Of a stretch of DNA of 64,000 nucleotides, positions 1-64,000 are shown one piece after another (positions within the stretch are counted from its first letter, which is position 1; the number at the start of each line of letters is the position of its first letter). The stretch covers positions 390,612 to 454,611 of the forward strand of contig JBAYVA010000001.1 of the NCBI GenBank assembly GCA_041674805.1. Direction: 5' to 3'. The stretch is from Candidatus Magasanikiibacteriota bacterium. Its GTDB lineage: Bacteria; Patescibacteriota; Patescibacteriia; Magasanikbacterales; UBA922. The position numbers and the translations under genes were made by a program. The notes under the pieces are model-generated. The model was not told the origin of the DNA, did no database searches, and worked only from the letters and a program-made list of their open reading frames with translations.

Positions 1-2791
1 ACTTTTTATATTTCTTACCTGAACCGCATGGACAAGGATCATTACGACCAACTTTGTGGCCTTCCTCATCAAGAACTTTGCCTTCCACAATCCCCGCTTC
101 AGCATTGGTAGTCTTTTCAGCACCTTTGAGCGTCATTTTGTCTGTCGCCATAATACTTGGTGCCAATTGTAAACCGATGTTAATTTTAAAGAATGTATAA
201 ACAACTTCTTTTTGAATATTGGCTAGTAATTGATTGAAAAGATGAAAACTTTCTTGTTTGTATTCAACCAGTGGATCACGTTGACCATAACCACGCAGCC
301 CAATACCAGTCCGCAAATAATCAATAGCTACCAAATAATCTACCCAAAGATTATCAATAGTTCTAAGCAAAACACTTCTTTGTAATTCTGACACCACTTT
401 TGTTTTGTTTTCATTTGTCTCAATTTGATCTTGAATATTATTCAACATTTGATTATATTCATGTCTTGCTTTGGCCAATAAAAATTCAGTCAATTTGTCA
501 CGTCTTTCTACTTCACTCAAAGTATTGTTGTCTTTGCCAAAATCCAAAATAGTTTTTTTGTCTTCTTCTGACAAAGAAAAAATAGTTTTGATAGTTTCTA
601 CTATTTCTGCCAAATTCCATTGAGTATCATCTTCTGTTCCTGTATGAAAAGATACTACAAATTCTATTTCATTTTCAATCATTTCCATTATCATGTCGTG
701 CAATGACAAATAACTTTCTTTGGTAGACAACAAAGTTGCTTCTGGTTTTATTTTTTGTTCTTCTTTGCTAACTTCAATATTTTTTGTTTCTTTATTTGCC
801 AAATCCAAAACTTGACGACGTTTTTTGTAAATAACACTACGTTGTTTATTCAAAACATCATCATATTCAAGTAAATGTTTACGAGTATCAAAATGATGAG
901 CTTCTACTTTTTTTTGTGCACTTTCAAGCATTCTAGTAATAAAAGATTGCTCAATAGGCATATCATCTGGAATATTGAAACGTGTCATGACATTTTTTAG
1001 TCTGTCTCCGGCAAAAATACGCATCAAATCATCTTCAGTTGAAACAAAAAATTGTGTTTGACCAGGATCTCCTTGACGAGCACTACGACCGCGGAGCTGA
1101 TTGTCAATTCTACGAGATTCATGACGTTCAGTACCCAAAACAAATAAACCACCCGCTTGTTTTACTTTTTCAAAAGCTTCATTATCAAAAGGAACACCAC
1201 CAAGTTTGATATCTACACCACGACCAGCCATATTGGTAGCCAAAGTCACTGCTCCAGGACGACCAGCTTGAGCAATGATTTCACCTTCACGTTCATGATT
1301 TTTAGCATTCAATACTTCGTGAGTAATACCATTGATAGCCAAATATTGACTCAAATATTCATTTTTTTCTACAGAAATAGTACCAATAAGTACTGGTTGA
1401 CCTTTGGCTTGACATTCTTTGATTTTTTCAACTATTGCTTTGTTTTTACCTTTTTCATTCTTATAAATTCTATCTGGAAAATCAGTACGAGCATCTTGTT
1501 TGTTTGTTGGTACTACTAAAACTTCTAATCCATAAATTTTGTAAAATTCTTCTTCTTCTGTTTTGGCAGTACCTGTCATACCACCAAGTTTGCGATACAT
1601 ACGGAAAAGATTTTGAAAAGTAATAGTTGCCAAAGTTCTACTTTCACGTTGAATATTAACATTTTCTTTGGCTTCAATAGCTTGATGCAAGCCTTCAGAA
1701 TAACGACGACCTGGCATTTTGCGTCCAGTAAATTCATCAATAATAATAACTTCAGAATTTTCTACGATATAATCTTTGTCACGTTTGAATAATACTTCTG
1801 CTTTCAACGCTTGTTCTATATGATGTACAATCGCAATACCACCTTCAACATAAATATTTTCAATACCTAATAATTTTTCAAATTTAGTAATACCTGTTTC
1901 TGTCAAAGTAGCACTACGCATTTTTTCATCCAAATTATAATCTTCATTTTCTTTTAATTGTTTGACCCAAGCAGCAAATTGGTAATATTTGTCAGTAGCT
2001 TCCTCAGCAGGAGAAGAAATAATAAGAGGAGTTCTAGCTTCATCTATCAAAATAGAATCTATTTCATCGATAATAGCATAATGCATTTCATTGCCTGGAC
2101 GCATCACCATGTCATCAATAGTCTGTACCATGTTATCACGCAAATAATCAAAACCAAATTCATTGTTGGTACCATAAGTGATATCACAAGCATAGGCTTC
2201 TTGACGAGAAGCGGTACGCAAAAACTCATTTTCTACTTTGAAACTTTCTTTTTCCATTTCTTCAGCTGTTAATTCTTCTGGTTTTATTACAGAAGAATCA
2301 TAAACAAAAGAAACACGTTGATTTTGAATAATACCAACAGACAAACCAAGAAAATCATAAATTTTTGCCATCCAAATAGCATCACGTTTTGCCAAATAAT
2401 CATTGACTGTCACCACATGAACGCCCTTACCTTCTAAAGCATTTAGATAAACAGCCAAAGTAGAAGTAAGAGTTTTACCTTCACCTGTACGCATCTCAGC
2501 AATTTTGCCTTTGTGCAAAGCAGCTGCACCAATAATTTGTACATCATAATGACGCATACCCAATGTACGCTTGGCAGTTTCTCGCACAGTTGCAAAAGCT
2601 TCAGGCAAAATTTCATCCAATTTTTTACCTGCTTGCAATTCTTTTTTGAATTCCAAAGTTTTGTTTTTCAACTCTTCATCTGAAAGTTTTTCATAAGATT
2701 GTTCCAAAACATTGACAGCATCTACCACAGTTTGCAATTTTTTTAATTCTTTTTTGTTTCCATCTGGAAAAATTTTGTGTAAAAATGACAT
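1..2791 (-). CDS. secA: Preprotein translocase ATPase SecA (N-terminal ~930 codons; C-terminus runs off the window start)
   Basis: Manual minus-strand translation from the ATG at plus 2789-2791: MSFLHKIFPDGNKKELKKL..., DEAD-motor Walker A GEGKTLTSTLAVYLNA, ...LFVLGTERHESRRIDNQLRGRSARQGDPG..., and at the window start the C-terminal zinc finger GRNDPCPCGSGKKYKK. Missing from the ORF track only because its stop lies outside the window. Confidence 0.9.
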   Translation of the reverse strand, partial: MSFLHKIFPDGNKKELKKLQTVVDAVNVLEQSYEKLSDEELKNKTLEFKKELQAGKKLDEILPEAFATVRETAKRTLGMRHYDVQIIGAAALHKGKIAEMRTGEGKTLTSTLAVYLNALEGKGVHVVTVNDYLAKRDAIWMAKIYDFLGLSVGIIQNQRVSFVYDSSVIKPEELTAEEMEKESFKVENEFLRTASRQEAYACDITYGTNNEFGFDYLRDNMVQTIDDMVMRPGNEMHYAIIDEIDSILIDEARTPLIISSPAEEATDKYYQFAAWVKQLKENEDYNLDEKMRSATLTETGITKFEKLLGIENIYVEGGIAIVHHIEQALKAEVLFKRDKDYIVENSEVIIIDEFTGRKMPGRRYSEGLHQAIEAKENVNIQRESRTLATITFQNLFRMYRKLGGMTGTAKTEEEEFYKIYGLEVLVVPTNKQDARTDFPDRIYKNEKGKNKAIVEKIKECQAKGQPVLIGTISVEKNEYLSQYLAINGITHEVLNAKNHEREGEIIAQAGRPGAVTLATNMAGRGVDIKLGGVPFDNEAFEKVKQAGGLFVLGTERHESRRIDNQLRGRSARQGDPGQTQFFVSTEDDLMRIFAGDRLKNVMTRFNIPDDMPIEQSFITRMLESAQKKVEAHHFDTRKHLLEYDDVLNKQRSVIYKKRRQVLDLANKETKNIEVSKEEQKIKPEATLLSTKESYLSLHDMIMEMIENEIEFVVSFHTGTEDDTQWNLAEIVETIKTIFSLSEEDKKTILDFGKDNNTLSEVERRDKLTEFLLAKARHEYNQMLNNIQDQIETNENKTKVVSELQRSVLLRTIDNLWVDYLVAIDYLRTGIGLRGYGQRDPLVEYKQESFHLFNQLLANIQKEVVYTFFKINIGLQLAPSIMATDKMTLKGAEKTTNAEAGIVEGKVLDEEGHKVGRNDPCPCGSGKKYKK

Positions 2792-2885
2792 ATTTTTGAT
2801 TATTTTTTCTGTTTAAAAAGCTGGGGTATTGTACCAGCTTTTATAGGTTTTGTCTAGATTACGTTCAAATAAATAAACAACTGAA

Positions 2886-3359
2886 TTAATTGAGGCTAAA
2901 TGTTTTAGATTTTGTAAATGTTGACTCTATATACTTAGACAACTCTGAAAACAAACCAGCCAAAGCTCCATAACTATAAACTATATCAAATAATCCATTT
3001 TTATAATCCTCAGAATCATCACTATCAATTTGTTTAAATTCATTTATTTTTTCAGAAAGAAAATTAGATTCATCTTTAAGAGAAGACAAAATAGACAAAA
3101 CTTCAGACCTCAAAACATTGTCATCTACAGTAAACATCAAAAAAGAAGTCTCAAAAAAACTCATTCTTTTTATGAATTCTTTACAAAAATCAGAAGCACT
3201 TTCCAACAACTCAGGTTTTACAGATAAACATTCTTCTTCACTTTTAGCTAAGCTTTCAAGTTCATCCATTATTTTTTTAGATGAAATAAAATTTTTTTCT
3301 AAAATACTTATTATCATTTTTAGATTTTCTAAATGATGATGCTTTTCTAATAATTCCAT
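2886..3359 (-). CDS. hypothetical acidic protein (157 aa)
   Basis: Intact ORF in the track with codon usage like its neighbours; no recognisable motif. Confidence 0.4.
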   Translation of the reverse strand: MELLEKHHHLENLKMIISILEKNFISSKKIMDELESLAKSEEECLSVKPELLESASDFCKEFIKRMSFFETSFLMFTVDDNVLRSEVLSILSSLKDESNFLSEKINEFKQIDSDDSEDYKNGLFDIVYSYGALAGLFSELSKYIESTFTKSKTFSLN

Positions 3360-3364
3360 ACAAT

Positions 3365-3703
3365 TTATTCCTGATAACCTTTGTTATTTCTCAAACTTTC
3401 TTTATCTTTGTCTCTCATTTTTCCTTTCATTTTTTCAAGTTCTACTTTCAAATGATCTTTTACTTTATCAATTGCTTTGTACAAATCTTCTGAATTCTTA
3501 CTTACTCTAAGCAGTCTCCCAGGAACTCCCAAATTTACTTCTGCAAAATAAGGTTTTTCTTTATTTTGTTTATCCATACCAACTTCAATATCAGCACTTT
3601 GAATATTATCAAAATAATGAGTCATACTTTCTATTTTTTCCAAAGCATATTCTTTTATTGCTTCTGTAAGTTCAATGTTTGTGGCTTTTATATTTGTTGT
3701 CAT
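3365..3703 (-). CDS. hpf: ribosome hibernation promoting factor (HPF/RaiA/YfiA family)
   Basis: 112 aa; MTTNIKATNIELTEAIKEYALEKIE...ADIEV...YFAEVNLGVPGRLLRV...EDLYKAID is the typical sigma-54 modulation / ribosomal S30AE pattern. Confidence 0.8.
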   Translation of the reverse strand: MTTNIKATNIELTEAIKEYALEKIESMTHYFDNIQSADIEVGMDKQNKEKPYFAEVNLGVPGRLLRVSKNSEDLYKAIDKVKDHLKVELEKMKGKMRDKDKESLRNNKGYQE

Positions 3704-3737
3704 ATTTTTTTAATTAAATGAATTAATTATTTTTTAT

Positions 3738-4148
3738 TTATTTTTCTATTGTATTGAAATCTACAAATTCATCCTCAGAAATACCATGACTTTCCAAATA
3801 CTTAGATACAAGATATCTAAGATTTCCTTGAACATTTTCTAATGGTGAATTTGAGTTACTCTTTAAATTATTTTTTATGTCATTTAAAGTACTCTGAGCT
3901 AAAGCCCTATCAGCGTTATTACCAAAATCAGATACAATTTTATCTATTTTAAAAACAACCTCAGCACATTTGATTTTTCTCTCTTCATTATTAAGTCCTG
4001 ACAAATACAACTCTTCAACTCCCTCCATACAAAATAGAAATGCATCACTTATAAATTCAAGTCTTTGATTTTTTACAGTTTCATTGTCATTACCAGCTTC
4101 CAAACCAGGCACAAAATAACCTGACAAATCATTTTTTCTCTCTGTCAT
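3738..4148 (-). CDS. hypothetical protein (136 aa)
   Basis: Intact ORF; no family recognised. Confidence 0.4.
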   Translation of the reverse strand: MTERKNDLSGYFVPGLEAGNDNETVKNQRLEFISDAFLFCMEGVEELYLSGLNNEERKIKCAEVVFKIDKIVSDFGNNADRALAQSTLNDIKNNLKSNSNSPLENVQGNLRYLVSKYLESHGISEDEFVDFNTIEK

Positions 4149-4165
4149 AATTAATTATTACGTAT

Positions 4166-5125
4166 TTAAAAGACAATTTCTTGCACTTCAGTCTCCAGAT
4201 TTATCTTAAATTTATTATACACTTTTTCTTTTACTTCATCAATAAGATTTTTGACATCTTCAGCAGTAGCCCCACCCAAATTCACAATAAAATTGGCATG
4301 TTTTTCACTAACTTGAGCCTTGCCTATCTGAAGTCCTTTGCACCCAGCGTTATCTACCAACCATCCAGCAGATATTACACCTTTATCCAAAAATTCTTGT
4401 GGAATATCCTGGCTTTTGGCTTTTGGCTTTTGGCTTTTGACTACTACATTTTTGAAAATACAACCTGAAGAAGCAAAACCTTGTGGCTGTGTAGAATTTC
4501 TATATTGAATATTTTCAAGAGCCTTCTTCATCAAGTCCTTACTTTCTTCTGTACTCTTTTCTAGTTTCAACCAAACTCGCAAAATTACGTCATTATTAAG
4601 TTTGAAACTACTTTCACGATAAGCAAATCCACATTCTTCATTTGTCAATTCCAAAATTTCACCTTGACGATAGACTTCTACCCTTTCGATATTACCTTTC
4701 ATGTCACCTCCCATAGCACCAGCATTACCACGCACAGCTCCACCGATTGTCCCAGGCACACCAATCCCCCATTCAAATCCAGTAAGCCCAAGTCTGACAC
4801 TTTCACGAGCTACAGCTACAGTGATACAGCCAGCATCTACTTGCAAAATATCATTTTCTAATTGTTTTATTTCTGAACTAGCTACTTTTATCACCACTGC
4901 GTCTAATTCCTTATCAGTACAAAGCACATTACTTCCACCACCAAGAATAACATATTCCACATTTTCTTCACGCAAAAAATTCAAAACTTCTACAAGTTTA
5001 GAGTTATTATCAATTGTGATGAAATATTTAGCAGGACCACCAAGCTTGAAAGTAGTATGCTTGGACATTGGCTCGTTTAATTTTACTTTGCCAAATTTTT
5101 TGAGAGTTGTGTAGATTGTATCCAT
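4166..5125 (-). CDS. murB: UDP-N-acetylenolpyruvoylglucosamine reductase MurB
   Basis: 319 aa; FAD-binding N-terminal domain (TFKLGGPAKYFI...ILGGGSNVL) and MurB C-terminal domain (GFASSGCIFKN...AGWLVDNAGCKGLQIGKAQVSEKHANFIVN). Carries an internal (GGCTTTT)x4 tract at 4411-4439. Confidence 0.85.
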   Translation of the reverse strand: MDTIYTTLKKFGKVKLNEPMSKHTTFKLGGPAKYFITIDNNSKLVEVLNFLREENVEYVILGGGSNVLCTDKELDAVVIKVASSEIKQLENDILQVDAGCITVAVARESVRLGLTGFEWGIGVPGTIGGAVRGNAGAMGGDMKGNIERVEVYRQGEILELTNEECGFAYRESSFKLNNDVILRVWLKLEKSTEESKDLMKKALENIQYRNSTQPQGFASSGCIFKNVVVKSQKPKAKSQDIPQEFLDKGVISAGWLVDNAGCKGLQIGKAQVSEKHANFIVNLGGATAEDVKNLIDEVKEKVYNKFKINLETEVQEIVF

Positions 5126-5185
5126 AAGATTATATCATCCTAAATCAACAGGAAGGGATCCCTGCCTGCCGGCAGGCAGGTTTTT
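5126..5185 (-). promoter_or_regulatory. murB 5' leader: 10-bp perfect GC palindrome CCTGCCTGCC/GGCAGGCAGG (5161-5180), then GATCCC and AGGATGA ahead of the ATG
   Basis: Read directly from the sequence. On the plus strand the hairpin is followed by TTTTTAAAA, so it could also terminate a plus-strand transcript. Motif shared with the mraY and GT2 leaders. Confidence 0.35.
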
Positions 5186-5251
5186 AAAATTTAAACTTTG
5201 CTAATTAAATAATTATAATTTTAATAATAAACAATTTTAACAAAATACTTA

Positions 5252-6544
5252 TTATGTTAAAGATGCTTGATCAAAATCAATCAAATAAACTCGTGGACAA
5301 CGCGTCAAATCAGGTTTACCATTTTCATCTTTATAAAATAATAAAACAAAATTTCCACCATGATAATCATGACCATGTTCTATACCCAATTTTTTTATAC
5401 ATTTTCTTATTTTTTTAATCTTTTCTTCAATTTCTACTCTGAAAATAGTAGCAACACCACCACCAATGAGATCTTCTTCTTCATAATCACCAAAAGAAGG
5501 CCCATCTATTACTCCAGAAAATACGTCAACTATTTTTGATTTACTATTCAAAGTTGAAATTTTTACAATAGGTTCGATAGGTACATAGTCAAAACCTTGT
5601 CTTTCCCAAAAAGTATAAGATTCATAAGCTTTTTTCCAAGCCATAAGTGATTGAACAGGAATTTTTCTAAGTATGACTTTATTTTTCAAAGATTCTTCTT
5701 CCTTACCAAGTACTTTGTCAAAAAGAAAAGTATCAGGACCTGTCTTTTTTTGTTTTGTTCTTACTCGAAAATCTTCTTTATATAAACCAACAGAAGTCCA
5801 TTCTGGATGTTCTCTTATAATTTCTAATTGTTGTTGTTCTGACAAAAATTGAATCATTTTTGAATATTTAAAACGTGCATAAATAATATCACTTAATAAA
5901 CCTTTTCTGATAATATCTGCTAACAATTCCTGTAATTCTAATTGTTGTTGTTCTGAAGTATATTGAATCATACTTGCAAATTCAAAACGTACATATGAAT
6001 CATTAATTAATAAACTTTTTCTGATAACACTTGCTAACAATTCCTGTAATTCTAATTGTTGTTGTTCTGAAGTATATTGAATCATACTTGCAGAATTAAA
6101 ACGTACATATGAATCATTAATTAATAAACCTTTTCTGATAATATCTGCTAACAATTCCTGTAATTCTAATTGTTGTTCATGAGGTAAATTTTTAATCATC
6201 TTTGCAAACTCAAGACATACATATATATTACGATCTGACAAACCTTTTTTAACAATTTCTATTGATAATTTTTGTGATTCTAATTGTTGTTTATGAGGTA
6301 AATTTTGGATCATCTTTGCAGATTCAATACATATAATGCTATTAGAATCTGGTAAACCTGCCTTCACAATACCAATCAATTTTCCTTTATTAAATTTATC
6401 AACACTCTCTCGATACCTATCCACATCTTCCTGAGTAAAATCACTACCAGGCAAACTGTACATAGCACGAATAACAGGATCAACATCCTGTTCTTTTGAT
6501 TCTAAAGTTTCTAATTTTTTATCTAAAATTATTGTTTCAGACAT
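5252..6544 (-). CDS. HEAT/armadillo-like 38-aa tandem-repeat protein with C-terminal RIO/Kdo-type atypical kinase-like domain
   Basis: N-terminal half holds five ~38-aa repeats (…SEQQQLELQELLADIIRKGLL(I/S)...YVRF..ASMIQYT…). C-terminus ...GIEHGHDYHGGNFVLLF...PRVYLIDFDQA resembles the HGD...N catalytic loop and IDF(P/D)QA metal-binding motif of RIO / Kdo (WaaP/KdkA) kinases. Confidence 0.55.
   Translation of the reverse strand: MSETIILDKKLETLESKEQDVDPVIRAMYSLPGSDFTQEDVDRYRESVDKFNKGKLIGIVKAGLPDSNSIICIESAKMIQNLPHKQQLESQKLSIEIVKKGLSDRNIYVCLEFAKMIKNLPHEQQLELQELLADIIRKGLLINDSYVRFNSASMIQYTSEQQQLELQELLASVIRKSLLINDSYVRFEFASMIQYTSEQQQLELQELLADIIRKGLLSDIIYARFKYSKMIQFLSEQQQLEIIREHPEWTSVGLYKEDFRVRTKQKKTGPDTFLFDKVLGKEEESLKNKVILRKIPVQSLMAWKKAYESYTFWERQGFDYVPIEPIVKISTLNSKSKIVDVFSGVIDGPSFGDYEEEDLIGGGVATIFRVEIEEKIKKIRKCIKKLGIEHGHDYHGGNFVLLFYKDENGKPDLTRCPRVYLIDFDQASLT
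5816..6300. repeat. ~114-bp tandem direct repeats (about 5 copies; the two central copies 5931-6044 and 6045-6158 are near-identical) inside the CDS
   Basis: Unit CTGTAATTCTAATTGTTGTTGTTCTGAAGTATATTGAATCATACTTGCA...CTGCTAACAATTC is visible directly in the sequence; it encodes the 38-aa protein repeats. Confidence 0.85.
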
Positions 6545-6609
6545 AAATGCAACTTGATTATTTTACACTTTTACACTATAATTTTGCTATATCATCAATA
6601 AATTAGATT

Positions 6610-8571
6610 ATGCAAAAATTACTAAACAAAAATATTATCTACGTCACCCGTGACATCGAACGTGCCACTGGTTTTGACTTGTCTAATCCTAACTATTATA
6701 TTATCTCAAATAGTAGCACATTTGCCAAGCAGATAGCCAAAGACAAAAACAACATTTTGCTAATTGAAGCTGAAAAACAAATAGATACTTGGGAACTTTT
6801 GGAAAAATCTGAAAGCAAAAATTTTATAAACAAAATTATTGATCCCCAAATATTGGTTTTCAAACCAACTACACAAATAGAAAAAATTTGTGCTGAAAAT
6901 AATTGGAAACTATTAAACCCTAGTGCTACTTTGGCAAACAAAGTAGAACAAAAAATTTCTAGTGTAAATTGGTTAGATGAAGACAGTAAATATTTTCCTG
7001 ATGCCAAAATAAATACTTGTGAAAATATTGAATTCAAAAATGAAAAGTTTATTTTACAATATAACCAATCTCACACTGGCAGTGGCACAATGCTGATTGA
7101 ATCAAAAAAACAATTAGATGAAATAAAAAATAAATTTCCTAAACGTGATTGCAAAACCAGCAGATTTGTTGAAGGTATTTTGCTTACCAACAACAATGTT
7201 GTCACAGACAAAGAAACAATGCTTGGTAATATAAATTATCAAATCACAGGACTTGAACCTTTTACCAAAAACAAATTTGCCACGATTGGCAATGATTGGG
7301 GTCTAGCACACAAATTATTAAATGAAAATTTGTTAAAACAATACCAAGAAATTGTAGAAGCCATTGGCAAAAGATTGAGAACAGAAAATTGGCGTGGACT
7401 TTTTGGAGTAGATATTATTTGGGAAACAAAAACCAACAAATTATATTTGATAGAAATCAATGCTCGCCAACCAGCTAGTACAACTTTTGAATCACAATTG
7501 CAAATGCAAAATAAAAAATCAGAAAATGACATCACGACATTTGAAGCTCATATACTAGCCTTAATCGGTGAAAGTTTGAAAAATAAAAAATTGATTGCAA
7601 TTACTGATGGTGCCCAAATAATTTTACGCAAATCACAAGAAAATATTGATACTGAAAATATAAAATCAAAATTGGAAAAAGAAAATTTCAATGTTATCAA
7701 ATACGACAATGACAAAGAAAATTCAGACTTACTTAGAATCCAAAGTAATTCTTCAATTATGAAAGAACACGAAAAATTTAACGAAAACGGCACAAAAATT
7801 GTAAGAGGAATGAAGAATGAGGAAAGAGGAATGGTTTCGAAAATGATTGAACATTATTTAAATCTAAAAGTTGGAAATACGACAGTAACCTGCCCTTACT
7901 TCAATAATCGAAGATCACAAATCCGTGGTGCTCTCGCTGTCCTCATCGGCAAAGGTAGTCCTGAAAGTATTGAAGAAGAACTACAAATAATTTCTCTCAA
8001 AGAAAAAATTGACTTGAACAACTTGCCAGCTGAAAAAATAAAAGAATTTTTGGTAAATAATAATCTTGGGGTTGACTGCTCTGGTTTCGTTTATCACATT
8101 CTAGATGCTTTAGTGCAAGATAAAAAAAATAAAAAACTAAAACAAATTATTCACTTTCCTCTCGCCAAAAGTGTGGTAAGAAAAATGATTGCCAAATTAC
8201 GTCCAGCTGAAAATTGTGGTGTCACGACTCTGGCTCACGAAATTAATAGTAAAAAAATAAATTTGAAAGAAGTGGAAGCCAATGATTTCATTATTTTTCT
8301 TGGCAGTGGACCAAAACAAGATTACAATCATATCATGTTTGTCGAAAGTGTCACTAACAAAACTATAAACTATATTCATGCGTACAAGTGGCCAAGCGAT
8401 GGACAATACAACCATGGTGTCAGACGTGGCCAAATTGAAATCATTGACGAAAACAAAAATATTCTCGAACAAAAGTGGCTTGAACAAGAAAAAACAGCTG
8501 AAAACAATTGGACTTGGTTGCAAGCCAAAAGTGCGAATGAAATATTTGTAGGAAGACTGAAAAACATTTAA
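6610..8571 (+). CDS. ATP-grasp ligase fused to a C-terminal NlpC/P60 (CHAP-like) cysteine peptidase/amidase domain
   Basis: 653 aa. N-terminal ~300 aa: ATP-grasp hallmarks (QSHTGSGTMLIES..., RGLFGVDIIWETKTNKLYLIEINARQPAS with the E-x-N catalytic loop). C-terminal ~170 aa: LGVDCSGFVYHIL ... NHIMFVESV ... YIHAY = Cys-His-His(polar) order of NlpC/P60 papain-like peptidases. Confidence 0.6.
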   Translation: MQKLLNKNIIYVTRDIERATGFDLSNPNYYIISNSSTFAKQIAKDKNNILLIEAEKQIDTWELLEKSESKNFINKIIDPQILVFKPTTQIEKICAENNWKLLNPSATLANKVEQKISSVNWLDEDSKYFPDAKINTCENIEFKNEKFILQYNQSHTGSGTMLIESKKQLDEIKNKFPKRDCKTSRFVEGILLTNNNVVTDKETMLGNINYQITGLEPFTKNKFATIGNDWGLAHKLLNENLLKQYQEIVEAIGKRLRTENWRGLFGVDIIWETKTNKLYLIEINARQPASTTFESQLQMQNKKSENDITTFEAHILALIGESLKNKKLIAITDGAQIILRKSQENIDTENIKSKLEKENFNVIKYDNDKENSDLLRIQSNSSIMKEHEKFNENGTKIVRGMKNEERGMVSKMIEHYLNLKVGNTTVTCPYFNNRRSQIRGALAVLIGKGSPESIEEELQIISLKEKIDLNNLPAEKIKEFLVNNNLGVDCSGFVYHILDALVQDKKNKKLKQIIHFPLAKSVVRKMIAKLRPAENCGVTTLAHEINSKKINLKEVEANDFIIFLGSGPKQDYNHIMFVESVTNKTINYIHAYKWPSDGQYNHGVRRGQIEIIDENKNILEQKWLEQEKTAENNWTWLQAKSANEIFVGRLKNI

Positions 8572-8599
8572 CAAATATCAAAAAACAGTCTTACCAAAT

Positions 8600-11500
8600 T
8601 TGGTATTATACACACAATATTTAATGCAATCTCTTATGCTAGAAATACCACGTTATTCTCCTTTTGACACTCCCAAAAGTAATGATGAGCTATATATAGA
8701 AATAGAAAATATTCTAAATAATCTAGAAGCAACTCTGGCTATTTTTGAATTGGAACAAGACAAAACCAAAGCCAGACAAGTAGGAATTTTAATTTACGAA
8801 CTAAAAAATCAACAAACTTTAATCAATGCCGAAAATCACAAAAAAGTTGGAAAATTGACTAAGCGAGAAAAAATAGAAAATTTACTTTCACAAGCCAGAG
8901 AGATTTTGCAAGGCAATGAATCATCCCTGTCAAGATTTGATCTAGAAAGAGAAAGTGAAATATCGCACATTCCCCTACCACCCGAAGAACTAGAAGCTAA
9001 ATATTTTAGCAAAGAAGATATTGCCGTTTCAAATGCTCTACTTGCTTTCAACATCACTGAACTTTTTTCAGAAGAAGAATTTGAAACACGAATTATTATT
9101 GATTCGAAACAAACTGGCAAAAATGACAATCACAAAATTCAAGAAGCGGTAGAACTAGTCACAGATTTTTTGATTGATAATCAGACCCTTAATTATTTTT
9201 GTGAAAATGCTGAATTTGCTACCACTCAAACAGCAATCAACATGCCACCAGATTTACTTTGGATAAAAGAAAAGAATCCCGCAGTTTGGCAAGCTATCAA
9301 TACTTTAGTCAAAAGTAAAAAAGGTCCAGAATTTTTGAGACTACTCGCTGGTCAACCGACCCACAATACAGCAGTAGAAGAAACTGATCAATATGATCTC
9401 ATGGCAAAAGAGTCTCTAGATGCTTCTCCCAATATTTTGAGTCTAGCCATAAATATATCAAGACAAAGATTGAAAAGTAGTGCAAGACAAGATTTGAGTG
9501 AAGCTGAAAAAAATGTTTTGGTGAATCTTTATGGTGCAGATTTTCTAAAAGACGCTGAAGAAGAAAGAGCCCGAGATATTATTTTTACACAATTACTTGC
9601 TCAGATTTTGAATGAAGATAAAAATGAAAAAAATAATGAGTCAATAATTCAACTTATTGATATGTTAGAATGGAGAGATATACAAAAAATGTTAAAAAAT
9701 AATGATTTGAAAAATTTTGAAAGTATTCTAAAACGTATAGCAGAATACCTACCAAATATGACAGACGAACAAGTGAAAATGGTGTTAGAAAAAATGAATA
9801 CTATCACAAAAGAAGCATTAGCTGAACCTGATAAAATACAAAAAAGAAAAGATGACGCACAAAAAAGAAAGGAAAAATTAGAACAAGACCTAGAAGAAGC
9901 ACAAAAAAATGGTGATAAAAAAATTCTAATGTTTTTAACATTAGGATTCTTTGGTTCAAGAGAGAGACGAATACCAGCAACTACAGAAAAAATTGAAGAT
10001 GTAGGAATAAAATTTTTAGAAGAAAGAAAAAATTATCAAACATCTCTAAAATTGTTATTCCTTCTATTAAAGCACAACGGGAATATTGCCAAAGAATTAA
10101 CAAAAAAAGAAGATTGGGAAAAAAGAAACAAAGAATTCGCAGATTTTTGTATCCAAATATTATATCTTTACTCTAAATTACAAAAATATCCTTCATATCG
10201 TGAAGATACCAAAGATGGTAATATAAACAATTTTGATGGTTTTGTAACAAGTTATATAAAAGTAACTACTGAATCTAAATTACCTACAGATAAAGAATTA
10301 AATTTAAATGGAGCTTCACTTGTTGGTGCAGATTTCAGAAAAGCAGACTTATCCAAAATAAATTTGGAAGGTGCTGATGTTACAAATGCTAATTTTGAAG
10401 GTGCAGATTTTAGCAAGATGACTAACAAACAAATAGAAGGAGCAAAGTTTAATAGAGAAGATGATAATATTCCTAAGTGGATCAAATATGGTTTAGATGA
10501 AGAAGGAAAGTTTTCAAAACAAAAACTACAAGAAACTATTAGAGAGAAATCTAAAACAGAAACTATAGACTTACAAGATGCTAAACTGATGGGACTAGAT
10601 TTATCAAATTTAAATTTATCAAATGCTAATTTTAGAAACTCAAATTTAAGTAGAGTAATATTTACAAATACAATTTTGATGGGTGCTGACTTTAGAGGTG
10701 CTCATATAGAAAGTTTACAATTAGCAAACACAAATCTAGAAGGTGCCAAATTTGATAAAGAAACCATTAACCCATTTAAAAAAACAAAACTAGCCAACGA
10801 ATCTAACTATAGACCAGAAAGTGTACCGAAATGGATCCAGCAGGCATTAGATACAGAAGGAAAATTTTCAAAAAAAATATTAGCTGATAATATCAAAAAA
10901 GATAAAAAGGGAGAAATAAAATTAAACAATGCAGATCTATCAGGATTATCATTGAATGGCGTAGATTTTTCTGGAAGAGAAATCACTGGTACAAAATTTA
11001 TCGGTACAAATCTAGAAGAATCCAAATGGAATAATTGTATATTAACTAATGTTGATTTTAGTGATGCAAACTTATACGAGGCTGATTTCAGAAGCACAAG
11101 CTTCAAAAATGTTAATCTTGAAGGTGCAAGATTTGAAACAATAAAAATAAAAGATTCAAATAATATTCCACCTTGGATACGATATGGTTTGGATAATCCA
11201 GGACGTTCAGGAAAATATTCCAAAAAAGACTTAATAGAATATATAAAAAGACATAGCACTCTAAATCTGAGAAATGCTGACCTGCCAGGGATTGATTTAA
11301 GTAAATTTGAATTAAATGGTGCATTATTCAGCGGTGCAAATTTAGAAGGAGCAATTTTTACTAATTGTTTATTGAAAAAAACAGAATTTGCATCTGCACA
11401 ATTAGAAAATGCTAGCTTCAGAGGTTCAATTCTAGAAGAATCCGACTTTGCCAATGCAAATTTACGTGGAGCAAATTTTAGTGGTGCTGACTTAAAAGAT

Positions 11501-11659
11501 GTAAAAAACTTAGATGGAGCCTATACCCCCGTACGCGTTGGTATTCAAAGAGAAACTGAATATTTTAATTCAAATTTAGTTGGTGCAAACTTCTCAAATG
11601 CAAAAAATATACCACCACACATCCAAGAACGATTAGACGAAAACGGTATATACCACTAA
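8600..11659 (+). CDS. large modular pentapeptide-repeat protein (1019 aa)
   Basis: C-terminal ~480 aa are dense pentapeptide repeats (ASLVGADFRKADLSKINLEGADVTNANFEGADFSKM...). They are organised in three super-modules that each begin with IP(K/P)WI(K/Q/R)YGLD..GKFSKK.L....I. N-terminal ~560 aa are helical with no recognised domain. Confidence 0.75.
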   Translation: MVLYTQYLMQSLMLEIPRYSPFDTPKSNDELYIEIENILNNLEATLAIFELEQDKTKARQVGILIYELKNQQTLINAENHKKVGKLTKREKIENLLSQAREILQGNESSLSRFDLERESEISHIPLPPEELEAKYFSKEDIAVSNALLAFNITELFSEEEFETRIIIDSKQTGKNDNHKIQEAVELVTDFLIDNQTLNYFCENAEFATTQTAINMPPDLLWIKEKNPAVWQAINTLVKSKKGPEFLRLLAGQPTHNTAVEETDQYDLMAKESLDASPNILSLAINISRQRLKSSARQDLSEAEKNVLVNLYGADFLKDAEEERARDIIFTQLLAQILNEDKNEKNNESIIQLIDMLEWRDIQKMLKNNDLKNFESILKRIAEYLPNMTDEQVKMVLEKMNTITKEALAEPDKIQKRKDDAQKRKEKLEQDLEEAQKNGDKKILMFLTLGFFGSRERRIPATTEKIEDVGIKFLEERKNYQTSLKLLFLLLKHNGNIAKELTKKEDWEKRNKEFADFCIQILYLYSKLQKYPSYREDTKDGNINNFDGFVTSYIKVTTESKLPTDKELNLNGASLVGADFRKADLSKINLEGADVTNANFEGADFSKMTNKQIEGAKFNREDDNIPKWIKYGLDEEGKFSKQKLQETIREKSKTETIDLQDAKLMGLDLSNLNLSNANFRNSNLSRVIFTNTILMGADFRGAHIESLQLANTNLEGAKFDKETINPFKKTKLANESNYRPESVPKWIQQALDTEGKFSKKILADNIKKDKKGEIKLNNADLSGLSLNGVDFSGREITGTKFIGTNLEESKWNNCILTNVDFSDANLYEADFRSTSFKNVNLEGARFETIKIKDSNNIPPWIRYGLDNPGRSGKYSKKDLIEYIKRHSTLNLRNADLPGIDLSKFELNGALFSGANLEGAIFTNCLLKKTEFASAQLENASFRGSILEESDFANANLRGANFSGADLKDVKNLDGAYTPVRVGIQRETEYFNSNLVGANFSNAKNIPPHIQERLDENGIYH

Positions 11660-11670
11660 AAACCTCCACA

Positions 11671-11698
11671 AAAAAGCCTTGTCTAAAGGCTTTTTTTG
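11671..11698 (+). terminator. rho-independent terminator after the pentapeptide-repeat gene
   Basis: AAAGCCTT-gtcta-AAGGCTTT followed by TTTTGTG, read directly. Confidence 0.7.
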
Positions 11699-11778
11699 TG
11701 CTAAACTAGATTTATTAGTTAAATATAGATATTCTTGTAAGTATTTATTATTTTTGTTAAAGAAGTTTTGACTTGAAA

Positions 11779-11825
11779 AAGATCCCTCGTCGTATTCTCG
11801 ACTCAGGATGACGAATACCCTTATG
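11779..11825 (+). promoter_or_regulatory. mraY 5' leader: GATCCC - short CG hairpin - CTCAGGATGA ahead of the start
   Basis: aaaGATCCCtcgtcgtattctcgactcAGGATGAcgaataccctt ATG. Same architecture as the murB and GT2 leaders (see findings). Confidence 0.35.
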
Positions 11826-12953
11826 CTAATACCTTTAGAATCACTAAATCTACTCAGACAGGCCATTTTCTTTGGTCTGGTTTCTTGTGTTTTAGCTTTT
11901 CTTTGGGCTCCACTTTTAACCAAATTAATGTACAAATACAAGCTGACTAGATGTCCGGAATATGATGCTACTCTAGCCATGGGAGCAAGAAAAAGCAAAA
12001 TAGGTGTGCCAGTCATGGGAGGTCTTCTCGTCATTGTGACTGTTGCTGTCATCACAATTGCTTTCAACTGGGAAAGAAAATTCACTTGGGTACCAATTGG
12101 CGTCATGCTTCTCGCTGCCCTACTTGGTGGTATTGATGACGTCATGAATATCTACGGACACAAAAGACGCAGTCGCAAACTCAAACAAATTTTGACACTT
12201 ATCAAAGTCCACAAAGATTGGAAAATGCGTGTCTGGTATGCTCTCACTTTACCTTGGTCAATCTTCAAACGTACTTCTACTTTTCTTTCACGTCATCCTG
12301 GCAAAGGTATTCACGTTCATGAAAAATTATTATTGCAATTCTTGGCTGGAACCATTACCGCTTGGTGGATTTATTTCAAACTTGGTGAAAGCTGGCGCGA
12401 AATCCACATTCCTTTTGATGGCTTCATCAATATTGGTTGGTGGATCATTCCTCTGATTATCTTCTTCGTCATGTTTACTGCCAATGCGGTCAATGTCGCC
12501 GATGGTATGGATGGACTTGCAGGAGGATCTCTGATTATCACTTTTGCTGTCCTCACTATTCTCAGTTGGTTGGCAGGTTTCAAAGAAATGGCTTTTCTAA
12601 ACGCCACCACTGTTGGTGCGCTACTTACTTATACTTATTTCAATATCAAACCAGCTCGTTTCCAGATGGGCGATGTTGGCTCACTCGGGCTAGGGTCTTT
12701 GCTGGCTATCAATACCATAGTTCTCAATCAAATGTTACTTTTGCCTTTATTTGGTTTTATTTTTTATGTAGAAATTTTAAGTGTTGTCATCCAAATTTTT
12801 GGTCGCCAACTCTTGGGCAGAAGAATTTTCAAGATGGCACCAATACATTATCACTTCGAAATGCGTGGCTGGAATGAAGAAAAGACTGTGATGCGTTTCT
12901 GGCTTATTCATGCGGCGTTTGTGTTGCTTGGACTTTGGATATCACTTTATTAA
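11808..12953 (+). CDS. mraY: phospho-N-acetylmuramoyl-pentapeptide transferase MraY
   Basis: NAVNVADGMDGLAGG, PARFQMGDVGSLGLGSLLA, APIHYHFE and about 10 TM helices. The start may be the ATG at 11823 (MLIPLES...) rather than 11808. Local GC is higher than in neighbouring genes. Confidence 0.9.
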   Translation: MTNTLMLIPLESLNLLRQAIFFGLVSCVLAFLWAPLLTKLMYKYKLTRCPEYDATLAMGARKSKIGVPVMGGLLVIVTVAVITIAFNWERKFTWVPIGVMLLAALLGGIDDVMNIYGHKRRSRKLKQILTLIKVHKDWKMRVWYALTLPWSIFKRTSTFLSRHPGKGIHVHEKLLLQFLAGTITAWWIYFKLGESWREIHIPFDGFINIGWWIIPLIIFFVMFTANAVNVADGMDGLAGGSLIITFAVLTILSWLAGFKEMAFLNATTVGALLTYTYFNIKPARFQMGDVGSLGLGSLLAINTIVLNQMLLLPLFGFIFYVEILSVVIQIFGRQLLGRRIFKMAPIHYHFEMRGWNEEKTVMRFWLIHAAFVLLGLWISLY

Positions 12954-12993
12954 GCAAAATAAGTTTATAAGCAGAATAGGCAGAATAACTATT

Positions 12994-13293
12994 ATGAAAA
13001 TAAAAAAATCTTTTTTCAATATTTTTATTATATTATCAATTGTTATTTTTGTTTTTATTGGATACGAAATGATTAGAGTTAAAAATAGTGATCATAATGT
13101 GTTTCAAAGATGCCGATATAGATTTTTTTATGAACATTGGCAATGTATATCAGAGAAATTTAAAGAAAAAAATCATTGCAATATAATACAAAATAAAAAT
13201 TTTTGTTCAATAAACCCTGGTTGCTCTTGGCTATCTTGTTCTGCTTATGGTTACAGTGTATGTGATAAAAAAGGCACTCCAATACCCTGTTAA
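12994..13293 (+). CDS. small secreted/membrane-anchored cysteine-rich protein (~99 aa, 8 Cys)
   Basis: MKIKKSFFNIFIILSIVIFVFIGYEMI (signal anchor), then RCRY..QCIS..HCNI..FCSI..GCSW..SCSA..VCDK..IPC. Start chosen at the internal Met because the track ORF (12910) overlaps the mraY 3' end. Confidence 0.45.
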   Translation: MKIKKSFFNIFIILSIVIFVFIGYEMIRVKNSDHNVFQRCRYRFFYEHWQCISEKFKEKNHCNIIQNKNFCSINPGCSWLSCSAYGYSVCDKKGTPIPC

Positions 13294-13305
13294 TAAATCT
13301 TAAAT

Positions 13306-13971
13306 ATGAACAAGTATTTAAAATGGAACGAACAAACAATCCAAGATTTTTCTCCCGAAAACATCAATAGTCTTTACAACCAAGGCTATGTTTTTACTAG
13401 AGTGGAAAAAGGTATGATGAACCAAACCAGAAGTCTAAGAATTGATTTGTCTAAATTTGAATTGTCATCTGAAAATAGAAGAGTCTTGCGCAAAGCAGAA
13501 AATTTAAAACTTGAAATAAAAGATTTACCGACGTCAGATTATCATTGGACTCTTGGCAAATTGGCCAAAGATTTTTATGATACCAAATTTGGCGATGGAG
13601 TATTTTCAGCCAACAAAGTAAAAGAGATCCTAACAACACAACAAAATTTCAACAAACTTTTTGTTTACAAAGTTGCAGAAAAAAAAATTGGTTACACTAT
13701 TTGTTTTGAATCTGCAGAAATGTTGCATTATAGCTATCCATTCTATAACCTAGAACCTAACACCCAAAACCCAATACCTAGTCTTGGCATGTCGATGATG
13801 CTGAGTGCAATTGTCTACGCACAAGAAAATAACAAAAAATATATTTATCTTGGTTCAGCTCAACGTCCGACAGATATTTATAAATTGCAATTCAAAGGAT
13901 TAGAGTGGTTTGATGGTGAGAAATGGAGTGAAGATTTGGAGGAGTTGAAAAGTATTTTGAAAGCAAAATAA
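13306..13971 (+). CDS. Ate1/Bpt-family (arginyl/leucyl-tRNA--protein transferase-like, GNAT fold) homologue lacking the CxxC zinc-binding cysteines
   Basis: NQGYVFTRVEKGMMNQTRSLRIDLSKFELSSENRRVLRK matches the ATE_N signature region (…GWRRSGKY.YKP.MNQTCCPQYTIR…F.PSKS.+KVLKK) with Cys replaced. 221 aa, about Bpt size. FemX-like is an alternative given its position between mraY and the Mur ligase. Confidence 0.45.
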   Translation: MNKYLKWNEQTIQDFSPENINSLYNQGYVFTRVEKGMMNQTRSLRIDLSKFELSSENRRVLRKAENLKLEIKDLPTSDYHWTLGKLAKDFYDTKFGDGVFSANKVKEILTTQQNFNKLFVYKVAEKKIGYTICFESAEMLHYSYPFYNLEPNTQNPIPSLGMSMMLSAIVYAQENNKKYIYLGSAQRPTDIYKLQFKGLEWFDGEKWSEDLEELKSILKAK

Positions 13972-13995
13972 AAAAAATAATCTAACAAAATAATT

Positions 13996-14742
13996 ATGAA
14001 TGAAGAAAACACAACTACTAATAAAACATTCAGAATATATAATAGCGTAATAATATTTGATATTCTTTGGTTGTCAACAACATTAATAATTACACTGTTT
14101 TTATTTTCCTCAACATTTAATATAACAAGTATTTTTTTAGGTATTTTTTCTTTAGCCTTTACTATATTCATGATTATAAAAATAATAAAAGATGCCTCAT
14201 ATAAAATAATTTTAGATAATAATATATTAAAAGAATACAATTATTCTGCACCTACTTTAAGAAGTATAGAAATAAAAGATATAACACATATTTCTCAAGT
14301 AGAGTACTCTGTATTAGAAGAAATAAAACAAGATAAAAACAATTCACCTTTTATACAAATAATCAATCAAATATTATCAAAAATTTTTACATTATTACTT
14401 AAAAAGTCTACAGAGCATACAGACATGCCTATGTTTGTACTTCAAGGTAATTTCAAAATCTCAAGATTTCCATCAGTTCCTGTTAATATAAAATTAATAC
14501 AAAGACTCATTGAATTGAATCCATCTATTATAGTAGACAAAAAATTAAGAAGGTGGTTACCAAAAAAACTTCAAAAGCAATTAAACATGCACCCTACAAA
14601 ACTAGAATATACATTTGAAATTATTGGAAAAATACTAATATCCATACTAATTGTCTTAATAATATTATGGGCAATTCCACTAACTTTTTTTTTACTAGAT
14701 AAAATTGGAATTTTAAATACTATACAAAATTTGATAAAATAG
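13996..14742 (+). CDS. hypothetical integral membrane protein (very AT-rich)
   Basis: 248 aa, N- and C-terminal TM helices; no recognised family. Confidence 0.4.
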   Translation: MNEENTTTNKTFRIYNSVIIFDILWLSTTLIITLFLFSSTFNITSIFLGIFSLAFTIFMIIKIIKDASYKIILDNNILKEYNYSAPTLRSIEIKDITHISQVEYSVLEEIKQDKNNSPFIQIINQILSKIFTLLLKKSTEHTDMPMFVLQGNFKISRFPSVPVNIKLIQRLIELNPSIIVDKKLRRWLPKKLQKQLNMHPTKLEYTFEIIGKILISILIVLIILWAIPLTFFLLDKIGILNTIQNLIK

Positions 14743-14776
14743 CTGAATCTGCTGATTTTTCTAAATAGTTTTAATT

Positions 14777-16180
14777 ATGCAAAAACAAAAACATATACAT
14801 TTCATCGGCATCTGCGGAGTAGCAATGAGTGCCCTCGCAATCGCTTTCCACAAACGCGGATATACAGTTACTGGAAGCGATAAAGGCTTCTATCCTCCAG
14901 TTTCAACTTATCTAAAAGATGCAGGTGTACCTTATTATCCAGGTTGGCACGTTGAAAAAATGACGAAAAACGGCGATCCAGATTTGATAATCGTCGGCAA
15001 TGTTGCAGGCTCAAACAATCCCGAATGGATGTACACCCAAGAAAAAAAACTAAACTACAAATCTTATCCAGAAGCTATTGCTGAATTTTTTGTCAAAGAA
15101 AATTCTATTGTCTGCGCGGGAACATTTGGTAAGACTACGACTACTTCCCTACTCGCTTGGATTTTGCAAGAAAATGATTTTGATCCAAGCTATATGTTTG
15201 GTGGTATTAGTCTAAACGATATGCCAGCAGCCAAATTGACTGACTCAAAATATTCTGTGCTTGAAGGTGATGAATACAAAAGTGCTCGTTGGGATGATGG
15301 TGCCAAATTTTTTCACTACTCACCTACTCACCTACTTTTGACTTCTGTAGTTTGGGATCATGCTGATGTCTATCCAACAGAACAATCTTATTTCACAGCT
15401 TTTGAAAAACTACTCAGCAACTTACCAGAATCTGGACTGCTCGTAACTAGCGAAAGAGTAAAAAAAGAAATGTTAGATTTTGCTAAATGCAAAATTATCA
15501 CTTACGGCAAAGATGCAAAAAATGATTATGTTTACCAAAATGTGACAGTAAACAAAACAGAAATAAAATTTGAAATAAAATATCAAGACCAAATTTTCCA
15601 AATCAATTCTCCTTTGCTTGGTGAATATTTGGTTGATAATATGACAGCTACTTTTGCCATGGCACACCAACTTGGTCTAGCACCTGACAAAATTATTCAA
15701 ACTACAAATACTTACAAAAATGTCAAAAGACGCTTGGAAAAAAGACTGGCTCTAGATATTACAGTCTTAGACGACATAGCTCATTCTCCACAAAAAGCTT
15801 CTTCTGTTTTGCAAACTCTAAAAAATATTTATTATGATGGCAAAGTAATAGCCATCTTTGAACCAAACTCAGGCAACAGACAAAAAGAAGCAATACCAGG
15901 CTATGATAACAAATTTTCTGATGCTGATTTAGTCATTATTCCCAAACTGACAGTAATCAAACAAACACCTGAAGAAGAAAAAGCTATTGAAGGAGAAGAA
16001 CTAACTGAAATAATTCGTAAGACACAAAAAAATGTAAAATATATTGATAATGATAATGAACTTGTTGATTATGTTGTCAAAATTGCTAAACCAAATGATG
16101 TGATTGCTTTCTTAGGTAGTCATGGCTTTCGTAATATGATTGAAGCAGTAGTAAAAGGCTTGAAAGGCTTAAAAAGCTAG
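14777..16180 (+). CDS. Mur ligase, MurC/Mpl family (sequence is closest to the Mpl type; by context the UDP-MurNAc--L-Ala ligase)
   Basis: IHFIGICGVAMSALAIAFHKRGYTVTGSDKGFYPPVST..., GTFGKTTTTSLLAWIL, VLEGDEYKSARWDDGAKFFHY.P..L.L..V.WDHADVY. The DEY..A.(F/W)D and YPP.ST motifs are Mpl-like rather than canonical MurC. Confidence 0.75.
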   Translation: MQKQKHIHFIGICGVAMSALAIAFHKRGYTVTGSDKGFYPPVSTYLKDAGVPYYPGWHVEKMTKNGDPDLIIVGNVAGSNNPEWMYTQEKKLNYKSYPEAIAEFFVKENSIVCAGTFGKTTTTSLLAWILQENDFDPSYMFGGISLNDMPAAKLTDSKYSVLEGDEYKSARWDDGAKFFHYSPTHLLLTSVVWDHADVYPTEQSYFTAFEKLLSNLPESGLLVTSERVKKEMLDFAKCKIITYGKDAKNDYVYQNVTVNKTEIKFEIKYQDQIFQINSPLLGEYLVDNMTATFAMAHQLGLAPDKIIQTTNTYKNVKRRLEKRLALDITVLDDIAHSPQKASSVLQTLKNIYYDGKVIAIFEPNSGNRQKEAIPGYDNKFSDADLVIIPKLTVIKQTPEEEKAIEGEELTEIIRKTQKNVKYIDNDNELVDYVVKIAKPNDVIAFLGSHGFRNMIEAVVKGLKGLKS

Positions 16181-16257
16181 AAAAGCCTGAAAGGCACAAT
16201 CAAAAATAATTCAAAAAAGCCTTTTAAGCCTTTCTGGCATTTCAGGCTTTTCCAGCA
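16154..16257. repeat. inverted pair of 9-nt-phased tandem arrays (AAAGGCTTN x5 ... GCCTTTNNN x5) overlapping the Mur-ligase stop codon
   Basis: aaaggcttg/aaaggctta/aaaagctag/aaaagcctg/aaaggc, then loop caatcaaaaataattcaaaa, then agcctttta/agcctttct/ggcatttca/ggcttttcc/agc. Can fold as a long imperfect hairpin. Same family as 20896-20942 and 54957-55027. Confidence 0.7.
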
Positions 16258-16266
16258 TTTGATTAT

Positions 16267-16821
16267 ATGAAAATTCCAAAAAACGCCAAAAAAGTTTTCA
16301 CCGGAGTTCTCTTCGATGTTTATCAATGGCCTCAAAAAATGTTTGATGGTACTTTTAAGACTTTTGAAAAACTATCAAGAAAACATAGTATACAAGTACT
16401 AGCAGTTACTACAGACAAAAAAATTATTGTTTTGAAAGAACAACATCCAGATATCAAACCTTTTTATGGTGTGATTGGTGGAGGACAAGAAGGCAAAGAA
16501 ACTCCACTACAAACTGCCAAAAGAGAACTACAAGAAGAAACAGGCTATACTGCAAAAAAATGGGAATTGATTGATAAGGAAACTCCTTCTAGCAAATTGG
16601 ACTGGACACTATACACATATCTAGCAAAAGATGCTGAAAAAACTCATGAACAAAAACTAGATTCAGGTGAAAAAGTAGAAGTCATGAAAGTAAGTTTTAC
16701 TGAGTTCATGAAATATGCTACTAATCACAATTTCATGTCTACTGGTCTTAGCTTTTATCTTCTCAAATTGAACTATCACAAAAAACTTGGGGAATTCAAG
16801 AAAAAACTTTTAAATAAATAA
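16267..16821 (+). CDS. NUDIX hydrolase
   Basis: Nudix box GGGQEGKETPLQTAKRELQEETGY. Confidence 0.75.
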   Translation: MKIPKNAKKVFTGVLFDVYQWPQKMFDGTFKTFEKLSRKHSIQVLAVTTDKKIIVLKEQHPDIKPFYGVIGGGQEGKETPLQTAKRELQEETGYTAKKWELIDKETPSSKLDWTLYTYLAKDAEKTHEQKLDSGEKVEVMKVSFTEFMKYATNHNFMSTGLSFYLLKLNYHKKLGEFKKKLLNK

Positions 16822-16850
16822 TTCAGTTTAAATCTGTTTGAATCAATGCA

Positions 16851-16877
16851 AAAAAAACAGACTCTCTTCAGAGTCTG
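16851..16877 (-). terminator. rho-independent terminator downstream of the LysW-like small gene
   Basis: CAGACTC-tcttca-GAGTCTG, followed on the minus strand by an 8-nt U tract (plus-strand CAAAAAAAA 16850-16858). Confidence 0.6.
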
Positions 16878-16914
16878 CGTAAATCCGCGTTATTTTCCGC
16901 GTAAGTCAGCTTCC

Positions 16915-17079
16915 TACTTACCTTCATCCACAATTTCAGCCAAAACATTTTCACCTTCCATATCAGTAATCATCAAAGTTATACCACACATATCACACTC
17001 TACAATGTTTTCTACTTCCAAATTTGGATAATTTACCAAATCAACTTCATTTTTACATTCTGGACAAACTAATTTCATA
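16915..17079 (-). CDS. LysW-like small zinc-ribbon protein (54 aa), not in the ORF track (below the 60-aa cutoff)
   Basis: Manual translation: MKLVCPECKNEVDLVNYPNLEVENIVECDMCGITLMITDMEGENVLAEIVDEGK. It has two CxxC pairs and an acidic C-terminal tail, and aligns with LysW/ArgW (MxxCPECGAEIELENPELGELVECxECGAELEV...L.LEPAPE.EEDWGE). It has its own terminator and replaces the implausible plus-strand track ORF 16846-17031. Confidence 0.5.
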
Positions 17080-17170
17080 TTTATTTAATTATTTGATTTA
17101 AAATTAGACATAAGATAGAATACTACATATAGTTCAAAAAATCAAGTTTTACACTTTTAAATTAAATCAC

Positions 17171-17210
17171 AGGTCACATCCGTAAATCTGGATTATCCGG
17201 ATATCCGAAT
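17171..17210. repeat. TCCGTANNN 9-nt-phased array element (copy A), includes the perfect palindrome CGGATATCCG
   Basis: aggtcacATCCGTAAATCTGGATTATCCGGATATCCGaat. Near-identical to 46909-46946; degenerate copies at 18135-18172 and 24249-24299. Confidence 0.6.
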
Positions 17211-17215
17211 TTTTT

Positions 17216-18115
17216 ATGAAAACCCCCCAACCAACATTCACCGAGCTAAACAAAACACTCGGTATCGACGTCTACCTCAAACGTGAAGACGAACACAAGT
17301 ATTCTTCACACAAAGGTCGTTCTATTCCACTCATGGTCAAAAAGTATAACAAAGAAGAAGACATCACAAACTTTGTAATTTCTTCTTCCGGCAATGCAGC
17401 CATCGCCGCTATACACACTATCCAAGCTCACAACAAAAATAATGATAAAAATTTAACATTAAAAATTTTTGTTGGCAAAAATATTGATAAACAAAAATTG
17501 AAAGTTTTGCAAGCAATTATCGAAGACAAAAATATTTCTCTTGAGCAAGTAGAAAGACCAAAACAAACAGCTTTTGCTCTCGACAAAGAAAATAAAGCCA
17601 AAAATTTACGACAATCCACCGATGATAATGCCCTTACAGGTTACTATGAACTAGCCGAGGAATTAAACAATATCCCAAACTTGCAAGCAATACTTGTACC
17701 AACATCTTCTGGCACTACAGCCCAAGGACTTGGTATGGCTTTTGACACAATACCCGCTTCCAAATTTGGTGGTCAACAACATCCCCAAATTCATATTGTA
17801 CAAACAACTAGTTGTCACCCGATTGCTGAAGAATTTGATAAAAAGTTTGAAAACACAGAGACATCCCTAGCAAGTGCTATCGTCGACAACATTGCTCACC
17901 GCAAAGAAAAAGTCATAGAACAAATAAAAAAATCCAGCGGATCTGGCTGGATAGTGACTGACGAAGATTTGAAAAATGTAGTGAATATGCTAGAAGAAAA
18001 CTGCAAAATAAAAATTTCTTATAATTCTGCTTTGTCAGTTGCCGGGCTTATCAAAGCAATGAATAACGGCTGGAAATTTGAGGGAGCGGTGGTGTGTTTG
18101 ATTACAGGAATGTAA
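17216..18115 (+). CDS. PLP-dependent enzyme, tryptophan-synthase-beta (fold type II) superfamily; ACC deaminase / D-cysteine desulfhydrase-like
   Basis: LKREDEHKYSSHKGRS (PLP-lysine region, cf. FGGNKTRKL), ISSSGNAAIAAI, glycine-rich PTSSGTTAQGLGMAF. Confidence 0.5.
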   Translation: MKTPQPTFTELNKTLGIDVYLKREDEHKYSSHKGRSIPLMVKKYNKEEDITNFVISSSGNAAIAAIHTIQAHNKNNDKNLTLKIFVGKNIDKQKLKVLQAIIEDKNISLEQVERPKQTAFALDKENKAKNLRQSTDDNALTGYYELAEELNNIPNLQAILVPTSSGTTAQGLGMAFDTIPASKFGGQQHPQIHIVQTTSCHPIAEEFDKKFENTETSLASAIVDNIAHRKEKVIEQIKKSSGSGWIVTDEDLKNVVNMLEENCKIKISYNSALSVAGLIKAMNNGWKFEGAVVCLITGM

Positions 18116-18174
18116 ACTAGAATAACACAAATATCTGTTCACATCTGAAAATCCTTATTATCTGTATATCAGTA

Positions 18175-18870
18175 TCATTTCCTCAAAATCGTCACCACAT
18201 TATTCCCCTTTTTTACATCACTCACTTTCCCTTTCTTAGAATAATAATTTTCTTCTACTTCAAAACCAGCTTCGCTGCAAATCTTATCTAAATACTCAGG
18301 AGTAAAACCATAATAATATCTCTCACCCAATACTTCACCTTGAGGATTCATCCAAGGTACAACGAATTCACCTTCACTCTCCTGCCACTTACCTTTTTCC
18401 ACAGTCTTTTGAGCTGAATCTGAATAAAGATTCCAATTAGTCAGAAGTACTCTACCAGCAGGCTTTAGAATTCTGAACATTTCAGACAAAGCCTGATGTC
18501 TAGTCTCTTCATCTGGCAAATGATGCAAAGTTGCAACACAAAAAACTAAATCAAAACTAGCATCATCAAATGGTAATTTGGTCATTTCTGCCTGAATATA
18601 TTTATTGTTCGGAAAGTCCTTCTTAGCCTCAGCTAATTGTCCCTCACTTTGGTCCAAACCTATGTAATCTATAGAGTCTTGAAATTTTGCGAAAATCTGA
18701 TATAATCTGCCAGTACCACAACCAAGATCTAAGATCTTCAAGTTTGGCTTGATATACTTTTCAAAAGGTCTCAAATCATCCCAAATATATTGTCTAGTAC
18801 TAGCAAAAAGAGGTGCAATAATATCATAAACTTCCCTATTTTGCTCAATTATTTTTTTTATTCGTGTCAT
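18175..18870 (-). CDS. Trm9/ALKBH8-type tRNA (mcm5U34) methyltransferase-like class I SAM methyltransferase
   Basis: EVYDIIAPLFASTRQYIW, ILDLGCGTGRL (motif I), ATLHHLPDEETRHQALSEMFRILKPAGRVLLTNWN, GEFVVPWM and RYYYGF align with Trm9 regions (VYNEIAPHFSQTRYKPW / DVGCGNGKY / AVVHHWSTRERR...GGQALIYCWA / QDVFVPWV / RYYHLY). Confidence 0.6.
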   Translation of the reverse strand: MTRIKKIIEQNREVYDIIAPLFASTRQYIWDDLRPFEKYIKPNLKILDLGCGTGRLYQIFAKFQDSIDYIGLDQSEGQLAEAKKDFPNNKYIQAEMTKLPFDDASFDLVFCVATLHHLPDEETRHQALSEMFRILKPAGRVLLTNWNLYSDSAQKTVEKGKWQESEGEFVVPWMNPQGEVLGERYYYGFTPEYLDKICSEAGFEVEENYYSKKGKVSDVKKGNNVVTILRK

Positions 18871-18880
18871 ATTTTTTAAA

Positions 18881-20566
18881 ATGGAAAAAACTTTAGAAGA
18901 AATTTTATTAGAAATAATATCTTACCATCCCAAAACTAAGGATGATTTTAATGATGCTCGCCGTCGAATTTGTGGTAAATTGAAAACAGTCCAACCTTCC
19001 AACATGAAGCTTTTTACAGCTTACCAGAATTTGTTAAAAAAGAAAAGTATTACCATTGACAAAAACTTAGAATTACTTCTACGCAAAGCCGATATTCGCT
19101 CAATGTCTGGTGTTGCTATTATCACTTCTCTCATCAAACCTTACACTTGCCCTGGACAATGTATCTACTGCCCGACTGAAGTAAAAATGCCAAAAAGTTA
19201 CATTGCTACTGAACCAGCGGCTGCCCGTGCGCTTGCTCTAGCTTTTAGTCCTTACAGACAAATGCAAATGCGCCTAGACATGCTCGAAAAAACTGGTCAT
19301 CCAACTGACAAAATAGAATATATTTTGAAAGGCGGAACTTGGAATGCTTATCCTCTTCGTTACCAATATTGGTTTATTTTAGAATCTTTCAAAGCTTGCA
19401 ATGATCTGACAAGGAAAACACCAACCAAAGCTACGTTGGAAAAAGACTGGAAAGAAAAAACTCTGGAAGATTTACAAAATGCTTTGAAAATTGAACAAGA
19501 GTACAATGACAAAAAAGCTAAACACAAAATCATTGGCCTGACTCTCGAAACTCGTCCCGACGCTATTTCCCCAAAAACAATTTGGCATATGCGAGAACAA
19601 GGTTGTACTCGTATTGAACTTGGTCTCCAAGCTCCAGATGACAAAATTCTTGAACTAGTAAAACGTGGCCACACTGTCGAACAATTTCGCCAAGCTATTT
19701 TACTTTTGCGCCAAGCTGGTTTCAAAGTAGATTTGCATTTCATGCCAGATTTGCCAGGTACGACCGCCAAACACGATGTGGAGATGTACGCCAGTTTGTT
19801 TACTGACGAAGGTCTAAAACCTGACATGGTGAAAATTTATCCGTGTACTGTTATCAAAAGTGCCGAGCTATATGGCTGGTTTGAATCTGGTAAATACAAA
19901 CCTTATGCTAGCCAAGATTTGTTCAACGCTATACTTGAAATGAAAAAGTTAACTCCTTATTACTGCCGTATTTCTCGTCTTATTCGTGACATTCCTAGCA
20001 ACGAAATCGAAGGTGGAAATGCTATTACCAATCTTCGTGAAGCTCTAGAAAAAGAATTACACAAGCAAGGTGACTATTGCAAATGTTTACGTTGTCGCGA
20101 AGTCGGACATTCCGAAAAAATTCACAAAATAAAAGCAGACAAATTAATACCCCAACTTTTTGTCGAAGAATTTCAAACTCGTGGTGGACGAGAATTTTTC
20201 TTGAGTTTGGAAGATGAAGAACGTCGTATAGTCTTTGCTTTCTTGCGTCTTCGTCTACCAGAATATAATGACCAAATAAAAAAATCTGAAATACTTGAAA
20301 AATACCTTGGCCTTGGTGATTTGAAAAAATTAGCTTACGTCCGCGAACTTCATACTTACGGACAACTCGTCAACGTCGGTGACAAAAACAAGTCAGCCTC
20401 ACAACACAAAGGAATGGGAACAAAACTAGTCAAAGAAGCTGACAAAATTGCTAGAGAAAATGGTTACACAAAAATTGCTGTAATTTCTGGTGTTGGTGTA
20501 CGATCTTATTATCGAAAATTTGGCTATAAAAAAATTGGCACATATATGGCCAAAAATCTAAAATAG
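18881..20566 (+). CDS. Elp3-type radical-SAM + GNAT tRNA uridine(34) carboxymethyl/acetyl-transferase homologue
   Basis: 561 aa; radical-SAM cluster CPGQCIYCP, and a C-terminal GNAT domain HKGMGTKLVKEADKIARENGYTKIAVISGVGVRSYYRKFGYKKIGTYMAK that closely matches the Elp3 C-terminus (QHQG.G..L.EEAERIA....KIAVISGVGTR.YYRK.GY...GPYM.K). Confidence 0.8.
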   Translation: MEKTLEEILLEIISYHPKTKDDFNDARRRICGKLKTVQPSNMKLFTAYQNLLKKKSITIDKNLELLLRKADIRSMSGVAIITSLIKPYTCPGQCIYCPTEVKMPKSYIATEPAAARALALAFSPYRQMQMRLDMLEKTGHPTDKIEYILKGGTWNAYPLRYQYWFILESFKACNDLTRKTPTKATLEKDWKEKTLEDLQNALKIEQEYNDKKAKHKIIGLTLETRPDAISPKTIWHMREQGCTRIELGLQAPDDKILELVKRGHTVEQFRQAILLLRQAGFKVDLHFMPDLPGTTAKHDVEMYASLFTDEGLKPDMVKIYPCTVIKSAELYGWFESGKYKPYASQDLFNAILEMKKLTPYYCRISRLIRDIPSNEIEGGNAITNLREALEKELHKQGDYCKCLRCREVGHSEKIHKIKADKLIPQLFVEEFQTRGGREFFLSLEDEERRIVFAFLRLRLPEYNDQIKKSEILEKYLGLGDLKKLAYVRELHTYGQLVNVGDKNKSASQHKGMGTKLVKEADKIARENGYTKIAVISGVGVRSYYRKFGYKKIGTYMAKNLK

Positions 20567-20610
20567 TCTATTACAAAGTTCACGGGGGCTGTCATATCGA
20601 GCATCCCCCG

Positions 20611-20790
20611 TTAGTTCTCCTCGTCCTTCTCGTACAGGCTACATTCCTGTATCCTGCGTCGAATGTACACCTCCATCAACTTGCGGTATTCCCGCCGTTG
20701 TTTTTTGAAGTGCTCAGACGATTTGAATGAACCATTTTGCGTACTGAAATTCAATAGCTTAATCAACAATTGCCTCGTTCTCCTGTTCAT
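20611..20790 (-). CDS. putative small basic protein (59 aa from the third Met; 77 aa from the first) inside a GC-rich island; it may instead be a non-coding or mobile remnant
   Basis: Track ORF MHFCGLMEASTADQGGKAMNRRTRQLLIK...RREYRKLMEVYIRRRIQECSLYEKDEEN. Only the third ATG has an SD-like AAGGGGGTAAGG upstream. GC is about 50% by my count over 20601-20700 versus about 30% in flanks. Confidence 0.25.
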   Translation of the reverse strand: MNRRTRQLLIKLLNFSTQNGSFKSSEHFKKQRREYRKLMEVYIRRRIQECSLYEKDEEN

Positions 20791-20895
20791 AGCCTTACCC
20801 CCTTGGTCGGCTGTGCTTGCTTCCATTAGACCACAAAAATGCAAATCTGTAAAATATTTGCTTCACATTTTAAAAAATGATAAAATTAAACTAAT

Positions 20896-20942
20896 AAAAA
20901 GCCTTTCTAGCATTTCAAGCTTTTTAGGCCTTTCTAGCTTTT
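20896..20942. repeat. GCCTTTNNN 9-nt-phased tandem array (single arm)
   Basis: aaaagcctt/tctagcatt/tcaagcttt/ttaggcctt/tctagcttt; same family as 16215-16257 and 54988-55027. Confidence 0.65.
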
Positions 20943-20948
20943 AACCAT

Positions 20949-21359
20949 ATGATTTTACCTCCAAACTCAATCATTGCCTCTGGCCCTGTCATCATCGAAG
21001 ATGGCAAAGTTTTACTCAACAAAGAAATCAAAGAATCTGGTATTACACCTTGGTTTTTCCCAGGTGGTGAAGTGGAAAGCTTTGATATCAATCTCGAAGA
21101 AGCCTGCAAACGTGAAGCCAAAGAAGAAGTTGGTATTGATGTAGAAATAATAAAACCACTAGACACTTTGCTACACAAAAAATCTGATGGCAGTTTAGTA
21201 ATACTTGTTCATTATTTAGCTAACAGAATTGGTGAAATTAAGAAAGGTGAAAATATTTCCGAAGTTGCCTGGCATGATATAAATAATTTGCCTGATGATT
21301 GTGCTCCTAATGTTAAAATGATAATCTCAAAATATATTGAACGAGGTGTTAGAGAATAA
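20949..21359 (+). CDS. NUDIX hydrolase
   Basis: Nudix box GGEVESFDINLEEACKREAKEEVG. Confidence 0.75.
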   Translation: MILPPNSIIASGPVIIEDGKVLLNKEIKESGITPWFFPGGEVESFDINLEEACKREAKEEVGIDVEIIKPLDTLLHKKSDGSLVILVHYLANRIGEIKKGENISEVAWHDINNLPDDCAPNVKMIISKYIERGVRE

Positions 21360-21388
21360 CACAAATAAACCACAAATAGACACAAATT
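21358..21388. repeat. CACAAAT direct-repeat array (3 units, 10-11-nt phasing), forward orientation
   Basis: aaCACAAATaaacCACAAATagaCACAAATt immediately 5' of the GxxExxY gene; inverted partner at 21785-21815. Confidence 0.65.
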
Positions 21389-21766
21389 ATGGAGGGAGAT
21401 AATAATGTTTATAAAGAACTATCTTATGTTGTAAATGGTATATTCTTTCAAGTTCAAAATGAACTTGGTACTAATTTTCAAGAAAAGCACTACGTAAGAG
21501 CTGTTGCAACTTTGCTTATAAAAAAAGGAATACCTTTTGAATTAGAATATCCTTTCAAAGTAACTTACAATGGTCAATTCTTAGGGAAATTTCAAGCCGA
21601 CATGCTAATAGATAAAAAAATAATTGTTGAATTTAAAACAGTACCATTTTTGAATAATAATCACAGACAACAATTGTTGAGATATGTAAAATCTCTAAAC
21701 GTAAAACTTGGTTTATTAGTAAATTTCAGAGAATACCCTCTTAAAATAATAAGAATCGCAAATTAA
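21389..21766 (+). CDS. GxxExxY-family protein (PD-(D/E)XK nuclease superfamily)
   Basis: 125 aa; YKELSYVVNGIFFQVQNELG..., D..IDKKIIVEFK (putative D...E.K core), ...LLRYVKSLNVKLGLLVNF. Flanked by inverted CACAAAT arrays. Confidence 0.6.
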   Translation: MEGDNNVYKELSYVVNGIFFQVQNELGTNFQEKHYVRAVATLLIKKGIPFELEYPFKVTYNGQFLGKFQADMLIDKKIIVEFKTVPFLNNNHRQQLLRYVKSLNVKLGLLVNFREYPLKIIRIAN

Positions 21767-21784
21767 AATATAAAATTAACTAGA

Positions 21785-21815
21785 AACATTTGTGTATATT
21801 TGTGCACATTTGTAC
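21785..21815. repeat. ATTTGTG array (reverse orientation of the CACAAAT family) between the GxxExxY gene and glyA
   Basis: aacATTTGTGtatATTTGTGcacATTTGTac. Confidence 0.65.
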
Positions 21816-21829
21816 TATCCTATAACTCT

Positions 21830-23083
21830 ATGAACAAACAATCCCTACAAAACTTTGACCCACAAATTCACCAAGCAATAAAAAATGAATTACGCCGTCA
21901 AGAAGAAGGCCTAGAAATGATCCCTTCAGAAAACTTCGTCTCCCCTGCAGTACTTGAAGCACTAGGCTCTGTCACAACCAACAAATACTCCGAAGGCTAC
22001 CCAGGCAAAAGATATTATGGTGGCTGTGAAAATATTGATATTATTGAACAACTAGCCATTGACCGAGCCAAACAATTGTTTGGGGCAGAGCATGTCAATG
22101 TCCAACCTTTGTCAGGTGCACCAGCTAATATCGCCGTCTATTTTGCATTACTCAATCCTGGCGATACTATTCTTGGCATGGACTTATCTCATGGTGGACA
22201 TCTTACTCACGGACACCCTGTCACTCACATGACCAAAGTTTTCAACTTTATCCGTTACAAAACAAATGCTGAAGGAAAAATTGATTTAGAAAATTTGCGT
22301 CAAATGGCAATAGAACACAAACCAAAATTAATTCTTGTTGGCTATAGTGCCTATTCACGTGAAATTGAATATGAAAAAATAAAAGCTATTGCGGACGAAG
22401 TCGGAGCGATGACCATGGCCGATATTGCACATATCGCTGGATTAATCGCTGGCGGACAGATGAACAATCCTGTACCAATTTTTGACGTCGTGACAACTAC
22501 AACACACAAAACTTTGCGTGGACCTCGTGGTGGTATGATTATGTGTAAAGAAAAATTTGGGAAACTTATTGATAAATCTGTTTTCCCAGGTTTTCAAGGT
22601 GGACCTCACGAAAATAATATTGCTGGCAAAGCTATCGCTTTCAAAGAAGCTCTTGAACCAGAATTCAAAGAATACGCTATCCAAATAAAAAAGAATGCTA
22701 AAGTCCTTGAACACCAATTTGACTCAATGGGATATAAACTAATGTTTGGTGGTACAGATAATCACCTACTTCTTATTGACGTCACTCCAAAAGGCGTGAC
22801 TGGCGCACAAGCTGAAAAAGCTTTGGACAAAGCCGGTATTACCGTCAACAAAAATATGATCCCCGATGATCCTCGTAGTCCGATGGATCCAAGTGGAATT
22901 AGACTTGGTACTCCTGCTCTGACTACTCGCGGTTTCAAAGAAGCTGAAATGGAAATTGTAGCTGGTATGATTGATAGAGCCATTACTAATTTTGAAAATG
23001 ATGCTGAATTAGAAAAAATTAGACAGGAAGTAAAAGAATTGACTTCACACTTTCCGTTGTATCCTGAGTTAAAACAAAACTAG
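21830..23083 (+). CDS. glyA: serine hydroxymethyltransferase GlyA
   Basis: [36 protein letters not shown]..., PLP site [14 protein letters not shown]. Start set at the internal ATG 21830, as the track's 21800 start adds a non-conserved hydrophobic extension. Confidence 0.9.
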
Positions 23084-23091
23084 TCAAAAAA

Positions 23092-23170
23092 ATATTTGTG
23101 TATATTTGTGAACATTTGTGATATAAAAACGTGAATAACACAAATAAATCACAAATATACACAAATTTTT
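23092..23170. repeat. palindromic pair of CACAAAT-family arrays (ATTTGTG x3 - spacer - CACAAAT x3) between glyA and tsaE
   Basis: atATTTGTGtatATTTGTGaacATTTGTGatat aaaaacgtgaat aaCACAAATaaatCACAAATataCACAAATtttt. Confidence 0.65.
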
Positions 23171-23182
23171 CGCAAACAAAAT

Positions 23183-23629
23183 ATGATTTATACAACAAAA
23201 ACAACCGAAGAAATGATCGCTCTTGGTGAAAAAATAGCTTCCAAACTAAATGGTGGTGATATTATTTTACTCCAAGGTGAACTGGGAGCTGGTAAAACTA
23301 CGATGTCAAAAGGTATTGCCAAAGGACTTAGCATCACTGACGAAATTGTCAGTCCAACTTTTACACTGATGAATGTTTATAATGTAGTCGAAAGTCAAAA
23401 GTCTAATGTCAAAAGTCTAGTACACATTGATACTTACAGACTAGAAAGTGAAGAAAATTTAATTGAGATAGGCGTTGAAGATTATTTAGGAGAACCTGAT
23501 GTAGTTACCATTATTGAATGGCCAGAAAAAATAAAAGACTTGATTAGTAATAAAAAAACAATAGAAATTTCTATTGTTAAGCAAGATGATAATAGTCGAG
23601 AGATTACGATTGTTCCTGAGATTTTTTAA
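23183..23629 (+). CDS. tsaE: tRNA t6A37 biosynthesis protein TsaE (YjeE)
   Basis: P-loop IILLQGELGAGKTTMSKGIAKGL; VSPTFTLMNVY; about 150 aa. Confidence 0.8.
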   Translation: MIYTTKTTEEMIALGEKIASKLNGGDIILLQGELGAGKTTMSKGIAKGLSITDEIVSPTFTLMNVYNVVESQKSNVKSLVHIDTYRLESEENLIEIGVEDYLGEPDVVTIIEWPEKIKDLISNKKTIEISIVKQDDNSREITIVPEIF

Positions 23630-24176
23630 CTTCCCAAAGTTTCTTATCTCTTAGAGAATAAGAACAACCACAATAATCTTGTCTATAAATATTCATATCA
23701 CAAACAAGCTGATTACTGCGTTCTTGTCTCCCCTTTTTCTTCCAATCTTCAACAAAATATTCTACTCCATATTTTTCTTGTAAAGACAAACCAATCGGAC
23801 TAATCACGTCCGATTTTTTGTTGCGACCAAAAGTGAGACTACTAGACCAGATATCAAAATTATTTTCCTTAGCATATTTTGCAGCTACATCCATTCGCAT
23901 ACGAAAGCAAAGAGGACAACGCTTTCCTGACTCTGGTTCATTTTCCAGTCCTTTGGTAATATCAAACCAACGCTCTGCATCATAATCAGCATCTATCATC
24001 TCGATTCCCCACTCGGTACAAACTTTTATTACTTGTTCTTTACGTTTCAAATATTCTGTTTGTGGGTGAATATTTGGATTATAAAAAAAGACAGTCACAG
24101 CAAACTGTGATTTCAATTCTTCAATAACAGCGATGCTACATGGAGCACAACAAGTATGTAACAAGAATTTTCGCAT
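23604..24176 (-). CDS. queH: epoxyqueuosine reductase QueH (DUF208)
   Basis: LLHTCCAPCS signature plus downstream CPLC and C..C cysteines. Confidence 0.8.
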   Translation of the reverse strand: MRKFLLHTCCAPCSIAVIEELKSQFAVTVFFYNPNIHPQTEYLKRKEQVIKVCTEWGIEMIDADYDAERWFDITKGLENEPESGKRCPLCFRMRMDVAAKYAKENNFDIWSSSLTFGRNKKSDVISPIGLSLQEKYGVEYFVEDWKKKGRQERSNQLVCDMNIYRQDYCGCSYSLRDKKLWEVKKSQEQS

Positions 24177-24248
24177 AAAAAATTTTATTTAAAAAAGATA
24201 CAAGAAACAAGTAACAAACAAATTTAAAATTACAAATTCCAAATCAAC

Positions 24249-24299
24249 TTATCCGTAAATCTGTATTCCACCCAAGGCGGACAAGTATCCGTAATATGT
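24249..24299. repeat. TCCGTANNN array element (copy D), interrupted by a 17-18-nt GC-rich insert CCACCCAAGGCGGACAAG
   Basis: cttATCCGTAAATCTGTATTccacccaaggcggacaagTATCCGTAATATg. Confidence 0.5.
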
Positions 24300-24305
24300 A
24301 TGTTT

Positions 24306-24926
24306 TTATTTCTTAAAATAATCTAAAACATTTTTATAAACATCTTCCCAAGTCAAACAAGAAACAACATTAGCATTTGATTTTATTTCTACATGATCAT
24401 ACAAAAATAGAACACCTTTATACTCTTCACCTAAAGCTTCTGCTAATTTTGGATTATCATCTATAATACCCAAAACTTGAGGGTACATATCTTTTAAGAT
24501 ATTAGCTTTCCATTCATTACCACCCAAAGTTTCGTCATTAGGTTTACAAATTAATTCAGCTTTTGGAAAATTATGTTTATCAAGCCAGTATTTAGTACCT
24601 TCAGCGACAATTTCTGGTCTAGCTGTAATATAAGCAACCACTGGGATTAATTCATTTATTTTTTGTAATAAATGATTGGAATTTTCTATTAAGAGTAATT
24701 CTTTTTGCAATTCATTATCTTTTAATTTTCCATCCAACCAGTTAGATATTTCTTCTGTTTGCCAATATGGAACTTGATGTGTATATCGATATTTTTTCTT
24801 TATTTCTTCTGAAGACAAATTTTCAGGATTAGCTAATTTAGTTATTTCTTCAAACCAATACTTTGTAGTATCAGATAATGTTTCATCAATATCAACAGCA
24901 ATACCTTGTTTTGTTAATTTAAGCAT
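24306..24926 (-). CDS. HAD-superfamily hydrolase (5'(3')-nucleotidase-like)
   Basis: Motif I IAVDIDETLSDT (DxDxT); ...IIDDNP. Confidence 0.55.
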   Translation of the reverse strand: MLKLTKQGIAVDIDETLSDTTKYWFEEITKLANPENLSSEEIKKKYRYTHQVPYWQTEEISNWLDGKLKDNELQKELLLIENSNHLLQKINELIPVVAYITARPEIVAEGTKYWLDKHNFPKAELICKPNDETLGGNEWKANILKDMYPQVLGIIDDNPKLAEALGEEYKGVLFLYDHVEIKSNANVVSCLTWEDVYKNVLDYFKK

Positions 24927-24975
24927 AAAATATTATTTTAAAAATAAATTTAGTATTATTCGTAAAATTGGTATA

Positions 24976-26199
24976 TTACTTACTAAAATAATCTTTACCC
25001 TTCAACTCTTTCGGCAAATAATCCTGTTCAACTTCTCCTTCAAAATCTGGATTATATTTATAATCTTTACCATAACCAATATTTTTCATAAATTTTGTAG
25101 GGGCATTTCGCAAATGAATTGGTACACCAAGATGAGAAGTATTGCGAGCGTCAGTTGCTGCTTTGCCATAAGCAGTATAGAGCAAATTGGATTTTTTTGA
25201 CTTGGCACAATATACCACAGCTTGAGCCAGGTGTACAGCACACTCGGGCATACCAAGCTTGTGACAAGCGTCATAAGCGGCATTGGACTGAATCATTGCC
25301 TCACTATTAGCCATACCAATATCTTCACTCGCAAAACGCAAAACACGTCTGGCAACATAAAGTGGATCTACACCGCCTTCCAGCATCCGAGCCAACCAAT
25401 ATAAAGCAGCGTTAGCATCACTACCACGCATAGATTTGTGCAAAGCTGAAATAATATTATAAAATTCTTCACCATTTTTGTCGAACACCAAATGTGTTCG
25501 CTGTAAGGCTTCTTTGATATCTTCCTTGATCAACTTTGTTTTTTTCAGATTTTTCTTGTACTTAGCACGAAAAGCAAGCTCCAAAGCATTCAAAGCTGAC
25601 CTCGCATCACCCTGACACAAATCAGCCAGCAAATCCGAAGTCTCGTCTTCAAGCTCAATTTCAAAATTTCCCAATCCCCTGTCTTTGTCAGACAAAGCAT
25701 GCTTCAACAATTTCTTCACATCTTCATTTTCCAACTTTTTCAAAATAAAAACCCGTGAACGTGAAAGTAAAGGTCCAATAATTTCAAAACTAGGATTCTC
25801 GGTCGTCGCACCAATCATGATAATACTTCCCCTCTCTACGTATGGTAAAAGTGTATCTTGTTGAGCCTTGCTCCAGCGATGAATCTCGTCTATAAATAAT
25901 ACTGTTTTTTCATTATTTTCCTGCAAATTCTTTTCAGCTTCTTTGACAGCTTTGAGCAAATCTTTCTTACCGCTCTCGACAGCCGACAAGCCCACAAATC
26001 TAGCTTTGGTGGACTGAGCTATGATATAAGCCAAACTGGTCTTACCAACACCAGGAGGACCCCAAAAAACAAGCGAAGACAGCTGATCTGTTTCAATCAA
26101 CTTACGAAGTAGTTTACCTTCTCCCACGATTTCTTCTTGTCCGAAGAATTCATCGAAGTTGGCAGGTCGCATTTTGTCGGCGAGGGGGCGTGATTCCAT
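24976..26199 (-). CDS. rarA: replication-associated recombination protein A (RarA/MgsA) AAA+ ATPase
   Basis: MRP..FDEFFGQE..., Walker A GPPGVGKTSLA, Walker B LFIDEIHRW, C-terminal MgsA domain (ISALHKSMRGSD.NAALYWLARML). Confidence 0.85.
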   Translation of the reverse strand: MESRPLADKMRPANFDEFFGQEEIVGEGKLLRKLIETDQLSSLVFWGPPGVGKTSLAYIIAQSTKARFVGLSAVESGKKDLLKAVKEAEKNLQENNEKTVLFIDEIHRWSKAQQDTLLPYVERGSIIMIGATTENPSFEIIGPLLSRSRVFILKKLENEDVKKLLKHALSDKDRGLGNFEIELEDETSDLLADLCQGDARSALNALELAFRAKYKKNLKKTKLIKEDIKEALQRTHLVFDKNGEEFYNIISALHKSMRGSDANAALYWLARMLEGGVDPLYVARRVLRFASEDIGMANSEAMIQSNAAYDACHKLGMPECAVHLAQAVVYCAKSKKSNLLYTAYGKAATDARNTSHLGVPIHLRNAPTKFMKNIGYGKDYKYNPDFEGEVEQDYLPKELKGKDYFSK

Positions 26200-26318
26200 A
26201 AAATTAGTTAATAATCATCTTCTAGATTAGCACTTTACAGAGTAATTTTCAAGTATTAAAAATTTTGCTTTTTATGGTATTTCTGGTATTATTAAAATAA
26301 TAAAATACTAAAAAAAAT

Positions 26319-27257
26319 ATGATATTTATATATATACTAATAATTTTTACTTTATTCATCATATTAGGTATTTCAGCAGATGTTACTGTAAATAATATAA
26401 AAAAAATAGCTTCAACCTTAAAATTAAAACTTTTTACTTTTGGTATAATATTAGGAATAATAACAACTTTACCAGAAATTTTTTTAGGAATAAACGCGAC
26501 TTTTGATAATATCGCATCTGTATCAATAGGAAATTTATTGGGAGGTATTATTATTTTATTTGGTCTAGTATTAGGTTTAATATTGATACTAAATAATAAA
26601 ATAAAAACTGACGACAGATTTGATTTGATTTTACCACAACTATTAGTTATTTTTTCTCCTATCTTATTAGGTCTTGATGGTGTTTACAACTTATTAGACG
26701 GTTTAATAATGGTTGGATTATACGTTGGACTAATATTATATTTATATAAATCAAATAAATCTTTAGAAAAAATTCCTAATGAAAAAATACTTTTTCATAA
26801 AACACACCTAACAAAAGCTATTATATTTTCAATATTAGGTATATCAACCATATTAATATCTTCTCATTGGATAATAGAATATACACTAAAAATATTAAAT
26901 TCTGTAAAAGTAGAACAAATATTACTTGGCACAATAATTTTTGCAATTGGTACCAATTTACCTGAGATTACCATAGCTTTTACATCATGGCTTAAAAAAA
27001 GTTCTGAGTTATCACTAAGTCACATTTTGAGTTCAGCTTTTACAAATATTTTTGTTTTAGGTATTTTATCTATTATAAAACCAATTTTTTTTACAATTAA
27101 TACACATTTCTTATTATTAATTTTATTTTTGACAATATTTTTAATTTTATTTCTTATTTTTTACCATAGTGAAAAAAAATTAGATCGTAAAGAAGGTGTG
27201 ATATTTGTTGTTACTTACATAATTTTTTTAATAGTAACTCTTTATAGTGGTAAATAA
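26319..27257 (+). CDS. CaCA-family (YrbG-like) Na+/Ca2+ exchanger-type membrane protein
   Basis: Two alpha-repeat-like motifs (LPEIFLGINATFDNIASVSIGNLLGG and GTNLPEITIAFTSW) in a ~10-TM protein. Confidence 0.55.
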   Translation: MIFIYILIIFTLFIILGISADVTVNNIKKIASTLKLKLFTFGIILGIITTLPEIFLGINATFDNIASVSIGNLLGGIIILFGLVLGLILILNNKIKTDDRFDLILPQLLVIFSPILLGLDGVYNLLDGLIMVGLYVGLILYLYKSNKSLEKIPNEKILFHKTHLTKAIIFSILGISTILISSHWIIEYTLKILNSVKVEQILLGTIIFAIGTNLPEITIAFTSWLKKSSELSLSHILSSAFTNIFVLGILSIIKPIFFTINTHFLLLILFLTIFLILFLIFYHSEKKLDRKEGVIFVVTYIIFLIVTLYSGK

Positions 27258-27265
27258 TTTGTTTA

Positions 27266-27295
27266 CAAAAACAGTCACTTTCCGTGACTGTTTTT
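27266..27295. terminator. bidirectional rho-independent terminator between convergent genes
   Basis: AAAAACAGTCAC-tttcc-GTGACTGTTTTT. Confidence 0.75.
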
Positions 27296-27304
27296 AATTT
27301 CTAT

Positions 27305-27330
27305 TAACTAAGAACTCCGAACCAAGAACT
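27305..27330. repeat. heptamer (NNNGAAC) tandem array, solo copy of the GTTC/GAAC family
   Basis: taagaac/tccgaac/caagaac abutting the pyrG stop; related copies at 30779-30806, 55393-55423, 55798-55831. Confidence 0.55.
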
Positions 27331-28960
27331 ATTTGATAGAAGCCTTCACAAACTCTCTAAACAAAGGATGTGGTTTCATCGGACGGCTCTTGAATTCTGG
27401 ATGAAATTGCGTACCCACGAAAAATGGATGACCTTTTAGCTCTACAATCTCGACTAAGCCAGATTCAGGATTGACCCCAACTACTTGCAAACCAGCATTG
27501 TCCATCTCATCTCTATAATCATTGTTGAACTCATAACGGTGTCTGTGACGCTCGCTAATCACATCTTGCTTGTAAGCCTCATAAGTCTTGGTATCGTAGC
27601 GTAGAGCGCAATCATAGGCCCCTAAACGCATGGTACCACCATACCTGTGATTCTTGACGTTGCTTTCTTGATTTGGATTGATATGGATGACTGGTTCAGT
27701 CGTCTTTGGATCCATCTCTACTGTATTGGCTTTTGTCTTGCCGAGGACATGACGAACAAATTCAATAGAAGCCAATTGCATACCATAGCATAATCCCAAA
27801 TATGGAATCTTGTTTTCACGAACGAACTCTATCGCATTGATAATACCTTCTACTCCCCTAGTTCCAAAACCACCCGGCACAATCACGCCATCAAAATTTT
27901 TCAAATCTTTTACTTTGTTTTTGTCTTTTTCGTATTCTTCTGAATCTACCCAAGTCAAGACTGGCTTGACATTACTAAACCAACTAGCATGTTTGATAGC
28001 TTCAATGACTGAAATATATGAATCTGACAAAGTAAATTTGCCAGTACCAAAGTATTTGCCAATGACCGCAATTTTGACTTCTTTTTTAGAGTTTTCAATT
28101 TTGTGGACAAAAGCTTTCCACTTAGTCAAATCTGTTTTGACACTTTTCATTTTTAACACTTTTAGTAGTTTGTTGCCAATATCTTGGGCTTCCATTTTGA
28201 GAGGTAATTCATAAATTGAGGCTACATCAGGTGCGGAAATACAATTTTCTCTACGCACTCCACAAAAGACTGCCAACTTTTCACTACGAGGCTTGTCTAG
28301 TTCCATCGAACCACGAGCCACGATAATATCTGCTTGGAGCCCTGCAGTATTCAAAGTTCTAGAAGCATATTGTGTTGGCTTAGTCTTCATTTCACCCAAA
28401 TGTGAAGGTACTGGCAAATAACTAACCATGACGACAGCAATATTTTCTGGATTTTTCATTTTCATCATACGAGCAGCTTCAAGGAAAATAAGATTTTGGT
28501 ATTCCCCAAGAGTTCCACCAACTTCAATCAGTGTAATATCTGCATCTTTTTCTTTGGCAGCAGCTTCAATTCTTCTAATCACTTCTTCCGGCACATGAGG
28601 CACGACTTCCACACATTTGCCTTTGTACTTCATGGCACGTTCATTTTCAATTACTGACAAATAGATACGACCAGTAGTCATATAATTGTTGGAATAAAGA
28701 TCGGTATCCAAAAAACGTTCATAGTTACCCATGTCTTGATCGGTCTCATCGCCATCATCAGTCACAAAGACTTCACCATGCTCAATCGGATTCATCGTAC
28801 CAGCGTCAACATTGACATAAGGATCAATCTTGAGAGCTGTAACCGAAAATCCCTTAGCTTTGAAAATCGCACCAAGAGAAGCAGTCGTCACACCTTTACC
28901 AACTCCACTTAGCACTCCACCAACCACAAAAATGAATTTACGTTTTTTGATTTTTGACAT
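27329..28960 (-). CDS. pyrG: CTP synthase PyrG
   Basis: FVVGGVLSGVGKGVTTASLG..., the glutamine amidotransferase triad region GLCYGMQLA, ...HPEF. Confidence 0.9.
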   Translation of the reverse strand: MSKIKKRKFIFVVGGVLSGVGKGVTTASLGAIFKAKGFSVTALKIDPYVNVDAGTMNPIEHGEVFVTDDGDETDQDMGNYERFLDTDLYSNNYMTTGRIYLSVIENERAMKYKGKCVEVVPHVPEEVIRRIEAAAKEKDADITLIEVGGTLGEYQNLIFLEAARMMKMKNPENIAVVMVSYLPVPSHLGEMKTKPTQYASRTLNTAGLQADIIVARGSMELDKPRSEKLAVFCGVRRENCISAPDVASIYELPLKMEAQDIGNKLLKVLKMKSVKTDLTKWKAFVHKIENSKKEVKIAVIGKYFGTGKFTLSDSYISVIEAIKHASWFSNVKPVLTWVDSEEYEKDKNKVKDLKNFDGVIVPGGFGTRGVEGIINAIEFVRENKIPYLGLCYGMQLASIEFVRHVLGKTKANTVEMDPKTTEPVIHINPNQESNVKNHRYGGTMRLGAYDCALRYDTKTYEAYKQDVISERHRHRYEFNNDYRDEMDNAGLQVVGVNPESGLVEIVELKGHPFFVGTQFHPEFKSRPMKPHPLFREFVKASIK

Positions 28961-29104
28961 ATTTTTTATAAATTAAAAATCCTAAATCTAAAATCCTAAA
29001 TCTAATAATATACTAAAAAATATTTTTGATTTATGATTTCGGATTTTTGATTTTTCAATATGCCAAACATTATACCAAATTTTTTCAAATCTGTGTAATC
29101 AGTG

Positions 29105-29132
29105 TAATTAAAAAACCACCGGCAGTCGGTGG
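29105..29132 (-). terminator. rho-independent terminator after rplI
   Basis: On the minus strand: CCACCG-actgc-CGGTGG followed by TTTTTTAATTAC. Confidence 0.7.
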
Positions 29133-29139
29133 TACGATA

Positions 29140-29586
29140 TTATTCTTCGCAGATGTTGACTCTAATGTCGGCTTCAAGACCGTGATTAAAAACTATATGA
29201 ACATCATGATCACCTATTTCTTTCAAAGGTTCTTTTAATTTAATTTGTTCTGGTTTGACAGTTACGCCTATTTGTTTCTTGATAGCTTGTGCCAATTTAG
29301 CTGAGTTGATAGCAGCATACAAGGTACCAGAATTACTTACTTTGGCAAGTATCTCTATTTCTCCACCATCTAATCTGCCAGCAATTTTTTGTTGAGACTC
29401 TAATTCTGACTCCATTTGTTTGGCTTTTTTCTTAGCTTGCCCATCTATTTTTTTCAATTCAGCGTCAGTTGCCATAATAGCCAGACCCTGCTTCATCAAA
29501 AAATTACGAGCGTATCCATCGGATACCTCTTTTGTCTCCCCCTTTTTAGCTGTACCTTTGACATCTTTTAGAAATATGACTTTCAT
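29140..29586 (-). CDS. rplI: 50S ribosomal protein L9
   Basis: [30 protein letters not shown]... is the canonical L9 N-terminus. Start moved to the third Met of the track ORF. Confidence 0.85.
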
Positions 29587-29729
29587 AAGCAAAAACAGAT
29601 AAAAATGAATTTATGTATTTATTATAGGTCAATATTGATTTTTATGCAAGAATGTGGTAGCATTGAAGTGTTAGTTTTAAAAGTTAAAGAAAATTCTCAA
29701 TAAAAACCAAACTTAAACTTTCAAAAAAG

Positions 29730-29840
29730 AGCTTACGAGGCTTACAAGGCTTACGAGGCTCATACAATCTCATTAAAAATGTTCACCTAAGTATAACAGG
29801 CCTTGTAAGCCCTGTAAGCCTTGTGAGCATTGTAAGCCTC
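29730..29840. repeat. long imperfect palindrome built from 9-nt tandem repeats (GCTTACRAG x3 ... CTTGTRAGC x5) upstream of era
   Basis: gcttacgag/gcttacaag/gcttacgag/gctcat ... loop ... ggccttgta/agccctgta/agccttgtg/agcattgta/agcctcg; it ends 5 nt before the era ATG. Confidence 0.7.
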
Positions 29841-29844
29841 GTTT

Positions 29845-30693
29845 ATGAAATCAGGATTCGCAGTTCTCATCGGACGTTCCAACGTTGGAAAATCTACACT
29901 TATGAACACTATGGTCGGTACCAAAATTGCTGCCACTTCTTTTCGTGCTCAAATGACTAGACAAGTTATTCATGGAGTTGTAAATAATGCAGAGGGACAA
30001 ATCGTTTTTATTGATACTCCTGGTATTTTCAAAGATAAAAAAAATAGATTGACTGGTAAACTAATAGAAAAAGCTAAAGAAGCTTTGGGTAATGTAGATG
30101 CTATTATCTACGTAGTAGACCCAACTAGAGAAATTGGCGACGAAGAAAAATATACTTTTGGTTTGATAAGACACTTATCCATTCCAAAAATATTGGTTAT
30201 AAACAAAAGTGATTTGCATAAAGATGAAAAGAAACATTTAGAAAGTTACCAAAATTGGGGTGAAAATTTTGATGCTATTTTTGAACTTTCAGCACTTCGT
30301 GCTAGTCATATTCAACCTTTGATAAAAAAAGTATTAGAAATTTTGCCAGAAGGTGAAGCTTTGTATGACAACGAACAACTTACCAACATAAGTGATAAAT
30401 ACTGGGTAGCTGAAATTATCAGAGAAAAAGTATTTTCTGTTTTTGATAAAGAAGTACCATACTCTATCACAGTAGAAGTAGATGAAATGGAAGACAAACC
30501 AGAAAAATTTGTTATTTCAGCAAGAATCCTAACCGATGCTGACAGATACAAAAAAATGATTATTGGTAAAGGTGGTATCAAAATAAAAGAAATTGGACAA
30601 ATGGCTAGACGTGAACTAGAACAAGCTTTGAACAAAAAAATATTTTTGGAACTAGAAGTAGAAGTAGATACACATTGGGTGGATAGAGTATAA
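29845..30693 (+). CDS. era: GTPase Era
   Basis: G1 GRSNVGKSTL, G3 DTPG, G4 NKSD; C-terminal KH domain (…IIGKGGIKIKEIG…). Confidence 0.9.
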   Translation: MKSGFAVLIGRSNVGKSTLMNTMVGTKIAATSFRAQMTRQVIHGVVNNAEGQIVFIDTPGIFKDKKNRLTGKLIEKAKEALGNVDAIIYVVDPTREIGDEEKYTFGLIRHLSIPKILVINKSDLHKDEKKHLESYQNWGENFDAIFELSALRASHIQPLIKKVLEILPEGEALYDNEQLTNISDKYWVAEIIREKVFSVFDKEVPYSITVEVDEMEDKPEKFVISARILTDADRYKKMIIGKGGIKIKEIGQMARRELEQALNKKIFLELEVEVDTHWVDRV

Positions 30694-30737
30694 AAGTTTG
30701 TAAAGTTATAAAGTTGAAAGTTTATAAAGTAACTTAA

Positions 30738-30772
30738 TAAAAAAGTCCGTGATAATATCACGGACTTTTTTA
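30738..30772. terminator. bidirectional rho-independent terminator (15-bp perfect palindrome)
   Basis: AAAAAGTCCGTGATA-a-TATCACGGACTTTTT. Confidence 0.8.
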
Positions 30773-30778
30773 TTTAAT

Positions 30779-30806
30779 TACTAAGAACTCTGAACACTAA
30801 ACTATT
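30779..30806. repeat. heptamer (NNNGAAC) tandem array, solo copy
   Basis: ctaagaac/tctgaac/actaaac, immediately after the terminator. Confidence 0.5.
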
Positions 30807-31518
30807 ATTTTACAAATCCATCAAACTCACTTTGTGAAATCACTTGCGCTTTGTAAGTAGCACCTTCAGCCACAAGTAAACTATTCAAAACTTTTAAATT
30901 TTTGCCAGAAGCTTCTTTGATTGCCTCAAAAACTTTTTTAGAAATACCATCAATTCCTCTTTCCAAATAAGTATTAACATTTTTTATCATACTTTCTTCC
31001 AAAAGTAATCCAGAGGTAAAAGCTTTGACACGCATTTCATTACCAATTGGCAACAATTTATCATAAAGTGTTTGAACTTTAGCATCTTTGAAAGTTCCTT
31101 CTTCCAAAGCAGCCACAGACAAATCCACTTGCAAACCTCCCATGACAGCAGCCAAAATTTCTCTTTGGGTAGCATGCGATTCTACCAAACTATCCAAAAT
31201 AGGCAATTCATGTTTTTCATTCCAAGTTGCAAACAAATTTTCAGCCATTTTTTCTGATTCATACATATATGGCAAAGCCATTGTATCACCTTGTGTAGCT
31301 TTGGCACCAACATTTTTGCCCAATTCTTCAAAAAAAACAGTATTATCTATACTAGCTACACCGTCACTATCTACTACTACCAAACTTTTTTCTGATATTT
31401 TGTCACCAGAATTTACATTGTCAGAAGACATTGTGTTATCATCTGAAACACTACTACAACCTGCTCCTAGCAAAAGCACAACAGAAAGAGCAGACACAGC
31501 CAAAATACTTTTTTTCAT
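30805..31518 (-). CDS. putative lipoprotein
   Basis: Signal peptide plus lipobox MKKSILAVSALSVVLLLGAGCSS. Confidence 0.55.
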   Translation of the reverse strand: MKKSILAVSALSVVLLLGAGCSSVSDDNTMSSDNVNSGDKISEKSLVVVDSDGVASIDNTVFFEELGKNVGAKATQGDTMALPYMYESEKMAENLFATWNEKHELPILDSLVESHATQREILAAVMGGLQVDLSVAALEEGTFKDAKVQTLYDKLLPIGNEMRVKAFTSGLLLEESMIKNVNTYLERGIDGISKKVFEAIKEASGKNLKVLNSLLVAEGATYKAQVISQSEFDGFVK

Positions 31519-31566
31519 AATTTTATTATTATGACAAAATAAATTTTGTCATTTGTTAAATTAAAA

Positions 31567-31926
31567 TTAATATCTACCAGCAAAAACTTCTTTGACCATT
31601 TCTATATCTTCTTTTATTTTTTCTACTAATTCTTTTATAGAATCATGGCGTTCTACCTCACTCACTTTTTGGACAAGATCTACCTCAACAAATTTTCCAT
31701 AAATATTTTTATCAAAATCCAAAATATGAAATTCAAATTTATAAGAATTACCTTTTGACAAGACAATCAAAGCTCCATTGTATTTGACTTTATCAATAAT
31801 TATTGTCGCAGCAAAAACACCTGTAGCTACTTTCGTACCTTTTTTTATTTTACATTCAATATTGGCTGTAGGAAAACCAAAATTCCGACCAATACCATCA
31901 CCATGTATAACTATTCCACTAAACAT
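31567..31926 (-). CDS. monofunctional riboflavin kinase (RibF C-terminal-domain type)
   Basis: GDGIGRNFGFPTANI is the riboflavin kinase signature. Only 119 aa, so there is no FAD synthetase domain. Confidence 0.65.
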   Translation of the reverse strand: MFSGIVIHGDGIGRNFGFPTANIECKIKKGTKVATGVFAATIIIDKVKYNGALIVLSKGNSYKFEFHILDFDKNIYGKFVEVDLVQKVSEVERHDSIKELVEKIKEDIEMVKEVFAGRY

Positions 31927-31942
31927 ATAAAAATAATAATTT

Positions 31943-33199
31943 TTATTTCAAAGTTTCCAAAGCTTTTTCCAAACCTTTATCAATATAATCTTTAGCATCT
32001 TCACCTGTAGTTTTTTCTTTTTGAACAAACATATCCCCTTCTATTAAGATATCAGCTTCCAAACCTTTACCATTTATTTGTCTAGATTTTGGAGTGTACC
32101 ACTCTGCAATAGTAATTTTCAAAGCAGAACCATCTTCCAAAATTTCAAATTCTTGAACAGATCCTTTACCATAAGTAGTCTTACCAATAGCTTGTGCTAC
32201 ACCATAATCTTGCAAAGCGCCTGTCACAATTTCAGAACCTGAAGCCGTACCTTCATCAATAAGAATTACAGTAGGTATTCCAACAAATCTATGTTTACCT
32301 TCTTTGGCAAAATATTCTTTGGTACTACCATCATTGAACTTTTCTGAAACAACAATACCTTGATCAGCTTTCAACCATTCGGCTGCCACTTTTACAGAAG
32401 TATCTAAATAACCACCAGGATTACCACGCAAATCAAGAACAATACTTTTTGGAGATTTTAGCAAAATATCTTTGACATCTTTATCAAATTCACCCCAAGT
32501 TGTATCATTGAAAGTACTAATACGTAAATAAATCACACCCTTACCTTTTTCTTCCCATTTTACTGAAGGTAACTCAATATTATCACGAATTATTTTTATT
32601 TCTTCAATTTTGTCATTATTTTTTCTTTGTACAGTCAAAGTTACTTCTGTTCCTTTTTCTCCTCTTATTTTAATAACAGCTTCTTCTACACTTAACTCAG
32701 AAACATCTTCAGCATTTACCTGCAAGATAATATCACCAGCTTTCAAGCCAGCTTTTTCCGCAGGTGAACCTTCTAATGGAGAAATTACTGTGATTTTTTC
32801 ATTTCTAATACCAATTTCAGCCCCAATTCCACTAAAAGAACCAGACAAATCTGTTAAAAATGTTTTAGCTTTTTCTGGTGGAAAATAAACAGAATAAGGA
32901 TCATCCAAACCAGCTACCAAACCTTCCATGGCTGAATAAAATAATTTGACTTCATCTACTGGCTGTTTAACATAATTTTCTTTTACTTTTTTCCAAACTG
33001 TCCAAAATTGTAAAAAATCAACACTATCTGATCTAGTATTAGAATACAAATTTACCACTTTTTTTATGTCTACCTGACCTTCTTCATTTACTAAGTTACT
33101 AGCAATATCTCGGCTTATTCCTAATAAAAAGCCTACAAAAAATATAGCAACCGTAAAAATTAAAAATAAAACAAAATTTAAAATTTTTCTTTTTGACAT
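31943..33199 (-). CDS. ctpA: carboxy-terminal processing peptidase (S41, tail-specific protease) with PDZ domain
   Basis: PDZ GSPAEKAGLKAGDIILQVN; S41 catalytic region GNPGGYL...GTASGSE; N-terminal TM anchor. Confidence 0.8.
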   Translation of the reverse strand: MSKRKILNFVLFLIFTVAIFFVGFLLGISRDIASNLVNEEGQVDIKKVVNLYSNTRSDSVDFLQFWTVWKKVKENYVKQPVDEVKLFYSAMEGLVAGLDDPYSVYFPPEKAKTFLTDLSGSFSGIGAEIGIRNEKITVISPLEGSPAEKAGLKAGDIILQVNAEDVSELSVEEAVIKIRGEKGTEVTLTVQRKNNDKIEEIKIIRDNIELPSVKWEEKGKGVIYLRISTFNDTTWGEFDKDVKDILLKSPKSIVLDLRGNPGGYLDTSVKVAAEWLKADQGIVVSEKFNDGSTKEYFAKEGKHRFVGIPTVILIDEGTASGSEIVTGALQDYGVAQAIGKTTYGKGSVQEFEILEDGSALKITIAEWYTPKSRQINGKGLEADILIEGDMFVQKEKTTGEDAKDYIDKGLEKALETLK

Positions 33200-33206
33200 A
33201 ATTATA

Positions 33207-34508
33207 TTATTCTTCGTGAGTTATTTTAGCACCAACAGTAGCCAAACGCTCTGCTAAATTTTCATAACCACGTTCTATGGTATAAGAATTACGCATTACA
33301 GATTTTCCAGAAGCAGCAATCATCGCTACCAACAAAGCTACAGCAGGACGAATAGCTGGTGGACACATAAATTCATTACCTTTAAGTTCAGTAGGACCTT
33401 CTACAAAAACACGATGTGGATCAAGCAAAGTAATATTAGCACCTAACTTTTGGAAATCTAGAAAATAAATTGCTCTATTTTCGTAAACCCAATCATGGAC
33501 AAGAGTCCTACCTTTGGCTTGAGTCAAAATAGGAACAAACAAAGGTAAATTATCAATATTCAAACCAGGGAAAGGACGTCCATAAATTTTATCAGGCAAG
33601 GCTTTTAATTCTGATTTCAAAAATTTAATATCTACCACGTCAAAATTGCCACTCAAAGATTTTCTTTTATTTTTTATTTGAAATTTTTGTCCCATGACAG
33701 ATAATTTTTCTAATTCTAATTCTAGAAAATCAAGAGGACAATTTTTTATTGTTAATTCTGATTTAGTAGTAATTGCCAAAGCTATAAAAGTCATAGCTTC
33801 TATAGGATCTGGAATAATATGATATTTTTTTATAGGATTCAATTTTTTAACACCTGTAATTTTCAGAGTTGTATTTCCAATTCCTTCAATTTTAGCACCA
33901 GCTGATTGCAAGAAATAACACAAATCTTGAACCATATAATTTGAAGAAGCAAATTTGATAGTTGTCACACCTGGAGCTAACACTGCTGCCATAATAGCAT
34001 TTTCAGTAGGTGTATCACCAGATTCGTACATTACGATATCAGCTGATTTGAGTGGTTTATTTTTTACATCATAATACTTAGCTTTGGAAACCACACTAAC
34101 CCCAAATTTTTCAAGAGCAAACAAATGAGGTTTGACAGTACGTTCACCCAAACGGCAACCACCTGATTTGTAAATTTTGAATTCTTTTTCACGAGCAGCC
34201 AAAGCACCCAAAAGCATCAAGGAAGATCTCGTGACTTCTGTAGCTTTCTTATCAATTTTGTCCATTGTCAATTTTTTGCCAGTATTTAGATACAAAGTAT
34301 GTTCATCTTTCCAAACTACTTCTACATTGATACTCTCCAAAATTTCCAAAATACGATAAACTTCTTCTATACGTGGCATATCGTACAAAACTACTTCACC
34401 TTTTACCATAAGAGAAGCACAAAGAATAGATACCGCTGAATTCTTGGCAGTATTTACAGCCAAAGATCCTGATAATTCATGGCCACCTTCTACAACGAAT
34501 TTAGACAT
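33207..34508 (-). CDS. murA: UDP-N-acetylglucosamine 1-carboxyvinyltransferase MurA
   Basis: 433 aa EPSP-synthase-fold protein: MSKFVVEGGHELSGSLAVNTAKNSAVSILCA..., catalytic Cys region KSGGCRLGERTVKPH. Confidence 0.85.
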   Translation of the reverse strand: MSKFVVEGGHELSGSLAVNTAKNSAVSILCASLMVKGEVVLYDMPRIEEVYRILEILESINVEVVWKDEHTLYLNTGKKLTMDKIDKKATEVTRSSLMLLGALAAREKEFKIYKSGGCRLGERTVKPHLFALEKFGVSVVSKAKYYDVKNKPLKSADIVMYESGDTPTENAIMAAVLAPGVTTIKFASSNYMVQDLCYFLQSAGAKIEGIGNTTLKITGVKKLNPIKKYHIIPDPIEAMTFIALAITTKSELTIKNCPLDFLELELEKLSVMGQKFQIKNKRKSLSGNFDVVDIKFLKSELKALPDKIYGRPFPGLNIDNLPLFVPILTQAKGRTLVHDWVYENRAIYFLDFQKLGANITLLDPHRVFVEGPTELKGNEFMCPPAIRPAVALLVAMIAASGKSVMRNSYTIERGYENLAERLATVGAKITHEE

Positions 34509-34571
34509 AAAATTTGATTAAAATGTTAAAATACGATATTATTATATCGCAAAAAGACACTAAAAGCAAAC

Positions 34572-35876
34572 ATGGATACAAAACACCAAAAACTTATCAA
34601 AACTCGATTAAATAGACATATAAGAATTTTTATCATGTGTTCTTTGATTACTTCTTTTTTTATAATTTCACCATTACTAATAGCTTACGCTTCAGGCTAC
34701 AGATATGATTTTGAAAAACACAAAATAAAGCAAACCGGAATTTTAAATATTGATATTTTGCCAAGAGATGCCCAAATTTTTTTAAATAACAAATTAGTTG
34801 ATCAAAAAATACCTTTCAATACTTCCTTACATCCTGATACTTATTTACTAACTATCAAAAAAAATGGTTATAAAACTTGGGAAAAAAATATTAGTATCAA
34901 TAGTACCAAAACAACTTATGTAAATTATATACAGTTAGTCAAAGATGAAAAACCTCAAGATCTAAACATTAACAATGTAAGAAGTTTTTTAAGTAATATA
35001 GATAGCAAAAATGCTTTAATAATACAAGATGAAAATAATTTACAAAAAATTTCTACATTTAACTTTTTAGAAAAAAAAGTAGATCTAATAGAAAATGATG
35101 TAAATATCACAAATTACAGTATTTCACCATACCAAAATTTTGTTTACATTACCAAAGAAAAATCCGGGGAAAAACAATTAGAATTTTTTGATTTAGATAA
35201 ATTAAATAAAAATTTTATTATTGATTTGAATACTAGTACAGAAAATCATCATATACAATGGTTAGACAATGAAAACTATTTAGCAATTGTCAAAGATAAT
35301 AATCAACTCAAATTTATAAAAACTAATGGCGAAATAAAAATTTTAGAAAAAAACATTATAGCTACAGAAAATTGGTATTCTGACCATAAAAATAATATTT
35401 GGTTATATAATGAAAATATTTTATTTTTTGAAAAAGAAAATTATATAGTAAATTCTCAAATTACAGAAATAATTTATATAGATGAACATCTTGTTATCGG
35501 CAAAACTACTAATGAATTTTTTTTGATAGATAGAAAAACTCAAAAAATAGAAAATATCAAAGCTGAAAAATATTTTTTTGACCAAAAAAATCAACAATGG
35601 GTAGTTTATTCTGATTGGGAAATATTTACTATAAAAAAAGATGCTAATGTAAATTTGGAATATCGTAATGGTGAAAAAATAAAAAATCTTTTGCTAGCGG
35701 AAAATCACAATTATATTTTGAGTACTGAAAATAAAGTAACTATTTTAGACACAAATCGTTTGACCGAATTTGATATTTTAGATAATCCTCAAAATAATAT
35801 TTATTTAAATCAAAAACAAAGAGAACTGTTTTTTATCAGTTCTCCAAATAATAATTTATATTTACTAAATTTTTAA
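34572..35876 (+). CDS. membrane-anchored PEGA-domain protein
   Basis: N-terminal TM; PEGA-like ILNIDILPRDAQIFLNNKLVDQKIPFNTSLHPDTYLLTIKKNGYKTWEKNISI; the rest is beta-rich and unrecognised. Confidence 0.45.
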   Translation: MDTKHQKLIKTRLNRHIRIFIMCSLITSFFIISPLLIAYASGYRYDFEKHKIKQTGILNIDILPRDAQIFLNNKLVDQKIPFNTSLHPDTYLLTIKKNGYKTWEKNISINSTKTTYVNYIQLVKDEKPQDLNINNVRSFLSNIDSKNALIIQDENNLQKISTFNFLEKKVDLIENDVNITNYSISPYQNFVYITKEKSGEKQLEFFDLDKLNKNFIIDLNTSTENHHIQWLDNENYLAIVKDNNQLKFIKTNGEIKILEKNIIATENWYSDHKNNIWLYNENILFFEKENYIVNSQITEIIYIDEHLVIGKTTNEFFLIDRKTQKIENIKAEKYFFDQKNQQWVVYSDWEIFTIKKDANVNLEYRNGEKIKNLLLAENHNYILSTENKVTILDTNRLTEFDILDNPQNNIYLNQKQRELFFISSPNNNLYLLNF

Positions 35877-36958
35877 ATTTCTATAATTGTTTTATCACCT
35901 ATTATCATATTTCTACCCTCATGGGTAGATTTTTTTATCAACTTTACATTCTTGCCAATCAAACTATCACTTATAACCAAATCTACATCAATCAAAGTAT
36001 TTTCCAAAATAATAGAATCTTTTATGGTAGAATTTTTGATTTCACAACCTGAACCAATCGTAGTATTTGGTCCAATAGTACAATTAGATAAAACACAATT
36101 TTCACCAATAATTACAGGACCATTCAAGACTACTTTACTATCAACACGAGAACCTAACCCGATATGAACTTTGTCACTAATCTTCACACCACTTTCCAAA
36201 GTTCCATGATTAGGAAAATCTTTTTCTGGCATTTCTTCTAAAAGAAGACGATTGGCAATAAGCAAATCCTCTATTTTACCAGTATCTTTCCACCAACCAG
36301 TAATTTCTTTGTAACCAACATTTTTATTATTTTTTAGAAAATGAGAATGAATACTTGAAATTTCGTATTCTCCCCTATCACTCTTTTCAATTTTTTCAAA
36401 AGTTTCAAAAAATAGTTTTGGACCATACAAATAAATTCCCGTTACAGCAAAATTATTTTGTGGATTGGCTGGTTTTTCCAAGACATCAATGAGCTTATTG
36501 TTTTCATCAAAAATTGGCACACCAAATCTCTGTGGATCAGGCACTTCTGACAAAGCCAACATACAATCAAAATTACTGTTTTCAAACTCTTCAAACATTG
36601 GTTTTATACTACCCAAAATAATATTATCTGATAAATAAAACATGAAAGGATCATCCCCAATAAATTGTTTAGCTTCGTTTACCACATGCGCGATACCTTG
36701 AGGTCCACCTGTTTGTTCAAAAAATTTAATCTTAATACCCCAATGACCACCATCGCCAATATAATTTTCCAAATCTTTTTCACCAGGATTAGTATTGATA
36801 AAAATTTCTTCAATGCCTGCTTCTACTGCTTTTTCAATAGCATGAAAAATCATCGGCTTATTTGCCAAAGGTAATAAATGTTTGTTGATTGTCGTAGTGA
36901 TAGGATGCAGACGAGTTGCACGTCCCCCACCAGTTAGAATTGCTTTTTTAATCTTCAT
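35873..36958 (-). CDS. sugar-1-phosphate nucleotidyltransferase, long form with C-terminal left-handed beta-helix (RmlA-like glucose-1-phosphate thymidylyltransferase)
   Basis: AILTGGGRATRLHPITTTINKHLLPLANKPMIFHAIEK (nucleotide-binding G-x-G-T-R-L signature), then hexapeptide repeats in the last ~100 aa. Confidence 0.65.
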   Translation of the reverse strand: MKIKKAILTGGGRATRLHPITTTINKHLLPLANKPMIFHAIEKAVEAGIEEIFINTNPGEKDLENYIGDGGHWGIKIKFFEQTGGPQGIAHVVNEAKQFIGDDPFMFYLSDNIILGSIKPMFEEFENSNFDCMLALSEVPDPQRFGVPIFDENNKLIDVLEKPANPQNNFAVTGIYLYGPKLFFETFEKIEKSDRGEYEISSIHSHFLKNNKNVGYKEITGWWKDTGKIEDLLIANRLLLEEMPEKDFPNHGTLESGVKISDKVHIGLGSRVDSKVVLNGPVIIGENCVLSNCTIGPNTTIGSGCEIKNSTIKDSIILENTLIDVDLVISDSLIGKNVKLIKKSTHEGRNMIIGDKTIIEI

Positions 36959-37165
36959 ATAACACTGATTACATTGATTTTAAAAAATTACACTGAAATT
37001 AAATTGATAAACTTTTCTTTAAAATATTTACTTTTAATTAATAACTTTTTTATACTCTTATATATTATCATTGATATTTTTTTATCTACACCAATTATTT
37101 TTGTAATCAAATTATTCTTTTTAAACATAATCTGCGAAATCATCAAAAATCAGTGTAATCAGTGC

Positions 37166-38269
37166 CTACCACCATATAATCCCTTTCACAATCACATAAT
37201 AATATACTTTCATTACAGGATTAGCTAAATATTTTACTAATACATTATCTGTTGAGGAATCTTGAAATAAAATTTCTGAGGCACTATGACGCAATATTTC
37301 TCTATCACTCACTTTTCTATTTTTTTGAATTTGTTTTCTTTTGTTGAGCCAAATAGACCAATTTTTAAAATTCAACCAATATTTATATACTTTCCATCTT
37401 TCTTGTAAATAACCATTTCTAAAACTAAAATACCAAAGACCAAACTCAAGACCAATTGCAATAGGTGCCAACAAAATCAAAGTAGGTATTTTGAAATACA
37501 TGAGCATTACTGCATGACGATTTCTCTCCATCCAATAAAATTTCATAATACTACGAGAAAATTGATATTGATGATAAAAAATAGAATCTTTGACCATAAC
37601 TACTTTGAAACCTAAACTACGCATACGAAGTCCCCAATCCAAATCTTCATGATAAATATAAAAGTCACTATCCCATGCTCCATATTTTTTTATAAGTTCC
37701 GTACTTATCATGAAAGCAGCACCACTAGCATAATCCACTTCTTGTACTTTTTGCAAATTCACATCTTTGATATTTTTTCGATAGTCATTACAAAAACCAA
37801 AACCAAGATAATGAAAAGAATTACCAGTACTATTTATAAGTTCAGTTTCTGGATAAAGCAAAATTAAAGATTGAGCTATCGCAATATTTTTGTCACTCTC
37901 CAAAGTTTCTACCAAAGATTCAAGTGCATTAGTAGCAAAAAAACCATCATTGTTGTGGAAGAAAACATAATCAAAACCATTTTCTACTGCCCAATTAGCA
38001 CCTTGATTATTGCCAACAGCAAAACCTAAATTTTCTTTATTAACAATAATAGTAGTATGAGGAATTTCTGTACCAGACAAAGGCATTACGACATCATCTA
38101 AATAATGAACAAAATTTCCATCTTTTTCATGATTGTTAGCTACAATAACAAGCTCTATTTTATCTTTTGGATAAGTTATTTTTTTAAGTGAAGAAACCAA
38201 ATTATCAATGTAAGATTGATTGTGATAATACAAAAGATAAACGATGACAATTTTTGGATAATTTTGCAT
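37166..38269 (-). CDS. glycosyltransferase family 2
   Basis: GT-A fold: IVIVYLLYYHNQSY..., LVIVANNHEKDG, DYVFFHNNDG (DxD). Confidence 0.65.
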   Translation of the reverse strand: MQNYPKIVIVYLLYYHNQSYIDNLVSSLKKITYPKDKIELVIVANNHEKDGNFVHYLDDVVMPLSGTEIPHTTIIVNKENLGFAVGNNQGANWAVENGFDYVFFHNNDGFFATNALESLVETLESDKNIAIAQSLILLYPETELINSTGNSFHYLGFGFCNDYRKNIKDVNLQKVQEVDYASGAAFMISTELIKKYGAWDSDFYIYHEDLDWGLRMRSLGFKVVMVKDSIFYHQYQFSRSIMKFYWMERNRHAVMLMYFKIPTLILLAPIAIGLEFGLWYFSFRNGYLQERWKVYKYWLNFKNWSIWLNKRKQIQKNRKVSDREILRHSASEILFQDSSTDNVLVKYLANPVMKVYYYVIVKGIIWW

Positions 38270-38274
38270 ATTGA

Positions 38275-39123
38275 TTATTTATATTGAGAAGCATAATATT
38301 TATGATTGTGTCGCCACTTCCATAAATAAGTAAGCCAGCTTTTGGCATGAATACGAGCTAATTTATTTTTGAAAATTGCTTTGAACAATCCTGGTATTTT
38401 GGCAGACTCCCTAGTATGAACATGATTAATTATAATATCATGCACATAGTAAACTGGATAATTTTTTTCCCACATACGATGACACCAATCAGCGTCCTCC
38501 AAATACATAAAATATTTTTCATCAAAAAATCCAATATCATCAACGACTTCTTTGCGTACAATCATAGCAGCACCCAAAACCCAATCTACAGGACGAGTAT
38601 AATTGTGATCAAAGTCTTTCATTTCCAATTTGTCAGCATGCTTCTTCACCCACTTATATTTTTTATCAAAATTTATTTGTTTCAAAGGTTTGATAAGAAT
38701 AGATGCCAAATCAAAACGGTAGCAAGTATATTGCAAAGTATCATCCATATGCAAAAGCTTTGGACCAATACAAGCAATCTTAGAGTGGCTATCCATGAAT
38801 TCCACAATTCTTTCCACTGTCCGAGAATTTTCAGGAATCAAAGTATCCGGATTAAGTGCAAAATAATAACGTGCTTGCATATTTCTAAAACCCAAATTAT
38901 TTCCTTTACCAAAACCAACATTAAACAAAGCATCAACATAATTTACTTGTGGGAATTTGTTTACTAATTCTTCTTTTATATTATCTTCATTCTTAGAATT
39001 ATCAACTACTGTAACTTGCACATCATATTTACAATTTTGTATATCCAAAAACAAAGACTCAATTGCTCTTAAAATATCTTCCTTTCTAAAATAATTTAAA
39101 AATACAATATTTATATCTTTCAT
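38275..39123 (-). CDS. glycosyltransferase family 2
   Basis: VTVVDNSKNED, FALNPDT (DxD-like), LEDADWCHRM. Confidence 0.65.
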   Translation of the reverse strand: MKDINIVFLNYFRKEDILRAIESLFLDIQNCKYDVQVTVVDNSKNEDNIKEELVNKFPQVNYVDALFNVGFGKGNNLGFRNMQARYYFALNPDTLIPENSRTVERIVEFMDSHSKIACIGPKLLHMDDTLQYTCYRFDLASILIKPLKQINFDKKYKWVKKHADKLEMKDFDHNYTRPVDWVLGAAMIVRKEVVDDIGFFDEKYFMYLEDADWCHRMWEKNYPVYYVHDIIINHVHTRESAKIPGLFKAIFKNKLARIHAKSWLTYLWKWRHNHKYYASQYK

Positions 39124-39127
39124 AAAT

Positions 39128-40123
39128 TTATGTTAGTTCCCCTGCAATATTACTAGACATAATATTATTTATTTCTTCTATAGTGTGTGCTTGTGACAAA
39201 GCCCACATAAGCTTGGTAACAGCTGCTTCTGTAGTCATATCATGAGCTGAAATTGCCCCAGCTTCTTTGGCCTTCAGACCAGCTTCATAAGCTTCCAGAT
39301 GTGTCTTTCCTCTTTCCATCTGATTAGCTATTAAAACTATAATATTTTTTTCACGGGCTTTGATAATCCCAGGAATAATTGAAGTTTCCAAAAAAGGCAC
39401 ATTGCCAGGACCAAATCCTTCAATCACAATAGCGCGAATATCTAGAGAAAGTAAATTCTCCAAAATATCAGGATTAAAACCAGGAAATAATTTTATTACT
39501 ACAATACGTCTATCAAAATCTATTTTAGCGTTCAATTCACCACCATGTCTCTTACGACACCATTCATTAAGCACAATTGGTCTGCCAAGTTCTCCCAATT
39601 CAGGAAAATTTGGTGAATGAAAAGCAGCCACAAAAGATTCATGATGTTTTTTGGCTCTATTACCTCGCAATATCTGATTTGACAACACGATACAAACTTC
39701 AGCAATATCTAGTCCTGCTGTCATACAAGCATAAAGCAAATTATTACGCGCGTCAGATCCAATTTCGAGCAATGGAATAAGTGACCCAGTGAAAACAACA
39801 GGTTTCCCCAAATTTCCCAAAGCATAAGACAAAGCACTAGCAGAATAAGCCATAGTATCAGTTCCTTGAGCTACCACAAAACCATCATAATCATGATACT
39901 TTTCTAAGATACGCTTTGCAAGCTTGATCCAATGATCTGGTACCATATTTGAACTGTCGACATTTACCACCAATTCAAAATCAATATTAGCAATTTCACT
40001 CAGCTCTGGTACATTATTCAATACTTCAAGTGCTGACTTAGCTGGTTGCAAAGCCCCTGTTTCTGGATTACTCACCATACCAATAGTACCACCAGCAAAT
40101 AACAATAAAATCTTTGGTTTCAT
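39128..40123 (-). CDS. L-asparaginase (type I / GatD-like amidohydrolase)
   Basis: ILLLFAGGTIGM (asparaginase threonine signature), GFVVAQGTDTMAYSASALS, second domain present. Confidence 0.65.
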   Translation of the reverse strand: MKPKILLLFAGGTIGMVSNPETGALQPAKSALEVLNNVPELSEIANIDFELVVNVDSSNMVPDHWIKLAKRILEKYHDYDGFVVAQGTDTMAYSASALSYALGNLGKPVVFTGSLIPLLEIGSDARNNLLYACMTAGLDIAEVCIVLSNQILRGNRAKKHHESFVAAFHSPNFPELGELGRPIVLNEWCRKRHGGELNAKIDFDRRIVVIKLFPGFNPDILENLLSLDIRAIVIEGFGPGNVPFLETSIIPGIIKAREKNIIVLIANQMERGKTHLEAYEAGLKAKEAGAISAHDMTTEAAVTKLMWALSQAHTIEEINNIMSSNIAGELT

Positions 40124-40124
40124 A

Positions 40125-41204
40125 TTATTTCCACCACACTCTTAATTCTTTATAACTTACATTCCTCATTTGTGTTACTTCTTCTCTACGTTGTTTCAAC
40201 AGTTTTTTATTTTCCCAGATGACAGATAAGCCTTTTAATACCTTTCTGTCAAACACTAAAAAGTAAACAAACTTCTTTAATTCATACCATATTATAAACA
40301 AAAAATCAAGACTAAAATTCTTCCCATATTCATTTTTGTAAAGTGTCATTAGATGATTTTTGTAACTATGATACTTGACCCAAGCTGATTGTTTTTTCTT
40401 ATTTTCAGCAGAAGTCTTGTCCCCTAGTTTTTCTTGACCTCCAGCTGACCTGTCATGATAAGTAACAGCATCTAACAAAACAAAAGATTTGAAACCAAAC
40501 AAACGCAAACGCCAAGACAAATCTACATCTTCTTTGTAAGATTCATATAAGTTATCAAAGAAGTTACCATCTGAAAATTTTACCATATCAATAGCACTTT
40601 TTCGGTACATTGGCAAAGCACCAGACACACCAAAAACTTCGAGCGATTCATCGTGTGCACGAAATGACAATTCCATTTTGGCTTTCTTTTCATCCCAATC
40701 TTTGCCAACATATTTTTCGACAACACGTCTATTTTTCATTATTTTCAAACCTAATGAATCTACATAATTTGTTAAACTATCAGAAAAATCAATATCTATT
40801 TGATTAAAATTCCATTTCATCAGTCTTGGCGTAACAGATGCTACATCTTTATTTTCATTAAGAAATTTTACAAGTTTCTCCAAAACATCCGGCATCAAAT
40901 ACATATCCTGATTCAACAAAAGAAAATATTCACTCGTTCCTCGTTCCTCGTTCCCCATTCCCCTATAAAGTTCATTATGTCCGCCTGCAAAACCTATATT
41001 TTTTTTACTATCTAAATATTCATAAGGAAGATCAAAATTTTCTAATTCTTTTTTTATGAGTTCAGCAGTATCATCACTAGAAGCATTTTCCCAAACAAAA
41101 AGTTTCCAATCTTTGTAAGTTTGTTTTTTTAGAGAATCAAAAAGATAAGGAATGTATTTACTTCCGTTCCAAGAAACTAAATGAATTGATAATTTTTGTG
41201 ACAT
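40125..41204 (-). CDS. glycosyltransferase family 2
   Basis: LSIHLVSWNGSKYIPYLFDSLKKQTY..., LLLNQDMYL. Start moved to the internal Met (MSQKL...). Confidence 0.6.
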   Translation of the reverse strand: MSQKLSIHLVSWNGSKYIPYLFDSLKKQTYKDWKLFVWENASSDDTAELIKKELENFDLPYEYLDSKKNIGFAGGHNELYRGMGNEERGTSEYFLLLNQDMYLMPDVLEKLVKFLNENKDVASVTPRLMKWNFNQIDIDFSDSLTNYVDSLGLKIMKNRRVVEKYVGKDWDEKKAKMELSFRAHDESLEVFGVSGALPMYRKSAIDMVKFSDGNFFDNLYESYKEDVDLSWRLRLFGFKSFVLLDAVTYHDRSAGGQEKLGDKTSAENKKKQSAWVKYHSYKNHLMTLYKNEYGKNFSLDFLFIIWYELKKFVYFLVFDRKVLKGLSVIWENKKLLKQRREEVTQMRNVSYKELRVWWK

Positions 41205-41328
41205 AATATATATAAATAGACAATTTTTAAATATACAAATTCCAAACAAATTACAATATACAATACAAAATTTTGTAATTTATAATTTGTGTATTATTTG
41301 GAATTTGTATATTTAATATTGTTTATTT

Positions 41329-42177
41329 TTAACTTTTAAATTTATTAATAACATACACTAAAAAAATTCCTACTGGTCTTGCAATTGCAATCCACATCCA
41401 CTTATACCACGCTTCCCATTTCTGAAAATAAATTAGCATACTTCTCGTAAAATTCTTTTGCTTCCAAAGACTTTCTTGCTTTTTGAAACTTTGACCAACA
41501 TAGTCTACAGCCGTAATCACCGGACTATACATGACTTTTAATCCCATTTTTTTCACCTCACGACAAATATCTACATCTTCATACCAAATATAATATCTAG
41601 GGTCAAAGGCAAAGCCTAGTTTCTCTACCACTTCACGACGCATCAGCATAAAAGAACCCCGCACAGAGTCAACCTCTTGTTCTTTACTTCCATCAAAATC
41701 TTTCATCAAATATTTGTCCATCATTTTTGGAAAAACATGTGGTAATTTCAAAATAAGAGCTACTTGTTCCCATACTATTGGCAATCTGCGAGGCTTGGCG
41801 TCTTCATTTAATTTTTCATTTTCATCTACCAATCTTGGACTAACAATTCCCACGTCTTTTCTTTTTTCCAGCCAATCAACAATCACATCCAGACTTCCAT
41901 CTTCTACTTTCATATCAGGGTTCAAGAACAATAAATATTCACCAGTACTAATTTCAACACCTTGATTGTTGGCATGTGAAAAACCAGTATTTTCAGTATT
42001 AGCAATGACTTTTACATTTGGCAATAATTTGACAATTTCAACAGTTTTATCAGCTGAGGCATTGTCCACTATGATTTGTTCAAATTCTAGATTTTTACAA
42101 CCCGAAATCACTGACTTCATTTGTCTTTCTATTTGTTTTTCATTGTTCCAGGTAACTGTGATGATAGATAGTTTCAT
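41329..42177 (-). CDS. glycosyltransferase family 2
   Basis: LSIITVTWNNEKQI..., IIVDNASADKT, LFLNPDMKV. Start at the second ATG, which lies 9 nt after AGGATGA. Confidence 0.65.
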   Translation of the reverse strand: MKLSIITVTWNNEKQIERQMKSVISGCKNLEFEQIIVDNASADKTVEIVKLLPNVKVIANTENTGFSHANNQGVEISTGEYLLFLNPDMKVEDGSLDVIVDWLEKRKDVGIVSPRLVDENEKLNEDAKPRRLPIVWEQVALILKLPHVFPKMMDKYLMKDFDGSKEQEVDSVRGSFMLMRREVVEKLGFAFDPRYYIWYEDVDICREVKKMGLKVMYSPVITAVDYVGQSFKKQESLWKQKNFTRSMLIYFQKWEAWYKWMWIAIARPVGIFLVYVINKFKS

Positions 42178-42222
42178 AGGACAATTCATCCTGAGCCGAC
42201 GAAGTACGGCGTGAGGATCTTT
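42178..42222 (-). promoter_or_regulatory. GT2 5' leader: GATCC - GCCG/CGGC hairpin - CTCAGGATGA
   Basis: Minus strand: aaaGATCCtcacGCCGtacttcgtCGGCtcAGGATGAattgtcct ATG. Confidence 0.35.
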
Positions 42223-42318
42223 CTTAAGATAAAATCTCGTAATTAAAATACACAGACAATTATATAAAGTCTTTCTTATATTATCAATTCTAGCCTATTT
42301 TAAACTAAAAATCAAGCA

Positions 42319-42346
42319 CAAAAAAACAACTCTTTTTTGAGTTGTT
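42319..42346 (-). terminator. rho-independent terminator after the 42366-42770 gene
   Basis: Minus strand: AACAACTC-aaaaaa-GAGTTGTT followed by TTTTTGTG. Confidence 0.65.
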
Positions 42347-42365
42347 CTTTTCGAGAAGATGTTTA

Positions 42366-42770
42366 CTAATTTAATGATTCCAGTGCTATAATAGCACCTT
42401 CAAACCTACTTATTATAACATTTACACGCTCCTCATACCAAGCACGCAAGTTCATGTGTTTAAATTCAATATCTTTTTTCAATCTTTCCTGACGAAGAGT
42501 GCTTAATTTCTCTTCTAAAAAACCAATCTTAGCTTTAATATCCAAAACAGTATAATTTTCTACTTTCAAAAACTTTTTCAAATCATATCTAGTTTCTAAA
42601 TCCATTATATACTCACGTATTTCTTTTTCTTTTGCGTCGTAATCATGTCTTTCACGAGTATCCATTTTATTTTTCCTTCTTACAACAACATCATATTCAT
42701 CCAAAACTTTTTTATCAGGGCCTTCTTTTTCTCTTTGACTAACATCAATTAACGGTTTTTCTACTGACAT
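42366..42770 (-). CDS. hypothetical coiled-coil protein
   Basis: 134 aa, charged and helical; has its own terminator. Confidence 0.4.
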   Translation of the reverse strand: MSVEKPLIDVSQREKEGPDKKVLDEYDVVVRRKNKMDTRERHDYDAKEKEIREYIMDLETRYDLKKFLKVENYTVLDIKAKIGFLEEKLSTLRQERLKKDIEFKHMNLRAWYEERVNVIISRFEGAIIALESLN

Positions 42771-42787
42771 ATAGAATTATTTAAAAT

Positions 42788-43936
42788 TTATAAACTTAAA
42801 TTATTAACCACTTCCACAATTTGTTTCTTAATTTCCTCAAATTCTTTTTTATCACTCAATCCTAATCTTACTTTAGTATAACCAAAAAACAATTTGTGAA
42901 GTAGTTTAGTTTTTTCTTTTGCAAGTCTTGCTAATTCACCCAAAACATCAATATCACCATATTCAGATAAAATATTTTCTATTGTCTTACTATGATCAAC
43001 GCCATTTTTGTTTGCCATAGCTGAGGCTGATGACATAATGAAATCAAACAAATCACGTGCCTTCTGTTCCAAAAGTGGAACATCTTTTTTATATTGTGTT
43101 TCGGGATCACAAATGTGTACTTGCTTTTCTTTATCAACAATAATATTTGGTAAAATCAATTCACCCCAAGTAACAGGTGGATCAGCTTCGTGCATTCTCT
43201 TTACTTCTCTTGTTATTTTTTTCAAAATATCAAGTAAACCATTTTCATCAATATCTTTAGCATATTCACATTCACCAAAATCTGCAATTTCTTCCCTATT
43301 AGCAAAAAGATCATAAGCATTAACATTTGGTATAAATGGTAAAACCACAACATTTGGTTCAACAATATCCAATACAGGTATTCTACTACGTTCTTCAAAA
43401 ATATCTTTCCAATCTCTTGATTTACATTTTGCCATTCTCGTACCTGTCATTCTTTTCATGAAACTATCTAAACCACGATGAATAAAAGAAGTACTATAAT
43501 TATTTATAACAAAATATTTACTACCATCAGCTAATTCTACTATCTTAGTACGTGTACTAAAATTGGCAACTTTTGAATCGTACTCTGTAGCTGTTTTATT
43601 ACCTCTTATAAGGGCAGGAGCAACAAAACCAACTTCCAACTTGAAAGCAGAAACAACTTCTTCTAATTCCAGTCTCTGTTCTGGAGGTAAAATTATTTTA
43701 CCATTTTTTATAGTATAACCTTGTCTGTTATTTTGATCAGCATTAGCTTTTTCTATTTCATCTTTTGTATTTTTTATTTGTTGTTGTCTTCTTTCAGAAG
43801 CTTCTGGTGTTTCAATTCTATGTTCAACTTCTGGTGCAACAATTTCATCACCAGTAGTTTCTAGTTTTGATCTTTCTGTATCAGGCATTTTAAATTCTTG
43901 ACCTTCTGGTCCTTTCCCTTTTTTTATTTCAGCCAT
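42788..43936 (-). CDS. hypothetical protein with possible protein-kinase-like (PKL) fold
   Basis: Acidic low-complexity N-terminus; ...VTWGELILPNIIVDKEKQVHICDPE loosely resembles the HGD...N / DFx loops of small atypical kinases. Confidence 0.3.
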   Translation of the reverse strand: MAEIKKGKGPEGQEFKMPDTERSKLETTGDEIVAPEVEHRIETPEASERRQQQIKNTKDEIEKANADQNNRQGYTIKNGKIILPPEQRLELEEVVSAFKLEVGFVAPALIRGNKTATEYDSKVANFSTRTKIVELADGSKYFVINNYSTSFIHRGLDSFMKRMTGTRMAKCKSRDWKDIFEERSRIPVLDIVEPNVVVLPFIPNVNAYDLFANREEIADFGECEYAKDIDENGLLDILKKITREVKRMHEADPPVTWGELILPNIIVDKEKQVHICDPETQYKKDVPLLEQKARDLFDFIMSSASAMANKNGVDHSKTIENILSEYGDIDVLGELARLAKEKTKLLHKLFFGYTKVRLGLSDKKEFEEIKKQIVEVVNNLSL

Positions 43937-43945
43937 ATTTTAAAA

Positions 43946-44806
43946 TTATTTACTATTTTTCAAATAATCCCCTAAAGCTTCCTGCCAACTATGCAATTTT
44001 TTAAATTTGTTATTATTCAAGACTGAAAAAGCAGGGCGTTTCGCAGGACGAGGGAAAGCATTAGACATTACTTTATTCAAAATTATTTTTTTATTACTCA
44101 ACTTAAATATTTCACTTGCAAATTCATACCAAGTACAAGCACCATCGTTAATAATATGATAAGTACCAAAGTTCTGTTTACTTTCCAATATTTCTTTTGT
44201 TGAAACAGCTAAATCAAAAGCATAAGTTGGAGCACTTACTTCTTCATCTACAACATCTAGTTTTTTCTTACCCACTTCGTTTACTAGCCAGAGCATAGTA
44301 TCAACAAAACTTTTTTTACTTCCTTCTCCACTACCAGGCAAACCAAAAATTCGTGAAGTACGAATGATAAAATATTTATCACAATTTTTTCGGACATTTT
44401 CTTCTCCAGCTAATTTTGTCTCGCCATATTTACTTATAGGTTCTGCCACAGAATCTTCATCATATCCATTTTTATTTTCACCAGAAAAAATATAATCAGT
44501 TGAGTATTGAACTAAAATAATATTTAATTCTTTCGCAATCTCAGCTAATATTTTTGGAGCTTCAGTATTTATTTTTTGTGCTATTTTATAATCACTCTCT
44601 GATTCTTCTATTTTGTCTACAGCATTATAAGCGGCAGCGTTAATTATTATATCTGGTTGTAAATTTTTTATCACTTCAAAACTTTTGATTCTGTCCGTAA
44701 TGTCCAAATCTTCTTTATCAAAAGCCAAGACTTCATGTTCAGAAGCTAAAACTTTTTGTAAATAATTTCCCAACATTCCTTTGCTACCAGTTATCAGAAT
44801 CTTCAT
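43946..44806 (-). CDS. rmlD: dTDP-4-dehydrorhamnose reductase RmlD
   Basis: MKILITGSKGMLG (Rossmann); YSTDYIF; 286 aa. Confidence 0.8.
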   Translation of the reverse strand: MKILITGSKGMLGNYLQKVLASEHEVLAFDKEDLDITDRIKSFEVIKNLQPDIIINAAAYNAVDKIEESESDYKIAQKINTEAPKILAEIAKELNIILVQYSTDYIFSGENKNGYDEDSVAEPISKYGETKLAGEENVRKNCDKYFIIRTSRIFGLPGSGEGSKKSFVDTMLWLVNEVGKKKLDVVDEEVSAPTYAFDLAVSTKEILESKQNFGTYHIINDGACTWYEFASEIFKLSNKKIILNKVMSNAFPRPAKRPAFSVLNNNKFKKLHSWQEALGDYLKNSK

Positions 44807-44809
44807 AAT

Positions 44810-45226
44810 TTAAGAAGCTAATTTTTCATCTCTAATTTTTAAATATTCATCGTAATCTTCGATATAGTCTTTTCTTTCAGGATTATAATTTGTAGATGAT
44901 AAAGCAAGGAGTACTGCGTCATTAGAAAAATCTTTGAAATGATGCCAAACATAATTGGCAATATACAAAGCAGAAGTAGGTGCTTCCATTTTTATTTCTT
45001 CAATACCTTGACCTCTATCTACCACAGCCGTACAAGTACCAACCACAAGAATAAAAAATTCTTTTTCTTCCATATGACAGTGCGCACCTGTTGGACCTTC
45101 TGGTTTTGTAATATAATAAACTCTTTTTACTTCAAAGTCTACATAATCTTTTAGCTCAATAGGACTCATAGTGAATTTACCAGGTACTACTATTTTTTTG
45201 ATTGCTAATTCACGAAAATGTTCCAT
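44810..45226 (-). CDS. cupin-fold dTDP-sugar 3,4-ketoisomerase-like (FdtA/WxcM C-terminal-domain family)
   Basis: 138 aa; VKRVYYITKPEGPTGAHCHMEEKEFFILVVGTCT; sits between rmlD and rmlB where rmlC would be expected. Confidence 0.5.
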   Translation of the reverse strand: MEHFRELAIKKIVVPGKFTMSPIELKDYVDFEVKRVYYITKPEGPTGAHCHMEEKEFFILVVGTCTAVVDRGQGIEEIKMEAPTSALYIANYVWHHFKDFSNDAVLLALSSTNYNPERKDYIEDYDEYLKIRDEKLAS

Positions 45227-45246
45227 ATTCTTCTATAATTTAAAAT

Positions 45247-46302
45247 TTAAGTATTTGATTTCATTTTGTCTTTTGAATGTTCTAGAGTTTCTTGAAATTT
45301 ATTCATTTCATCTTTTTTCTTATTTCTAAGACCTTCTACCCAAGATGTATTTTCCTTATACCAATTGATAGTTTCTTCTAGACCTTGTCTAAATTTATCA
45401 GCGGTGTAAACAGGTTTCCAACCAAGTGCAGTAATTTTACTAGCATCAATAGAATATTTTCTATCATGACCAGGCCTATCTGTCACATATTCTATTTTGT
45501 CTTCACCAAATCCTAATATTTCAAGCATCATTTTGGTCAATTCCATATTGTTTCTTTCGTTGTCTGAACCAATATTATAGACTTCACCAGCCACACCTTC
45601 ATGCAAAAGCAAATCAAGTGCACTAGCGTGATCACGTACATGAATCCAATCACGGACATTTAGACCATCACCATAAACTGGTACATTTTCTCCAGCAAGA
45701 AGTTTGAAAACAAAAAATGGAATAAGTTTTTCTGGAAATTGATAAGGACCGTAATTATTGGAACAATGAGTAACAACAACAGGTACACCGTGAGTAACAA
45801 AATAAGCATGACACATCATATCTCCACCAGCCTTGGCTGCAGCATACGGCATATTTGGTGAAATTGGAGTATCCTCTGTGAATTGAGAAGGATCTTCCAA
45901 CTCTAGTGAACCATAGACTTCATCAGTAGAAACATTTACAAATTTTTTGATATTATTTTTCTTGACGGCATCAAGAATCATTTGTACACCAAGCGTATTG
46001 GTCAAAACAAAATCTTTACAACCACCATGAATAGATCTATCAACATGTGTTTCGGCCGCAAAATTTATAACATGATCAATATTATATTTTTCAATTACTT
46101 CATTTAATTTTTCCAAATCAGTGATATCCCCTTGTACAAAAGTATAATGAGGATTATTTTCTATATGTTTATGATTTTCCAAATTTCCAGCATAAGTCAA
46201 TTTGTCAAAATTAACAATTTCATAATCTGGATATTTTTCCAACATATGATGAATAAAATTGGATCCAATAAATCCAGCCCCTCCACATACAAGTAGTTTC
46301 AT
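45247..46302 (-). CDS. rmlB: dTDP-glucose 4,6-dehydratase RmlB
   Basis: MKLLVCGGAGFIGSNF, ...FAAETHVDRS, ...YAAAKAGGD (YxxxK). Confidence 0.85.
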   Translation of the reverse strand: MKLLVCGGAGFIGSNFIHHMLEKYPDYEIVNFDKLTYAGNLENHKHIENNPHYTFVQGDITDLEKLNEVIEKYNIDHVINFAAETHVDRSIHGGCKDFVLTNTLGVQMILDAVKKNNIKKFVNVSTDEVYGSLELEDPSQFTEDTPISPNMPYAAAKAGGDMMCHAYFVTHGVPVVVTHCSNNYGPYQFPEKLIPFFVFKLLAGENVPVYGDGLNVRDWIHVRDHASALDLLLHEGVAGEVYNIGSDNERNNMELTKMMLEILGFGEDKIEYVTDRPGHDRKYSIDASKITALGWKPVYTADKFRQGLEETINWYKENTSWVEGLRNKKKDEMNKFQETLEHSKDKMKSNT

Positions 46303-46327
46303 AATTTAATCTAATTAAAAATATTTT

Positions 46328-46864
46328 TTATTTAATAAAATGATTTCTGACCAATGCCCAAACAGCCATAGTAGGTCCATTAAAAATTTCATTATTCTTT
46401 ATCATTTCTTCTATCTCATCTGGGCGACGATACAAAACATCTATTTCTTCTGAATCATCTAGATTTTGCTCACCTTGCTTAGAAACGTGAGCAATATAAA
46501 CATTACAATAATTTTTTATTTGAGCTGGAGCATAAGCAAAAATTCCAACATTTACCATTTCATCAGCAGTATAACCAGTTTCTTCTTGCAATTCAGCTTT
46601 GGCTGCTTCCAATATTGTCTGGTTACCTTTGGCTTTACCTGCAGGAAATTCAATACTTTGTTTTTCAAATAAATACCTTTGCTGTAAAACAAGTGCAATT
46701 CTACCATCTGATAAAACAGGTACAATCATAACAGAACCTTCTGATTCTAAATAAAAATAATCACCAACTTGTCCATTTGGTTTTTCATAAGTATCATGTT
46801 TATATTTACACCAAGGATTTTCGTGAAGTGTCTCTTCTGATATTTTTTTTAAATGTTTGGGCAT
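46328..46864 (-). CDS. NUDIX hydrolase
   Basis: Nudix box GKAKGNQTILEAAKAELQEETGY. Confidence 0.7.
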   Translation of the reverse strand: MPKHLKKISEETLHENPWCKYKHDTYEKPNGQVGDYFYLESEGSVMIVPVLSDGRIALVLQQRYLFEKQSIEFPAGKAKGNQTILEAAKAELQEETGYTADEMVNVGIFAYAPAQIKNYCNVYIAHVSKQGEQNLDDSEEIDVLYRRPDEIEEMIKNNEIFNGPTMAVWALVRNHFIK

Positions 46865-46908
46865 AAAACAAAATTTTCAATTTAGGAATTTTAAATTTTA
46901 AAAAATGT

Positions 46909-46946
46909 AGGTCACATCCGTAAATCCGTATTATCCGTATATCAGG
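46909..46946. repeat. TCCGTANNN 9-nt-phased array element (copy B)
   Basis: aggtcacATCCGTAAATCCGTATTATCCGTATATCagg; near-identical to 17171-17210. Confidence 0.6.
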
Positions 46947-46949
46947 ATT

Positions 46950-47354
46950 TTACTTAAACAACTGATAAACTTTCTCCACACTCTCATTTCCTGGATTATT
47001 GATTATTGAGTGCATATTACCACCACCGTCATTATTATAGCGTGGCATCACATGAATATGCAAGTGTGGAACAAGTTGTCCACCAGCCTCACCATGATTC
47101 CAACCCACATTATAACCAGCAGGTTGCAAGACTTTGTCCAATTTTTCTTGTGTTTTTTTCACAGCAATTAGCAATTTTTCTGTATATACTTCTGACAATT
47201 GCAATAAATTTTCGGCATGCATCTTTGGTATTACCAAAGTATGACCTTTGGCACGAGGCGTGATATCTAGAAACGCCAAAGCATATTCATCTTCATAAAT
47301 AGTATAATTAGGTATTTCTCCTGCTATGATTTTACAAAAAATACAATTTTCCAT
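46950..47354 (-). CDS. HIT-family (histidine triad) nucleotide hydrolase
   Basis: CIFCKIIAGEIP...; HLHIHVMPR. Confidence 0.8.
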   Translation of the reverse strand: MENCIFCKIIAGEIPNYTIYEDEYALAFLDITPRAKGHTLVIPKMHAENLLQLSEVYTEKLLIAVKKTQEKLDKVLQPAGYNVGWNHGEAGGQLVPHLHIHVMPRYNNDGGGNMHSIINNPGNESVEKVYQLFK

Positions 47355-47359
47355 ATGTT

Positions 47360-48922
47360 TTATTTTAAATTTATTTTATACAAACTATGAAATTCAAAAT
47401 CCTTAAAATAAGAAATATTGAAATTAGATTTTGATAGATGATCCAAAAGTTTTTGATTATTATCTTTAGATATATTTACAAAATAGTAGATTTCTTCATT
47501 TTTTTCAAGTAATTCATACACAGTCTTGCTAATATCTTCATTAAAAAAATCTACCATTACAGACCTTTTTGGCCAAAAATATTTATCTTCATAATCCGTA
47601 ATAATAATGGCATTGGGAGATGTGTTATCTACTGTCCAATCTTGTACTTTTTCTATATAAGTAAAATTATTTTTTATTGCAAAGATACCATCTGGTCCAT
47701 AATAAACCAAATAAAAACTAAAAAACAAATGAACTGCTAAATAAAAAAATATAAATCCGTATTTCAAATGAATATTCTTTATCTTGTCAAAAATGAAAAT
47801 CAAAGCAAAAGCAATGATTGGTACAAAACCCACAAAAACAGGCAACCAATAACGCACATAAGCCACGGTAATAGTATTCAAAGAAAACAAAGCGTCTCTA
47901 TTACTGCCATAATAGAAAAATAAGAATGAGCTCACAAACAATAAAACTAAAAAATAAACAAATTGCATTTTATTTATTTTTGTTTTAGTAAACAAATAAA
48001 CAAACAAAAATGAAGAAAACAAAGCAGACAAAGAATACAATAAATTAATTTTAAAAAAGTAAAACCAGACAGACTTGGCAGTGATCCAAAAATCAAAACC
48101 TAAAGGTAAAACAAAAAAATACCAATGTCTTATAGGCAAAGAACCAGAAGAAATATAGTTACTAAAAAAACCATTGTACAAATATTTACTAAAACCAAAA
48201 TAAAATAATAGGAAAAACAAACCAACCAAACACCAAGAAAAAAATCTAGACCATGCTATATTTTTTTTGAAAACTAACAAAAAAATCAAATAAGCAATTG
48301 CCAACCAAACAACTTCATTGGTTCTAAACAAAACACCCAACAAAAAAATAAACATACCCAAAAAATCATTGAGCCACAATCTACTTTTCACAGGACGCAC
48401 AAACAAAAACCAAACACCAATAATAACCAAAGAAACAAACGGCATATTGTGAAACATCGAACGAGAACTGTAGTACCAAACAGAATAATTTGTTACAAAC
48501 AAAAAGGCACTAAGCAGAGCTATCCTCTTTTCAAAAAGTTTTTCCACAATAAAATAAAAAGCCCACATAGCCATTATCACAAACACCGAAGTGAAAAATT
48601 TTACAGCATACACTGAAAAAATTTTACCTAACAATCCATAAACAAGCATAATTCCCCAAAAGCTAATAGGCAAAACTTGTTTATTTTCATTTACAAAAGT
48701 ACTTCTAGGATGTACAAAAAAGCTCTGTTTTCCAAAATCTTTTATAGGTTGCAAAAATAAATTGTTATTTTCCAAAAAATTGTTTACAAAAACAAAGTTA
48801 GCATTTTCATCAGGAGAATTAAAAATGAAGTTATTATTAAAATTCAAAAAATTATAAATGAAAAAAAATACTATCGACAAGAAAGCTAACAACAAATAAT
48901 TTTTATTTTTTATCCAATTCAT
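47360..48922 (-). CDS. polytopic membrane glycosyltransferase, GT-C fold (ArnT/PMT-like, GT39/GT83-type)
   Basis: 520 aa, at least 10 TM helices; a D-E motif in the first extracytoplasmic loop (NSPDENANF). Confidence 0.45.
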   Translation of the reverse strand: MNWIKNKNYLLLAFLSIVFFFIYNFLNFNNNFIFNSPDENANFVFVNNFLENNNLFLQPIKDFGKQSFFVHPRSTFVNENKQVLPISFWGIMLVYGLLGKIFSVYAVKFFTSVFVIMAMWAFYFIVEKLFEKRIALLSAFLFVTNYSVWYYSSRSMFHNMPFVSLVIIGVWFLFVRPVKSRLWLNDFLGMFIFLLGVLFRTNEVVWLAIAYLIFLLVFKKNIAWSRFFSWCLVGLFFLLFYFGFSKYLYNGFFSNYISSGSLPIRHWYFFVLPLGFDFWITAKSVWFYFFKINLLYSLSALFSSFLFVYLFTKTKINKMQFVYFLVLLFVSSFLFFYYGSNRDALFSLNTITVAYVRYWLPVFVGFVPIIAFALIFIFDKIKNIHLKYGFIFFYLAVHLFFSFYLVYYGPDGIFAIKNNFTYIEKVQDWTVDNTSPNAIIITDYEDKYFWPKRSVMVDFFNEDISKTVYELLEKNEEIYYFVNISKDNNQKLLDHLSKSNFNISYFKDFEFHSLYKINLK

Positions 48923-48928
48923 AAAAAA

Positions 48929-49555
48929 TTATATTCCGTGTCTAAAAAGACTGACCAAAGCAAAACCAACAGACAAACCAAGGATCATATTAGCCAAATT
49001 AAATAAGTAAGGATTTTCGAAAACAAGAGCGATCAAAATCAAACATATTGACAATACCTGCAAAAACATTTTTATTTTACCCCACAAATTTGCCATTCTC
49101 ACAGTTTTGAACTTTACTCTATACAAATAAGCCATACTAATAAAAATAATTTCAATACCCAACACAGCAATACCAAGCCAAAAATTATTCAAATATTTGA
49201 AAACCAAAAGTAAAACCATAGAACCAATGAGCAACTTGTCAGCCAAAGGATCTATCAAAATTCCAAATTTTGTAATTTTGTTTTGTGTGCGAGCCAAAGA
49301 ACCATCTAGAGCATCCGTAAATGCTACTAGTACAAAAGCTACCACACCAATATTATAAAATCCAAACAAAATAAGCAAAAAAACAAAAGGTGTCGCTAAA
49401 ATACGAAAAATACTTATTCTATTTGGAGTCACAGACTTAGGCAAAAAACGCAAAATATAATTCTCCAAAAAATGATCATGAGGATGAATTTCTTCTGCTG
49501 GCAAATAATCAAACAAGTCAACGTTCCTCTCTTTGAAATCCTTGATAAAAGACAT
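48929..49555 (-). CDS. CDP-alcohol phosphatidyltransferase family protein
   Basis: DALDGSLARTQNKITKFGILIDPLADKLL matches D-G-x2-A-R-x8-G-x3-D-x3-D. Confidence 0.8.
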   Translation of the reverse strand: MSFIKDFKERNVDLFDYLPAEEIHPHDHFLENYILRFLPKSVTPNRISIFRILATPFVFLLILFGFYNIGVVAFVLVAFTDALDGSLARTQNKITKFGILIDPLADKLLIGSMVLLLVFKYLNNFWLGIAVLGIEIIFISMAYLYRVKFKTVRMANLWGKIKMFLQVLSICLILIALVFENPYLFNLANMILGLSVGFALVSLFRHGI

Positions 49556-49585
49556 AAATTTGATATAATAGTGAAATTAAAGTCT

Positions 49586-51715
49586 ATGACAAAACTATTT
49601 AAAAAGTATATCACGCTTGGGACCCTTATTACAACTCTGTTGTTCCTCTCTATCTGGTATTACCAAAATCCTATTTTTGGCACTTTAACCTATATTTTAT
49701 ATTTAGTTTTTTTTGGTTACTCTCTTGGCAACTTCTTTATCAAACAGGAAAAACCATTTTGGAAGCTATTTTTTGGTATTATTGGCCTTATGGCTTTTAC
49801 TACCTCCCTATTATCTATCATCTATTGGTTTTATCAGATAGATCAATTCACCATTACTTTAGTCTTTTTATTTACCTCACTAAAAATTGTATGCTTATCT
49901 AGAAAAATGAACTTTACAGATTTGGCTATTTTACAAAAAAATCAACTAACTTTCAAAAAAACAAAAGATTATTTAAAACAAAATATTCTAGGAGTTATAA
50001 TTTTCCTAGGACAAATCTTCATACTAACAATTATATTCCAACATCGTTATGATGAAACAATTATTTCTCCTTGGACACTTTTTAGTAAAAAAATATTTAT
50101 CCTCTTCTTTTTAGTTTCAGCGCTTTTACTATTCTTTTTACAAAAATCAAAATATAAAAAAACCAATCTGCTACTTATCACCTTGCACACTGCCATTATT
50201 TTGAATGTTGCTTTTTTGGTTTTCAAATATGGTTATGGTTTTGATCCACATATTCACGAAGCTACCGAAAAATGGATTAGAGAACATCTCTTCATTACAC
50301 CCAAACAACCTTACTACATTGGACAATATATATGGGTGGTTACTACAAATTTTATTACCAAACTTTCTATTACCAATTTAGATAGAATCCTAGTACCAAT
50401 ATTTGCTTCTTTGGCTATACCACTCAGTCTTTATTTTGCTCTGGTAAAAAATAATTTCAAAAATAAAATATTTCCAGCCTTAGTTTTGATCTCACTTATA
50501 CCACTCAACTTTTTTATTTTTACTACACCAAACAATCTAGCTTTACTTATGTCAATGATTATTGTTTCTTGGATTTGGTACGAAAATCAATATAACAATC
50601 TACATACCAATGTTTTTGGAATTCTAATCAATACACTCAACATTGCTATTCACCCTATTATTGGACTACCTATGTTTGTTATTTATTTATCTTCTATTGT
50701 TTACAAAAAAATAAATAATAATCTCAAAAAAATATTTTATCCATTATATATTTTTATTTTAACATTTACCGTTCCATTAGCTCTTTACCTCAACTCTATT
50801 CTCAACAAAGGATCTTTGATACTAAAAAATACTTTTCTCAATGCCCCAGATTTTTTTGACATTTTTGCCAGACCAGATTATATCTTCATTGAACGTGGTT
50901 CAAGATTATTAAAACTTTTATATTATTATCGAGATATTTTGAAACCACTAATGATAATAATTATTATAATAGGCGTTTTTTTAGCTCTAAAAAAATACAA
51001 AAAAAATATTACCTATTTTTTCATTAGCACTTTTTTTGCTCTCTCTATTTCTTCTTTCCTAATTATTACTTCTGTCCAATTCAAAGATGTCATTTCTTAT
51101 GACCAAAAATTATATGGCACTAGACTACTTGATTTAAGTTTAATTTTATTTTTACCTTTTTTTGTTATTGCGCTTAGAGAAATATTTATCAAAATAAAAC
51201 ACCAAAAAAACTTGCAAATAATTGTCACTATTTTTTTTGCTCTATTGTTTACACTTTCTTGGTTTTTTACTTACCCAACTCACGATAATATTTCAATCTA
51301 CACTGGACAAAATTTGAGGAAAGCTGATGTAATTGCTGTCAAATTTATTGCTGACAGAAATAATAATCAAAAAGATTATATTGTACTCACCAACCAAGCT
51401 GTGGCTACAGCTGCTTTATTGGAATTTGGTTTTGACGGTTATTTAAATACAAAGGAAGGTTTGCAATATTTTTATTCTATTCCAACTGGCGGACCACTTT
51501 ATCAATACTTTAGCAAAATGATTTATGTCAAAACCGAAAGATTGTGGATGGAAGAAGCCATGAAATTTGCCAACGTCAAAAAAGCTTACTTCATCCATAC
51601 TGACTATTGGAGTCCAGCTGTCAAAATTCGTGATGACGCCAAAGTAGATGCAGACAACTGGTGGGAACTAGACAACGGTCGAATTTGGGTCTATGAATAC
51701 CTTTTGAAAAAATAA
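49586..51715 (+). CDS. large polytopic membrane protein with C-terminal soluble domain (putative glycan polymerase/transferase; family unresolved)
   Basis: Start set at the ATG at 49586 (MTKLFKKY...), because the track start 49472 overlaps the convergent upstream gene. More than 12 TM helices; no STT3 WWDYG motif. Confidence 0.45.
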   Translation: MTKLFKKYITLGTLITTLLFLSIWYYQNPIFGTLTYILYLVFFGYSLGNFFIKQEKPFWKLFFGIIGLMAFTTSLLSIIYWFYQIDQFTITLVFLFTSLKIVCLSRKMNFTDLAILQKNQLTFKKTKDYLKQNILGVIIFLGQIFILTIIFQHRYDETIISPWTLFSKKIFILFFLVSALLLFFLQKSKYKKTNLLLITLHTAIILNVAFLVFKYGYGFDPHIHEATEKWIREHLFITPKQPYYIGQYIWVVTTNFITKLSITNLDRILVPIFASLAIPLSLYFALVKNNFKNKIFPALVLISLIPLNFFIFTTPNNLALLMSMIIVSWIWYENQYNNLHTNVFGILINTLNIAIHPIIGLPMFVIYLSSIVYKKINNNLKKIFYPLYIFILTFTVPLALYLNSILNKGSLILKNTFLNAPDFFDIFARPDYIFIERGSRLLKLLYYYRDILKPLMIIIIIIGVFLALKKYKKNITYFFISTFFALSISSFLIITSVQFKDVISYDQKLYGTRLLDLSLILFLPFFVIALREIFIKIKHQKNLQIIVTIFFALLFTLSWFFTYPTHDNISIYTGQNLRKADVIAVKFIADRNNNQKDYIVLTNQAVATAALLEFGFDGYLNTKEGLQYFYSIPTGGPLYQYFSKMIYVKTERLWMEEAMKFANVKKAYFIHTDYWSPAVKIRDDAKVDADNWWELDNGRIWVYEYLLKK

Positions 51716-52894
51716 TTACTTGTACAAGTTTAATAACTCAACAAAATAATTATCACTATTTTTTTTTAAAATATTAATATCAAAATTGAGAGACATCTTT
51801 TTGATGTTTATTTTATTTTCCAAGCACCACTGCATTTTTTCTACTAAATCATTTTTCTTTTCTATATAAAAAAGCCAACCATTCTCCCCTACTTTTATAA
51901 ACTCAGGAAGAGACGAATGATTGCTAGCCAATACTGGCACAGCAAAATAAAAACTTTCAAAAATTACTGATGGATAATTCTCATAACAAATTGAAGGAAA
52001 AACCGTCACATCCATTTTAGAAAATATTTCTGGCAATTCTTCCCTACTCTTACGTCCATAAAAAATTACATTGTCCAAATTTTGAAATTTGTTTTTTAAT
52101 TCTTTGAGACAAGAACCATCACCCACTACATGCAATTTAGTATTTTTAATTTTTTTGAAAGCATCTATTAATTCAAAAATTCCCTTATGTTTTTCTATTT
52201 GTCCCAAATACAAAAAATTAAAATCTTGATTAGATTTTTTTACAATATTATTAACGTTGTCAAAAGTCAAAGGATTAGCTAAAACAATTTTTTTAGAACT
52301 AGAAAAAAAACCCTTCTTATCATAAAAGTTTAGTAAGAAATTTGAAGGTGCAATTACAATATCTGGAGACAAAAACATTCTTTTTGTCAAAAAAACATAT
52401 AAATAAACAAAAATGTTGTTGTATCTAAATGATTTTTCTTGAAGCTTCAAAATAATACCACTAGGTTCTACCAATTGCACATCATGCAAAGTATGTATGT
52501 ATTTAATTTTTAATTTTCTAATTACACTAGGTACCAAAAAACCAAGCCCCATCAAATTGTGAGTATGCACTAAATCTGGTTTTTCTTGTTGTAAAATATT
52601 TTTGATTTTTCTAGCAATACCAAAATTGAAAATATCAAAAAAATGCCAAACAAATTTTGATAAAAAAGAATGTTTATGTAAATCAAAAAAAGAAAAAATA
52701 TTTTTTGCTTTTATACGATAAATAGTCAAATTACTATTACTTATAATTTCTTCATCATTATCTTTCGGAGTAAGTGTAATTAATACTACTTGATGATTAT
52801 TTTTTAACAAAAAATCAACAATAGCTTTTACAACTTGTTCAGCACCACCTTTAGCATAAGGTTCATACAAATTATTGATAAGACAAATTTTCAT
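51716..52894 (-). CDS. glycosyltransferase family 4 (GT-B)
   Basis: INNLYEPYAKGGAEQVV (GT4 N-terminal motif); C-terminal E..xxxxE region. Start at the internal Met MKICL. Confidence 0.7.
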   Translation of the reverse strand: MKICLINNLYEPYAKGGAEQVVKAIVDFLLKNNHQVVLITLTPKDNDEEIISNSNLTIYRIKAKNIFSFFDLHKHSFLSKFVWHFFDIFNFGIARKIKNILQQEKPDLVHTHNLMGLGFLVPSVIRKLKIKYIHTLHDVQLVEPSGIILKLQEKSFRYNNIFVYLYVFLTKRMFLSPDIVIAPSNFLLNFYDKKGFFSSSKKIVLANPLTFDNVNNIVKKSNQDFNFLYLGQIEKHKGIFELIDAFKKIKNTKLHVVGDGSCLKELKNKFQNLDNVIFYGRKSREELPEIFSKMDVTVFPSICYENYPSVIFESFYFAVPVLASNHSSLPEFIKVGENGWLFYIEKKNDLVEKMQWCLENKINIKKMSLNFDINILKKNSDNYFVELLNLYK

Positions 52895-53137
52895 AAAAAA
52901 TATAATAAATACAATGTATCTGTTTATACGAAGTCCCACCATTCATCGCGGATTTTTTATTGTATTAGAACTATACCTAGTTTAGCACTTAAGTCTTCTA
53001 TTTTCAAGATGCTAGATTTGGATTAAATAAAAAATAGCACAACCATTAAAATATTAGTCGTGCTATTTTTTGAACTGTATAAATAGTATTATAGAATGTA
53101 ATGAATCCATTTTTTAGTTCAAAATTATTCTAGTAAT

Positions 53138-53326
53138 TTATTTTTTTAATTGTACAACATTATGTAATAATATTATACCAGTAACTATTGGTATGATTCC
53201 TACAAAAATTATTAACATAATACTTAAAGCTAATCCTTGATTTGGTATTTCTAGTATTAAACCTAAAATCATAAAACAGCCAACAATTATTGATATGATT
53301 CCTAGTATTAATTTAAGAATTTTCAT
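53138..53326 (-). CDS. possible small two-TM membrane protein (62 aa)
   Basis: Two clean hydrophobic helices but no SD sequence; it sits in a 620-bp intergenic region. Confidence 0.25.
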   Translation of the reverse strand: MKILKLILGIISIIVGCFMILGLILEIPNQGLALSIMLIIFVGIIPIVTGIILLHNVVQLKK

Positions 53327-53562
53327 AGATGTAAAATTATTATTTAATTGTATTTTATAATATTATCAGAATGATTTTTAATCGTCAAATCACTAAAAGT
53401 GTATTCCTTATTTCAGATAACTACTTGTATACGATAATACCATAAATTAGCAAAAAAACAAACTTTTGAACAGTCTAAACACATAATACACACAACAGGC
53501 TAAATCAAAAGCCTTGTTTTCCTGACAAATCTAATGTAATATACTATCACTAGAGATAATTT

Positions 53563-54957
53563 ATGCCAGAAATTACAGACATTGAAAAAATTCCACCACA
53601 AAATATTGAAGCCGAAAAATCACTTTTGGGCTCTATTTTAATTGATAAAGATGCCATGCTAAAAATCTCAGACATAGTAGAAAGTGCTGACTTTTACAAA
53701 AGATCACATGCCTATATCTATGAAATAATGTCCGAATTATATCAAAAAAATGAACCTATCGATGTTTTAACTGTAGCTAATCGCTTAGAAGAAAGACAAA
53801 TTCTAGAAAAATGTGGTGGTAGAAGCTACTTAGTAGAACTATCTAACTCTGTACCAACAGCTTCTCATATCAAACAATATGCTGAAATAATCAAACGTAA
53901 ATCTACTTTACGCCAATTATTGAATTCTGCACATGAAATTTCCAAATTAGGTTATCAAGAAGACGTCGACGATGTAGACCAACTTTTAGACCAAGCCCAA
54001 CAACATCTTTACGGTATAACTCAAAAGCATATGAAACAAACTTTTGTTTCTATTCGTGGTATTTTGAGTACTGCTTTTGAACGTATTGATGAACTACACA
54101 AGGAAAAAGGTAAACTCCGTGGCGTACCAAGTGGTATCACTAAATTAGATGATTTACTTGGTGGTTTCCAAAAATCTGATCTAATAATTTTAGCTGCCCG
54201 TCCATCTGTTGGTAAAACTTCTTTTGCTTTAGACATAGCTCGTCATGCTGCCACAAAACACAAAGTCCCTGTTGGTTTTTTTTCACTTGAAATGAGTAAA
54301 GAACAACTAGTAGATAGAATGCTTTGTGCTGAGGCTGGTATTGACTTGTGGAAGATGAGAACTGGCAATTTGTCAGATAAACCTGATAGCGATGACTTTC
54401 CTCGTATTGGACACGCTATGGGTGTACTTTCCGAAGCACCAATTTATATTGATGATACTCCAGGAAACAATGTTATGCAGATTAGAACAAAAGCTCGTCG
54501 CCTTCAAGCAGAACACGGACTTGGTATGATTGTTATTGACTATATGCAACTTATGGAATCTCACAATGACAAAAATAGCAGTAACCGCGTGCAAGAAGTC
54601 GCTGTTATTAGTAGAAATCTAAAAGGTATTGCCCGTGAATTGAATATTCCTGTAATTGCCCTATCTCAGTTAGCTCGTGCAGTAGAACAAAGCAAACCAG
54701 CTATTCCAAAATTATCTCACTTACGTGAATCTGGTAGTATTGAACAGGATGCTGATATCGTTATGTTTTTGTATCGTAAATCTGTTGATAGAAATTATCG
54801 CCCAGAAGATATTCCACCTGATGAAAAAAATATTGCTGAAATACACATTGCTAAACATAGAAATGGTCCAACTGGTGTAGTTCGTACTTACTTTGATGAA
54901 GCTCGTACTTCTTTCAAAAATCTTGATACCAATACGACTTATGATAGTGGGGAATAA
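53563..54957 (+). CDS. dnaB: replicative DNA helicase DnaB
   Basis: PPQNIEAEKSLLGSIL..., Walker A ARPSVGKTSFAL, Walker B IVIDYMQLM, ...SQLARAVEQ, ...LRESGSIEQDADIVMFLYR. Confidence 0.92.
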   Translation: MPEITDIEKIPPQNIEAEKSLLGSILIDKDAMLKISDIVESADFYKRSHAYIYEIMSELYQKNEPIDVLTVANRLEERQILEKCGGRSYLVELSNSVPTASHIKQYAEIIKRKSTLRQLLNSAHEISKLGYQEDVDDVDQLLDQAQQHLYGITQKHMKQTFVSIRGILSTAFERIDELHKEKGKLRGVPSGITKLDDLLGGFQKSDLIILAARPSVGKTSFALDIARHAATKHKVPVGFFSLEMSKEQLVDRMLCAEAGIDLWKMRTGNLSDKPDSDDFPRIGHAMGVLSEAPIYIDDTPGNNVMQIRTKARRLQAEHGLGMIVIDYMQLMESHNDKNSSNRVQEVAVISRNLKGIARELNIPVIALSQLARAVEQSKPAIPKLSHLRESGSIEQDADIVMFLYRKSVDRNYRPEDIPPDEKNIAEIHIAKHRNGPTGVVRTYFDEARTSFKNLDTNTTYDSGE

Positions 54958-54977
54958 AAAAGCCTGAAAGGCTTTTT
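54957..54977 (+). terminator. rho-independent terminator after dnaB
   Basis: AAAAGCCT-gaa-AGGCTTTT + TG; also the first unit of the GCCTTT array family. Confidence 0.65.
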
Positions 54978-54987
54978 GATAATAATA

Positions 54988-55027
54988 GCTTTTTAAGCCT
55001 TTCTGGCATTTTAGGCCTTTCAAGCTT
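54988..55027. repeat. GCCTTTNNN 9-nt-phased tandem array (single arm)
   Basis: agcttttta/agcctttct/ggcatttta/ggcctttca/agctt. Confidence 0.65.
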
Positions 55028-55098
55028 ACTTTAAAAATGTTAAAATATAAAAACAATATAAACTTTATTAATTAAAAAAATATTAAATATAAAACCGT

Positions 55099-55395
55099 AT
55101 GTTCAACAAACTAAAACAATTCAAAGATCTTCGTGATCAAGCCAAAGAAATGCAAAGTAAATTAGCAGAAGAAAAAGTAACAAGTTCTTCCAACGGTGTA
55201 GAACTTACTATGAATGGTAATTTGGAAATCATAAATGTTAATATTTCTCCAGAACTTTTATCTACAGACAAAAAAGCCAAATTAGAAACAGCTTTCAAGG
55301 ATGCTCACGCTGACGCTTTGAAAAAGATGCAAAGAATAATGGCTATGAAAATGAAAGAAATGGGAGGACTTCCAAATATTCCAGGACTCTCATAG
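55099..55395 (+). CDS. ybaB: nucleoid-associated protein YbaB/EbfC
   Basis: 98 aa; MFNKLKQFKDLRDQAKEMQSKL...GNLEIINVNISPELL...AFKDAHADALKKM. Confidence 0.8.
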   Translation: MFNKLKQFKDLRDQAKEMQSKLAEEKVTSSSNGVELTMNGNLEIINVNISPELLSTDKKAKLETAFKDAHADALKKMQRIMAMKMKEMGGLPNIPGLS

Positions 55396-55423
55396 TTCTT
55401 AGTTCGCAGTTCATAGTTCATAG
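55393..55423. repeat. AGTTCNN heptamer tandem array (x4), left inverted flank of the four-helix-bundle gene
   Basis: tagttctt/agttcgc/agttcat/agttcat/ag. Confidence 0.6.
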
Positions 55424-55429
55424 ATTTGT

Positions 55430-55783
55430 ATGCAAACATGCAAGGATTTGAAAGTCTGTCAAAAATCGATAAAATTAGTTACTTCAATTTATAAATTGAC
55501 AGAATCTTTCCCTGACATAGAAAAATTTGGATTGATAAGTCAGATGAGGAGAGCTTCAGTATCAATACCATCAAACATAGCTGAAGGTTTTGCCAGAAGA
55601 AACAAAAAAGAAAATGCTCATTTTATCAGCATTTCTTATGCCTCCGGCACAGAGTTAGATACTCAACTTGTTATAGCAAAAGAGTTAAATTTCATTTCTG
55701 AACAAAATTTAAAAGAAGTTGCATCACAACTCGAAGAAATTTTAAAGATGCTTTATTCTTACCGCGAATACCTATACAAATAA
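55430..55783 (+). CDS. four-helix-bundle protein (23S rRNA intervening-sequence protein family, TIGR02436-like)
   Basis: DLKVCQKSIKLVTSIYKLTESFPDIEKFGLISQMRRASVSIPSNIAEGFARR...FISISYASGTELDTQLVIAKEL. Confidence 0.7.
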   Translation: MQTCKDLKVCQKSIKLVTSIYKLTESFPDIEKFGLISQMRRASVSIPSNIAEGFARRNKKENAHFISISYASGTELDTQLVIAKELNFISEQNLKEVASQLEEILKMLYSYREYLYK

Positions 55784-55797
55784 AATATTTCAAAAAT

Positions 55798-55831
55798 TCT
55801 AAGAACTAAGAACACTGAACTCAGAACTCTG
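55798..55831. repeat. NNGAACT heptamer tandem array, right inverted flank of the four-helix-bundle gene
   Basis: ctaagaact/aagaacact/gaactcagaactctga; its reverse complement is agttctg/agttcag/tgttctt/agttctt/ag. Confidence 0.6.
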
Positions 55832-55833
55832 AT

Positions 55834-56436
55834 ATGTATAGCAAATCAATTCAAAACTTAATAAAAGCTTTTTCTCGCTTACCTAGCGTTGGTCACCGCA
55901 CTGCTGAGCGCTTTGTTTTTTATTTGCTCAAATCTGGCAAAAAAGATGTAGCTGAACTAACTATTGCCCTAAAAGAATTGATTGAAAATATCAAAAGTTG
56001 CGAAATATGTTGGGATTTTACAGATACTAGTCCTTGTCAATCTTGCACAGATCAAAAAAGAAATCACAAAATTATCTGTGTAGTTTCACAACCACAAGAC
56101 AGAGAAACTATTGAAAAAACCAAAGAATTCACAGGTGTTTATCACATTTTACGTGGAACTCTCAAACCTGATGATGAAAATATTTCTAAATTTTTAAAAA
56201 TAAATGAATTGATGAATAGACTTCACAAAAATGAAATAGACGAAATAATCTTAGCTCTAAATCCAGATATCAATGGTGAAACAACGATGATGTATCTAGA
56301 AAGACAAATCAAAAAAATAAAACCAGATATCAAAGTTACTCGTCTCGCTCGCGGTTTACCAATGGGTAGTGATTTGCAATATGCTGATGAAATTACTTTG
56401 GGTAGCGCTTTGAAAAACAGAATCTCTAGCAAATAA
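55834..56436 (+). CDS. recR: recombination protein RecR
   Basis: LIKAFSRLPSVGHRTAERFVFYLL (HhH), C4 zinc finger CEICWDFTDTSPCQSC, Toprim ICVVSQPQDRETIEKT. Confidence 0.9.
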   Translation: MYSKSIQNLIKAFSRLPSVGHRTAERFVFYLLKSGKKDVAELTIALKELIENIKSCEICWDFTDTSPCQSCTDQKRNHKIICVVSQPQDRETIEKTKEFTGVYHILRGTLKPDDENISKFLKINELMNRLHKNEIDEIILALNPDINGETTMMYLERQIKKIKPDIKVTRLARGLPMGSDLQYADEITLGSALKNRISSK

Positions 56437-56483
56437 AATTTAAATTTCAAAGTTTAAATCTAAAAATTAATTTTTAATTACTA

Positions 56484-56510
56484 AAAAATCCCGCTTAAAA
56501 CGGGATTTTT
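56484..56510. terminator. bidirectional rho-independent terminator between recR and rplU
   Basis: AAAAATCCCG-cttaaaa-CGGGATTTTT. Confidence 0.8.
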
Positions 56511-56545
56511 ATTTTAATCAGTTTAAATCTGTCTAAATCAATGTT

Positions 56546-56860
56546 TTATTTCACTTCAGCAACTTTTACTTTTGTAAAACGTTGTCTATGACCATTTGTT
56601 CTTTTGTAACGTACTTTACGTTTATATTTTATAACACGAATTGTTCTGTGTTTTCCTTGTTCTTCACACATAGCAACAATACTTGCACCTTCTAGATATG
56701 GTTTACCGATTTTTACATCTTTACCATCTTCTTTAGCAAGCATAAGAACTTTGTCAAAAACAACTTCTTTACCTACTTCAACTTCAAGTTTTTCAATTTT
56801 TAAAACATCTCCGGTTTTGATAAGATATTGCTTTCCACCGGTTTCAATTACTGCAAACAT
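56546..56860 (-). CDS. rplU: 50S ribosomal protein L21
   Basis: MFAVIETGGKQYLIKTGDVLKIEKL...HRQRFTKVKV. Confidence 0.9.
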   Translation of the reverse strand: MFAVIETGGKQYLIKTGDVLKIEKLEVEVGKEVVFDKVLMLAKEDGKDVKIGKPYLEGASIVAMCEEQGKHRTIRVIKYKRKVRYKRTNGHRQRFTKVKVAEVK

Positions 56861-56942
56861 AATTAATGTATATTTAAAATTAATTTATAAGTGTTTTTGG
56901 GAAACGTGAGTATTATACTAAACAAGACCAAAAAAGTCAAGC

Positions 56943-57470
56943 CTAGTCCTCCACAAGTAGCATTTTGTCTCCTATCTTCAGATTATGCTCTTTTACCCAG
57001 CCAGATGGTAACTCCAAAACCAAATCAGAATCTACTCTAGGTGTGTATTTTTTATACTCATATTCCTCTTTATTTGGCTCTATAGGCACATTTGGGGCAA
57101 TATCTACTACTTCTCCCTTATAAAACCAAACTATATCTATAGGGAAGCTCATGTCCCTCATTACAAATGAATGTTTGGAAGGAAACGAAAAAGGGAAAAT
57201 CATACCATCATAAGGATTAATACTATCCCTACCACCCAAACCTTTTTGTTGTCTATAAATACTGTCAGCAATCAATACTTCCAATTTTTGATCTTTCAAA
57301 GAAACTATGGTTTCTGTCCAATAATATCTTTGCCAAAAAAATAAAAAAATGGCTAAACCTAAAAAAATAAGGATAAAATAAAATTTGAAGTTATTATTTG
57401 TTTTCATAATTGCAATGTATGAATTAAAAATCCCAGACTTGTCCTGATACAAAAATTTTTGGGATTCCAC
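56943..57470 (-). CDS. DUF192 (COG1430) domain protein, membrane-anchored
   Basis: ...MRDMSFPIDIVWFYKGEVVDIA...LVLELPSGW. The start may be the internal Met (MKTNNNF...). Confidence 0.55.
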   Translation of the reverse strand: MESQKFLYQDKSGIFNSYIAIMKTNNNFKFYFILIFLGLAIFLFFWQRYYWTETIVSLKDQKLEVLIADSIYRQQKGLGGRDSINPYDGMIFPFSFPSKHSFVMRDMSFPIDIVWFYKGEVVDIAPNVPIEPNKEEYEYKKYTPRVDSDLVLELPSGWVKEHNLKIGDKMLLVED

Positions 57471-57489
57471 ATTACTAATTTTTCATTTA

Positions 57490-58593
57490 TTACTTGACCT
57501 CTTTAGGTAGATTTCTCATTCCACTTTTCTTTTTACCAAACCAAATAACTAATAATATCATTATAACAAAAAGCAAGATTAAAGCCAAAAATTTTTGACT
57601 ACTTTGCAAAAATAAAGCTGACAAACCAAACAACAAAGAAATTGCATAAAACAATAATACTGCTTGTTTTTGACTAAGTCCTGTATCCAACAAACGAAAA
57701 TGTAAATGTTCTCTATCTCCCAAATAAATAGGATGACCTTTTTTGAAACGAGCCCAAATAACTCTAGCTACATCCAAAATAGGTATAGCCATAACCAATA
57801 AAGTAATAGCAATTTTACTACCTGAAATAATAGCCAATGTACCAAGTAAAAAACCAGTCAATAAACTTCCTCCTTCACCCAAAAATATTTTGGCAGGAAA
57901 CCAATTCCAAACTAAAAAACCCAAAACCGCAGCTGCCAAAATAATAGACAAAAGAGCTACATCTGGCTGAAACCAATTCGTTTGTAAAGAAAAAAAGAAC
58001 AAAACACAAGCACCTATAAAAACTATTCCAGAAACCAAACCATCCAGCCCATCCAAGAATTTGGTAGTAAACATCATTCCCATAAGCCAAAAGAAAACTA
58101 AAACATCTGCCAAAACTACAAGTTTACCAAAATTACCAAAATTTATTTGCCAAAAATCTAAATGAATAACTCCACCAAACGGATTGGAAATAATATGTGG
58201 ACCAATACCCGAAAAAATAATAGTCATAGCAGCTAAAACTGGAAATAAAATTTGTATCTTTGGTTTTAAAACATATTTGTCATCCAAAATACCACCAACA
58301 ACCAGAAACAAAGATCCCAAAAATAATCCTAGCAAATTTCTAAATACAATATCATAATAAAAATTATCACCAAAAATCCAAGCCAAAAATACTGACAAGA
58401 AAAAACTAAAAAAAATAGCCAAACCACCACCTAAAGCAATCGGCCTTTTGTGAATTTTTCTTTTTTCTTTACTTACTTTATCAATAATACCAAATTTTCT
58501 CATAAACATAGCAACCAAAAAAGTCACTATTACAGAAACTACGAAGGTAAAACTAAAATAAAACAAATATATCATCATAATTTTAATAATCAA
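57490..58593 (-). CDS. polyprenyl-phosphate N-acetylhexosamine-1-phosphate transferase (WecA/TagO, MraY-like GT4 family)
   Basis: KFLDGLDGLVSG (DGxDGL), multiple TM helices, ...IYLGDREHLHFRLL. Confidence 0.7.
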   Translation of the reverse strand: MIIKIMMIYLFYFSFTFVVSVIVTFLVAMFMRKFGIIDKVSKEKRKIHKRPIALGGGLAIFFSFFLSVFLAWIFGDNFYYDIVFRNLLGLFLGSLFLVVGGILDDKYVLKPKIQILFPVLAAMTIIFSGIGPHIISNPFGGVIHLDFWQINFGNFGKLVVLADVLVFFWLMGMMFTTKFLDGLDGLVSGIVFIGACVLFFFSLQTNWFQPDVALLSIILAAAVLGFLVWNWFPAKIFLGEGGSLLTGFLLGTLAIISGSKIAITLLVMAIPILDVARVIWARFKKGHPIYLGDREHLHFRLLDTGLSQKQAVLLFYAISLLFGLSALFLQSSQKFLALILLFVIMILLVIWFGKKKSGMRNLPKEVK

Positions 58594-58618
58594 TTTAATT
58601 TAGTATAACAAAATACAG

Positions 58619-59512
58619 CTAAACATCAATATTACACACAGCAAAATTGTTTTCTTTAAGATAATCATCACTAATCTCATACAATACAGGTGCAAAATTA
58701 GTAGTAACTTCTTCTGTTTTTTGCAATTTACCTTCCACAAAAACTTCTCTATAAATTTCATTATAACGAAAATAATTCAAACCTTTTTTTACAAACAGAT
58801 GATTCTTTTCTACAATATGAAAATTTTCCAAAACTTTGCCATTAGACAAAATCTGTCCTTTCAAATGGTCATCTGTCAACCAAATTTTTATTTGCAAAGA
58901 AAAATTAGAAACATTTTTTACTTTTAAATCTAAATAATTATAAAAAATAGTAGCACCACTACCAAATGGCAATGTTCGACCAGAATCAGGAAAAACATCT
59001 TTGGAATGATGATGACGCTCCATAATTTCTGTAGGAGCATGCAAAAAAATCCAATACAAAAAATTTGATAATTGACACATACCACCACCCAAACCTTCTA
59101 TAACATTACCATTGGAAATAAGCATACCATCAACATAACCATCCTTATATTTTGGTTGACCTACCACTTGCCAAAATGAAAAAATTTTCCCTGGTTTTAT
59201 CACAATGCCATCCAATTTTTTGATAGCTTGTTTAAGATTTTGAATTTTTTGTTCTTGTAATTTTGGATCACTTACACCTAATTTACGACGTAACAAAGAT
59301 TGATGTCTAGCTACAACATGAGAAAAGTAAGTATCATTTTTTTGATATGTAATATTCAAATTAAAAAAATTTTGCAAATTTCTAAAAAAATGACGTACCA
59401 AAATAATAAAACTCTTCAAAAAAGGATACTTTCGAGAAAGAGCTACTCTAGTAGGACTTTCATATGTTTTTATATATAACAAAATTTTTTCTTTTAATCT
59501 TATGTCTATCAT
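58619..59512 (-). CDS. VanW-family protein
   Basis: GGGMCQLSNFLYWIFLHAP matches the VanW core GGG.CQ.S..LY. Confidence 0.6.
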   Translation of the reverse strand: MIDIRLKEKILLYIKTYESPTRVALSRKYPFLKSFIILVRHFFRNLQNFFNLNITYQKNDTYFSHVVARHQSLLRRKLGVSDPKLQEQKIQNLKQAIKKLDGIVIKPGKIFSFWQVVGQPKYKDGYVDGMLISNGNVIEGLGGGMCQLSNFLYWIFLHAPTEIMERHHHSKDVFPDSGRTLPFGSGATIFYNYLDLKVKNVSNFSLQIKIWLTDDHLKGQILSNGKVLENFHIVEKNHLFVKKGLNYFRYNEIYREVFVEGKLQKTEEVTTNFAPVLYEISDDYLKENNFAVCNIDV

Positions 59513-59622
59513 AATCTATATTATTTAAATTTGACCTATTATAGCAAAATTTACAAAAAAATCAATACCCCAAATATAAAAAAACAATCCTCAAAAAAAT
59601 TGGATTGTCTTTTGTTTTTTTA

Positions 59623-62379
59623 CTAATTTCTTTCTATATGAATTTGCAGAGCTTCTCCCAATATAATTTTATCACGTCTTTGTAATTTTCCTTGCAAAAT
59701 AAACTCTGCCAATCTATTTTCTATCCTATCCTGAATTGCACGACGCATAGGACGTGCTCCAAAATCTGGATCAAAACCAACATCAACCAAAGCTTCCAAA
59801 GATTCATCAGTGACTACCAATTCTACTCCCCTATTTTCCAAATCTTTGGCCACACGTTTCAACATATAAGCTGCAATCACTTTTATTTCTTCTCTATTCA
59901 AAGCTTTGAATAAAACTATACCATCAAAACGATTCAAAAATTCTGGACGATAATATTGCATCAGCTCACCATGCAACAAATTTTCTTTTATTCTATCTAA
60001 ATCTACACCCATTTTCATCTGAGCTTGTACATAACTTGTACCAGCATTTGAAGTAGCAATAATAATAGTATTGGTAAAATCTATCACACGACCAACACTA
60101 TCTGTCAAACGTCCATCATCAAAAACTTGCAAAAACAAATTCAAAACATTTCTGTCAGCCTTTTCAAGTTCATCTAAAAGCAAAAGTGAAAAAGGATTTT
60201 GTCTGACAGCTTCTGTCAAAAGACCAGTACCTTGTTGACCAGGTTGACCAATAAGACGATAAATACTACTTGTATCTTGAAATTCACTCATATCCAATCT
60301 AATCATTCTTTCTTCACCACCAAAATATACTTCTGCAATAGTTTTGGCCAATTCAGTCTTACCAACACCTGTTGGACCCAAAAACAAAAAGTTAGCAATT
60401 GGACGTTTTTGTGAACGCATCTCGGCTCTAGCTCTACGCAAAGCATTGGCTACTAACTCTACTGCAATATCTTGACCAACCACACGTTTATGCATTTCTT
60501 GCTCTAAACGCATCAATTTTGATGATTCATTTTCTGTAATACTAGAAACAGGCACACCAGTTTTATTGGCCACCACTTCACCAACTTCTTCAGCTGAAAC
60601 CAAAATATTATCTCCTCTTTTTGATCTTGCAAAACTACCCACTTCAGACAAAAGAGATATAGCTCCAGCAGGCATATTTTGATCAAAGAAAAATTTATCA
60701 GCCAAAACTACACATTTTTCAATAGCATCATAAGAAAAAAATATTTTATTATGATATTCTACTTCTCCAGCTTTTGATTGTAATACACGAATACTTTGTT
60801 CTTGATTCATTTCTTTGACACTAACTTTGGTAAAAACCGTACCAATTTCACTATTTACAATATGACGGTTATAACCTTCTGGCAAAGCTGTTGCAAACAT
60901 TGTAATATTACCTCCTGACAAATATTCAGCCAAAGTTTCAGATACATCTAGACTCTCACCTTGAGTTGCAGCACTGCCTGTCAAATCAGATAAATTATTT
61001 ATAAACAAAATAATATTTTTGGCACGAGAAACTTCATTCATAATTCTTATCAATCTTTCTTGAGCTCCAGACACCGTAGTACCTGCCAACAAAGATGATG
61101 TAGAAATTTGGACAAATCTTTTATCCAATAATTTTTTAGGAGCTTTGCCAGATATCATTTTTTGGACAATACCTTCTATAATGGACATTTTACCAACACC
61201 ATGTTCACCTACTAAAATTACATTATCACGACCAGCTTCTACAATATTAAAAATCTCTTCTATCTCTTTGTCACGAGCAACACATTGTGACAAATGTCCA
61301 TACTTAGCATAAATCGTCAAATCTTTACTATAATTATTCAAATATGGCGTAGCCACAGCAGTCATCGCTTTGTCCATACCATATTTACTTACACCACTAG
61401 CCGCTTTTCTAAATTTTTTGTATTCATCATATAAATATTCTTTCATACGTACCCACTCTACAACATTGTTTAATTTTTGATTTTCTACTTCCAAATCATA
61501 CAACATTTCTTGTAAAATTTCTGATTCACGAACAGTAGCTAACAAAATTTCAGTAGTACGAATTTGACTATCTTTTATTTCATAAGTAATTTCAAAAGAA
61601 TTAAAGATAATTTGCCAAAATTCTTCACCCAGTTTAGTTTCACTTTCTTTATTATTTTTTGGTAATGATTGCAACAAAGAATTAATATGTGCTTTTACCG
61701 AACGTATAGAAATATTCAAACGTACAAAAATACCAATAATTTCACTAGTATCTAGCAAAGTATAAAAAACATGTAAAGATGTAATTTCACTATGTTTATA
61801 ATTTCTAGCCAACAAATAACTTTTTTCCAAAACAGTTTTAGCATTGGCTGTCAAAAATTGACTAATATCAAATTTGTGTTTATGTGAAATTTTTTTTATT
61901 TCTTCCCAATTGTTAGCAAACAAACTATCTTGCAATGTTTTCTTATCCAAAAAATTATAATCTATTTCTTCTTTTGGCACATTGTTTGCTATCAAACGAT
62001 AAAACAAATAAGCAAAAGATACCGTAGAAAACCAGAAAAAAAGTCTAGCACCAGTAATATCATTACTCCAAAATTGTAAAGTAAAGATATTATCAAAACT
62101 TTTATTTACTTTGTAGACTTCAAACAAAAATAAGGCAAAAAAACTAAAACTAAACACAAGAGAACCAATAATTCTTACAATATCCAAAATTTGTCTAGCT
62201 TGCTTTTGTTTTATATTATAAAATGTAATAGATTGTCCAAAATAAACAAAAAGATTATTAAAAAAATAACCAACATGCAATCTTTTGCAATTTTGACAAG
62301 GATGAAAATGAATATAACCATCGCCATGACACGTATCACAAATATCCAAAGACAATTTTTTATTTTTTACAAAAAGCAT
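59623..62379 (-). CDS. membrane-anchored ClpA/ClpC-like AAA+ unfoldase with N-terminal zinc ribbon and degenerate first ATPase domain
   Basis: N-terminus CDTCHGDGY...CQNC plus 2-3 TM helices; then two Clp_N repeats; D1 has GEHGVGKMS (instead of GEPGVGKT) and IILFINNLS (instead of IILFIDELH); D2 is canonical (FLFLGPTGVGKTELAK, LLLLDELEKA, sensor/Arg-finger GARPMRR). Confidence 0.75.
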   Translation of the reverse strand: MLFVKNKKLSLDICDTCHGDGYIHFHPCQNCKRLHVGYFFNNLFVYFGQSITFYNIKQKQARQILDIVRIIGSLVFSFSFFALFLFEVYKVNKSFDNIFTLQFWSNDITGARLFFWFSTVSFAYLFYRLIANNVPKEEIDYNFLDKKTLQDSLFANNWEEIKKISHKHKFDISQFLTANAKTVLEKSYLLARNYKHSEITSLHVFYTLLDTSEIIGIFVRLNISIRSVKAHINSLLQSLPKNNKESETKLGEEFWQIIFNSFEITYEIKDSQIRTTEILLATVRESEILQEMLYDLEVENQKLNNVVEWVRMKEYLYDEYKKFRKAASGVSKYGMDKAMTAVATPYLNNYSKDLTIYAKYGHLSQCVARDKEIEEIFNIVEAGRDNVILVGEHGVGKMSIIEGIVQKMISGKAPKKLLDKRFVQISTSSLLAGTTVSGAQERLIRIMNEVSRAKNIILFINNLSDLTGSAATQGESLDVSETLAEYLSGGNITMFATALPEGYNRHIVNSEIGTVFTKVSVKEMNQEQSIRVLQSKAGEVEYHNKIFFSYDAIEKCVVLADKFFFDQNMPAGAISLLSEVGSFARSKRGDNILVSAEEVGEVVANKTGVPVSSITENESSKLMRLEQEMHKRVVGQDIAVELVANALRRARAEMRSQKRPIANFLFLGPTGVGKTELAKTIAEVYFGGEERMIRLDMSEFQDTSSIYRLIGQPGQQGTGLLTEAVRQNPFSLLLLDELEKADRNVLNLFLQVFDDGRLTDSVGRVIDFTNTIIIATSNAGTSYVQAQMKMGVDLDRIKENLLHGELMQYYRPEFLNRFDGIVLFKALNREEIKVIAAYMLKRVAKDLENRGVELVVTDESLEALVDVGFDPDFGARPMRRAIQDRIENRLAEFILQGKLQRRDKIILGEALQIHIERN

Positions 62380-62387
62380 AAGATTAT

Positions 62388-62765
62388 CTAAAAAGAAGAA
62401 TTACTAACAAATAATCCCAAAGAATCCAAAATCATATATATAACAAAAATTGGTAATATTATCCAAACAAAAAATAATCCTATTACAATGATTAACCAAA
62501 TAAAAAGTGCAATAGTTCTAAAAATTACATTAAAAAAACGCATGATGAAACTCACAAAACGACCTTGAAAATCATACTGACCAAACATTGGTACAAAAAT
62601 ATTTTTGAGCCAAAGACCAGGAGCCATCATAGCATTGACATCTTTTACGAGAGAAACACAAAACATCAAAGCTTTCCTACTACCTTCGCTATACCACCAG
62701 ATAGGAAAATAAAAAATGTCGACAATCAATTCCAAAAACATTTTTTGTAGCAAAATAATAAACAT
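62388..62765 (-). CDS. small integral membrane protein (125 aa)
   Basis: Three hydrophobic helices; unrecognised. Confidence 0.4.
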   Translation of the reverse strand: MFIILLQKMFLELIVDIFYFPIWWYSEGSRKALMFCVSLVKDVNAMMAPGLWLKNIFVPMFGQYDFQGRFVSFIMRFFNVIFRTIALFIWLIIVIGLFFVWIILPIFVIYMILDSLGLFVSNSSF

Positions 62766-62876
62766 AATAATAAAAAATCCTAAAGTTAAAATTAACTGTT
62801 TTTATTATACCATAAAAACAAAAAACACGTAACAACTTATCATCATTACGTGTCAATAATTATAAAAATAAGAAAA

Positions 62877-63221
62877 TTATCTTTTGGCGACAGAACTATC
62901 AAAAATATCTAAATATGCCACATTTGAAACAATTACTAAATCAGTTTCAGAAATTCTAGCTTGTAAATTTTGCATTGATTTATATTTGGCTACTTGTACA
63001 TCCATTTTTCTATTTTCATATTCCAAATTTGCTACTTGTTTTTCTAAGTCACTAATTACATAACCTTTTGTAGAAACTGAAGTAGTTTTCAAAATATACA
63101 AAACACCAAATACCAAAATAAAAGCAAACAAAGAAATACGAAAAGACGTACTAAAAAATAGTTTGTTAAGTACCTCTTTTTTTTGTCTGAGTGTTTGTTT
63201 TTTTTCTAAATAAGAATTCAT
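62877..63221 (-). CDS. FtsL/DivIC-like septum-formation initiator
   Basis: Single TM plus coiled coil (ISDLEKQVANLEYENRKMDVQVAKYKSMQNLQARI), immediately downstream of rsmH as in dcw clusters. Confidence 0.5.
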   Translation of the reverse strand: MNSYLEKKQTLRQKKEVLNKLFFSTSFRISLFAFILVFGVLYILKTTSVSTKGYVISDLEKQVANLEYENRKMDVQVAKYKSMQNLQARISETDLVIVSNVAYLDIFDSSVAKR

Positions 63222-63263
63222 AATGACAGGCGTGAATTTTTATAAAAATGTAAGTAATATTCT

Positions 63264-64000
63264 TTAAATTTTTTCAACTACTCTCAACTTAGCACTTCTC
63301 GATCTAGGATTACTTTTTGCTTCATCGTCACTAGCAATAATTGGTTTTTTAGTTATTATTCTAATTGTTTTATTATTTTGTGATTTGAAATAATGCTTGA
63401 CCAAACCATCTTCTATAGAATGAAAAGTAATCACAACCAACCTTCCTCCGCTTGCCAACACATCTATAGCTTGTGGCAAAACTCTTTCAATTACCCCAAG
63501 TTCATCATTTACAAAAATACGTAAAGCTTGAAATACTTTGGTTGCTGGATGCAAACCACCTACCCAAGGTATTCTTTGTTCAGCTTGATCAGCTTCAATT
63601 GGAATTTTCAATTTTTTTCTATAAACATCCAAAATTATTCCTACCAAATCACCTACTGTTTCAATTGTATAATCATTTCTTTTTTCTACGATGGCTCTGG
63701 CTATTTCTTTACTCAATTTTTCTTCACCATATTTACGAAATATTTCTTCTAATTCTTCTTCAGACTTAGTATCAAGTATTTCAGCAGCACTACAATGTAC
63801 ATACAAGTTTTTGCCATCCGGAGCTTCTGGAAGTTTTTCTTTGCCAGGAACACATTTCAAATACGTATCATAACGCATATCCAAAGGTTCTTCTGTTTTC
63901 AAAAAACTAAATCCTCTACCTCTTTCTTCAAACTGTGGACTAGACCAACCATAATCCATCAATATTCCATTTACATTTTCAAATTTATTTTCTTCTACAA
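63264..64000 (-). CDS. rsmH: 16S rRNA (cytosine1402-N4)-methyltransferase RsmH/MraW (C-terminal ~245 codons; N-terminus outside the window)
   Basis: ...LDMRYD..., ...IPWVGGLHPATKVFQALRIFVNDEL..., ...ITFHSIEDGLVKHYF..., ...NPRSRSAKLRVVEK. The Met at 63962 is internal; the reading frame stays open to the window end. Confidence 0.8.
   Translation of the reverse strand, partial: VEENKFENVNGILMDYGWSSPQFEERGRGFSFLKTEEPLDMRYDTYLKCVPGKEKLPEAPDGKNLYVHCSAAEILDTKSEEELEEIFRKYGEEKLSKEIARAIVEKRNDYTIETVGDLVGIILDVYRKKLKIPIEADQAEQRIPWVGGLHPATKVFQALRIFVNDELGVIERVLPQAIDVLASGGRLVVITFHSIEDGLVKHYFKSQNNKTIRIITKKPIIASDDEAKSNPRSRSAKLRVVEKI

Follow-up and report, generated by a model that had tools for sequence, protein, structure and literature searches.

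The region analysed here, part of a window of 64,000 nucleotides, is a Patescibacteria peptidoglycan-precursor (mur) operon with unrelated genes gained in this lineage. It encodes a fusion of an ATP-grasp ligase and an NlpC/P60-like cysteine amidase, and this protein alone, encoded by two adjacent genes in most relatives, is the functional unit. Its true conserved partners are the peptidoglycan-precursor genes. We consider it somewhat more probable than not (roughly 55%) that the protein works in the cytoplasm as a coupled ligase and amidase whose target is the peptide of peptidoglycan precursors, with gene neighbourhood as the one line of evidence for the link to the wall. The following features were identified in this region:

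4166..5125, minus strand: murB (UDP-N-acetylmuramate dehydrogenase; NCBIfam NF010480, 289 bits, above the 259-bit cutoff)
5252..6544, minus strand: HEAT-repeat protein with a C-terminal minimal protein-kinase-like domain, 430 aa
5255..5737, minus strand: kinase-like domain of this protein (approximately residues 270-430)
5810..6382, minus strand: HEAT-like repeat region, including a 114-bp tandem array
6554..6582, plus strand: putative sigma-70-like promoter for the fusion gene (TTGATT-17-TATAAT, a consensus match only)
6610..8571, plus strand: ATP-grasp ligase fused to an NlpC/P60-like cysteine amidase, 653 aa
6610..7809, plus strand: ATP-grasp half (residues 1-400)
7822..8568, plus strand: NlpC/P60-like half (residues 405-653)
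8600..11659, plus strand: pentapeptide-repeat protein, 1019 aa (from TTG 8600) or 1011 aa (from ATG 8624)
11673..11697, plus strand: hairpin (AAAGCCTT / AAGGCTTT) with a T-run after it, 14 nt past the stop codon of the pentapeptide gene, identified by reading the sequence
11808..12953, plus strand: mraY-like phospho-MurNAc-pentapeptide transferase (TIGR00445, 177 bits, below the 192-bit cutoff; Pfam Glycos_transf_4)
13306..13971, plus strand: ATE/Bpt-like (arginyl/leucyl-tRNA-protein-transferase-like) protein, 221 aa (NCBIfam arginyltransferase, E=1.4e-13, below cutoff; Pfam ATE_C, E=0.0012)
14777..16180, plus strand: MurC/Mpl-like Mur ligase with three Mur-ligase Pfam domains (TIGR01082 murC, 263 bits; TIGR01081 mpl, 252 bits; both below cutoff)
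16267..16821, plus strand: NUDIX hydrolase (NudE-like), an operon member in 15 loci
17216..18115, plus strand: fold-type-II PLP enzyme (threonine-synthase/dehydratase-like), an operon member in 42 loci

The ligase plus papain-like Cys-His-His amidase architecture that the initial annotation had proposed for the 653-aa protein is real: fold assignments hold for both halves, and both catalytic signatures are intact in this protein and invariant in fused and split family forms alike. In the ATP-grasp half, invariant residues include Y11-x-x-R14-D15-x-x-R18 in the N-domain, where the family has its own invariant motif YVTRDIERA, together with K115, Q150, the H155-x-G-x-G-T160 loop, D268 and the signature E282-x-N284-x-R286 (codons 7453-7467). 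Most ATP-grasp enzymes carry a strand lysine ahead of the glycine-rich loop; this position, as read by eye, is occupied here by the invariant Gln150, and ATP use by this half is assumed. In the P60 half, the papain-like core contains the invariant triad C490 (8077-8079), H574 (8329-8331) and H590 (8377-8379), and is preceded by an N-terminal extension in which P-Y-x-N-N (429-433) and G-K-G (447-449) are invariant. Inspection of the protein's N-terminus revealed neither a signal peptide nor a hydrophobic stretch, and it is therefore assumed to be cytoplasmic.

No solved structure matched the ATP-grasp/P60 family at the sequence level, profile searches included, and the family shows no profile similarity to a canonical Patescibacteria Ddl. 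Structure comparison placed the ATP-grasp half nearest to PurK, PurT, BacD and RizA, ligases coupling amines (nucleotide-linked ones among them) to small carboxylates or amino acids. Sequence identity to BacD, RizA, BL00235, PurK and PurT is 10-14%, and the YVTRDIERA motif and the Gln at the presumed strand-lysine position set the family apart from them. The P60 half shares its fold and Cys-His-His triad with the enzymes it most resembles, the NlpC/P60 (C40) gamma-D-glutamyl-diamino-acid endopeptidases (MepS/Spr, CwlO, LytE and YkfC-like 2evr); in both, the Cys heads a helix and belongs to a G-x-DCSG motif. Unlike these endopeptidases, it is predicted to be cytoplasmic, is always coupled to an ATP-grasp domain and has in addition a conserved subdomain of about 80 residues at its N-terminus, with the PYFNN and GKG motifs. 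Moreover, Cys and His are 84 residues apart, as against about 51 in MepS, owing to an insertion of about 35 residues between them. NlpC/P60 enzymes are normally extracellular.

To examine conservation, we compared 80 related loci from other species, each encoding the ligase-peptidase. The two domains are found together in all loci that contig ends leave intact, as split genes in 65 loci and as a fusion in 13; the split genes are adjacent, about 12 bp apart at the median. Relatives are encoded by at least 369 species representatives, and wherever a locus title names a lineage, it is Patescibacteria. A NUDIX domain is fused to the ATP-grasp domain in eight loci; NUDIX enzymes act on nucleoside-diphosphate-X compounds.

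The conserved gene order is murB (divergent), then ATP-grasp, P60, mraY, the ATE/Bpt-like transferase and the murC-like ligase, joined in some loci by the NUDIX and PLP-enzyme genes. murB lies directly upstream of the ligase gene in 35 of 74 loci and divergently upstream in 39 of 74. mraY is the very next gene, on the same strand, in 41 of 76 loci (median gap about 40 bp), is separated from the pair by another gene in the other 35, and lies at most four genes downstream in 60 of 76. ATE-like and murC-like genes were found downstream of the pair in 52/76 and 44/76 loci, respectively. In two relatives with 69-77% identity (L001 and L004), murB is directly upstream of the ligase gene, and mraY follows immediately in L001 and after one small gene in L004.

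In the proposed mechanism, the ATP-grasp half would convert a carboxylate to an acyl-phosphate and join it to an amine, forming an amide bond within, or attached to, the peptide of a cytoplasmic precursor (UDP-MurNAc-peptide or a building block); AslA/Aslfm with D-Asp, and Ddl for the terminal dipeptide, are precedents for such a bond. The cytoplasmic P60 domain, through its Cys490-His574-His590 triad, would hydrolyse an amide bond in the same molecule, either to edit or trim incorrect products or to set a building block free. Together, the two activities might fix stem-peptide or side-chain composition ahead of lipid loading by MraY. The NlpC/P60 superfamily includes acyltransferases (LRAT; PMC10318531), and the P60 domain is therefore not necessarily a hydrolase.

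Similar arrangements are found in several known systems. E. coli glutathionylspermidine synthetase/amidase (GspSA, PDB 2IO7) and trypanothione synthetase-amidase are likewise single polypeptides in which an ATP-dependent carboxylate-amine ligase is joined to a papain-like Cys-His amidase from the NlpC/P60-CHAP superfamily, and the amidase of GspSA can undo the bond made by its ligase (PMC10318531). By description, the pair also resembles AslA/Aslfm, the ATP-grasp side-chain D-aspartate ligase of Lactococcus and Enterococcus faecium. Asl activates an amino acid at its carboxylate, as an acyl-phosphate, and attaches it to the peptide of the peptidoglycan precursor, and its gene shares an operon with the enzyme supplying that amino acid (PMC4155827, PMC2922099). 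The operon studied here similarly contains a PLP enzyme gene, as well as a tRNA-dependent-transferase-like gene; unlike the present pair, Asl has no peptidase partner. Peptidoglycan side chains are known to be built by two routes, ATP-grasp D-amino-acid ligases and tRNA-dependent GNAT-fold ligases (PMC2922099, PMC4155827), and this operon holds one candidate of each kind.

Other functions of the pair were also considered. It is unlikely that the two halves form a dipeptide ligase and dipeptidase, supplying a free dipeptide or depsipeptide for MurF while the P60 domain destroys unwanted dipeptide, so that only the right one enters the precursor. This logic has a precedent in Ddl/VanA with VanX/Aad: there, the ATP-grasp enzyme feeds the stem peptide, and unwanted product is cleared by the hydrolase (PMC4155827). 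An amidotransferase analogous to MurT/GatD or CarA/CarB, in which a P60 glutaminase/amidase gives ammonia and the ATP-grasp half amidates a stem-peptide carboxylate (for example, D-iGlu to D-iGln), appears improbable: we know of no NlpC/P60 domain acting as a glutaminase, no evidence points to an ammonia channel (the predicted model has a pTM of 0.63), and the conserved extension with its PYFNN and GKG motifs would be left unexplained.

Salvage of host muropeptides, with the P60 domain trimming imported peptides in the cytoplasm (as YkfC and LdcA do) and the ATP-grasp half re-ligating or extending the fragment so that it re-enters synthesis via the neighbouring MurC/Mpl-like ligase, is likewise judged a poor prospect. 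It would agree with the presumed lifestyle of Patescibacteria, which have small genomes and are regarded as symbionts or parasites living with other bacteria (PMC8939145), with the near-equal scores of the neighbouring Mur ligase as MurC and Mpl, and with the best structural matches of the P60 half, namely MepS (also an LD-carboxypeptidase) and a gamma-D-Glu-L-diamino-acid endopeptidase. However, transporter and other recycling genes are not conserved in the neighbourhood of the pair, and the Mur ligase scores below both curated cutoffs and is therefore not assignable to Mpl. Amino acid tailing of a protein or ribosomal peptide outside peptidoglycan (RimK/TTL/graspetide-like), with removal by P60, is very improbable; its support consists of weak Pfam matches to TTL (2/34 family members) and YheC/D-type ATP-grasp (6/34) and the occurrence of ATP-grasp RiPP systems in the candidate phyla radiation (PMC8939145). 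Finally, the initial annotation had read the kinase-like, ligase-peptidase and pentapeptide genes as a dedicated add/remove/phosphorylate module with the pentapeptide protein as substrate, which by that annotation's own test, co-occurrence in other genomes, can hardly be upheld: the three genes are neighbours both here and in a 99%-identical genome, and co-transcription of the ligase and pentapeptide genes is possible since the scanner detected no terminator at their junction, but none of the 80 other-species loci has the pentapeptide gene, the kinase-like gene is adjacent in one and missing from 79, its homologues lie in at least eight unrelated contexts, and the pair is kept without these neighbours in at least 369 species.

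The preferred reading concerns the ligase-peptidase and its mur partners; it takes the kinase-like and pentapeptide genes to be insertions that are independent and recent, carry transcription signals of their own and are not dedicated partners. The complete trio recurs only on a 99.3-99.8% identical contig of the same species, and synteny in L001, L003 and L004 marks both genes as insertions. Several other orphan genes are also interleaved in the mur operon of this lineage, so adjacency weighs little here. The annotated structure of the trio otherwise largely stands: the three adjacent ORFs and most domain calls were confirmed, as was the 65-bp divergent spacer, within which the promoter-like site falls. 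The close spacing of the ligase gene and the third ORF was also correct, although the gap given as 29 nt is 28 nt from TTG 8600, or 52 nt from ATG 8624, the start chosen by gene callers on the 99%-identical contig.

The kinase-like gene is a recent lineage-specific insertion between murB and the ligase gene, adjoining the latter only in L003, the closest relative among the other-species loci (95% identical orthologue), and in L081 (99% identical). The predicted 38-aa HEAT-like repeats of its product were verified by TRF (114-bp array at 5822-6333, 4.5 copies, 83-88% identical) and by family-profile matches of this region to HEAT/ARM/alphaRep structures (E down to 1e-24). Copy number of the array differs between near-identical genomes; the L081 orthologue has 354 aa, exactly 2 x 38 aa shorter, and that of L003 has 517 aa. 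The suggested atypical kinase fold is likewise evident as a minimal RIO/Bud32-like domain, for which Pfam and PDB sequence matches were absent; for the 430-aa protein, only 41 homologues were found, all uncharacterised. The domain shares the compact fold of about 160 residues with RIO/Bud32/WaaP kinases, and its I-D423-F-D425-Q motif resembles the metal-binding IDxxQ of RIO, with H390-G-H392...N398 as the catalytic-loop equivalent. Unlike those kinases, it has an invariant His (H392) at the catalytic-base Asp position and an invariant Arg (R293) at the position read as the strand beta-3 Lys, and is fused to variable HEAT repeats. Members of this family lie near cell-wall genes in several unrelated genomes, and a loose link to wall synthesis is therefore possible. 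A GC-rich hairpin is present between the kinase-like gene and murB.

The pentapeptide gene is a recent lineage-specific insertion between the ligase gene and mraY. In its product, a helical N-terminal domain, itself nearly an orphan, extends to about residue 570 and is followed by a C-terminal pentapeptide-repeat region (profile E=1.4e-51); the three reported IP(K/P)WI...GKFSKK modules were recovered as linkers interrupting the repeats (residues 634, 752 and 866), and a degenerate fourth copy occurs at residue 1014. A search of 1.84 billion representative proteins gave nine relatives of the N-terminal domain, and the eight that differ from the query all have pentapeptide repeats as well. The hairpin at 11673..11697, unflagged by a scanner that demands three G-C pairs, looks like an intrinsic terminator parting the inserted gene from mraY.

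Three neighbouring open reading frames (ORFs) were considered here, together with a promoter-like site between the first two of them:

5252-6544, minus strand: HEAT/kinase-like ORF, 430 aa
6554-6582, facing the ligase gene: promoter-like site TTGATT-17-TATAAT, in the 65-bp divergent spacer
6610-8571, plus strand: ATP-grasp/P60 fusion ORF, 653 aa
8600-11659, plus strand: pentapeptide-repeat ORF, 1019 aa from TTG or 1011 aa from the ATG at 8624

The extents and strands of these ORFs, as well as the length of the divergent spacer, agreed with the initial annotation. The TTG start of the third ORF is doubtful, since its counterpart on a 99%-identical contig has its start assigned to the first ATG (8624), which makes it 1011 aa long.

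We analyzed the 653-aa fusion protein against several databases. Pfam matched ATP-grasp_3 (E=1.9e-9) and, marginally, CHAP, NCBIfam returned nothing specific, and neither single-sequence nor profile searches against PDB gave a match. More than 1300 homologues were found, in which the ATP-grasp half occurs alone (~400 aa), with a NUDIX domain (~550 aa), or with the C-terminal domain (~660 aa). AlphaFold predicts, with high confidence (pLDDT 90.7), a three-domain ATP-grasp fold followed by a papain-like alpha+beta fold. In an alignment of 34 full-length fused forms (A1), the E-x-N(-x-R) motif of the ATP-grasp half and its upstream acidic ligand (D268, E282, N284, R286), the N-domain motif YxxRDxxRA, and two lysines elsewhere in this half (K85 and K115) are all invariant. 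In most ATP-grasp enzymes, the strand leading into the glycine-rich loop carries a lysine that binds phosphate. At the presumed position of this residue, as read by eye from the alignment, the family has an invariant Gln150 (in 'FILQYNQSHTGSGT'), which appears to stand in for the usual lysine.

PYxNN and GKG are invariant in the C-terminal half of the same 34 forms, as are C490, H574, and H590; the equivalent residues of stand-alone relatives (C86, H170, and H186) are likewise invariant. C490 opens a modelled helix (490-506), and the two histidines lie on neighbouring strands (572-582 for H574 and 585-592 for H590). The DCSG motif aligns to LytE. Stand-alone relatives of this domain (240-290 aa, 233 matches) belong to Magasanikbacteria or Parcubacteria wherever the source name gives a lineage. 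Pfam NLPC_P60 (PF00877) matches 31 of 40 stand-alone and 13 of 34 fused relatives, with a best E of about 1e-5, and the domain of the window protein itself gave no match to it at E<=0.01. The fusion protein had been described from its sequence as a ligase joined to a papain-like amidase. This description is right, since the ATP-grasp_3 match, the model, the stand-alone C-terminal relatives, and the two active-site residue sets, both invariant in the 34 full-length forms, all agree. The architecture of glutathionylspermidine synthetase/amidase, an N-terminal CHAP amidase plus a C-terminal Gsp-synthetase-type domain, is not that of the fusion protein.

A scan of one genome per species revealed that at least 369 species encode a relative of the fusion protein, and for neighbourhood analysis we retained 80 loci, each with flanks of at most 10 kb per side. 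Wherever a contig edge did not cut the locus short, the ATP-grasp and P60 parts were found together. In 65 loci they are encoded by two neighbouring genes with a median gap of ~12 bp, and 13 loci, the window among them, have a single fused gene; thus, within the mur operon of Patescibacteria the two parts constitute an obligate two-component enzyme. Conserved neighbours were found by clustering all flanking ORFs and then identifying their products. The conserved order consists of hpf and murB on the opposite strand, followed by the ATP-grasp and P60 genes, mraY, a gene for an ATE/Bpt-like protein of 221 aa, and a MurC/Mpl-like ligase gene, after which genes for NUDIX and fold-type-II PLP enzymes follow in many loci. 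Of 76 loci, 60 have mraY within four genes downstream of the pair, 41 of them with no gene in between; the ATE-like gene was observed in 52 and the murC-like gene in 44 of the 76, and murB is upstream of the pair in 39 of 74. At NCBI, the members of the pair have no more specific names than "ATP-grasp domain-containing protein" and "C40 family peptidase", and the searchable literature yielded no prior account of such a pair in the mur operons of Patescibacteria. This uncharacterised pair in a peptidoglycan-precursor operon is the real feature here, so far found only in Patescibacteria-labelled genomes.

In eight species (loci L060, L061, L064, L065, L067, L071, L074, and L075), the ATP-grasp protein carries a C-terminal NUDIX domain (542-588 aa), and a stand-alone, NudE-like NUDIX gene (16267-16821 in the window) is present in the operon of 15 loci; two loci have both kinds. 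The idea that the fused domain is the stand-alone operon NUDIX was rejected, as the two resemble each other mostly around the NUDIX box (25-47% identity over 45-146 aa). Since the two are not the same gene, the NUDIX fusion points only weakly to a substrate that is nucleotide-linked. The 221-aa protein (window 13306-13971) matches arginyl/leucyl-tRNA-protein transferases with E=1.4e-13, below the curated cutoff; it is a possible transferase of non-Fem type that would use aminoacyl-tRNA to build peptidoglycan side chains. The PLP enzyme (window 17216-18115, 299 aa), an operon member in 42 loci, is threonine-synthase/dehydratase-like, below all curated cutoffs.

The initial annotation had regarded the three genes as one modification module, in which the pentapeptide protein would be the substrate. 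This three-gene reading is wrong: comparison with the 80 loci from other species gave the lack of co-occurrence that the initial annotation had itself named as refuting it. In tblastn searches, the kinase-like protein was found in one locus only (L003, whose fusion protein is 95% identical to that of the window), and the pentapeptide protein in none. In L003 the fusion gene is directly followed by mraY; in L001 (77% identical) murB, the fusion gene, and mraY are arranged without intervening genes; and in L004 (69%) murB is directly beside the fusion gene, with one small unrelated gene before mraY. Elsewhere, the full trio was detected only on ENA contig k141_1563332 (L081), which comes from the same species and is 99.3-99.8% identical to the window. 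A hairpin with a T-run follows the pentapeptide gene. Between murB and the kinase-like gene, where this insertion borders on murB, lies a perfect GC-rich palindrome of 20 bp (CCTGCCTGCCGGCAGGCAGG; window 5161-5180, in a genome of ~30% GC) followed by T5, which looks like a terminator. From the locus survey, synteny, and these terminator-like hairpins, we infer that the kinase-like and pentapeptide genes are separate, recent insertions into the mur operon.

Three orphan ORFs (3738-4148, 12910-13293, and 13996-14742), also called on L081, were observed among the conserved operon genes. The 80 related loci contain no homologue of any of the three, and the two that were scanned for families (3738-4148 and 13996-14742) gave no match. 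It seems that the window lineage accumulates orphan genes inside the mur operon. As such genes have been freely inserted between conserved ones here, a neighbouring position by itself says little about function.

The 430-aa protein has no Pfam match and no PDB sequence match, and only 41 homologues were found. The N-terminal part of the protein is HEAT-like, with matches of the family profile to designed ARM/alphaRep/HEAT structures (E=1e-24 to 1e-9), and its 38-aa repeats correspond to a 114-bp tandem array of 4.5 copies (window 5822-6333). Copy number varies between near-identical genomes, the protein having 430 aa here and 354 aa in L081 (exactly two units fewer); the L003 orthologue has 517 aa. 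For the C-terminal domain, single-sequence and profile searches against PDB gave nothing, the family profile matching HEAT/ARM proteins only, and the domain has a bilobal kinase fold. Metal-binding N398 and the motif I-D423-F-D425-Q (containing the DFG/IDxxQ Asp) are invariant in the family. RIO kinases have an Asp at the catalytic-loop position where this family has H392. With the motifs matched up by eye, both the catalytic Asp and the beta-3 Lys are absent: the consensus is H-G-H-x-H-D-x-N with H392 invariant, and R293 is invariant at the presumed beta-3 position. Thus, the protein is an atypical kinase-fold protein and, judging from these residues, possibly non-phosphorylating. Among 12 independent genomic contexts sampled for this family, four place it within two genes of peptidoglycan genes, and the other eight are unrelated:

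Window 5252-6544: adjoins murB and the ATP-grasp/P60 pair
L082 6001-7704: ddl two genes away
L084 6001-7722: between ftsI and a Mur ligase gene, in an mraZ-rsmH-ftsI cluster
L088 4453-5592: divergent from a murC-like gene, beside yceG/mltG

Four of 12 corresponds to p ~0.02 if a rough chance rate of 5-10% is assumed. This hints at a loose link of the family to wall synthesis, independent of the pair and giving no support to the trio.

In the third protein, tandem A(D/N)LXX pentapeptide repeats occupy the last ~450 residues (Pentapeptide, PF00805, E=1.4e-51 over seven stretches; Pentapeptide_4, E=1.1e-33). Three IP(K/P)WI...GKFSKK linkers, plus a fourth that is degenerate, break up this repeat region. 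The N-terminal helical domain (~560 aa, window 8624-10309) has just nine relatives among 1.84 billion representative proteins. All eight that are distinct from the query (406-1267 aa) have pentapeptide repeats, and the two named relatives are from Magasanikbacteria and Peregrinibacteria. An anti-phage defence role of the trio was also considered and rejected, since PADLOC matched none of the three proteins and the NCBIfam HalA match overlaps the pentapeptide-repeat region only.

What the conserved pair does can be considered against known wall chemistry. ATP-grasp enzymes join a carboxylate to an amine via an acyl-phosphate. Peptidoglycan ATP-grasp ligases, P60 amidases, and bifunctional synthetase/amidase enzymes are already known. 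Among the ligases, Ddl makes D-Ala-D-Ala and AslA/Aslfm add D-amino-acid side chains, and L-amino-acid side chains are added by tRNA-dependent GNAT-fold enzymes (PMC2922099, PMC4155827). The window operon holds a candidate of each side-chain kind, one ATP-grasp and one tRNA-dependent-transferase-like. The ligase half is nearest in fold to enzymes that couple amines, nucleotide-linked in some cases, with small acids or amino acids, and the peptidase half to enzymes that cut gamma-D-Glu-diamino-acid bonds of the stem peptide. When read directly, neither the ATP-grasp nor the P60 sequences show a signal peptide or a hydrophobic N-terminus. Based on the operon partners, the nearest folds of both halves, and the lack of a signal peptide, we propose that the pair would be a cytoplasmic ligase/amidase couple acting on the peptidoglycan-precursor peptide before MraY, with a probability of roughly 0.55; for any particular bond our confidence is much lower. 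A caveat to the amidase role is that NlpC/P60 relatives include acyltransferases (PMC10318531). The operon PLP enzyme might provide the wall with an amino acid, perhaps an unusual one or a D-form. AslA/Aslfm, which attach D-Asp to the Lys epsilon-amine of UDP-MurNAc-pentapeptide, offer an analogy taken from the literature (PMC4155827, PMC2922099).

Three less probable explanations may also be considered. The pair may serve to salvage muropeptides of the host, which would then enter synthesis through the MurC/Mpl-like ligase encoded in the same operon. It may also be a MurT/GatD-like amidotransferase with P60 as the glutaminase. The third possibility is a dipeptide ligase of Ddl type, paired with a dipeptidase for proofreading. 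In the window and 92 loci, tblastn found no canonical ddl near the pair (queries: the Patescibacteria Ddl from L082 and E. coli DdlB). The fusion protein is not a Ddl by sequence, with an hhalign probability of 0.2% against the Patescibacteria Ddl and no sequence or profile similarity to Dala_Dala_lig_N/C.

A broader and rather unlikely reading is that the pair represents a Patescibacteria-specific precursor step with no counterpart in model bacteria. For example, it would install and proofread an unusual stem-peptide or side-chain residue, or carry out a new papain-fold-dependent amidation, and the HEAT/atypical-kinase family could be an accessory regulator or scaffold of the wall machinery. 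If true, Patescibacteria would have a chemically distinct cell wall.

Reduced Patescibacteria genomes still retain peptidoglycan synthesis. Their cell walls are essentially uncharacterised, and reliable information is lacking (PMC8871954). Given its presence in hundreds of species, its murB-mraY position, and the absence of any curated family or solved relative for such a ligase/cysteine-amidase pair, the pair offers a concrete and testable candidate for a step of precursor synthesis, editing, or salvage that has gone unrecognised. If this is right, metabolic reconstructions of Patescibacteria would score wall synthesis differently, a lineage-specific wall chemistry relevant to the episymbiotic lifestyle would be indicated, and the NlpC/P60 family would gain a cytoplasmic, ligase-coupled role.

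Other genes of the window were also identified:

18881-20566: full-length bacterial Elp3 homologue (radical-SAM/GNAT tRNA modification; TIGR01211, E=2e-156, above cutoff)
33207-34508: EPSP-synthase-family protein, 433 aa, taken as MurA from size and family only
35873-48922, minus strand: envelope-sugar gene block, after the EPSP-synthase-family gene

The Elp3 homologue recurs downstream of the mur operon in 10 loci. The envelope-sugar block contains genes for a nucleotidyl transferase, several GT2 glycosyltransferases, rmlD-like and dehydratase-like proteins, and a PMT_2-like membrane glycosyltransferase, and an asparaginase gene (39128-40123) lies within it.

Follow-up and report, generated by a model that had tools for sequence, protein, structure and literature searches.

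Pairing of a Bpt/Ate1-like protein with an Mpl-type ligase in CPR bacteria and Cytophagales suggests a possible new tRNA-dependent step in cell-wall peptide assembly

In a 64,000-nucleotide stretch of DNA from a Candidatus Magasanikiibacteriota bacterium (the window; positions are counted from its first letter), a reading frame for a protein that we call AteL lies among genes of peptidoglycan precursor synthesis. AteL is the core of our finding, and the features that bear on it are as follows.

4166-5125, minus strand: murB (tblastn, 187 bits to Microgenomates MurB), divergent from the block that runs from the ATP-grasp gene to the ligase
6610-8571, plus strand: cytoplasmic ATP-grasp protein fused to an NlpC/P60-like C-terminus (ATP-grasp_3, E=2e-9; weak CHAP match; motif GVDCSGFVYH)
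11808-12953, plus strand: mraY, phospho-MurNAc-pentapeptide transferase (PF00953; TIGR00445, 177 bits), 5' of AteL in Magasanikbacteria
12994-13293, plus strand: 99-aa signal-anchored protein with eight cysteines, called from its sequence; a lineage-variable insert
13306-13971, plus strand: AteL, 221 aa, Bpt/Ate1-like aminoacyl-tRNA-transferase homologue lacking the four-cysteine site
13996-14742, plus strand: 248-aa membrane ORFan in a variable slot between AteL and the ligase
14777-16180, plus strand: ligase of the MurC/Mpl family, Mpl type, 467 aa; has the complete set of three Mur ligase domains and is AteL's invariant partner
16267-16821, plus strand: NUDIX hydrolase (PF00293; weakly NudE-like), 3' of the ligase in many Magasanikbacteria loci
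17216-18115, plus strand: fold-type II PLP enzyme (PALP, threonine-synthase-like; PF00291, 102.7 bits)
59623-62379: ClpA/B/C-type AAA+ ATPase

The original prediction had placed AteL and the eight-cysteine protein between mraY and the MurC/Mpl-family ligase, and both reading frames are there; it had left out the 248-aa membrane ORF, which separates AteL from the ligase. The eight-cysteine protein is real, with a KIKK n-region, a hydrophobic anchor of ~18 residues and then exactly eight cysteines, but it is no component of a conserved module: the slot between mraY and AteL holds no gene in 56 of 76 loci, and tblastn over related loci matched the protein in a single close relative (L008, 96%). 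Small TM/Cys-rich ORFs with a loose C-x(8-12)-C-x5-C-x(W)-x2-C pattern occupy this slot in ~10 of the 76. The 248-aa ORF had no homologue in 86 related loci, whose own slots between AteL and ligase carry different inserts or none, and neither small protein matched a family in Pfam, NCBIfam, PADLOC or PHROGs. Defence-system and phage readings were rejected, as AteL, both of these proteins and the ATP-grasp protein lacked PADLOC and PHROGs matches. Further out, the PALP enzyme (with weak NCBIfam threonine synthase matches only) lies 3' in nearly all Magasanikbacteria loci, often straight after the ligase; ATP-grasp and NlpC/P60 genes lie 5' in most of them, as separate adjoining genes in two (L001/L003), and murB keeps its divergent position in four (L001-L004).

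By homology and modelled fold, AteL belongs to a distinct, unnamed clade within the Ate1/Bpt aminoacyl-tRNA-transferase superfamily and is predicted to keep the GNAT core. All seven NCBIfam Bpt 'arginyltransferase' models matched it (E 1e-13 to 3e-5), at 24-51 bits (best score, 50.9) against cut-offs of 170-358, and distant clade members likewise score below the curated thresholds. The Pfam ATE_C domain (PF04377) matched at E=1.2e-3 and 19.8 bits, under the GA of 25, and sub- or near-threshold ATE_C matches recur in 31 of 35 relatives; ATE_N (PF04376) gave no match to AteL in the Pfam profile search. Profile-profile comparison with genuine Bpt (hhalign) gave 98.4% and E=1e-14 over 162 aligned columns, residues 40-209 of AteL corresponding to Bpt 66-233, while conservation of the first ~65 residues of Bpt was undetectable. 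What had been read as an ATE_N signature matches the last part of that domain (Bpt 66-90), and that part only. No unrelated family in Pfam, NCBIfam, PADLOC or PHROGs claimed the protein. We rejected an identity with Aat (L/F-transferase), since the Leu_Phe_trans profile (PF03588) did not match and the JGI labels 'leucyl-tRNA--protein transferase' are unsupported.

The AF2 model of AteL (pLDDT 80, pTM 0.81) comprises a single core, and a Foldseek search of the PDB returned human and yeast ATE1 as the best matches (TMq 0.55-0.62), human ATE1 at the top (E=1e-7, TMq 0.62). All of the top fold matches are aminoacyl-tRNA transferases; FemX is among them, but matches more weakly. PDB searches by sequence, with AteL alone or with narrow and broad profiles, yielded weak generic GNAT matches only and reached Ate1 at E=3.9, so that the link between AteL and Ate1 rests on the fold and on Bpt. 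Among these matches, the family profiles weakly hit ordinary GNAT acetyltransferases (3d8p, E=3e-4; 8osp, E=2e-3). The protein lacks any long hydrophobic stretch.

The family invariants are G27, R45, R59, G161, Y181, G183, Y192-K193 and W207. The Y192-K193 pair, unchanged in 54 family sequences, aligns by hhalign with Y216-K217 of Bpt; the equivalent residues are Tyr303-Lys304 in klAte1, where K304A is inactive, and F304-K305 in FemX (PMC9351520). The C4 metal site (Zn/Fe-S) of the characterised enzymes, formed by Cys23/26/95/96 in klAte1 and Cys17/61/64/67 in Bpt, is missing in all clades: the 54 members share no conserved cysteine, and in the joint alignment CQNCNAC of Bpt faces GMMNQT or xFYLA. 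An Ate1/Bpt-superfamily protein without the metal-binding cysteines, as originally predicted, is therefore borne out by the NCBIfam matches, hhalign and the joint alignment, although 'cysteine-less' holds for those four positions and not for the whole chain, which has one non-conserved cysteine (C133). In the MAFFT joint alignment (hhalign excludes this N-terminal stretch), GFRRSG of Bpt corresponds to GYVFTR in Magasanikbacteria or GFLPxx in other clades, with loss of both arginines; in klAte1, the arginine R80 of this G(W/F)RRSG motif binds the acidic N-terminal residue and is essential (PMC9351520). At two donor-pocket positions AteL carries a bulkier residue (Tyr for A168 and Met for A186 of Bpt), which weakly hints at a small donor, and E56 is a family-specific, nearly invariant glutamate. 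Given the homology, the fold neighbours and the catalytic pair, the donor of AteL is presumably an aminoacyl-tRNA.

AteL is widespread, far more so than chance would allow: we found 1641 homologues at E<1e-3, the gene in 387 GTDB species representatives, and a clade that comprises 243 clusters (50% identity; E<1e-10). In each of three deep lineages (Magasanikbacteria, Microgenomates and Bacteroidota) the gene keeps a place within clusters for peptidoglycan synthesis and cell division, so that the gene order is retained well beyond close relatives. In Magasanikbacteria, mraY, AteL and the ligase occur in every locus with enough flank, the gaps being no longer than 150 bp in 56 of 76 loci on the mraY side of AteL and in 43 of 77 downstream. 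The Microgenomates order is mraZ, rsmH, ftsL-like, ftsI, murE, AteL, ligase, murB, murA, (ddl), murF-type, mraY. Cytophagales, including cultured Emticicia and Tunicatimonas, have ftsW, murG, AteL, ftsQ, ftsA, ftsZ, with 4-bp overlaps of AteL with murG and ftsQ; other arrangements there are linked to murB or divergent from a putative mreBCD-pbp2 operon. By our own classification, AteL is linked with genes for the wall or for division in ~22 of the 39 long loci from Bacteroidota, while arrangements D (L102-L106) and C (in which AteL adjoins a TMEM164-like acyltransferase) have no wall genes nearby. The description of the locus as the place where dcw clusters normally hold murD/ftsW/murG applies loosely only, the invariant partner of AteL being the ligase.

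The neighbourhood is unlike that of canonical Bpt, which lies with aat, infA, clpA and clpS: aat, clpS and clpA were absent from all AteL loci surveyed, which argues for a cell-wall context rather than an N-degron one. No dedicated donor tRNA gene lies near the cluster in the window or in 40 loci. A GlyRS gene 5' of the Microgenomates dcw cluster was judged coincidental; recO-glyS is a common gene pair. An enterobacterial member of the family is on no PLSDB plasmid. We found no description in the literature of ATE/Bpt-like genes in dcw clusters or in CPR peptidoglycan. Under NCBI naming, family members appear as 'GNAT family N-acetyltransferase'; the Emticicia member has the accession WP_015028678.1.

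The ligase adjoins AteL in every related locus with flank. That of the window is Mpl-like, as had been predicted, and carries an Mpl-like loop: in BLASTP it scored 205 bits with E. coli Mpl against 110 with MurC. The same held throughout, with E. coli Mpl the best match for all 88 MurC/Mpl-family ligases of AteL loci as well as for the window's own, and MurC for none (133-214 against 83-110 bits over all ligases compared). This call relies on the E. coli references and on motifs, NCBIfam scores alone slightly favouring murC (262.8 bits against a cut-off of 335.1; mpl, TIGR01081, 251.8 against 388.7) and both lying under their cut-offs. The traits specific to Mpl are Tyr182 and the (S/T)AFFDKRSK loop, the SGP motif and C-domain residues (PMC3060825). 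The AteL-linked ligases have the Tyr and a loop of the same length as in E. coli Mpl, diverged in sequence ('DEYKSARWDDGAK'); they retain S-x-P, E-P-x-S and SxGF, with S(Y/H/F)P for SGP, EPNSGN for EPRSNT and GSHGF for SNGGF, and motif comparison found the His-Arg pair that serves L-Ala in MurC to be absent from them. Sequence comparison thus assigns the ligase to the Mpl type wherever a MurC/Mpl-family ligase lies near AteL, in what appears to be an Mpl-like subfamily of first-step ligases outside both curated models (murC, mpl).

Other genes at these loci give further links to peptide recycling. In Bacteroidota, one arrangement (L134/L135) combines an N-acyl-Glu or L-Ala-D/L-Glu-type epimerase, the Mpl-type ligase and AteL, and another (L142) an LD-carboxypeptidase, a dipeptide-type epimerase, a serine hydrolase and AteL; an epimerase link was seen in two lineages only. 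The Microgenomates dcw cluster encodes MurA, MurB, MurE, Ddl, a MurF-type ligase and MraY, and lacks MurC and MurD (a statement about clusters, not whole genomes); no MurD was seen in ~2 Mb of AteL flanks. The Microgenomates MurE is of the meso-DAP type (NF001126, 400 bits against a cut-off of 373), and the CPR MurE and MurF-type ligases seen here are short, most of the N-terminal UDP-binding domain apparently missing. Most Cytophagales loci place AteL in the dcw operon with no adjoining Mpl-type ligase or epimerase, and these free-living bacteria very probably have a complete canonical pathway. Alternative enzymology at exactly the L-Ala/D-Glu step has a precedent in MurD2/MurL (PMC8788868).

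Taken together, these observations suggest that AteL is a cytoplasmic aminoacyl-tRNA-dependent transferase that works, with the Mpl-type ligase, on the peptide portion of peptidoglycan precursors, and not an N-degron enzyme, a reading that we hold to be reasonably probable. The constant pairing with the ligase and, in Bacteroidota, the links to an L-Ala-D/L-Glu-type epimerase and LdcA point to the ligase-loaded peptide as the substrate. A specific mechanism, which we put forward tentatively as a possible rather than a probable one, is that AteL makes or extends a Glu-containing murein peptide for the ligase to load onto UDP-MurNAc. AteL would keep the chemistry of its family, in which the aminoacyl ester on the tRNA is attacked by a free alpha-amino group, and K193 would stabilise the intermediate. 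The residue moved onto the alpha-amine of glutamate would be a small one, with L-Ala from Ala-tRNA as the likeliest candidate (the choice of L-Ala is a guess), and the acceptor would be either Glu in free form or a (D-)Glu at the N-terminus of a fragment of murein peptide, for example gamma-D-Glu-DAP. The product would be L-Ala-Glu(-X); were L-Glu the acceptor, an L-Ala-D/L-Glu-type epimerase would invert the Glu. The adjoining ligase would then load L-Ala-Glu(-X) onto UDP-MurNAc with ATP, and MraY would make lipid I. Such a route would amount to a salvage or bypass around MurC and MurD, of use to CPR bacteria as scavengers of wall fragments from their hosts.

Several observations count against this scheme. 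A glutamate acceptor would be expected to preserve the arginine for an acidic N-terminus, yet the position is hydrophobic in AteL in the MAFFT alignment. Most Cytophagales loci, as noted, have neither the adjoining ligase nor the epimerase, in genomes where the canonical pathway is very probably complete. E. coli Mpl, which takes tri-, tetra- and pentapeptides, also accepts L-Ala when overexpressed (PMC3060825), so that the Mpl-type ligase may be the local MurC, which would weaken the argument for peptide loading. Nor does any dedicated tRNA gene nearby back the choice of donor. The same breadth of Mpl towards peptides, together with the short MurE/MurF and the lack of MurC/MurD in the Microgenomates cluster, leaves room for a more radical version, which we consider improbable: the CPR stem peptide would be built off the nucleotide, AteL making L-Ala-Glu from Ala-tRNA and glutamate, the short MurE and MurF extending the free peptide, and the ligase joining the completed peptide to UDP-MurNAc in a single reaction. 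Such a cell could do without MurC and MurD and, given an epimerase, without glutamate racemase as well, and the path to UDP-MurNAc-pentapeptide would be a convergent, tRNA-dependent one.

The main rival to a role in making the ligase-loaded peptide is a Fem-like one, in which AteL would add a residue from aminoacyl-tRNA to a side-chain amine (the epsilon-NH2 of Lys/Orn or the free centre of DAP) of UDP-MurNAc-peptide or lipid I/II to give a branched or modified stem peptide; we regard it as unlikely. Branch addition by FemX/FemAB is the only established role of tRNA in making peptidoglycan (PMC9351520). FemX is among the top fold matches of AteL (TMq 0.47), yet ATE1 matches better (TMt for FemX, 0.32-0.34), the matched FemX chains have 332-337 residues against 221, and no FemAB profile (PF02388) match appeared at E up to 1, so that the analogy with FemX drawn in the original prediction found no direct support. 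Location in mur/dcw clusters beside mraY, murE or murG would suit a branch transferase, but the most constant partner is a first-step ligase and not the makers of a branch acceptor, and a branch transferase would not explain why dipeptide epimerase and LdcA genes are linked to AteL. Loss of the acidic-pocket arginine fits a new, non-acidic acceptor, and E56 could suit one bearing an amine; against this, the Microgenomates MurE is of the meso-DAP type. Cytophagales walls, moreover, are reported as directly cross-linked DAP, and branches are unusual there.

That AteL acts on a protein N-terminus, as a Bpt-like N-degron enzyme of altered specificity or as a modifier of a division or wall protein from the same operon, seems quite improbable to us, even though Bpt and Ate1, the closest of its relatives to have been characterised, transfer residues to protein N-termini. 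Control of a divisome protein might account for the dcw location, but the recurrent pairing with the Mpl-type ligase and murein-peptide enzymes would then have no rationale. The window does encode a ClpA/B/C-type AAA+ ATPase (59623-62379); the ORF 5' of it, however, has no ClpS domain, and AteL was never found with aat, clpS or clpA. The C4 site and, by the MAFFT alignment, the GFRRSG arginine pair, whose role is known from klAte1 (PMC9351520), are lost in all clades.

We give similarly little probability to a tRNA-independent AteL, that is, an acyl-CoA-using GNAT N-acyltransferase that modifies either a precursor of the wall or some unrelated small molecule: the NCBI label and the weak profile matches to 3d8p and 8osp lean that way, whereas the significant homology is to Bpt, the top fold matches are all aminoacyl-tRNA-dependent enzymes, and the Tyr-Lys pair typical of aminoacyl-tRNA transferases is invariant. 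Genomic hitch-hiking, by which an AteL of unrelated housekeeping function became fixed beside mur genes in genomes that are small and streamlined, would accord with the compact, often mixed operons of CPR genomes and with Bacteroidota arrangements C and D, but is highly improbable, because three deep lineages show the association independently, with different wall genes alongside; the association also extends to ~22 of 39 long Bacteroidota loci, and includes large free-living Cytophagales genomes with the 4-bp overlaps with murG and ftsQ.

The synthesis of peptidoglycan precursors is a major target of antibiotics, and the series of cytoplasmic reactions (MurA-F) is commonly taken to be invariable. 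To our knowledge, the one role described to date for Bpt/Ate1-type enzymes is to tag protein N-termini for degradation. AteL as a member of dcw/mur operons in hundreds of species would therefore imply either a new tRNA-dependent reaction by which the stem peptide is made or salvaged, or a wall modification that is new. It could account for the way in which CPR episymbionts, whose biosynthesis is minimal, acquire or reconstruct D-Glu-containing peptide, and would give a functional handle on a large family now labelled 'hypothetical', 'GNAT N-acetyltransferase' or, wrongly, 'arginyl/leucyl-tRNA-protein transferase'. The question is testable now, as the cultured Cytophagales Emticicia oligotrophica and Tunicatimonas pelagia carry AteL between murG and ftsQ.

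Among known systems, Bpt (aspartate/glutamate leucyltransferase, with ATE_N and ATE_C; PRK01305 models) is of similar size to AteL, homologous over ~165 residues, and shares with it R45 and R59 (R71 and R85 in Bpt), the YxFY strand, YLG, the catalytic Tyr-Lys and presumably the aminoacyl-tRNA donor chemistry; AteL differs in lacking the four metal cysteines, in the changed GFRRSG, in the bulkier donor pocket and in its mur/fts context. Eukaryotic Ate1 (8tzv, 7tif, 7wg1, 8e3s) is the best structural match and has the GNAT core and catalytic Tyr-Lys in common with AteL (PMC9351520), which is less than half its size, not significantly similar in sequence (E=3.9), without the C4 zinc/Fe-S site or the variable C-terminal domain, and different in the acceptor pocket. 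FemX/FemAB/MurM (PF02388) use aminoacyl-tRNA on peptidoglycan precursors through a GNAT fold with an equivalent catalytic Lys (PMC9351520); AteL, in contrast, is shorter, has no FemAB profile match (TMq 0.47) and is partnered with an Mpl-type ligase. The Sba18/Sbb17 aminoacyl-tRNA-dependent peptide synthases and MprF-type aminoacyl-phosphatidylglycerol synthases are also fold neighbours of AteL, and since they transfer aminoacyl groups from tRNA onto small-molecule or lipid acceptors, the fold is not confined to protein acceptors; here the similarity is at the level of the fold only (TMq 0.43-0.50), and the contexts are natural-product clusters or membrane-flippase fusions.

On the side of the pathway, MurD2/MurL resemble our proposal in carrying out non-canonical L-Ala/D-Glu steps, including incorporation of L-Glu followed by epimerisation, but they are ATP-dependent, nucleotide-bound, independent of tRNA and from unrelated protein families. 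Murein recycling (Mpl, LdcA, the L-Ala-D/L-Glu epimerase YcjG/YkfB and the cytoplasmic NlpC/P60 protein YkfC) shares the Mpl architecture of the partner ligase, the LdcA and dipeptide-type epimerase that adjoin AteL in some Bacteroidota, and the cytoplasmic NlpC/P60-like domain found 5' in Magasanikbacteria. We know of no tRNA-dependent enzyme in murein-peptide recycling. At the AteL loci, by contrast, the Mpl-type ligase stands in the core dcw cluster as the sole visible first-step ligase, under the Mpl equivalog cut-off (251.8 against 388.7) and with a diverged loop.

The 221-aa protein AteL is a real but distant relative of Bpt and Ate1. In Pfam it gave no match to ATE_N and a sub-threshold match to ATE_C (E=1.2e-3, 19.8 bits; GA 25), while all 7 NCBIfam bacterial 'arginyltransferase' (Bpt) models were matched (E 1e-13 to 3e-5), at only 24-51 bits against cut-offs of 170-358. 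Profile-profile comparison of 54 AteL-family members with Bpt (Pseudomonas/Stutzerimonas database proteins, fetched with a bait sequence that was itself left out) aligned AteL residues 40-209 with Bpt 66-233 (98.4% probability, E=1e-14). The AlphaFold2 model (pLDDT 80.3, pTM 0.81; N-terminal ~40 residues of low confidence) had exclusively aminoacyl-tRNA-dependent GNAT transferases as its best PDB fold matches: human and yeast ATE1 ranked first (E=1e-7, TMq 0.55-0.62), followed by FemX, alanyl-/lysyl-phosphatidylglycerol synthases/MprF and Sba18/Sbb17 (TMq 0.43-0.50). Direct sequence comparison of the family with Ate1 revealed negligible similarity (E=3.9). The Ate1/Bpt assignment of the original prediction is thus borne out by models, profile and fold.

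The K. lactis Ate1 structure shows four features, including a C4 zinc site and a donor side-chain pocket; Arg80 in G(W/F)RRSG is essential to bind the acidic N-terminal residue, and the catalytic pair Tyr303-Lys304 is equivalent to FemX Phe304-Lys305 (PMC9351520). In a joint alignment, Bpt Cys61/64/67 have no Cys counterpart in any AteL clade ('GMMNQT' or 'xFYLA' lies opposite 'CQNCNAC'), and GYVFTR or GFLPxx lies opposite GFRRSG; the apparent loss of both arginines is held with moderate confidence, because hhalign leaves this stretch uncovered. That zinc-binding cysteines are lacking had been predicted, and indeed no Cys column is conserved across the 54 members, with the reservation that the window AteL has a single, non-conserved Cys. 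Y192-K193, opposite Bpt Y216-K217, is invariant in the family, R45 and R59 fall on arginines that are invariant in Bpt, and the donor-pocket equivalents are bulkier (Bpt Ala168 to Tyr142, Ala186 to Met164), weakly hinting at a small donor residue. Since the catalytic pair is kept and the features that define Bpt and Ate1 are missing, AteL is predicted, by homology, fold and catalytic pair, to work like an aminoacyl-tRNA transferase and is best classified apart from Bpt, Ate1, Aat and FemX.

When 1.84 billion representatives were searched exhaustively, homologues filled only 485 clusters (50% identity) with E<1e-3, of which 243 reached E<1e-10; all clade members examined were equally far from the Bpt models. 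Clustering and look-ups separated three groups: Magasanikbacteria (at least 56% identity among the best 120 matches; 387 GTDB species representatives), Microgenomates/Shapirobacteria (37-41%) and Bacteroidota/Cytophagales (about 25-33%), the last with the cultured carriers Emticicia oligotrophica DSM 17448 and Tunicatimonas pelagia. There are more groups, one in Enterobacter/Citrobacter; in Enterobacteriaceae a subgroup of this Cys-less family (proteins P0213, P0399, P0400) lies on chromosomal contigs of Enterobacter quasiroggenkampii, Citrobacter cronae and C. farmeri, and was not found on PLSDB plasmids. In a metagenomic protein (P0245, 809 aa) the AteL-family domain is fused to PEP-synthase/pyruvate-phosphate-dikinase-like domains, a hint that some lineage couples it to an activating enzyme that depends on ATP. 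Many GTDB loci (among them L014, L018, L020, L022 and L023) come from MAGs titled 'uncultured Gammaproteobacteria bacterium' (binchicken, SRP co-assemblies); judging by synteny of the Magasanikbacteria type and protein identities of 55-70%, the titles seem to be generic mislabels. Members are labelled 'hypothetical', 'GNAT family N-acetyltransferase', 'arginine-tRNA-protein transferase domain protein' or 'leucyl-tRNA--protein transferase', and a literature search found no paper on the clade or its gene context; it is a distinct, sizeable and unnamed clade.

The names of its homologues place the window (G+C ~31%) in a Candidatus Magasanikbacteria-like CPR/Patescibacteria genome. AteL lies there in a block of plus-strand genes separated by 12-86 bp:

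11808-12953, plus strand, mraY (TIGR00445, 177 bits)
12994-13293, plus strand, 99-aa ORF with a basic n-region, a hydrophobic anchor of ~18 residues and exactly eight cysteines
13306-13971, plus strand, AteL, 221-aa ORF
13996-14742, plus strand, membrane ORF of 248 aa
14777-16180, plus strand, three-domain Mur ligase
16267-16821, plus strand, NUDIX hydrolase

The gaps contain no convincing plus-strand terminator, and the block is therefore likely a single transcription unit. The small anchored protein is present as predicted, but its proposed role in the module found no support: its sequence is matched only in the closest relative, L008 (96%), and about 10 of 76 loci carry another small ORF in the mraY-AteL slot, with an N-terminal TM segment, 4-9 cysteines and a loose C-x(8-12)-C-x5-C-x(W)-x2-C pattern. 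The protein most likely evolves fast and is an extracytoplasmic, membrane-anchored product that the operon tolerates; it stands outside the conserved module. The multi-TM 248-aa ORF is an ORFan with no counterpart in 86 related loci; the gap between AteL and the ligase is prone to variable insertion (a GNAT acetyltransferase, a flavin reductase, or none).

Upstream, 6610-8571 (plus strand) encodes a cytoplasmic ATP-grasp domain fused to an NlpC/P60-like C-terminus ('GVDCSGFVYH'). Relatives encode the two parts in separate, neighbouring genes, and most Magasanikbacteria loci keep the pair 5' of mraY, suggesting that a gamma-D-Glu peptide is processed or ligated inside the cell. Between the fusion gene and mraY lies a 1019-aa pentapeptide-repeat protein (8600-11659, plus strand), and in relatives a GT87-like membrane protein. 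The stretch 3' of the ligase (17216-20566), conserved across Magasanikbacteria, encodes a threonine-synthase-like PLP enzyme (in many loci directly after the ligase), a class I methyltransferase (minus strand) and ELP3, the bacterial radical-SAM/GNAT tRNA-modification enzyme (TIGR01211, 522 bits). A dcw cluster head without the usual body lies at 57490-63962 (minus strand): rsmH, an FtsL-like gene, a 125-aa ORF, a 918-aa ClpA/B/C-type AAA+ ATPase, a VanW-like gene and a WecA-like GT4, with no ftsI or mur genes following.

Gene order, the check that the original prediction called for, is conserved among 86 Magasanikbacteria loci: mraY is directly 5' of AteL and the ligase 3' in all with enough flank, with gaps of at most 150 bp in 56/76 distinct loci (mraY-AteL) and 43/77 loci (AteL-ligase). 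A divergent murB, the ATP-grasp and NlpC/P60 pair, NUDIX, PLP enzyme, methyltransferase and ELP3 are also conserved. In Microgenomates, AteL lies inside a classical dcw cluster (mraZ, rsmH, ftsL-like, ftsI, murE, AteL, ligase, murB, murA, (ddl), murF-type, mraY). In Cytophagales the commonest order (11/39 long loci) is ftsW, murG, AteL, ftsQ, ftsA, ftsZ, where AteL fills the usual murC slot, with 4-bp overlaps between genes in L101; elsewhere in Bacteroidota AteL lies two genes from murB or directly 3' of a ligase. The proposed cell-wall linkage is thus borne out in three lineages. By our classification AteL is tied to wall or division genes in about 22 of the 39 long Bacteroidota loci; arrangements C and D are without such linkage. 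Arrangement C (L125, L126, L128, L138, L158), with a TMEM164-related integral membrane acyltransferase (TIGR02206, 148 bits), an NhaC-type antiporter and no wall genes nearby, is unexplained by our main model. In L092 and L095 (arrangement E) AteL divergently adjoins a putative mreB-mreC-mreD-pbp2 elongasome operon, a call resting on gene size and order, as tblastn matched the PBP alone.

The partner ligase is of Mpl type, as had been proposed. NCBIfam scores were undecided (murC 262.8 bits, mpl 251.8 bits, both below cut-off), and pairwise the window ligase was closer to E. coli Mpl (205 bits, 29% identity) than to MurC (110 bits, 24%), as was every AteL-adjacent ligase compared, in all three lineages. 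When 170 loci were searched by tblastn with E. coli MurC, Mpl, MurD, MurE, MurF and MraY, Mpl was the best match for 88/88 MurC/Mpl-family regions, plus the window's own, and no region was best matched by MurC or MurD. Among the Mpl-only structural features (PMC3060825), AteL-adjacent ligases have the Tyr and a loop of equal length but diverged sequence ('DEYKSARWDDGAK' vs 'DEYDCAFFDKRSK' in E. coli Mpl), which MurC lacks; E-P-x-S or an Mpl-length loop replaces the L-Ala-binding Q-P-H-R pair of MurC, and S(Y/H/F)P and (G/S)S(H/G)G(F/L) stand where Mpl has SGP and SNGGF. Judged by these motifs, they appear to be a diverged Mpl-like subfamily. Since overexpression of E. coli mpl rescues a murC(ts) mutant (PMC3060825), an Mpl-type enzyme could still use L-Ala.

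A minority of loci link AteL to murein-peptide metabolism through an epimerase, LdcA or NlpC/P60. In L134/L135 an enolase-superfamily epimerase (best matches N-acetyl-D-Glu racemase DgcA, 227 bits, and L-Ala-D/L-Glu epimerase, 171 bits) precedes the ligase-AteL pair; in the unrelated L142, an LD-carboxypeptidase (Peptidase_S66C, 122 bits), an epimerase 34% identical to the former and a beta-lactamase-family serine hydrolase precede AteL. The CPR loci also encode apparently short Mur ligases:

L087:5739-7004, L088:5799-7004 and L089:5503-6885, short MurE
L087:11350-12486 and L088:12433-13662, short MurF-type

Compared with their E. coli counterparts, CPR MurE/MurF begin to align only around residue 53-102 (mostly 90 or later), also in L023, L029 and L039, and the Microgenomates ORFs measured have at most about 35 residues upstream of the aligned part; UDP-binding domain 1, at the N-terminus, thus appears to be mostly missing. 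The MurE and MurF of Bacteroidota, analysed alongside, are full length.

We consider it fairly probable that AteL is an aminoacyl-tRNA-dependent transferase that acts, with the Mpl-type ligase, on the peptide moiety in peptidoglycan precursor synthesis. More tentatively, and with somewhat less than even confidence, we propose that AteL would move a small residue, plausibly L-Ala, from tRNA onto the alpha-amine of Glu, either free or as the N-terminal D-Glu of a fragment such as gamma-D-Glu-DAP; an epimerase would turn L-Ala-L-Glu into L-Ala-D-Glu where needed; and the Mpl-type ligase would load the peptide onto UDP-MurNAc. This mechanism has a parallel in the MurD2/MurL bypass (PMC8788868) and leaves the acceptor class of the family unchanged (an acidic residue's N-terminal alpha-amine). 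It would explain the constant ligase partnership, the epimerase/LdcA neighbours, and why, at the level of the loci examined, neither murC nor murD is found in the Microgenomates cluster or in its usual place in L097. Against it stand the probable loss of the acidic-pocket Arg and the canonical pathway that Cytophagales probably keep. The donor is a guess, as no tRNA gene lies near AteL in the window or 40 loci. A glycine-tRNA ligase (L087:1-715, L088:267-1541; NF003211, 555 bits) follows recO, 2-3 genes 5' of mraZ, in Microgenomates; recO-glyS is a common pairing, and this is probably an instance of it rather than a donor clue.

A Fem-like side-chain branch transferase, akin to the FemX folds ranked behind ATE1, seems unlikely, and the FemX-type specifics of the original prediction found no support. 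A protein N-terminal or N-degron role, as the Bpt/Ate1 kinship would allow, is improbable: canonical Bpt, our control, sits in aat, bpt, infA, clpA, clpS, whereas aat, clpA and clpS are missing from the AteL loci, and the ORF upstream of the window Clp ATPase is not ClpS. We give equally little credence to a CoA-dependent GNAT, which the acetyltransferase label would fit and the aminoacyl-tRNA-dependent fold matches would not. Mere hitch-hiking, compatible with arrangements C and D, is very improbable beside the wall-gene contexts of three lineages.

On the favoured reading, AteL would be a wall-synthesis aminoacyl-tRNA transferase, derived in this case from the Bpt/Ate1 lineage and working with an Mpl-type ligase, a role directly testable in cultured Cytophagales. 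Its neighbours include the enzyme types of murein-peptide recycling, in which LdcA, L-Ala-D/L-Glu epimerase, cytoplasmic NlpC/P60 (YkfC) and Mpl are known (ldcA/ycjG/mpl in E. coli, ykfABCD in B. subtilis). With Ate1 and Bpt the AteL family has the catalytic Tyr-Lys in common, but it is without their C4 metal site and, by alignment, their acidic-pocket Arg.

Follow-up and report, generated by a model that had tools for sequence, protein, structure and literature searches.

The end of the Mur ligase gene shown above raises the question of what kind of element is built of tandem 9-mers, runs through a stop codon, and finishes almost at the next start codon. A sequence-only reading had described a dispersed, REP/MITE-like family of arrays capable of folding into hairpins and had listed three loci for it.

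Phased arrays in the window

All three loci were found where they had been placed when the 64-kb window, namely the whole stretch of 64,000 nucleotides under analysis, was checked. A fourth, in front of era, had been overlooked. In total the window contains six arms, each with four to five phased 9-mers, at four loci, and the unit consensus is GC-N-TTT-Y-N-R. The pattern RGCNTTTNNRGCNTTT is matched 15 times against 0.06 expected, and a run of at least four GC dinucleotides spaced exactly 9 nt apart is matched 11 times against 0.07 expected. These 11 matches merge into six arms, as compared to 0.025 in shuffles. The strict 9-nt phase claimed earlier was borne out by the phased-GC count, which for other periods gave zero to one arm in the same window. 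One element is complete, one is a complete pair of a sister subtype, one has a decayed left arm, and one is a solitary arm. All four 9-nt copies are gene-less. Their features are as follows.

16151..16195, + strand: left arm of element 1, five units, GTAAAAGGC TTGAAAGGC TTAAAAAGC TAGAAAAGC CTGAAAGGC
16196..16218, + strand: loop of element 1, 23 nt, without an ORF
16219..16263, + strand: right arm of element 1, five units, GCCTTTTAA GCCTTTCTG GCATTTCAG GCTTTTCCA GCATTTGAT
20901..20945, + strand: element 2, a solitary right arm, five units, GCCTTTCTA GCATTTCAA GCTTTTTAG GCCTTTCTA GCTTTTAAC
29729..29766, + strand: left arm of element 3 in the divergent rplI-era spacer, units GAGCTTACGAG GCTTACAAG GCTTACGAG GCTCATACA
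29800..29844, + strand: right arm of element 3, units GCCTTGTAA GCCCTGTAA GCCTTGTGA GCATTGTAA GCCTCGTTT
54958..54977, + strand: left-arm remnant of element 4, two units, directly after the dnaB stop
54988..55032, + strand: right arm of element 4, five units, GCTTTTTAA GCCTTTCTG GCATTTTAG GCCTTTCAA GCTTACTTT

The left arm of element 1 covers the end of the Mur ligase gene (14777-16180; identified by its Pfam Mur ligase domains), overlapping the final nine codons as well as the stop, TAG at 16178-16180. As had been noted from the sequence, an inverted pair thus reaches into the 3' codons of this gene, and the protein terminates in EAVVKGLKGLKS. This nine-codon tail is the only arm that is translated. 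The right arms were considered as a translated repeat and rejected, stops being seen by eye in all three frames. The right arm of element 1 ends 3 nt short of the ATG of a NUDIX gene (16267). Element 3 is an inverted pair of the sister subtype, CTTACRAGG/GCCTTGTAA, the right arm of which directly adjoins the era ATG (29845).

RNA folding against shuffled sequences yielded -40.7 kcal/mol (z -4.1) for the hairpin of element 1 and -53.2 kcal/mol (z -9.1) for that of element 3. The earlier statement that paired arms can form a long imperfect hairpin therefore holds for the two complete pairs, but for the copy at 54950-55035 the gain over shuffles is not significant (z -1.4). At that junction the units that had been read as the terminator hairpin of dnaB are in fact the left-arm remnant (54958-54977), and the terminator scan called no terminator there. 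The same left arm has five units both in the closest sequenced relative (L024, 77-81% nucleotide identity) and in L134. The right arm differs from its L024 counterpart at about three positions (by eye, alignment A1) and is better conserved than the adjoining coding DNA; the flanking genes are ∼81% identical.

Element 2 ends 3 nt short of the ATG of a second NUDIX gene (20949). Upstream, at 20878-20886, lies an extended -10-like motif, TGATAAAAT, and from this placement the array would constitute nearly the whole 5' UTR. By itself element 2 is unstructured (z -0.4). Rfam gave only chance-level matches around 20500-21000, and a guess that an SRP RNA occupies 20567-20840 was abandoned for want of Rfam confirmation. 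Across the whole window, Rfam returned nothing at the gathering score.

Copies in related genomes and the association with IVP genes

Imperfect arrays of this same kind were recovered by two scans of sequence collections, from Candidatus Magasanikbacteria as well as other Patescibacteria. The first pattern scan returned mostly perfect repeats of coding sequence, unrelated to the family and spread over many phyla, and only imperfect, AT-rich arrays on Patescibacteria-type contigs were counted as members of the family. The anatomy was established from 161 imperfect arms at about 100 related loci, with gene calls made by our own ORF heuristic. The number of units per arm peaks sharply at five, or 45 nt (96 arms with five, 47 with four, and 8 with six). 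All 36 inverted pairs share one layout, (YNRAAANGC)n-loop-(GCNTTTYNR)n, with loops mostly of -2 to 33 nt. The arm tips are positioned at -4 to +6 nt relative to start codons and -13 to +2 nt relative to stop codons, and the flanking genes are co-directional at 14 of the 17 fully resolved pairs. Spacers with a pair have a median of only 3.5 nt outside the element, versus a median of 64 nt for array-free co-directional spacers. Solitary arms often begin 15-24 nt downstream of an extended -10-like motif.

The occupancy of orthologous sites varies, in sequence as well as in presence. Three genomes, with genes 71-85% identical, have an array before era, but in two of them (L079 and L137) it is of the GCNTTT subtype. 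The 5' UTR of dnaB is free of arrays in the window; its counterpart in L024 contains a GCCTTT array and that in L134 an 8-nt array of the ATCCG type. At the dnaB-ybaB junction, a comparison of L235 with the window reveals a switch of unit type in both arms with complementarity kept. Within the GCNTTT family, the arms display no pair-specific covariation (0.776 versus a null of 0.772 ± 0.007). A target-site duplication signal is likewise absent, the longest direct repeat across the ends averaging 4.34 nt as compared to 4.03 ± 0.19 nt for mismatched ends.

The 64 kb accommodate five or more distinct phased families. The sequence-only reading passed over the others, as well as the association of such arrays with a gene for a four-helix bundle, 23S_rRNA_IVP. 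The relevant features are these.

55396..55833, + strand: IVP cassette, with the 23S_rRNA_IVP gene (55430-55783) between inverted 7-nt-phased arrays
55396-55429 and 55797-55833, + strand: arms of the cassette, (AGTTCNN)x5 and (NNGAACT)x5, respectively

The cassette is inserted between ybaB and recR. L235 and L238, like the window, have it at this junction; L134 does not. The IVP family (PF05635/TIGR02436) is homologous to Avd of the DGR systems, and the solved IVP homologue (PDB 2GSC) contains five chains. To our knowledge, no catalytic activity has been ascribed to an IVP.

The 9-nt arrays, too, are linked to such cassettes. Arms with GC phased at 9 nt flank a PF05635 gene in L163/L247, L196, L030, L243, L244, and L248. 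Since L247 and L024 come from one assembly, a genome with dispersed GCCTTT arrays also holds the cognate cassette. Among the IVPs compared, those of L163, L196, and L030 are 64-78% identical to one another but only 38-43% identical to the window IVP with its 7-nt arms; arm type thus goes with IVP clade. Moreover, the same junction may be found with and without the gene. Between rpmB and the M50 peptidase gene, L243 has a cassette and L244 a gene-less pair; between atpD and atpC, the P0126 contig has a cassette, and in L140 gene-less pairs lie on both sides of atpC. Among the copies sampled, the gene-less form is much the commoner. Across the 350-nt ORF of the IVP cassettes, the arrays on either side pair with each other in both MFE and centroid folds. 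A Pedobacter IVP gene is likewise positioned between inverted phased arrays. The window contains, in addition, a cassette unrelated to IVP (21389-21766), in which a GxxExxY/PD-(D/E)XK_3 gene has analogous arms of three 10-nt units.

Origin and predicted processing of the elements

Given the arms that flank IVP genes and the junctions that occur with and without the gene, the arrays are best read as the arms of small palindromic insertions, and these are probably gene-less, miniature (REPIN/MITE-like) derivatives of IVS-type IVP cassettes. The elements occupy gene junctions exactly, and we infer that they are transcribed together with their neighbors. On the RNA the arms would pair to form a long, imperfect closing stem of -40 to -53 kcal/mol, and because both arms are periodic, pairing would be possible in any register, even with unequal numbers of units. 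Such a stem would close off the insert. By analogy with the rRNA IVSs, its cleavage by RNase III is likely, and processing of this type would leave the flanking cistrons intact, with the upstream stop beside the downstream start. The window itself revealed no gene for RNase III. The means by which the elements spread is a further matter of inference.

Several points do not sit easily with a cassette origin. The family has no associated transposase or other enzyme of mobility, nor has IVP a known catalytic activity; solitary arms cannot form a closing stem, and some copies, namely the array before era and the right arm at dnaB-ybaB, appear conserved rather than selfish. The direction of events might also have been the opposite, with the hairpins pre-existing in the host and the IVP genes inserted into them.

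The closest known parallel is the IVS of 23S rRNA as found in Coxiella, Leptospira, Brucella, and of the Xanthomonas type. These IVSs carry an S23p ORF and are excised by RNase III; variable heptamer repeats lie next to the ORF, as in the Coxiella IVS with two to three copies of GACAGAT and a degenerate copy, and S23p is a homopentamer (PMC4990558). Shared with the present family are the flanking inverted repeats, which make up a long closing stem, the PF05635 gene in the loop of full-length members, the short tandem repeats of varying number beside the ORF, a sporadic, horizontal-looking distribution, and the decay or loss of the ORF. The rRNA elements, however, are located in helix 25 or 45 of 23S rRNA, whereas all copies examined here lie between protein-coding genes, and the window contains no rRNA. 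In addition, the arms here consist entirely of approximately five phased units, gene-less copies are the more common, and the stem is a prediction, whereas excision of the rRNA IVS by RNase III is known.

With REPIN/REP sequences and their RAYT genes the family shares dispersed, intergenic hairpin doublets, a protein gene between the same repeats, genome-specific sequence "dialects," and the lack of target-site duplication. The partner differs: the genes found between these repeats encode the IVP, a non-enzymatic four-helix bundle, rather than a RAYT (Y1 transposase), and none of the latter was seen among the subset of window genes scanned. The arms also differ, in that they are five tandem 9-mers of GC-N-TTT-Y-N-R rather than a single REP palindrome of 20-40 nt with a conserved 5' tetranucleotide, and no GTAG-type palindrome was seen. 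Of the earlier designation, "MITE-like" can be retained if it denotes a gene-less form derived from a larger element, albeit one whose larger partner encodes only the four-helix bundle and no transposase; "REP" cannot, and a target-site duplication signal is lacking. The view of a dispersed, non-coding, hairpin-forming intergenic repeat family was correct, as was the exclusion of a CRISPR array, the 9-nt units being contiguous and without spacers.

MIRUs, which Supply et al. reportedly placed in operon junctions in 1997, touch the flanking stop and start codons as the present elements do, but they are direct repeats of 40-100 bp with small coupling ORFs rather than hairpins, and the arrays here have no internal ORF. 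The Correia elements of Neisseria (CREE/NEMIS) are similar as intergenic inverted-repeat elements of ∼100-150 bp that are co-transcribed, as would be the case here. They differ in their TA target duplication, non-periodic terminal repeats, and IHF site, and in having no gene-carrying full-length form. RNase III binds or cleaves the Correia elements, which are also able to provide promoters (PMC2649163).

Alternative explanations and implications

Another possibility, which we regard as unlikely, is that the arrays are a host-beneficial intercistronic RNA module in which IVP genes are secondary passengers of the loop. The stem would be a site of operon processing or stability, or would join stop and start for termination-reinitiation in a genome devoid of Shine-Dalgarno sites, and the solitary right arm would serve as a U-rich, unstructured 5' leader. 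In keeping with this, an SD-like motif precedes only 5 of the 62 window genes, and solitary arms placed after an extended -10-like motif would be the entire 5' UTR. The era and dnaB-ybaB positions are conserved across genomes that are 71-85% identical, and there the GC and T-rich cores are retained while other positions vary. Junctions are filled to within a few nucleotides of stop and start, far more tightly than array-free spacers, and the switches of unit type affect both arms without loss of complementarity. On the other hand, orthologous sites differ by presence or absence and by replacement of one family with another, the GCNTTT arms do not covary pair by pair, and arm type follows the IVP clade. 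The carriers are unrelated housekeeping gene pairs, with only about 4 of the 62 window genes having a 9-nt element, and a stable stem that ends at an ATG should impede initiation rather than aid it.

It is also conceivable, though we consider it quite unlikely, that each homopentameric IVP toroid binds one five-unit arm, as in (GCCUUUCAA)5, in register, with the arrays serving as an IVP regulon or as mobilization handles. A single strand would be wrapped around the ring, one unit per subunit, as in TRAP. The sharp mode at five units in the 9-nt family, the ∼5 units of the 7-nt arms beside IVP genes, and the covariation of arm type with IVP clade are consistent with such an arrangement. Avd, the homologue of IVP, is a pentameric nucleic-acid-binding protein, but it reportedly binds without sequence specificity. 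The five chains of PDB 2GSC and the description of S23p as a homopentameric toroid (PMC4990558) also fit. Arms with four to eight units occur, however, and the 10-nt x 3 arms of the GxxExxY/PD-(D/E)XK_3 cassette argue that phased arms are not specific to IVP. The correlation of clade with arm type is equally expected if arms and ORF merely travel together. We hold it similarly doubtful that the arms are sequence-specific wrapping sites for an IVP/Avd-like pentamer, with one 7-9 nt unit per subunit, such that an IVP recognizes both its own arms and the gene-less ones. If this were true, the IVP could shield the arms from RNase III or present them to it, or could mobilize them via an RNA intermediate, as Avd acts with a reverse transcriptase. 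A related conjecture is that ribosomes might traverse the insert by way of the stem, passing from the stop codon of one gene to the start codon of the next.

Most improbable is that the arrays are operators, iterons, or centromere-like sites bound on the DNA by a repressor of the ribbon-helix-helix or a similar type, or that they are intrinsic terminators. The contiguous 7-10 bp direct and inverted repeats do resemble the omega, ParR, and MetJ operators, an A-rich 5' arm with a U-rich 3' arm resembles the layout of bidirectional terminators, and element 4 lies after dnaB. At least five phased families in 64 kb, however, would demand more regulators than a genome of such small size can be expected to encode. 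Promoter-like matches are no commoner than in shuffles, and none of the four elements was called as a + strand terminator by the scans. Efficient termination at the many elements that adjoin a start and leave no room for a promoter would silence the gene, and canonical short, GC-rich terminators serve elsewhere in the window. A promoter within the array, or a leaderless one, was rejected, as by eye no suitably spaced -10-like hexamer precedes the ATG and the scan resembled shuffles. The unit matches boxA, which we take to be GCUCUUUAA, at seven to eight of nine positions, but a boxA or NusB-NusE site was rejected because the sister subtypes GCCTTGTAA, GCCTCGCAA, GCCTCTACA, and GCCTCCCCG hold the same positions.

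The proposed derivation of the arrays from IVS-type cassettes implies that elements of the IVS kind live between ordinary genes too, that their stems are built of phased short repeats of about five units, and that they spawn abundant gene-less copies that fill operon junctions to the base. The signature, namely GC phased at 9 nt, five units, and a fixed polarity, can be employed to annotate a sizeable fraction of the intergenic DNA of Patescibacteria. Hypotheses are thereby opened regarding a pentamer that reads five repeats, excision from mRNA by RNase III, and register-free pairing. The IVP/S23p proteins are among the commonest uncharacterized small proteins in Bacteroidota, Cyanobacteria, and the Candidate Phyla Radiation, and if an IVP does wrap the arms, this long-mysterious family would gain a function.

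Phased 9-nt arrays in the window

The window, with a G+C content of ~31%, is syntenic at 77-96% nucleotide identity with contigs of Candidatus Magasanikbacteria RIFOXYD12_FULL_33_17 (L024) and a Patescibacteria MAG (L079), and the nearest relatives of its proteins are Magasanikbacteria proteins. The sequence-only reading had reported three loci of 9-nt-phased arrays, and these are present as described; a further locus, 29729-29844, had been missed. The pattern RGCNTTTNNRGCNTTT is matched 15 times in the window versus 0.06 expected. In a composition-free test demanding at least four GC dinucleotides at exactly 9-nt spacing, six arms were found versus 0.025 in shuffles, and the other periods from 6 to 13 gave 0-1 arms each.

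Arms of the 9-nt arrays
16151-16195, element 1, left arm, 5 units
16219-16263, element 1, right arm, 5 units
20901-20945, element 2, solitary right arm, 5 units
29729-29766, element 3, left arm, CTTACRAGG units
29800-29844, element 3, right arm, 5 units of GCCTTGTAA
54958-54977, element 4, left-arm remnant, 2 units
54988-55032, element 4, right arm, 5 units

The right arms stop 0-3 nt short of the start codons of two NUDIX genes and era, and a fourth is positioned between dnaB and ybaB. The Mur ligase gene takes its final nine codons and its stop from the left arm of element 1, such that the protein ends in EAVVKGLKGLKS. Paired arrays had been proposed to form a long imperfect hairpin; indeed, both full pairs fold in this manner, with energies of -40.7 kcal/mol (z -4.1) and -53.2 kcal/mol (z -9.1) relative to shuffles. 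The solitary arm of element 2 is unstructured on folding. An Rfam search of the window revealed no family matching the arrays, and a tRNA search found none. The statistics, together with an architecture common to several genomes, exclude chance or pure slippage as the origin of the arrays.

Upstream of the dnaB promoter region, at 53495-53525, there is a small hairpin, ACAGGCT-AAATCAAA-AGCCTTGT, built on a single GCCTTGT-type unit; it may represent either the decayed remains of an element or its seed. Terminator-like hairpins of the form AAAGCC...GGCTTT, likewise with a single unit, are present at 11674-11701. A stretch at 20567-20840, flanked by the radical-SAM/ELP3-like gene and a NUDIX gene, is rich in G+C and apparently structured; it contains no convincing ORF, matches nothing in Rfam and may be an unrecognised non-coding RNA. 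Pfam gives no hit for a 93-residue ORF there, 20663-20944, which extends into the array of element 2.

The array family in related contigs

Further copies beyond the window had been anticipated, and two collection scans recovered imperfect arrays of the same kind. Among the matches listed, these arise from Magasanikbacteria and further Patescibacteria as well as from many unassigned metagenome contigs (30-48% G+C); the other listed matches of the first scan are mostly unrelated perfect repeats. Typical arrays and an IVP cassette are also observed on MAG contigs labelled uncultured Gammaproteobacteria (L030, L057 and L075), among them a 1.23-Mb chromosome (OZ246405.1, 37-40% G+C). Either the family reaches beyond the Patescibacteria or the labels are wrong.

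The anatomy of the family was derived from 161 imperfect arms among the matches listed. The units follow the consensus GC-[C>A>T]-TTT-Y-N-R. With a metagenome sample picked by a pattern needing at least four units and GCC-GCA order, the number of units per arm shows a sharp mode at five (5 in 96 arms, 4 in 47 and 6 in 8). All 36 inverted pairs listed display the polarity (YNRAAANGC)n-loop-(GCNTTTYNR)n, mostly with loops of -2 to 33 nt. Gene boundaries at these loci were assigned by a simple longest-ORF heuristic, and by these calls the distance of the listed arm tips ranges from -4 to +6 nt for a start codon or from -13 to +2 nt for the stop of the gene across the spacer. The flanking genes are co-directional at 14 of the 17 fully resolved pairs listed. 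In co-directional spacers with a listed pair, a median of 3.5 nt lies outside the element, as compared to 64 nt for array-free co-directional spacers, only 26% of which measure 10 nt or less. Solitary right arms often have an extended -10-like motif 15-24 nt upstream, as in element 2 (TGATAAAAT, 20878-20886); judging from the sequence, such arms would constitute almost the entire 5' UTR.

No target-site duplication was found at the element ends. Arms are no more complementary to their own partners (0.776) than to the arms of other loci (0.772 ± 0.007), and thus pairing is due to the Y/R positions and the conserved core rather than to pair-specific co-evolution.

Orthologous sites could also be compared. 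The array before era is common to the window, L079 and L137, the genes there being 71-85% identical, but its units vary in sequence, and a left arm and the GCCTTGTAA subtype occur only in the window. At dnaB-ybaB, the window, L024, L134 and L235 have homologous elements, with left arms of 2, 5, 5 and 5 units, respectively. The right arm of this element is almost identical in the window and L024. In L235, both arms are made up entirely of TYGYAA / TTRCRA units and so remain complementary. Within the dnaB 5' UTR, the window has no array, L024 has a 5-unit GCCTTT array, and L134 has an 8-nt ATCCG-type array (3395-3445). Positions can therefore last long, while arrays come and go and change in arm length and subtype.

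IVP cassettes and other phased families

The window also contains several more phased-array families of the same logic, two of which surround genes.

Cassettes and further arrays
55430-55783, 23S_rRNA_IVP gene encoding a four-helix-bundle protein (PF05635, TIGR02436, weakly Avd-like)
55396-55833, IVP cassette, inverted 7-nt-phased (AGTTCNN)x5 and (NNGAACT)x5 around the gene
21389-21766, GxxExxY / PD-(D/E)XK_3 gene surrounded by 10-nt CACAAATANN arrays
21360-21815, whole GxxExxY cassette, inverted 10-nt-phased (CACAAATANN)x3 upstream and (NNNATTTGTG)x3 downstream
16880-16915, 17178-17215, 24255-24300 and 46905-46949, 8-nt ATCCGNNN arrays adjoining gene starts
Window, 7-nt AAATCNN arrays

The IVP gene of the window is inserted between ybaB and recR, a junction found without the insert in L134. 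At 27300-27328 and 30780-30804, solitary arms of the 7-nt AGTTCNN family adjoin the 3' ends of genes. The array in the dnaB 5' UTR of L134 is of the 8-nt ATCCGNNN type. Three loci fetched for their 9-nt arrays (L163, L196 and L030) proved to have an IVP gene between GC-phased 9-nt arms, as do L243, L244 and L248, further contexts of this clade. The same arrangement is seen in L247, which has the sequence of L163 and the assembly of L024. In all, there are about a dozen independent IVP contexts. The proteins of L163, L196 and L030 share 64-78% identity among themselves but, in those compared, only 38-43% with the 7-nt-armed IVP of the window. All examined relatives of the latter (L235, L238/L240 and L241) have 7-nt arms, and a Pedobacter IVP has 7-nt TTAGNNN arms. 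IVPs are homologous to the DGR protein Avd (PMC10053308).

Between rpmB and an M50 peptidase gene, with shared flanks, one genome has a gene-containing cassette and another a gene-less pair (L243 and L244). At atpD-atpC, the P0126 contig has an IVP gene, and L140 has gene-less pairs on either side of atpC. The flanking arrays pair across the 350-nt ORF of the IVP cassette in both the MFE and centroid structures. An SD-like motif precedes only 5 of the 62 called genes of the window, despite retention of the CCUCCUUUCU 3' tail of 16S rRNA in array-bearing relatives; IVP cassette genes have strong SD-like sequences (AAGGAGG, GGGGGG) 5-7 nt before the ATG (L243 19090-19110; L244 20295-20312).

A gene-less inverted pair of the 10-nt CACAAATANN family, its arm order apparently opposite, lies between glyA and tsaE (23092-23166). 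Short-period intergenic arrays at 28976-29055, 29088-29108, 30694-30731, 36959-36985 and 37140-37165 comprise an AAATCCT / GATTTNN inverted pair, AATCAGTGT repeats and, after era, AAAGTTNT repeats. Of a different nature is a ~30-nt G+C-rich motif, AAGATCC(C/T)C...CG(A/G)CTCAGG, at 11779-11807 and 42190-42228 (minus strand), immediately 5' of the ATG in two different glycosyltransferase genes (11808-12953 and 41329-42189), which suggests a common leader or regulatory element. A 114-nt tandem repeat (5822-6370; 3-4.5 copies, 83-88% matches) within a minus-strand gene for a 430-residue protein, 5252-6544, encodes a repeated 38-residue module.

Known systems and interpretation

Among known systems, rRNA intervening sequences with an S23p ORF come closest, followed in turn by REPIN-RAYT systems, Correia elements and MIRUs. 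The Coxiella intervening sequence is excised by RNase III, has a heptamer repeat in variable number beside the S23p ORF, and shows ORF decay and a probable horizontal origin (PMC4990558). The family described here shares the stem and the IVP ORF with rRNA intervening sequences but differs in lying outside rRNA. With respect to the earlier label of REP/MITE-like, the defining features of REPs and MITEs are absent: no REP palindrome, target-site duplication or transposase partner was seen. Among the papers searched, none was found to describe phased inverted arrays around IVP genes or their gene-less derivatives.

The arrays probably represent arms of miniature elements that belong to a cassette family but have no gene. 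It seems unlikely that the elements are a processing or coupling module of benefit to the host: their conserved positions and tight fit in gene junctions speak for it, their turnover and the link to IVP against it. S23p is cited as a homopentameric toroid (PMC4990558), and the solved homologue 2GSC has five chains; that such a pentamer reads the five units of each arm is attractive but rather improbable, as the unrelated GxxExxY cassette has phased arms too. Operators, iterons or terminators fit poorly and are most improbable.

For the favored cassette family, an inverted-repeat stem would close the unit, its loop holding the IVP ORF with short tandem repeats alongside; this architecture is that of 23S rRNA intervening sequences. 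Any register of periodic arms would pair, a simple rationale for the lack of pair-specific covariation and the tolerated unequal unit numbers (2+5, 4+5). By analogy, the stems may be RNase III substrates, which would spare the flanking cistrons any harm from the insert. Phased short repeats seem to make up much of the intergenic DNA in this genome.
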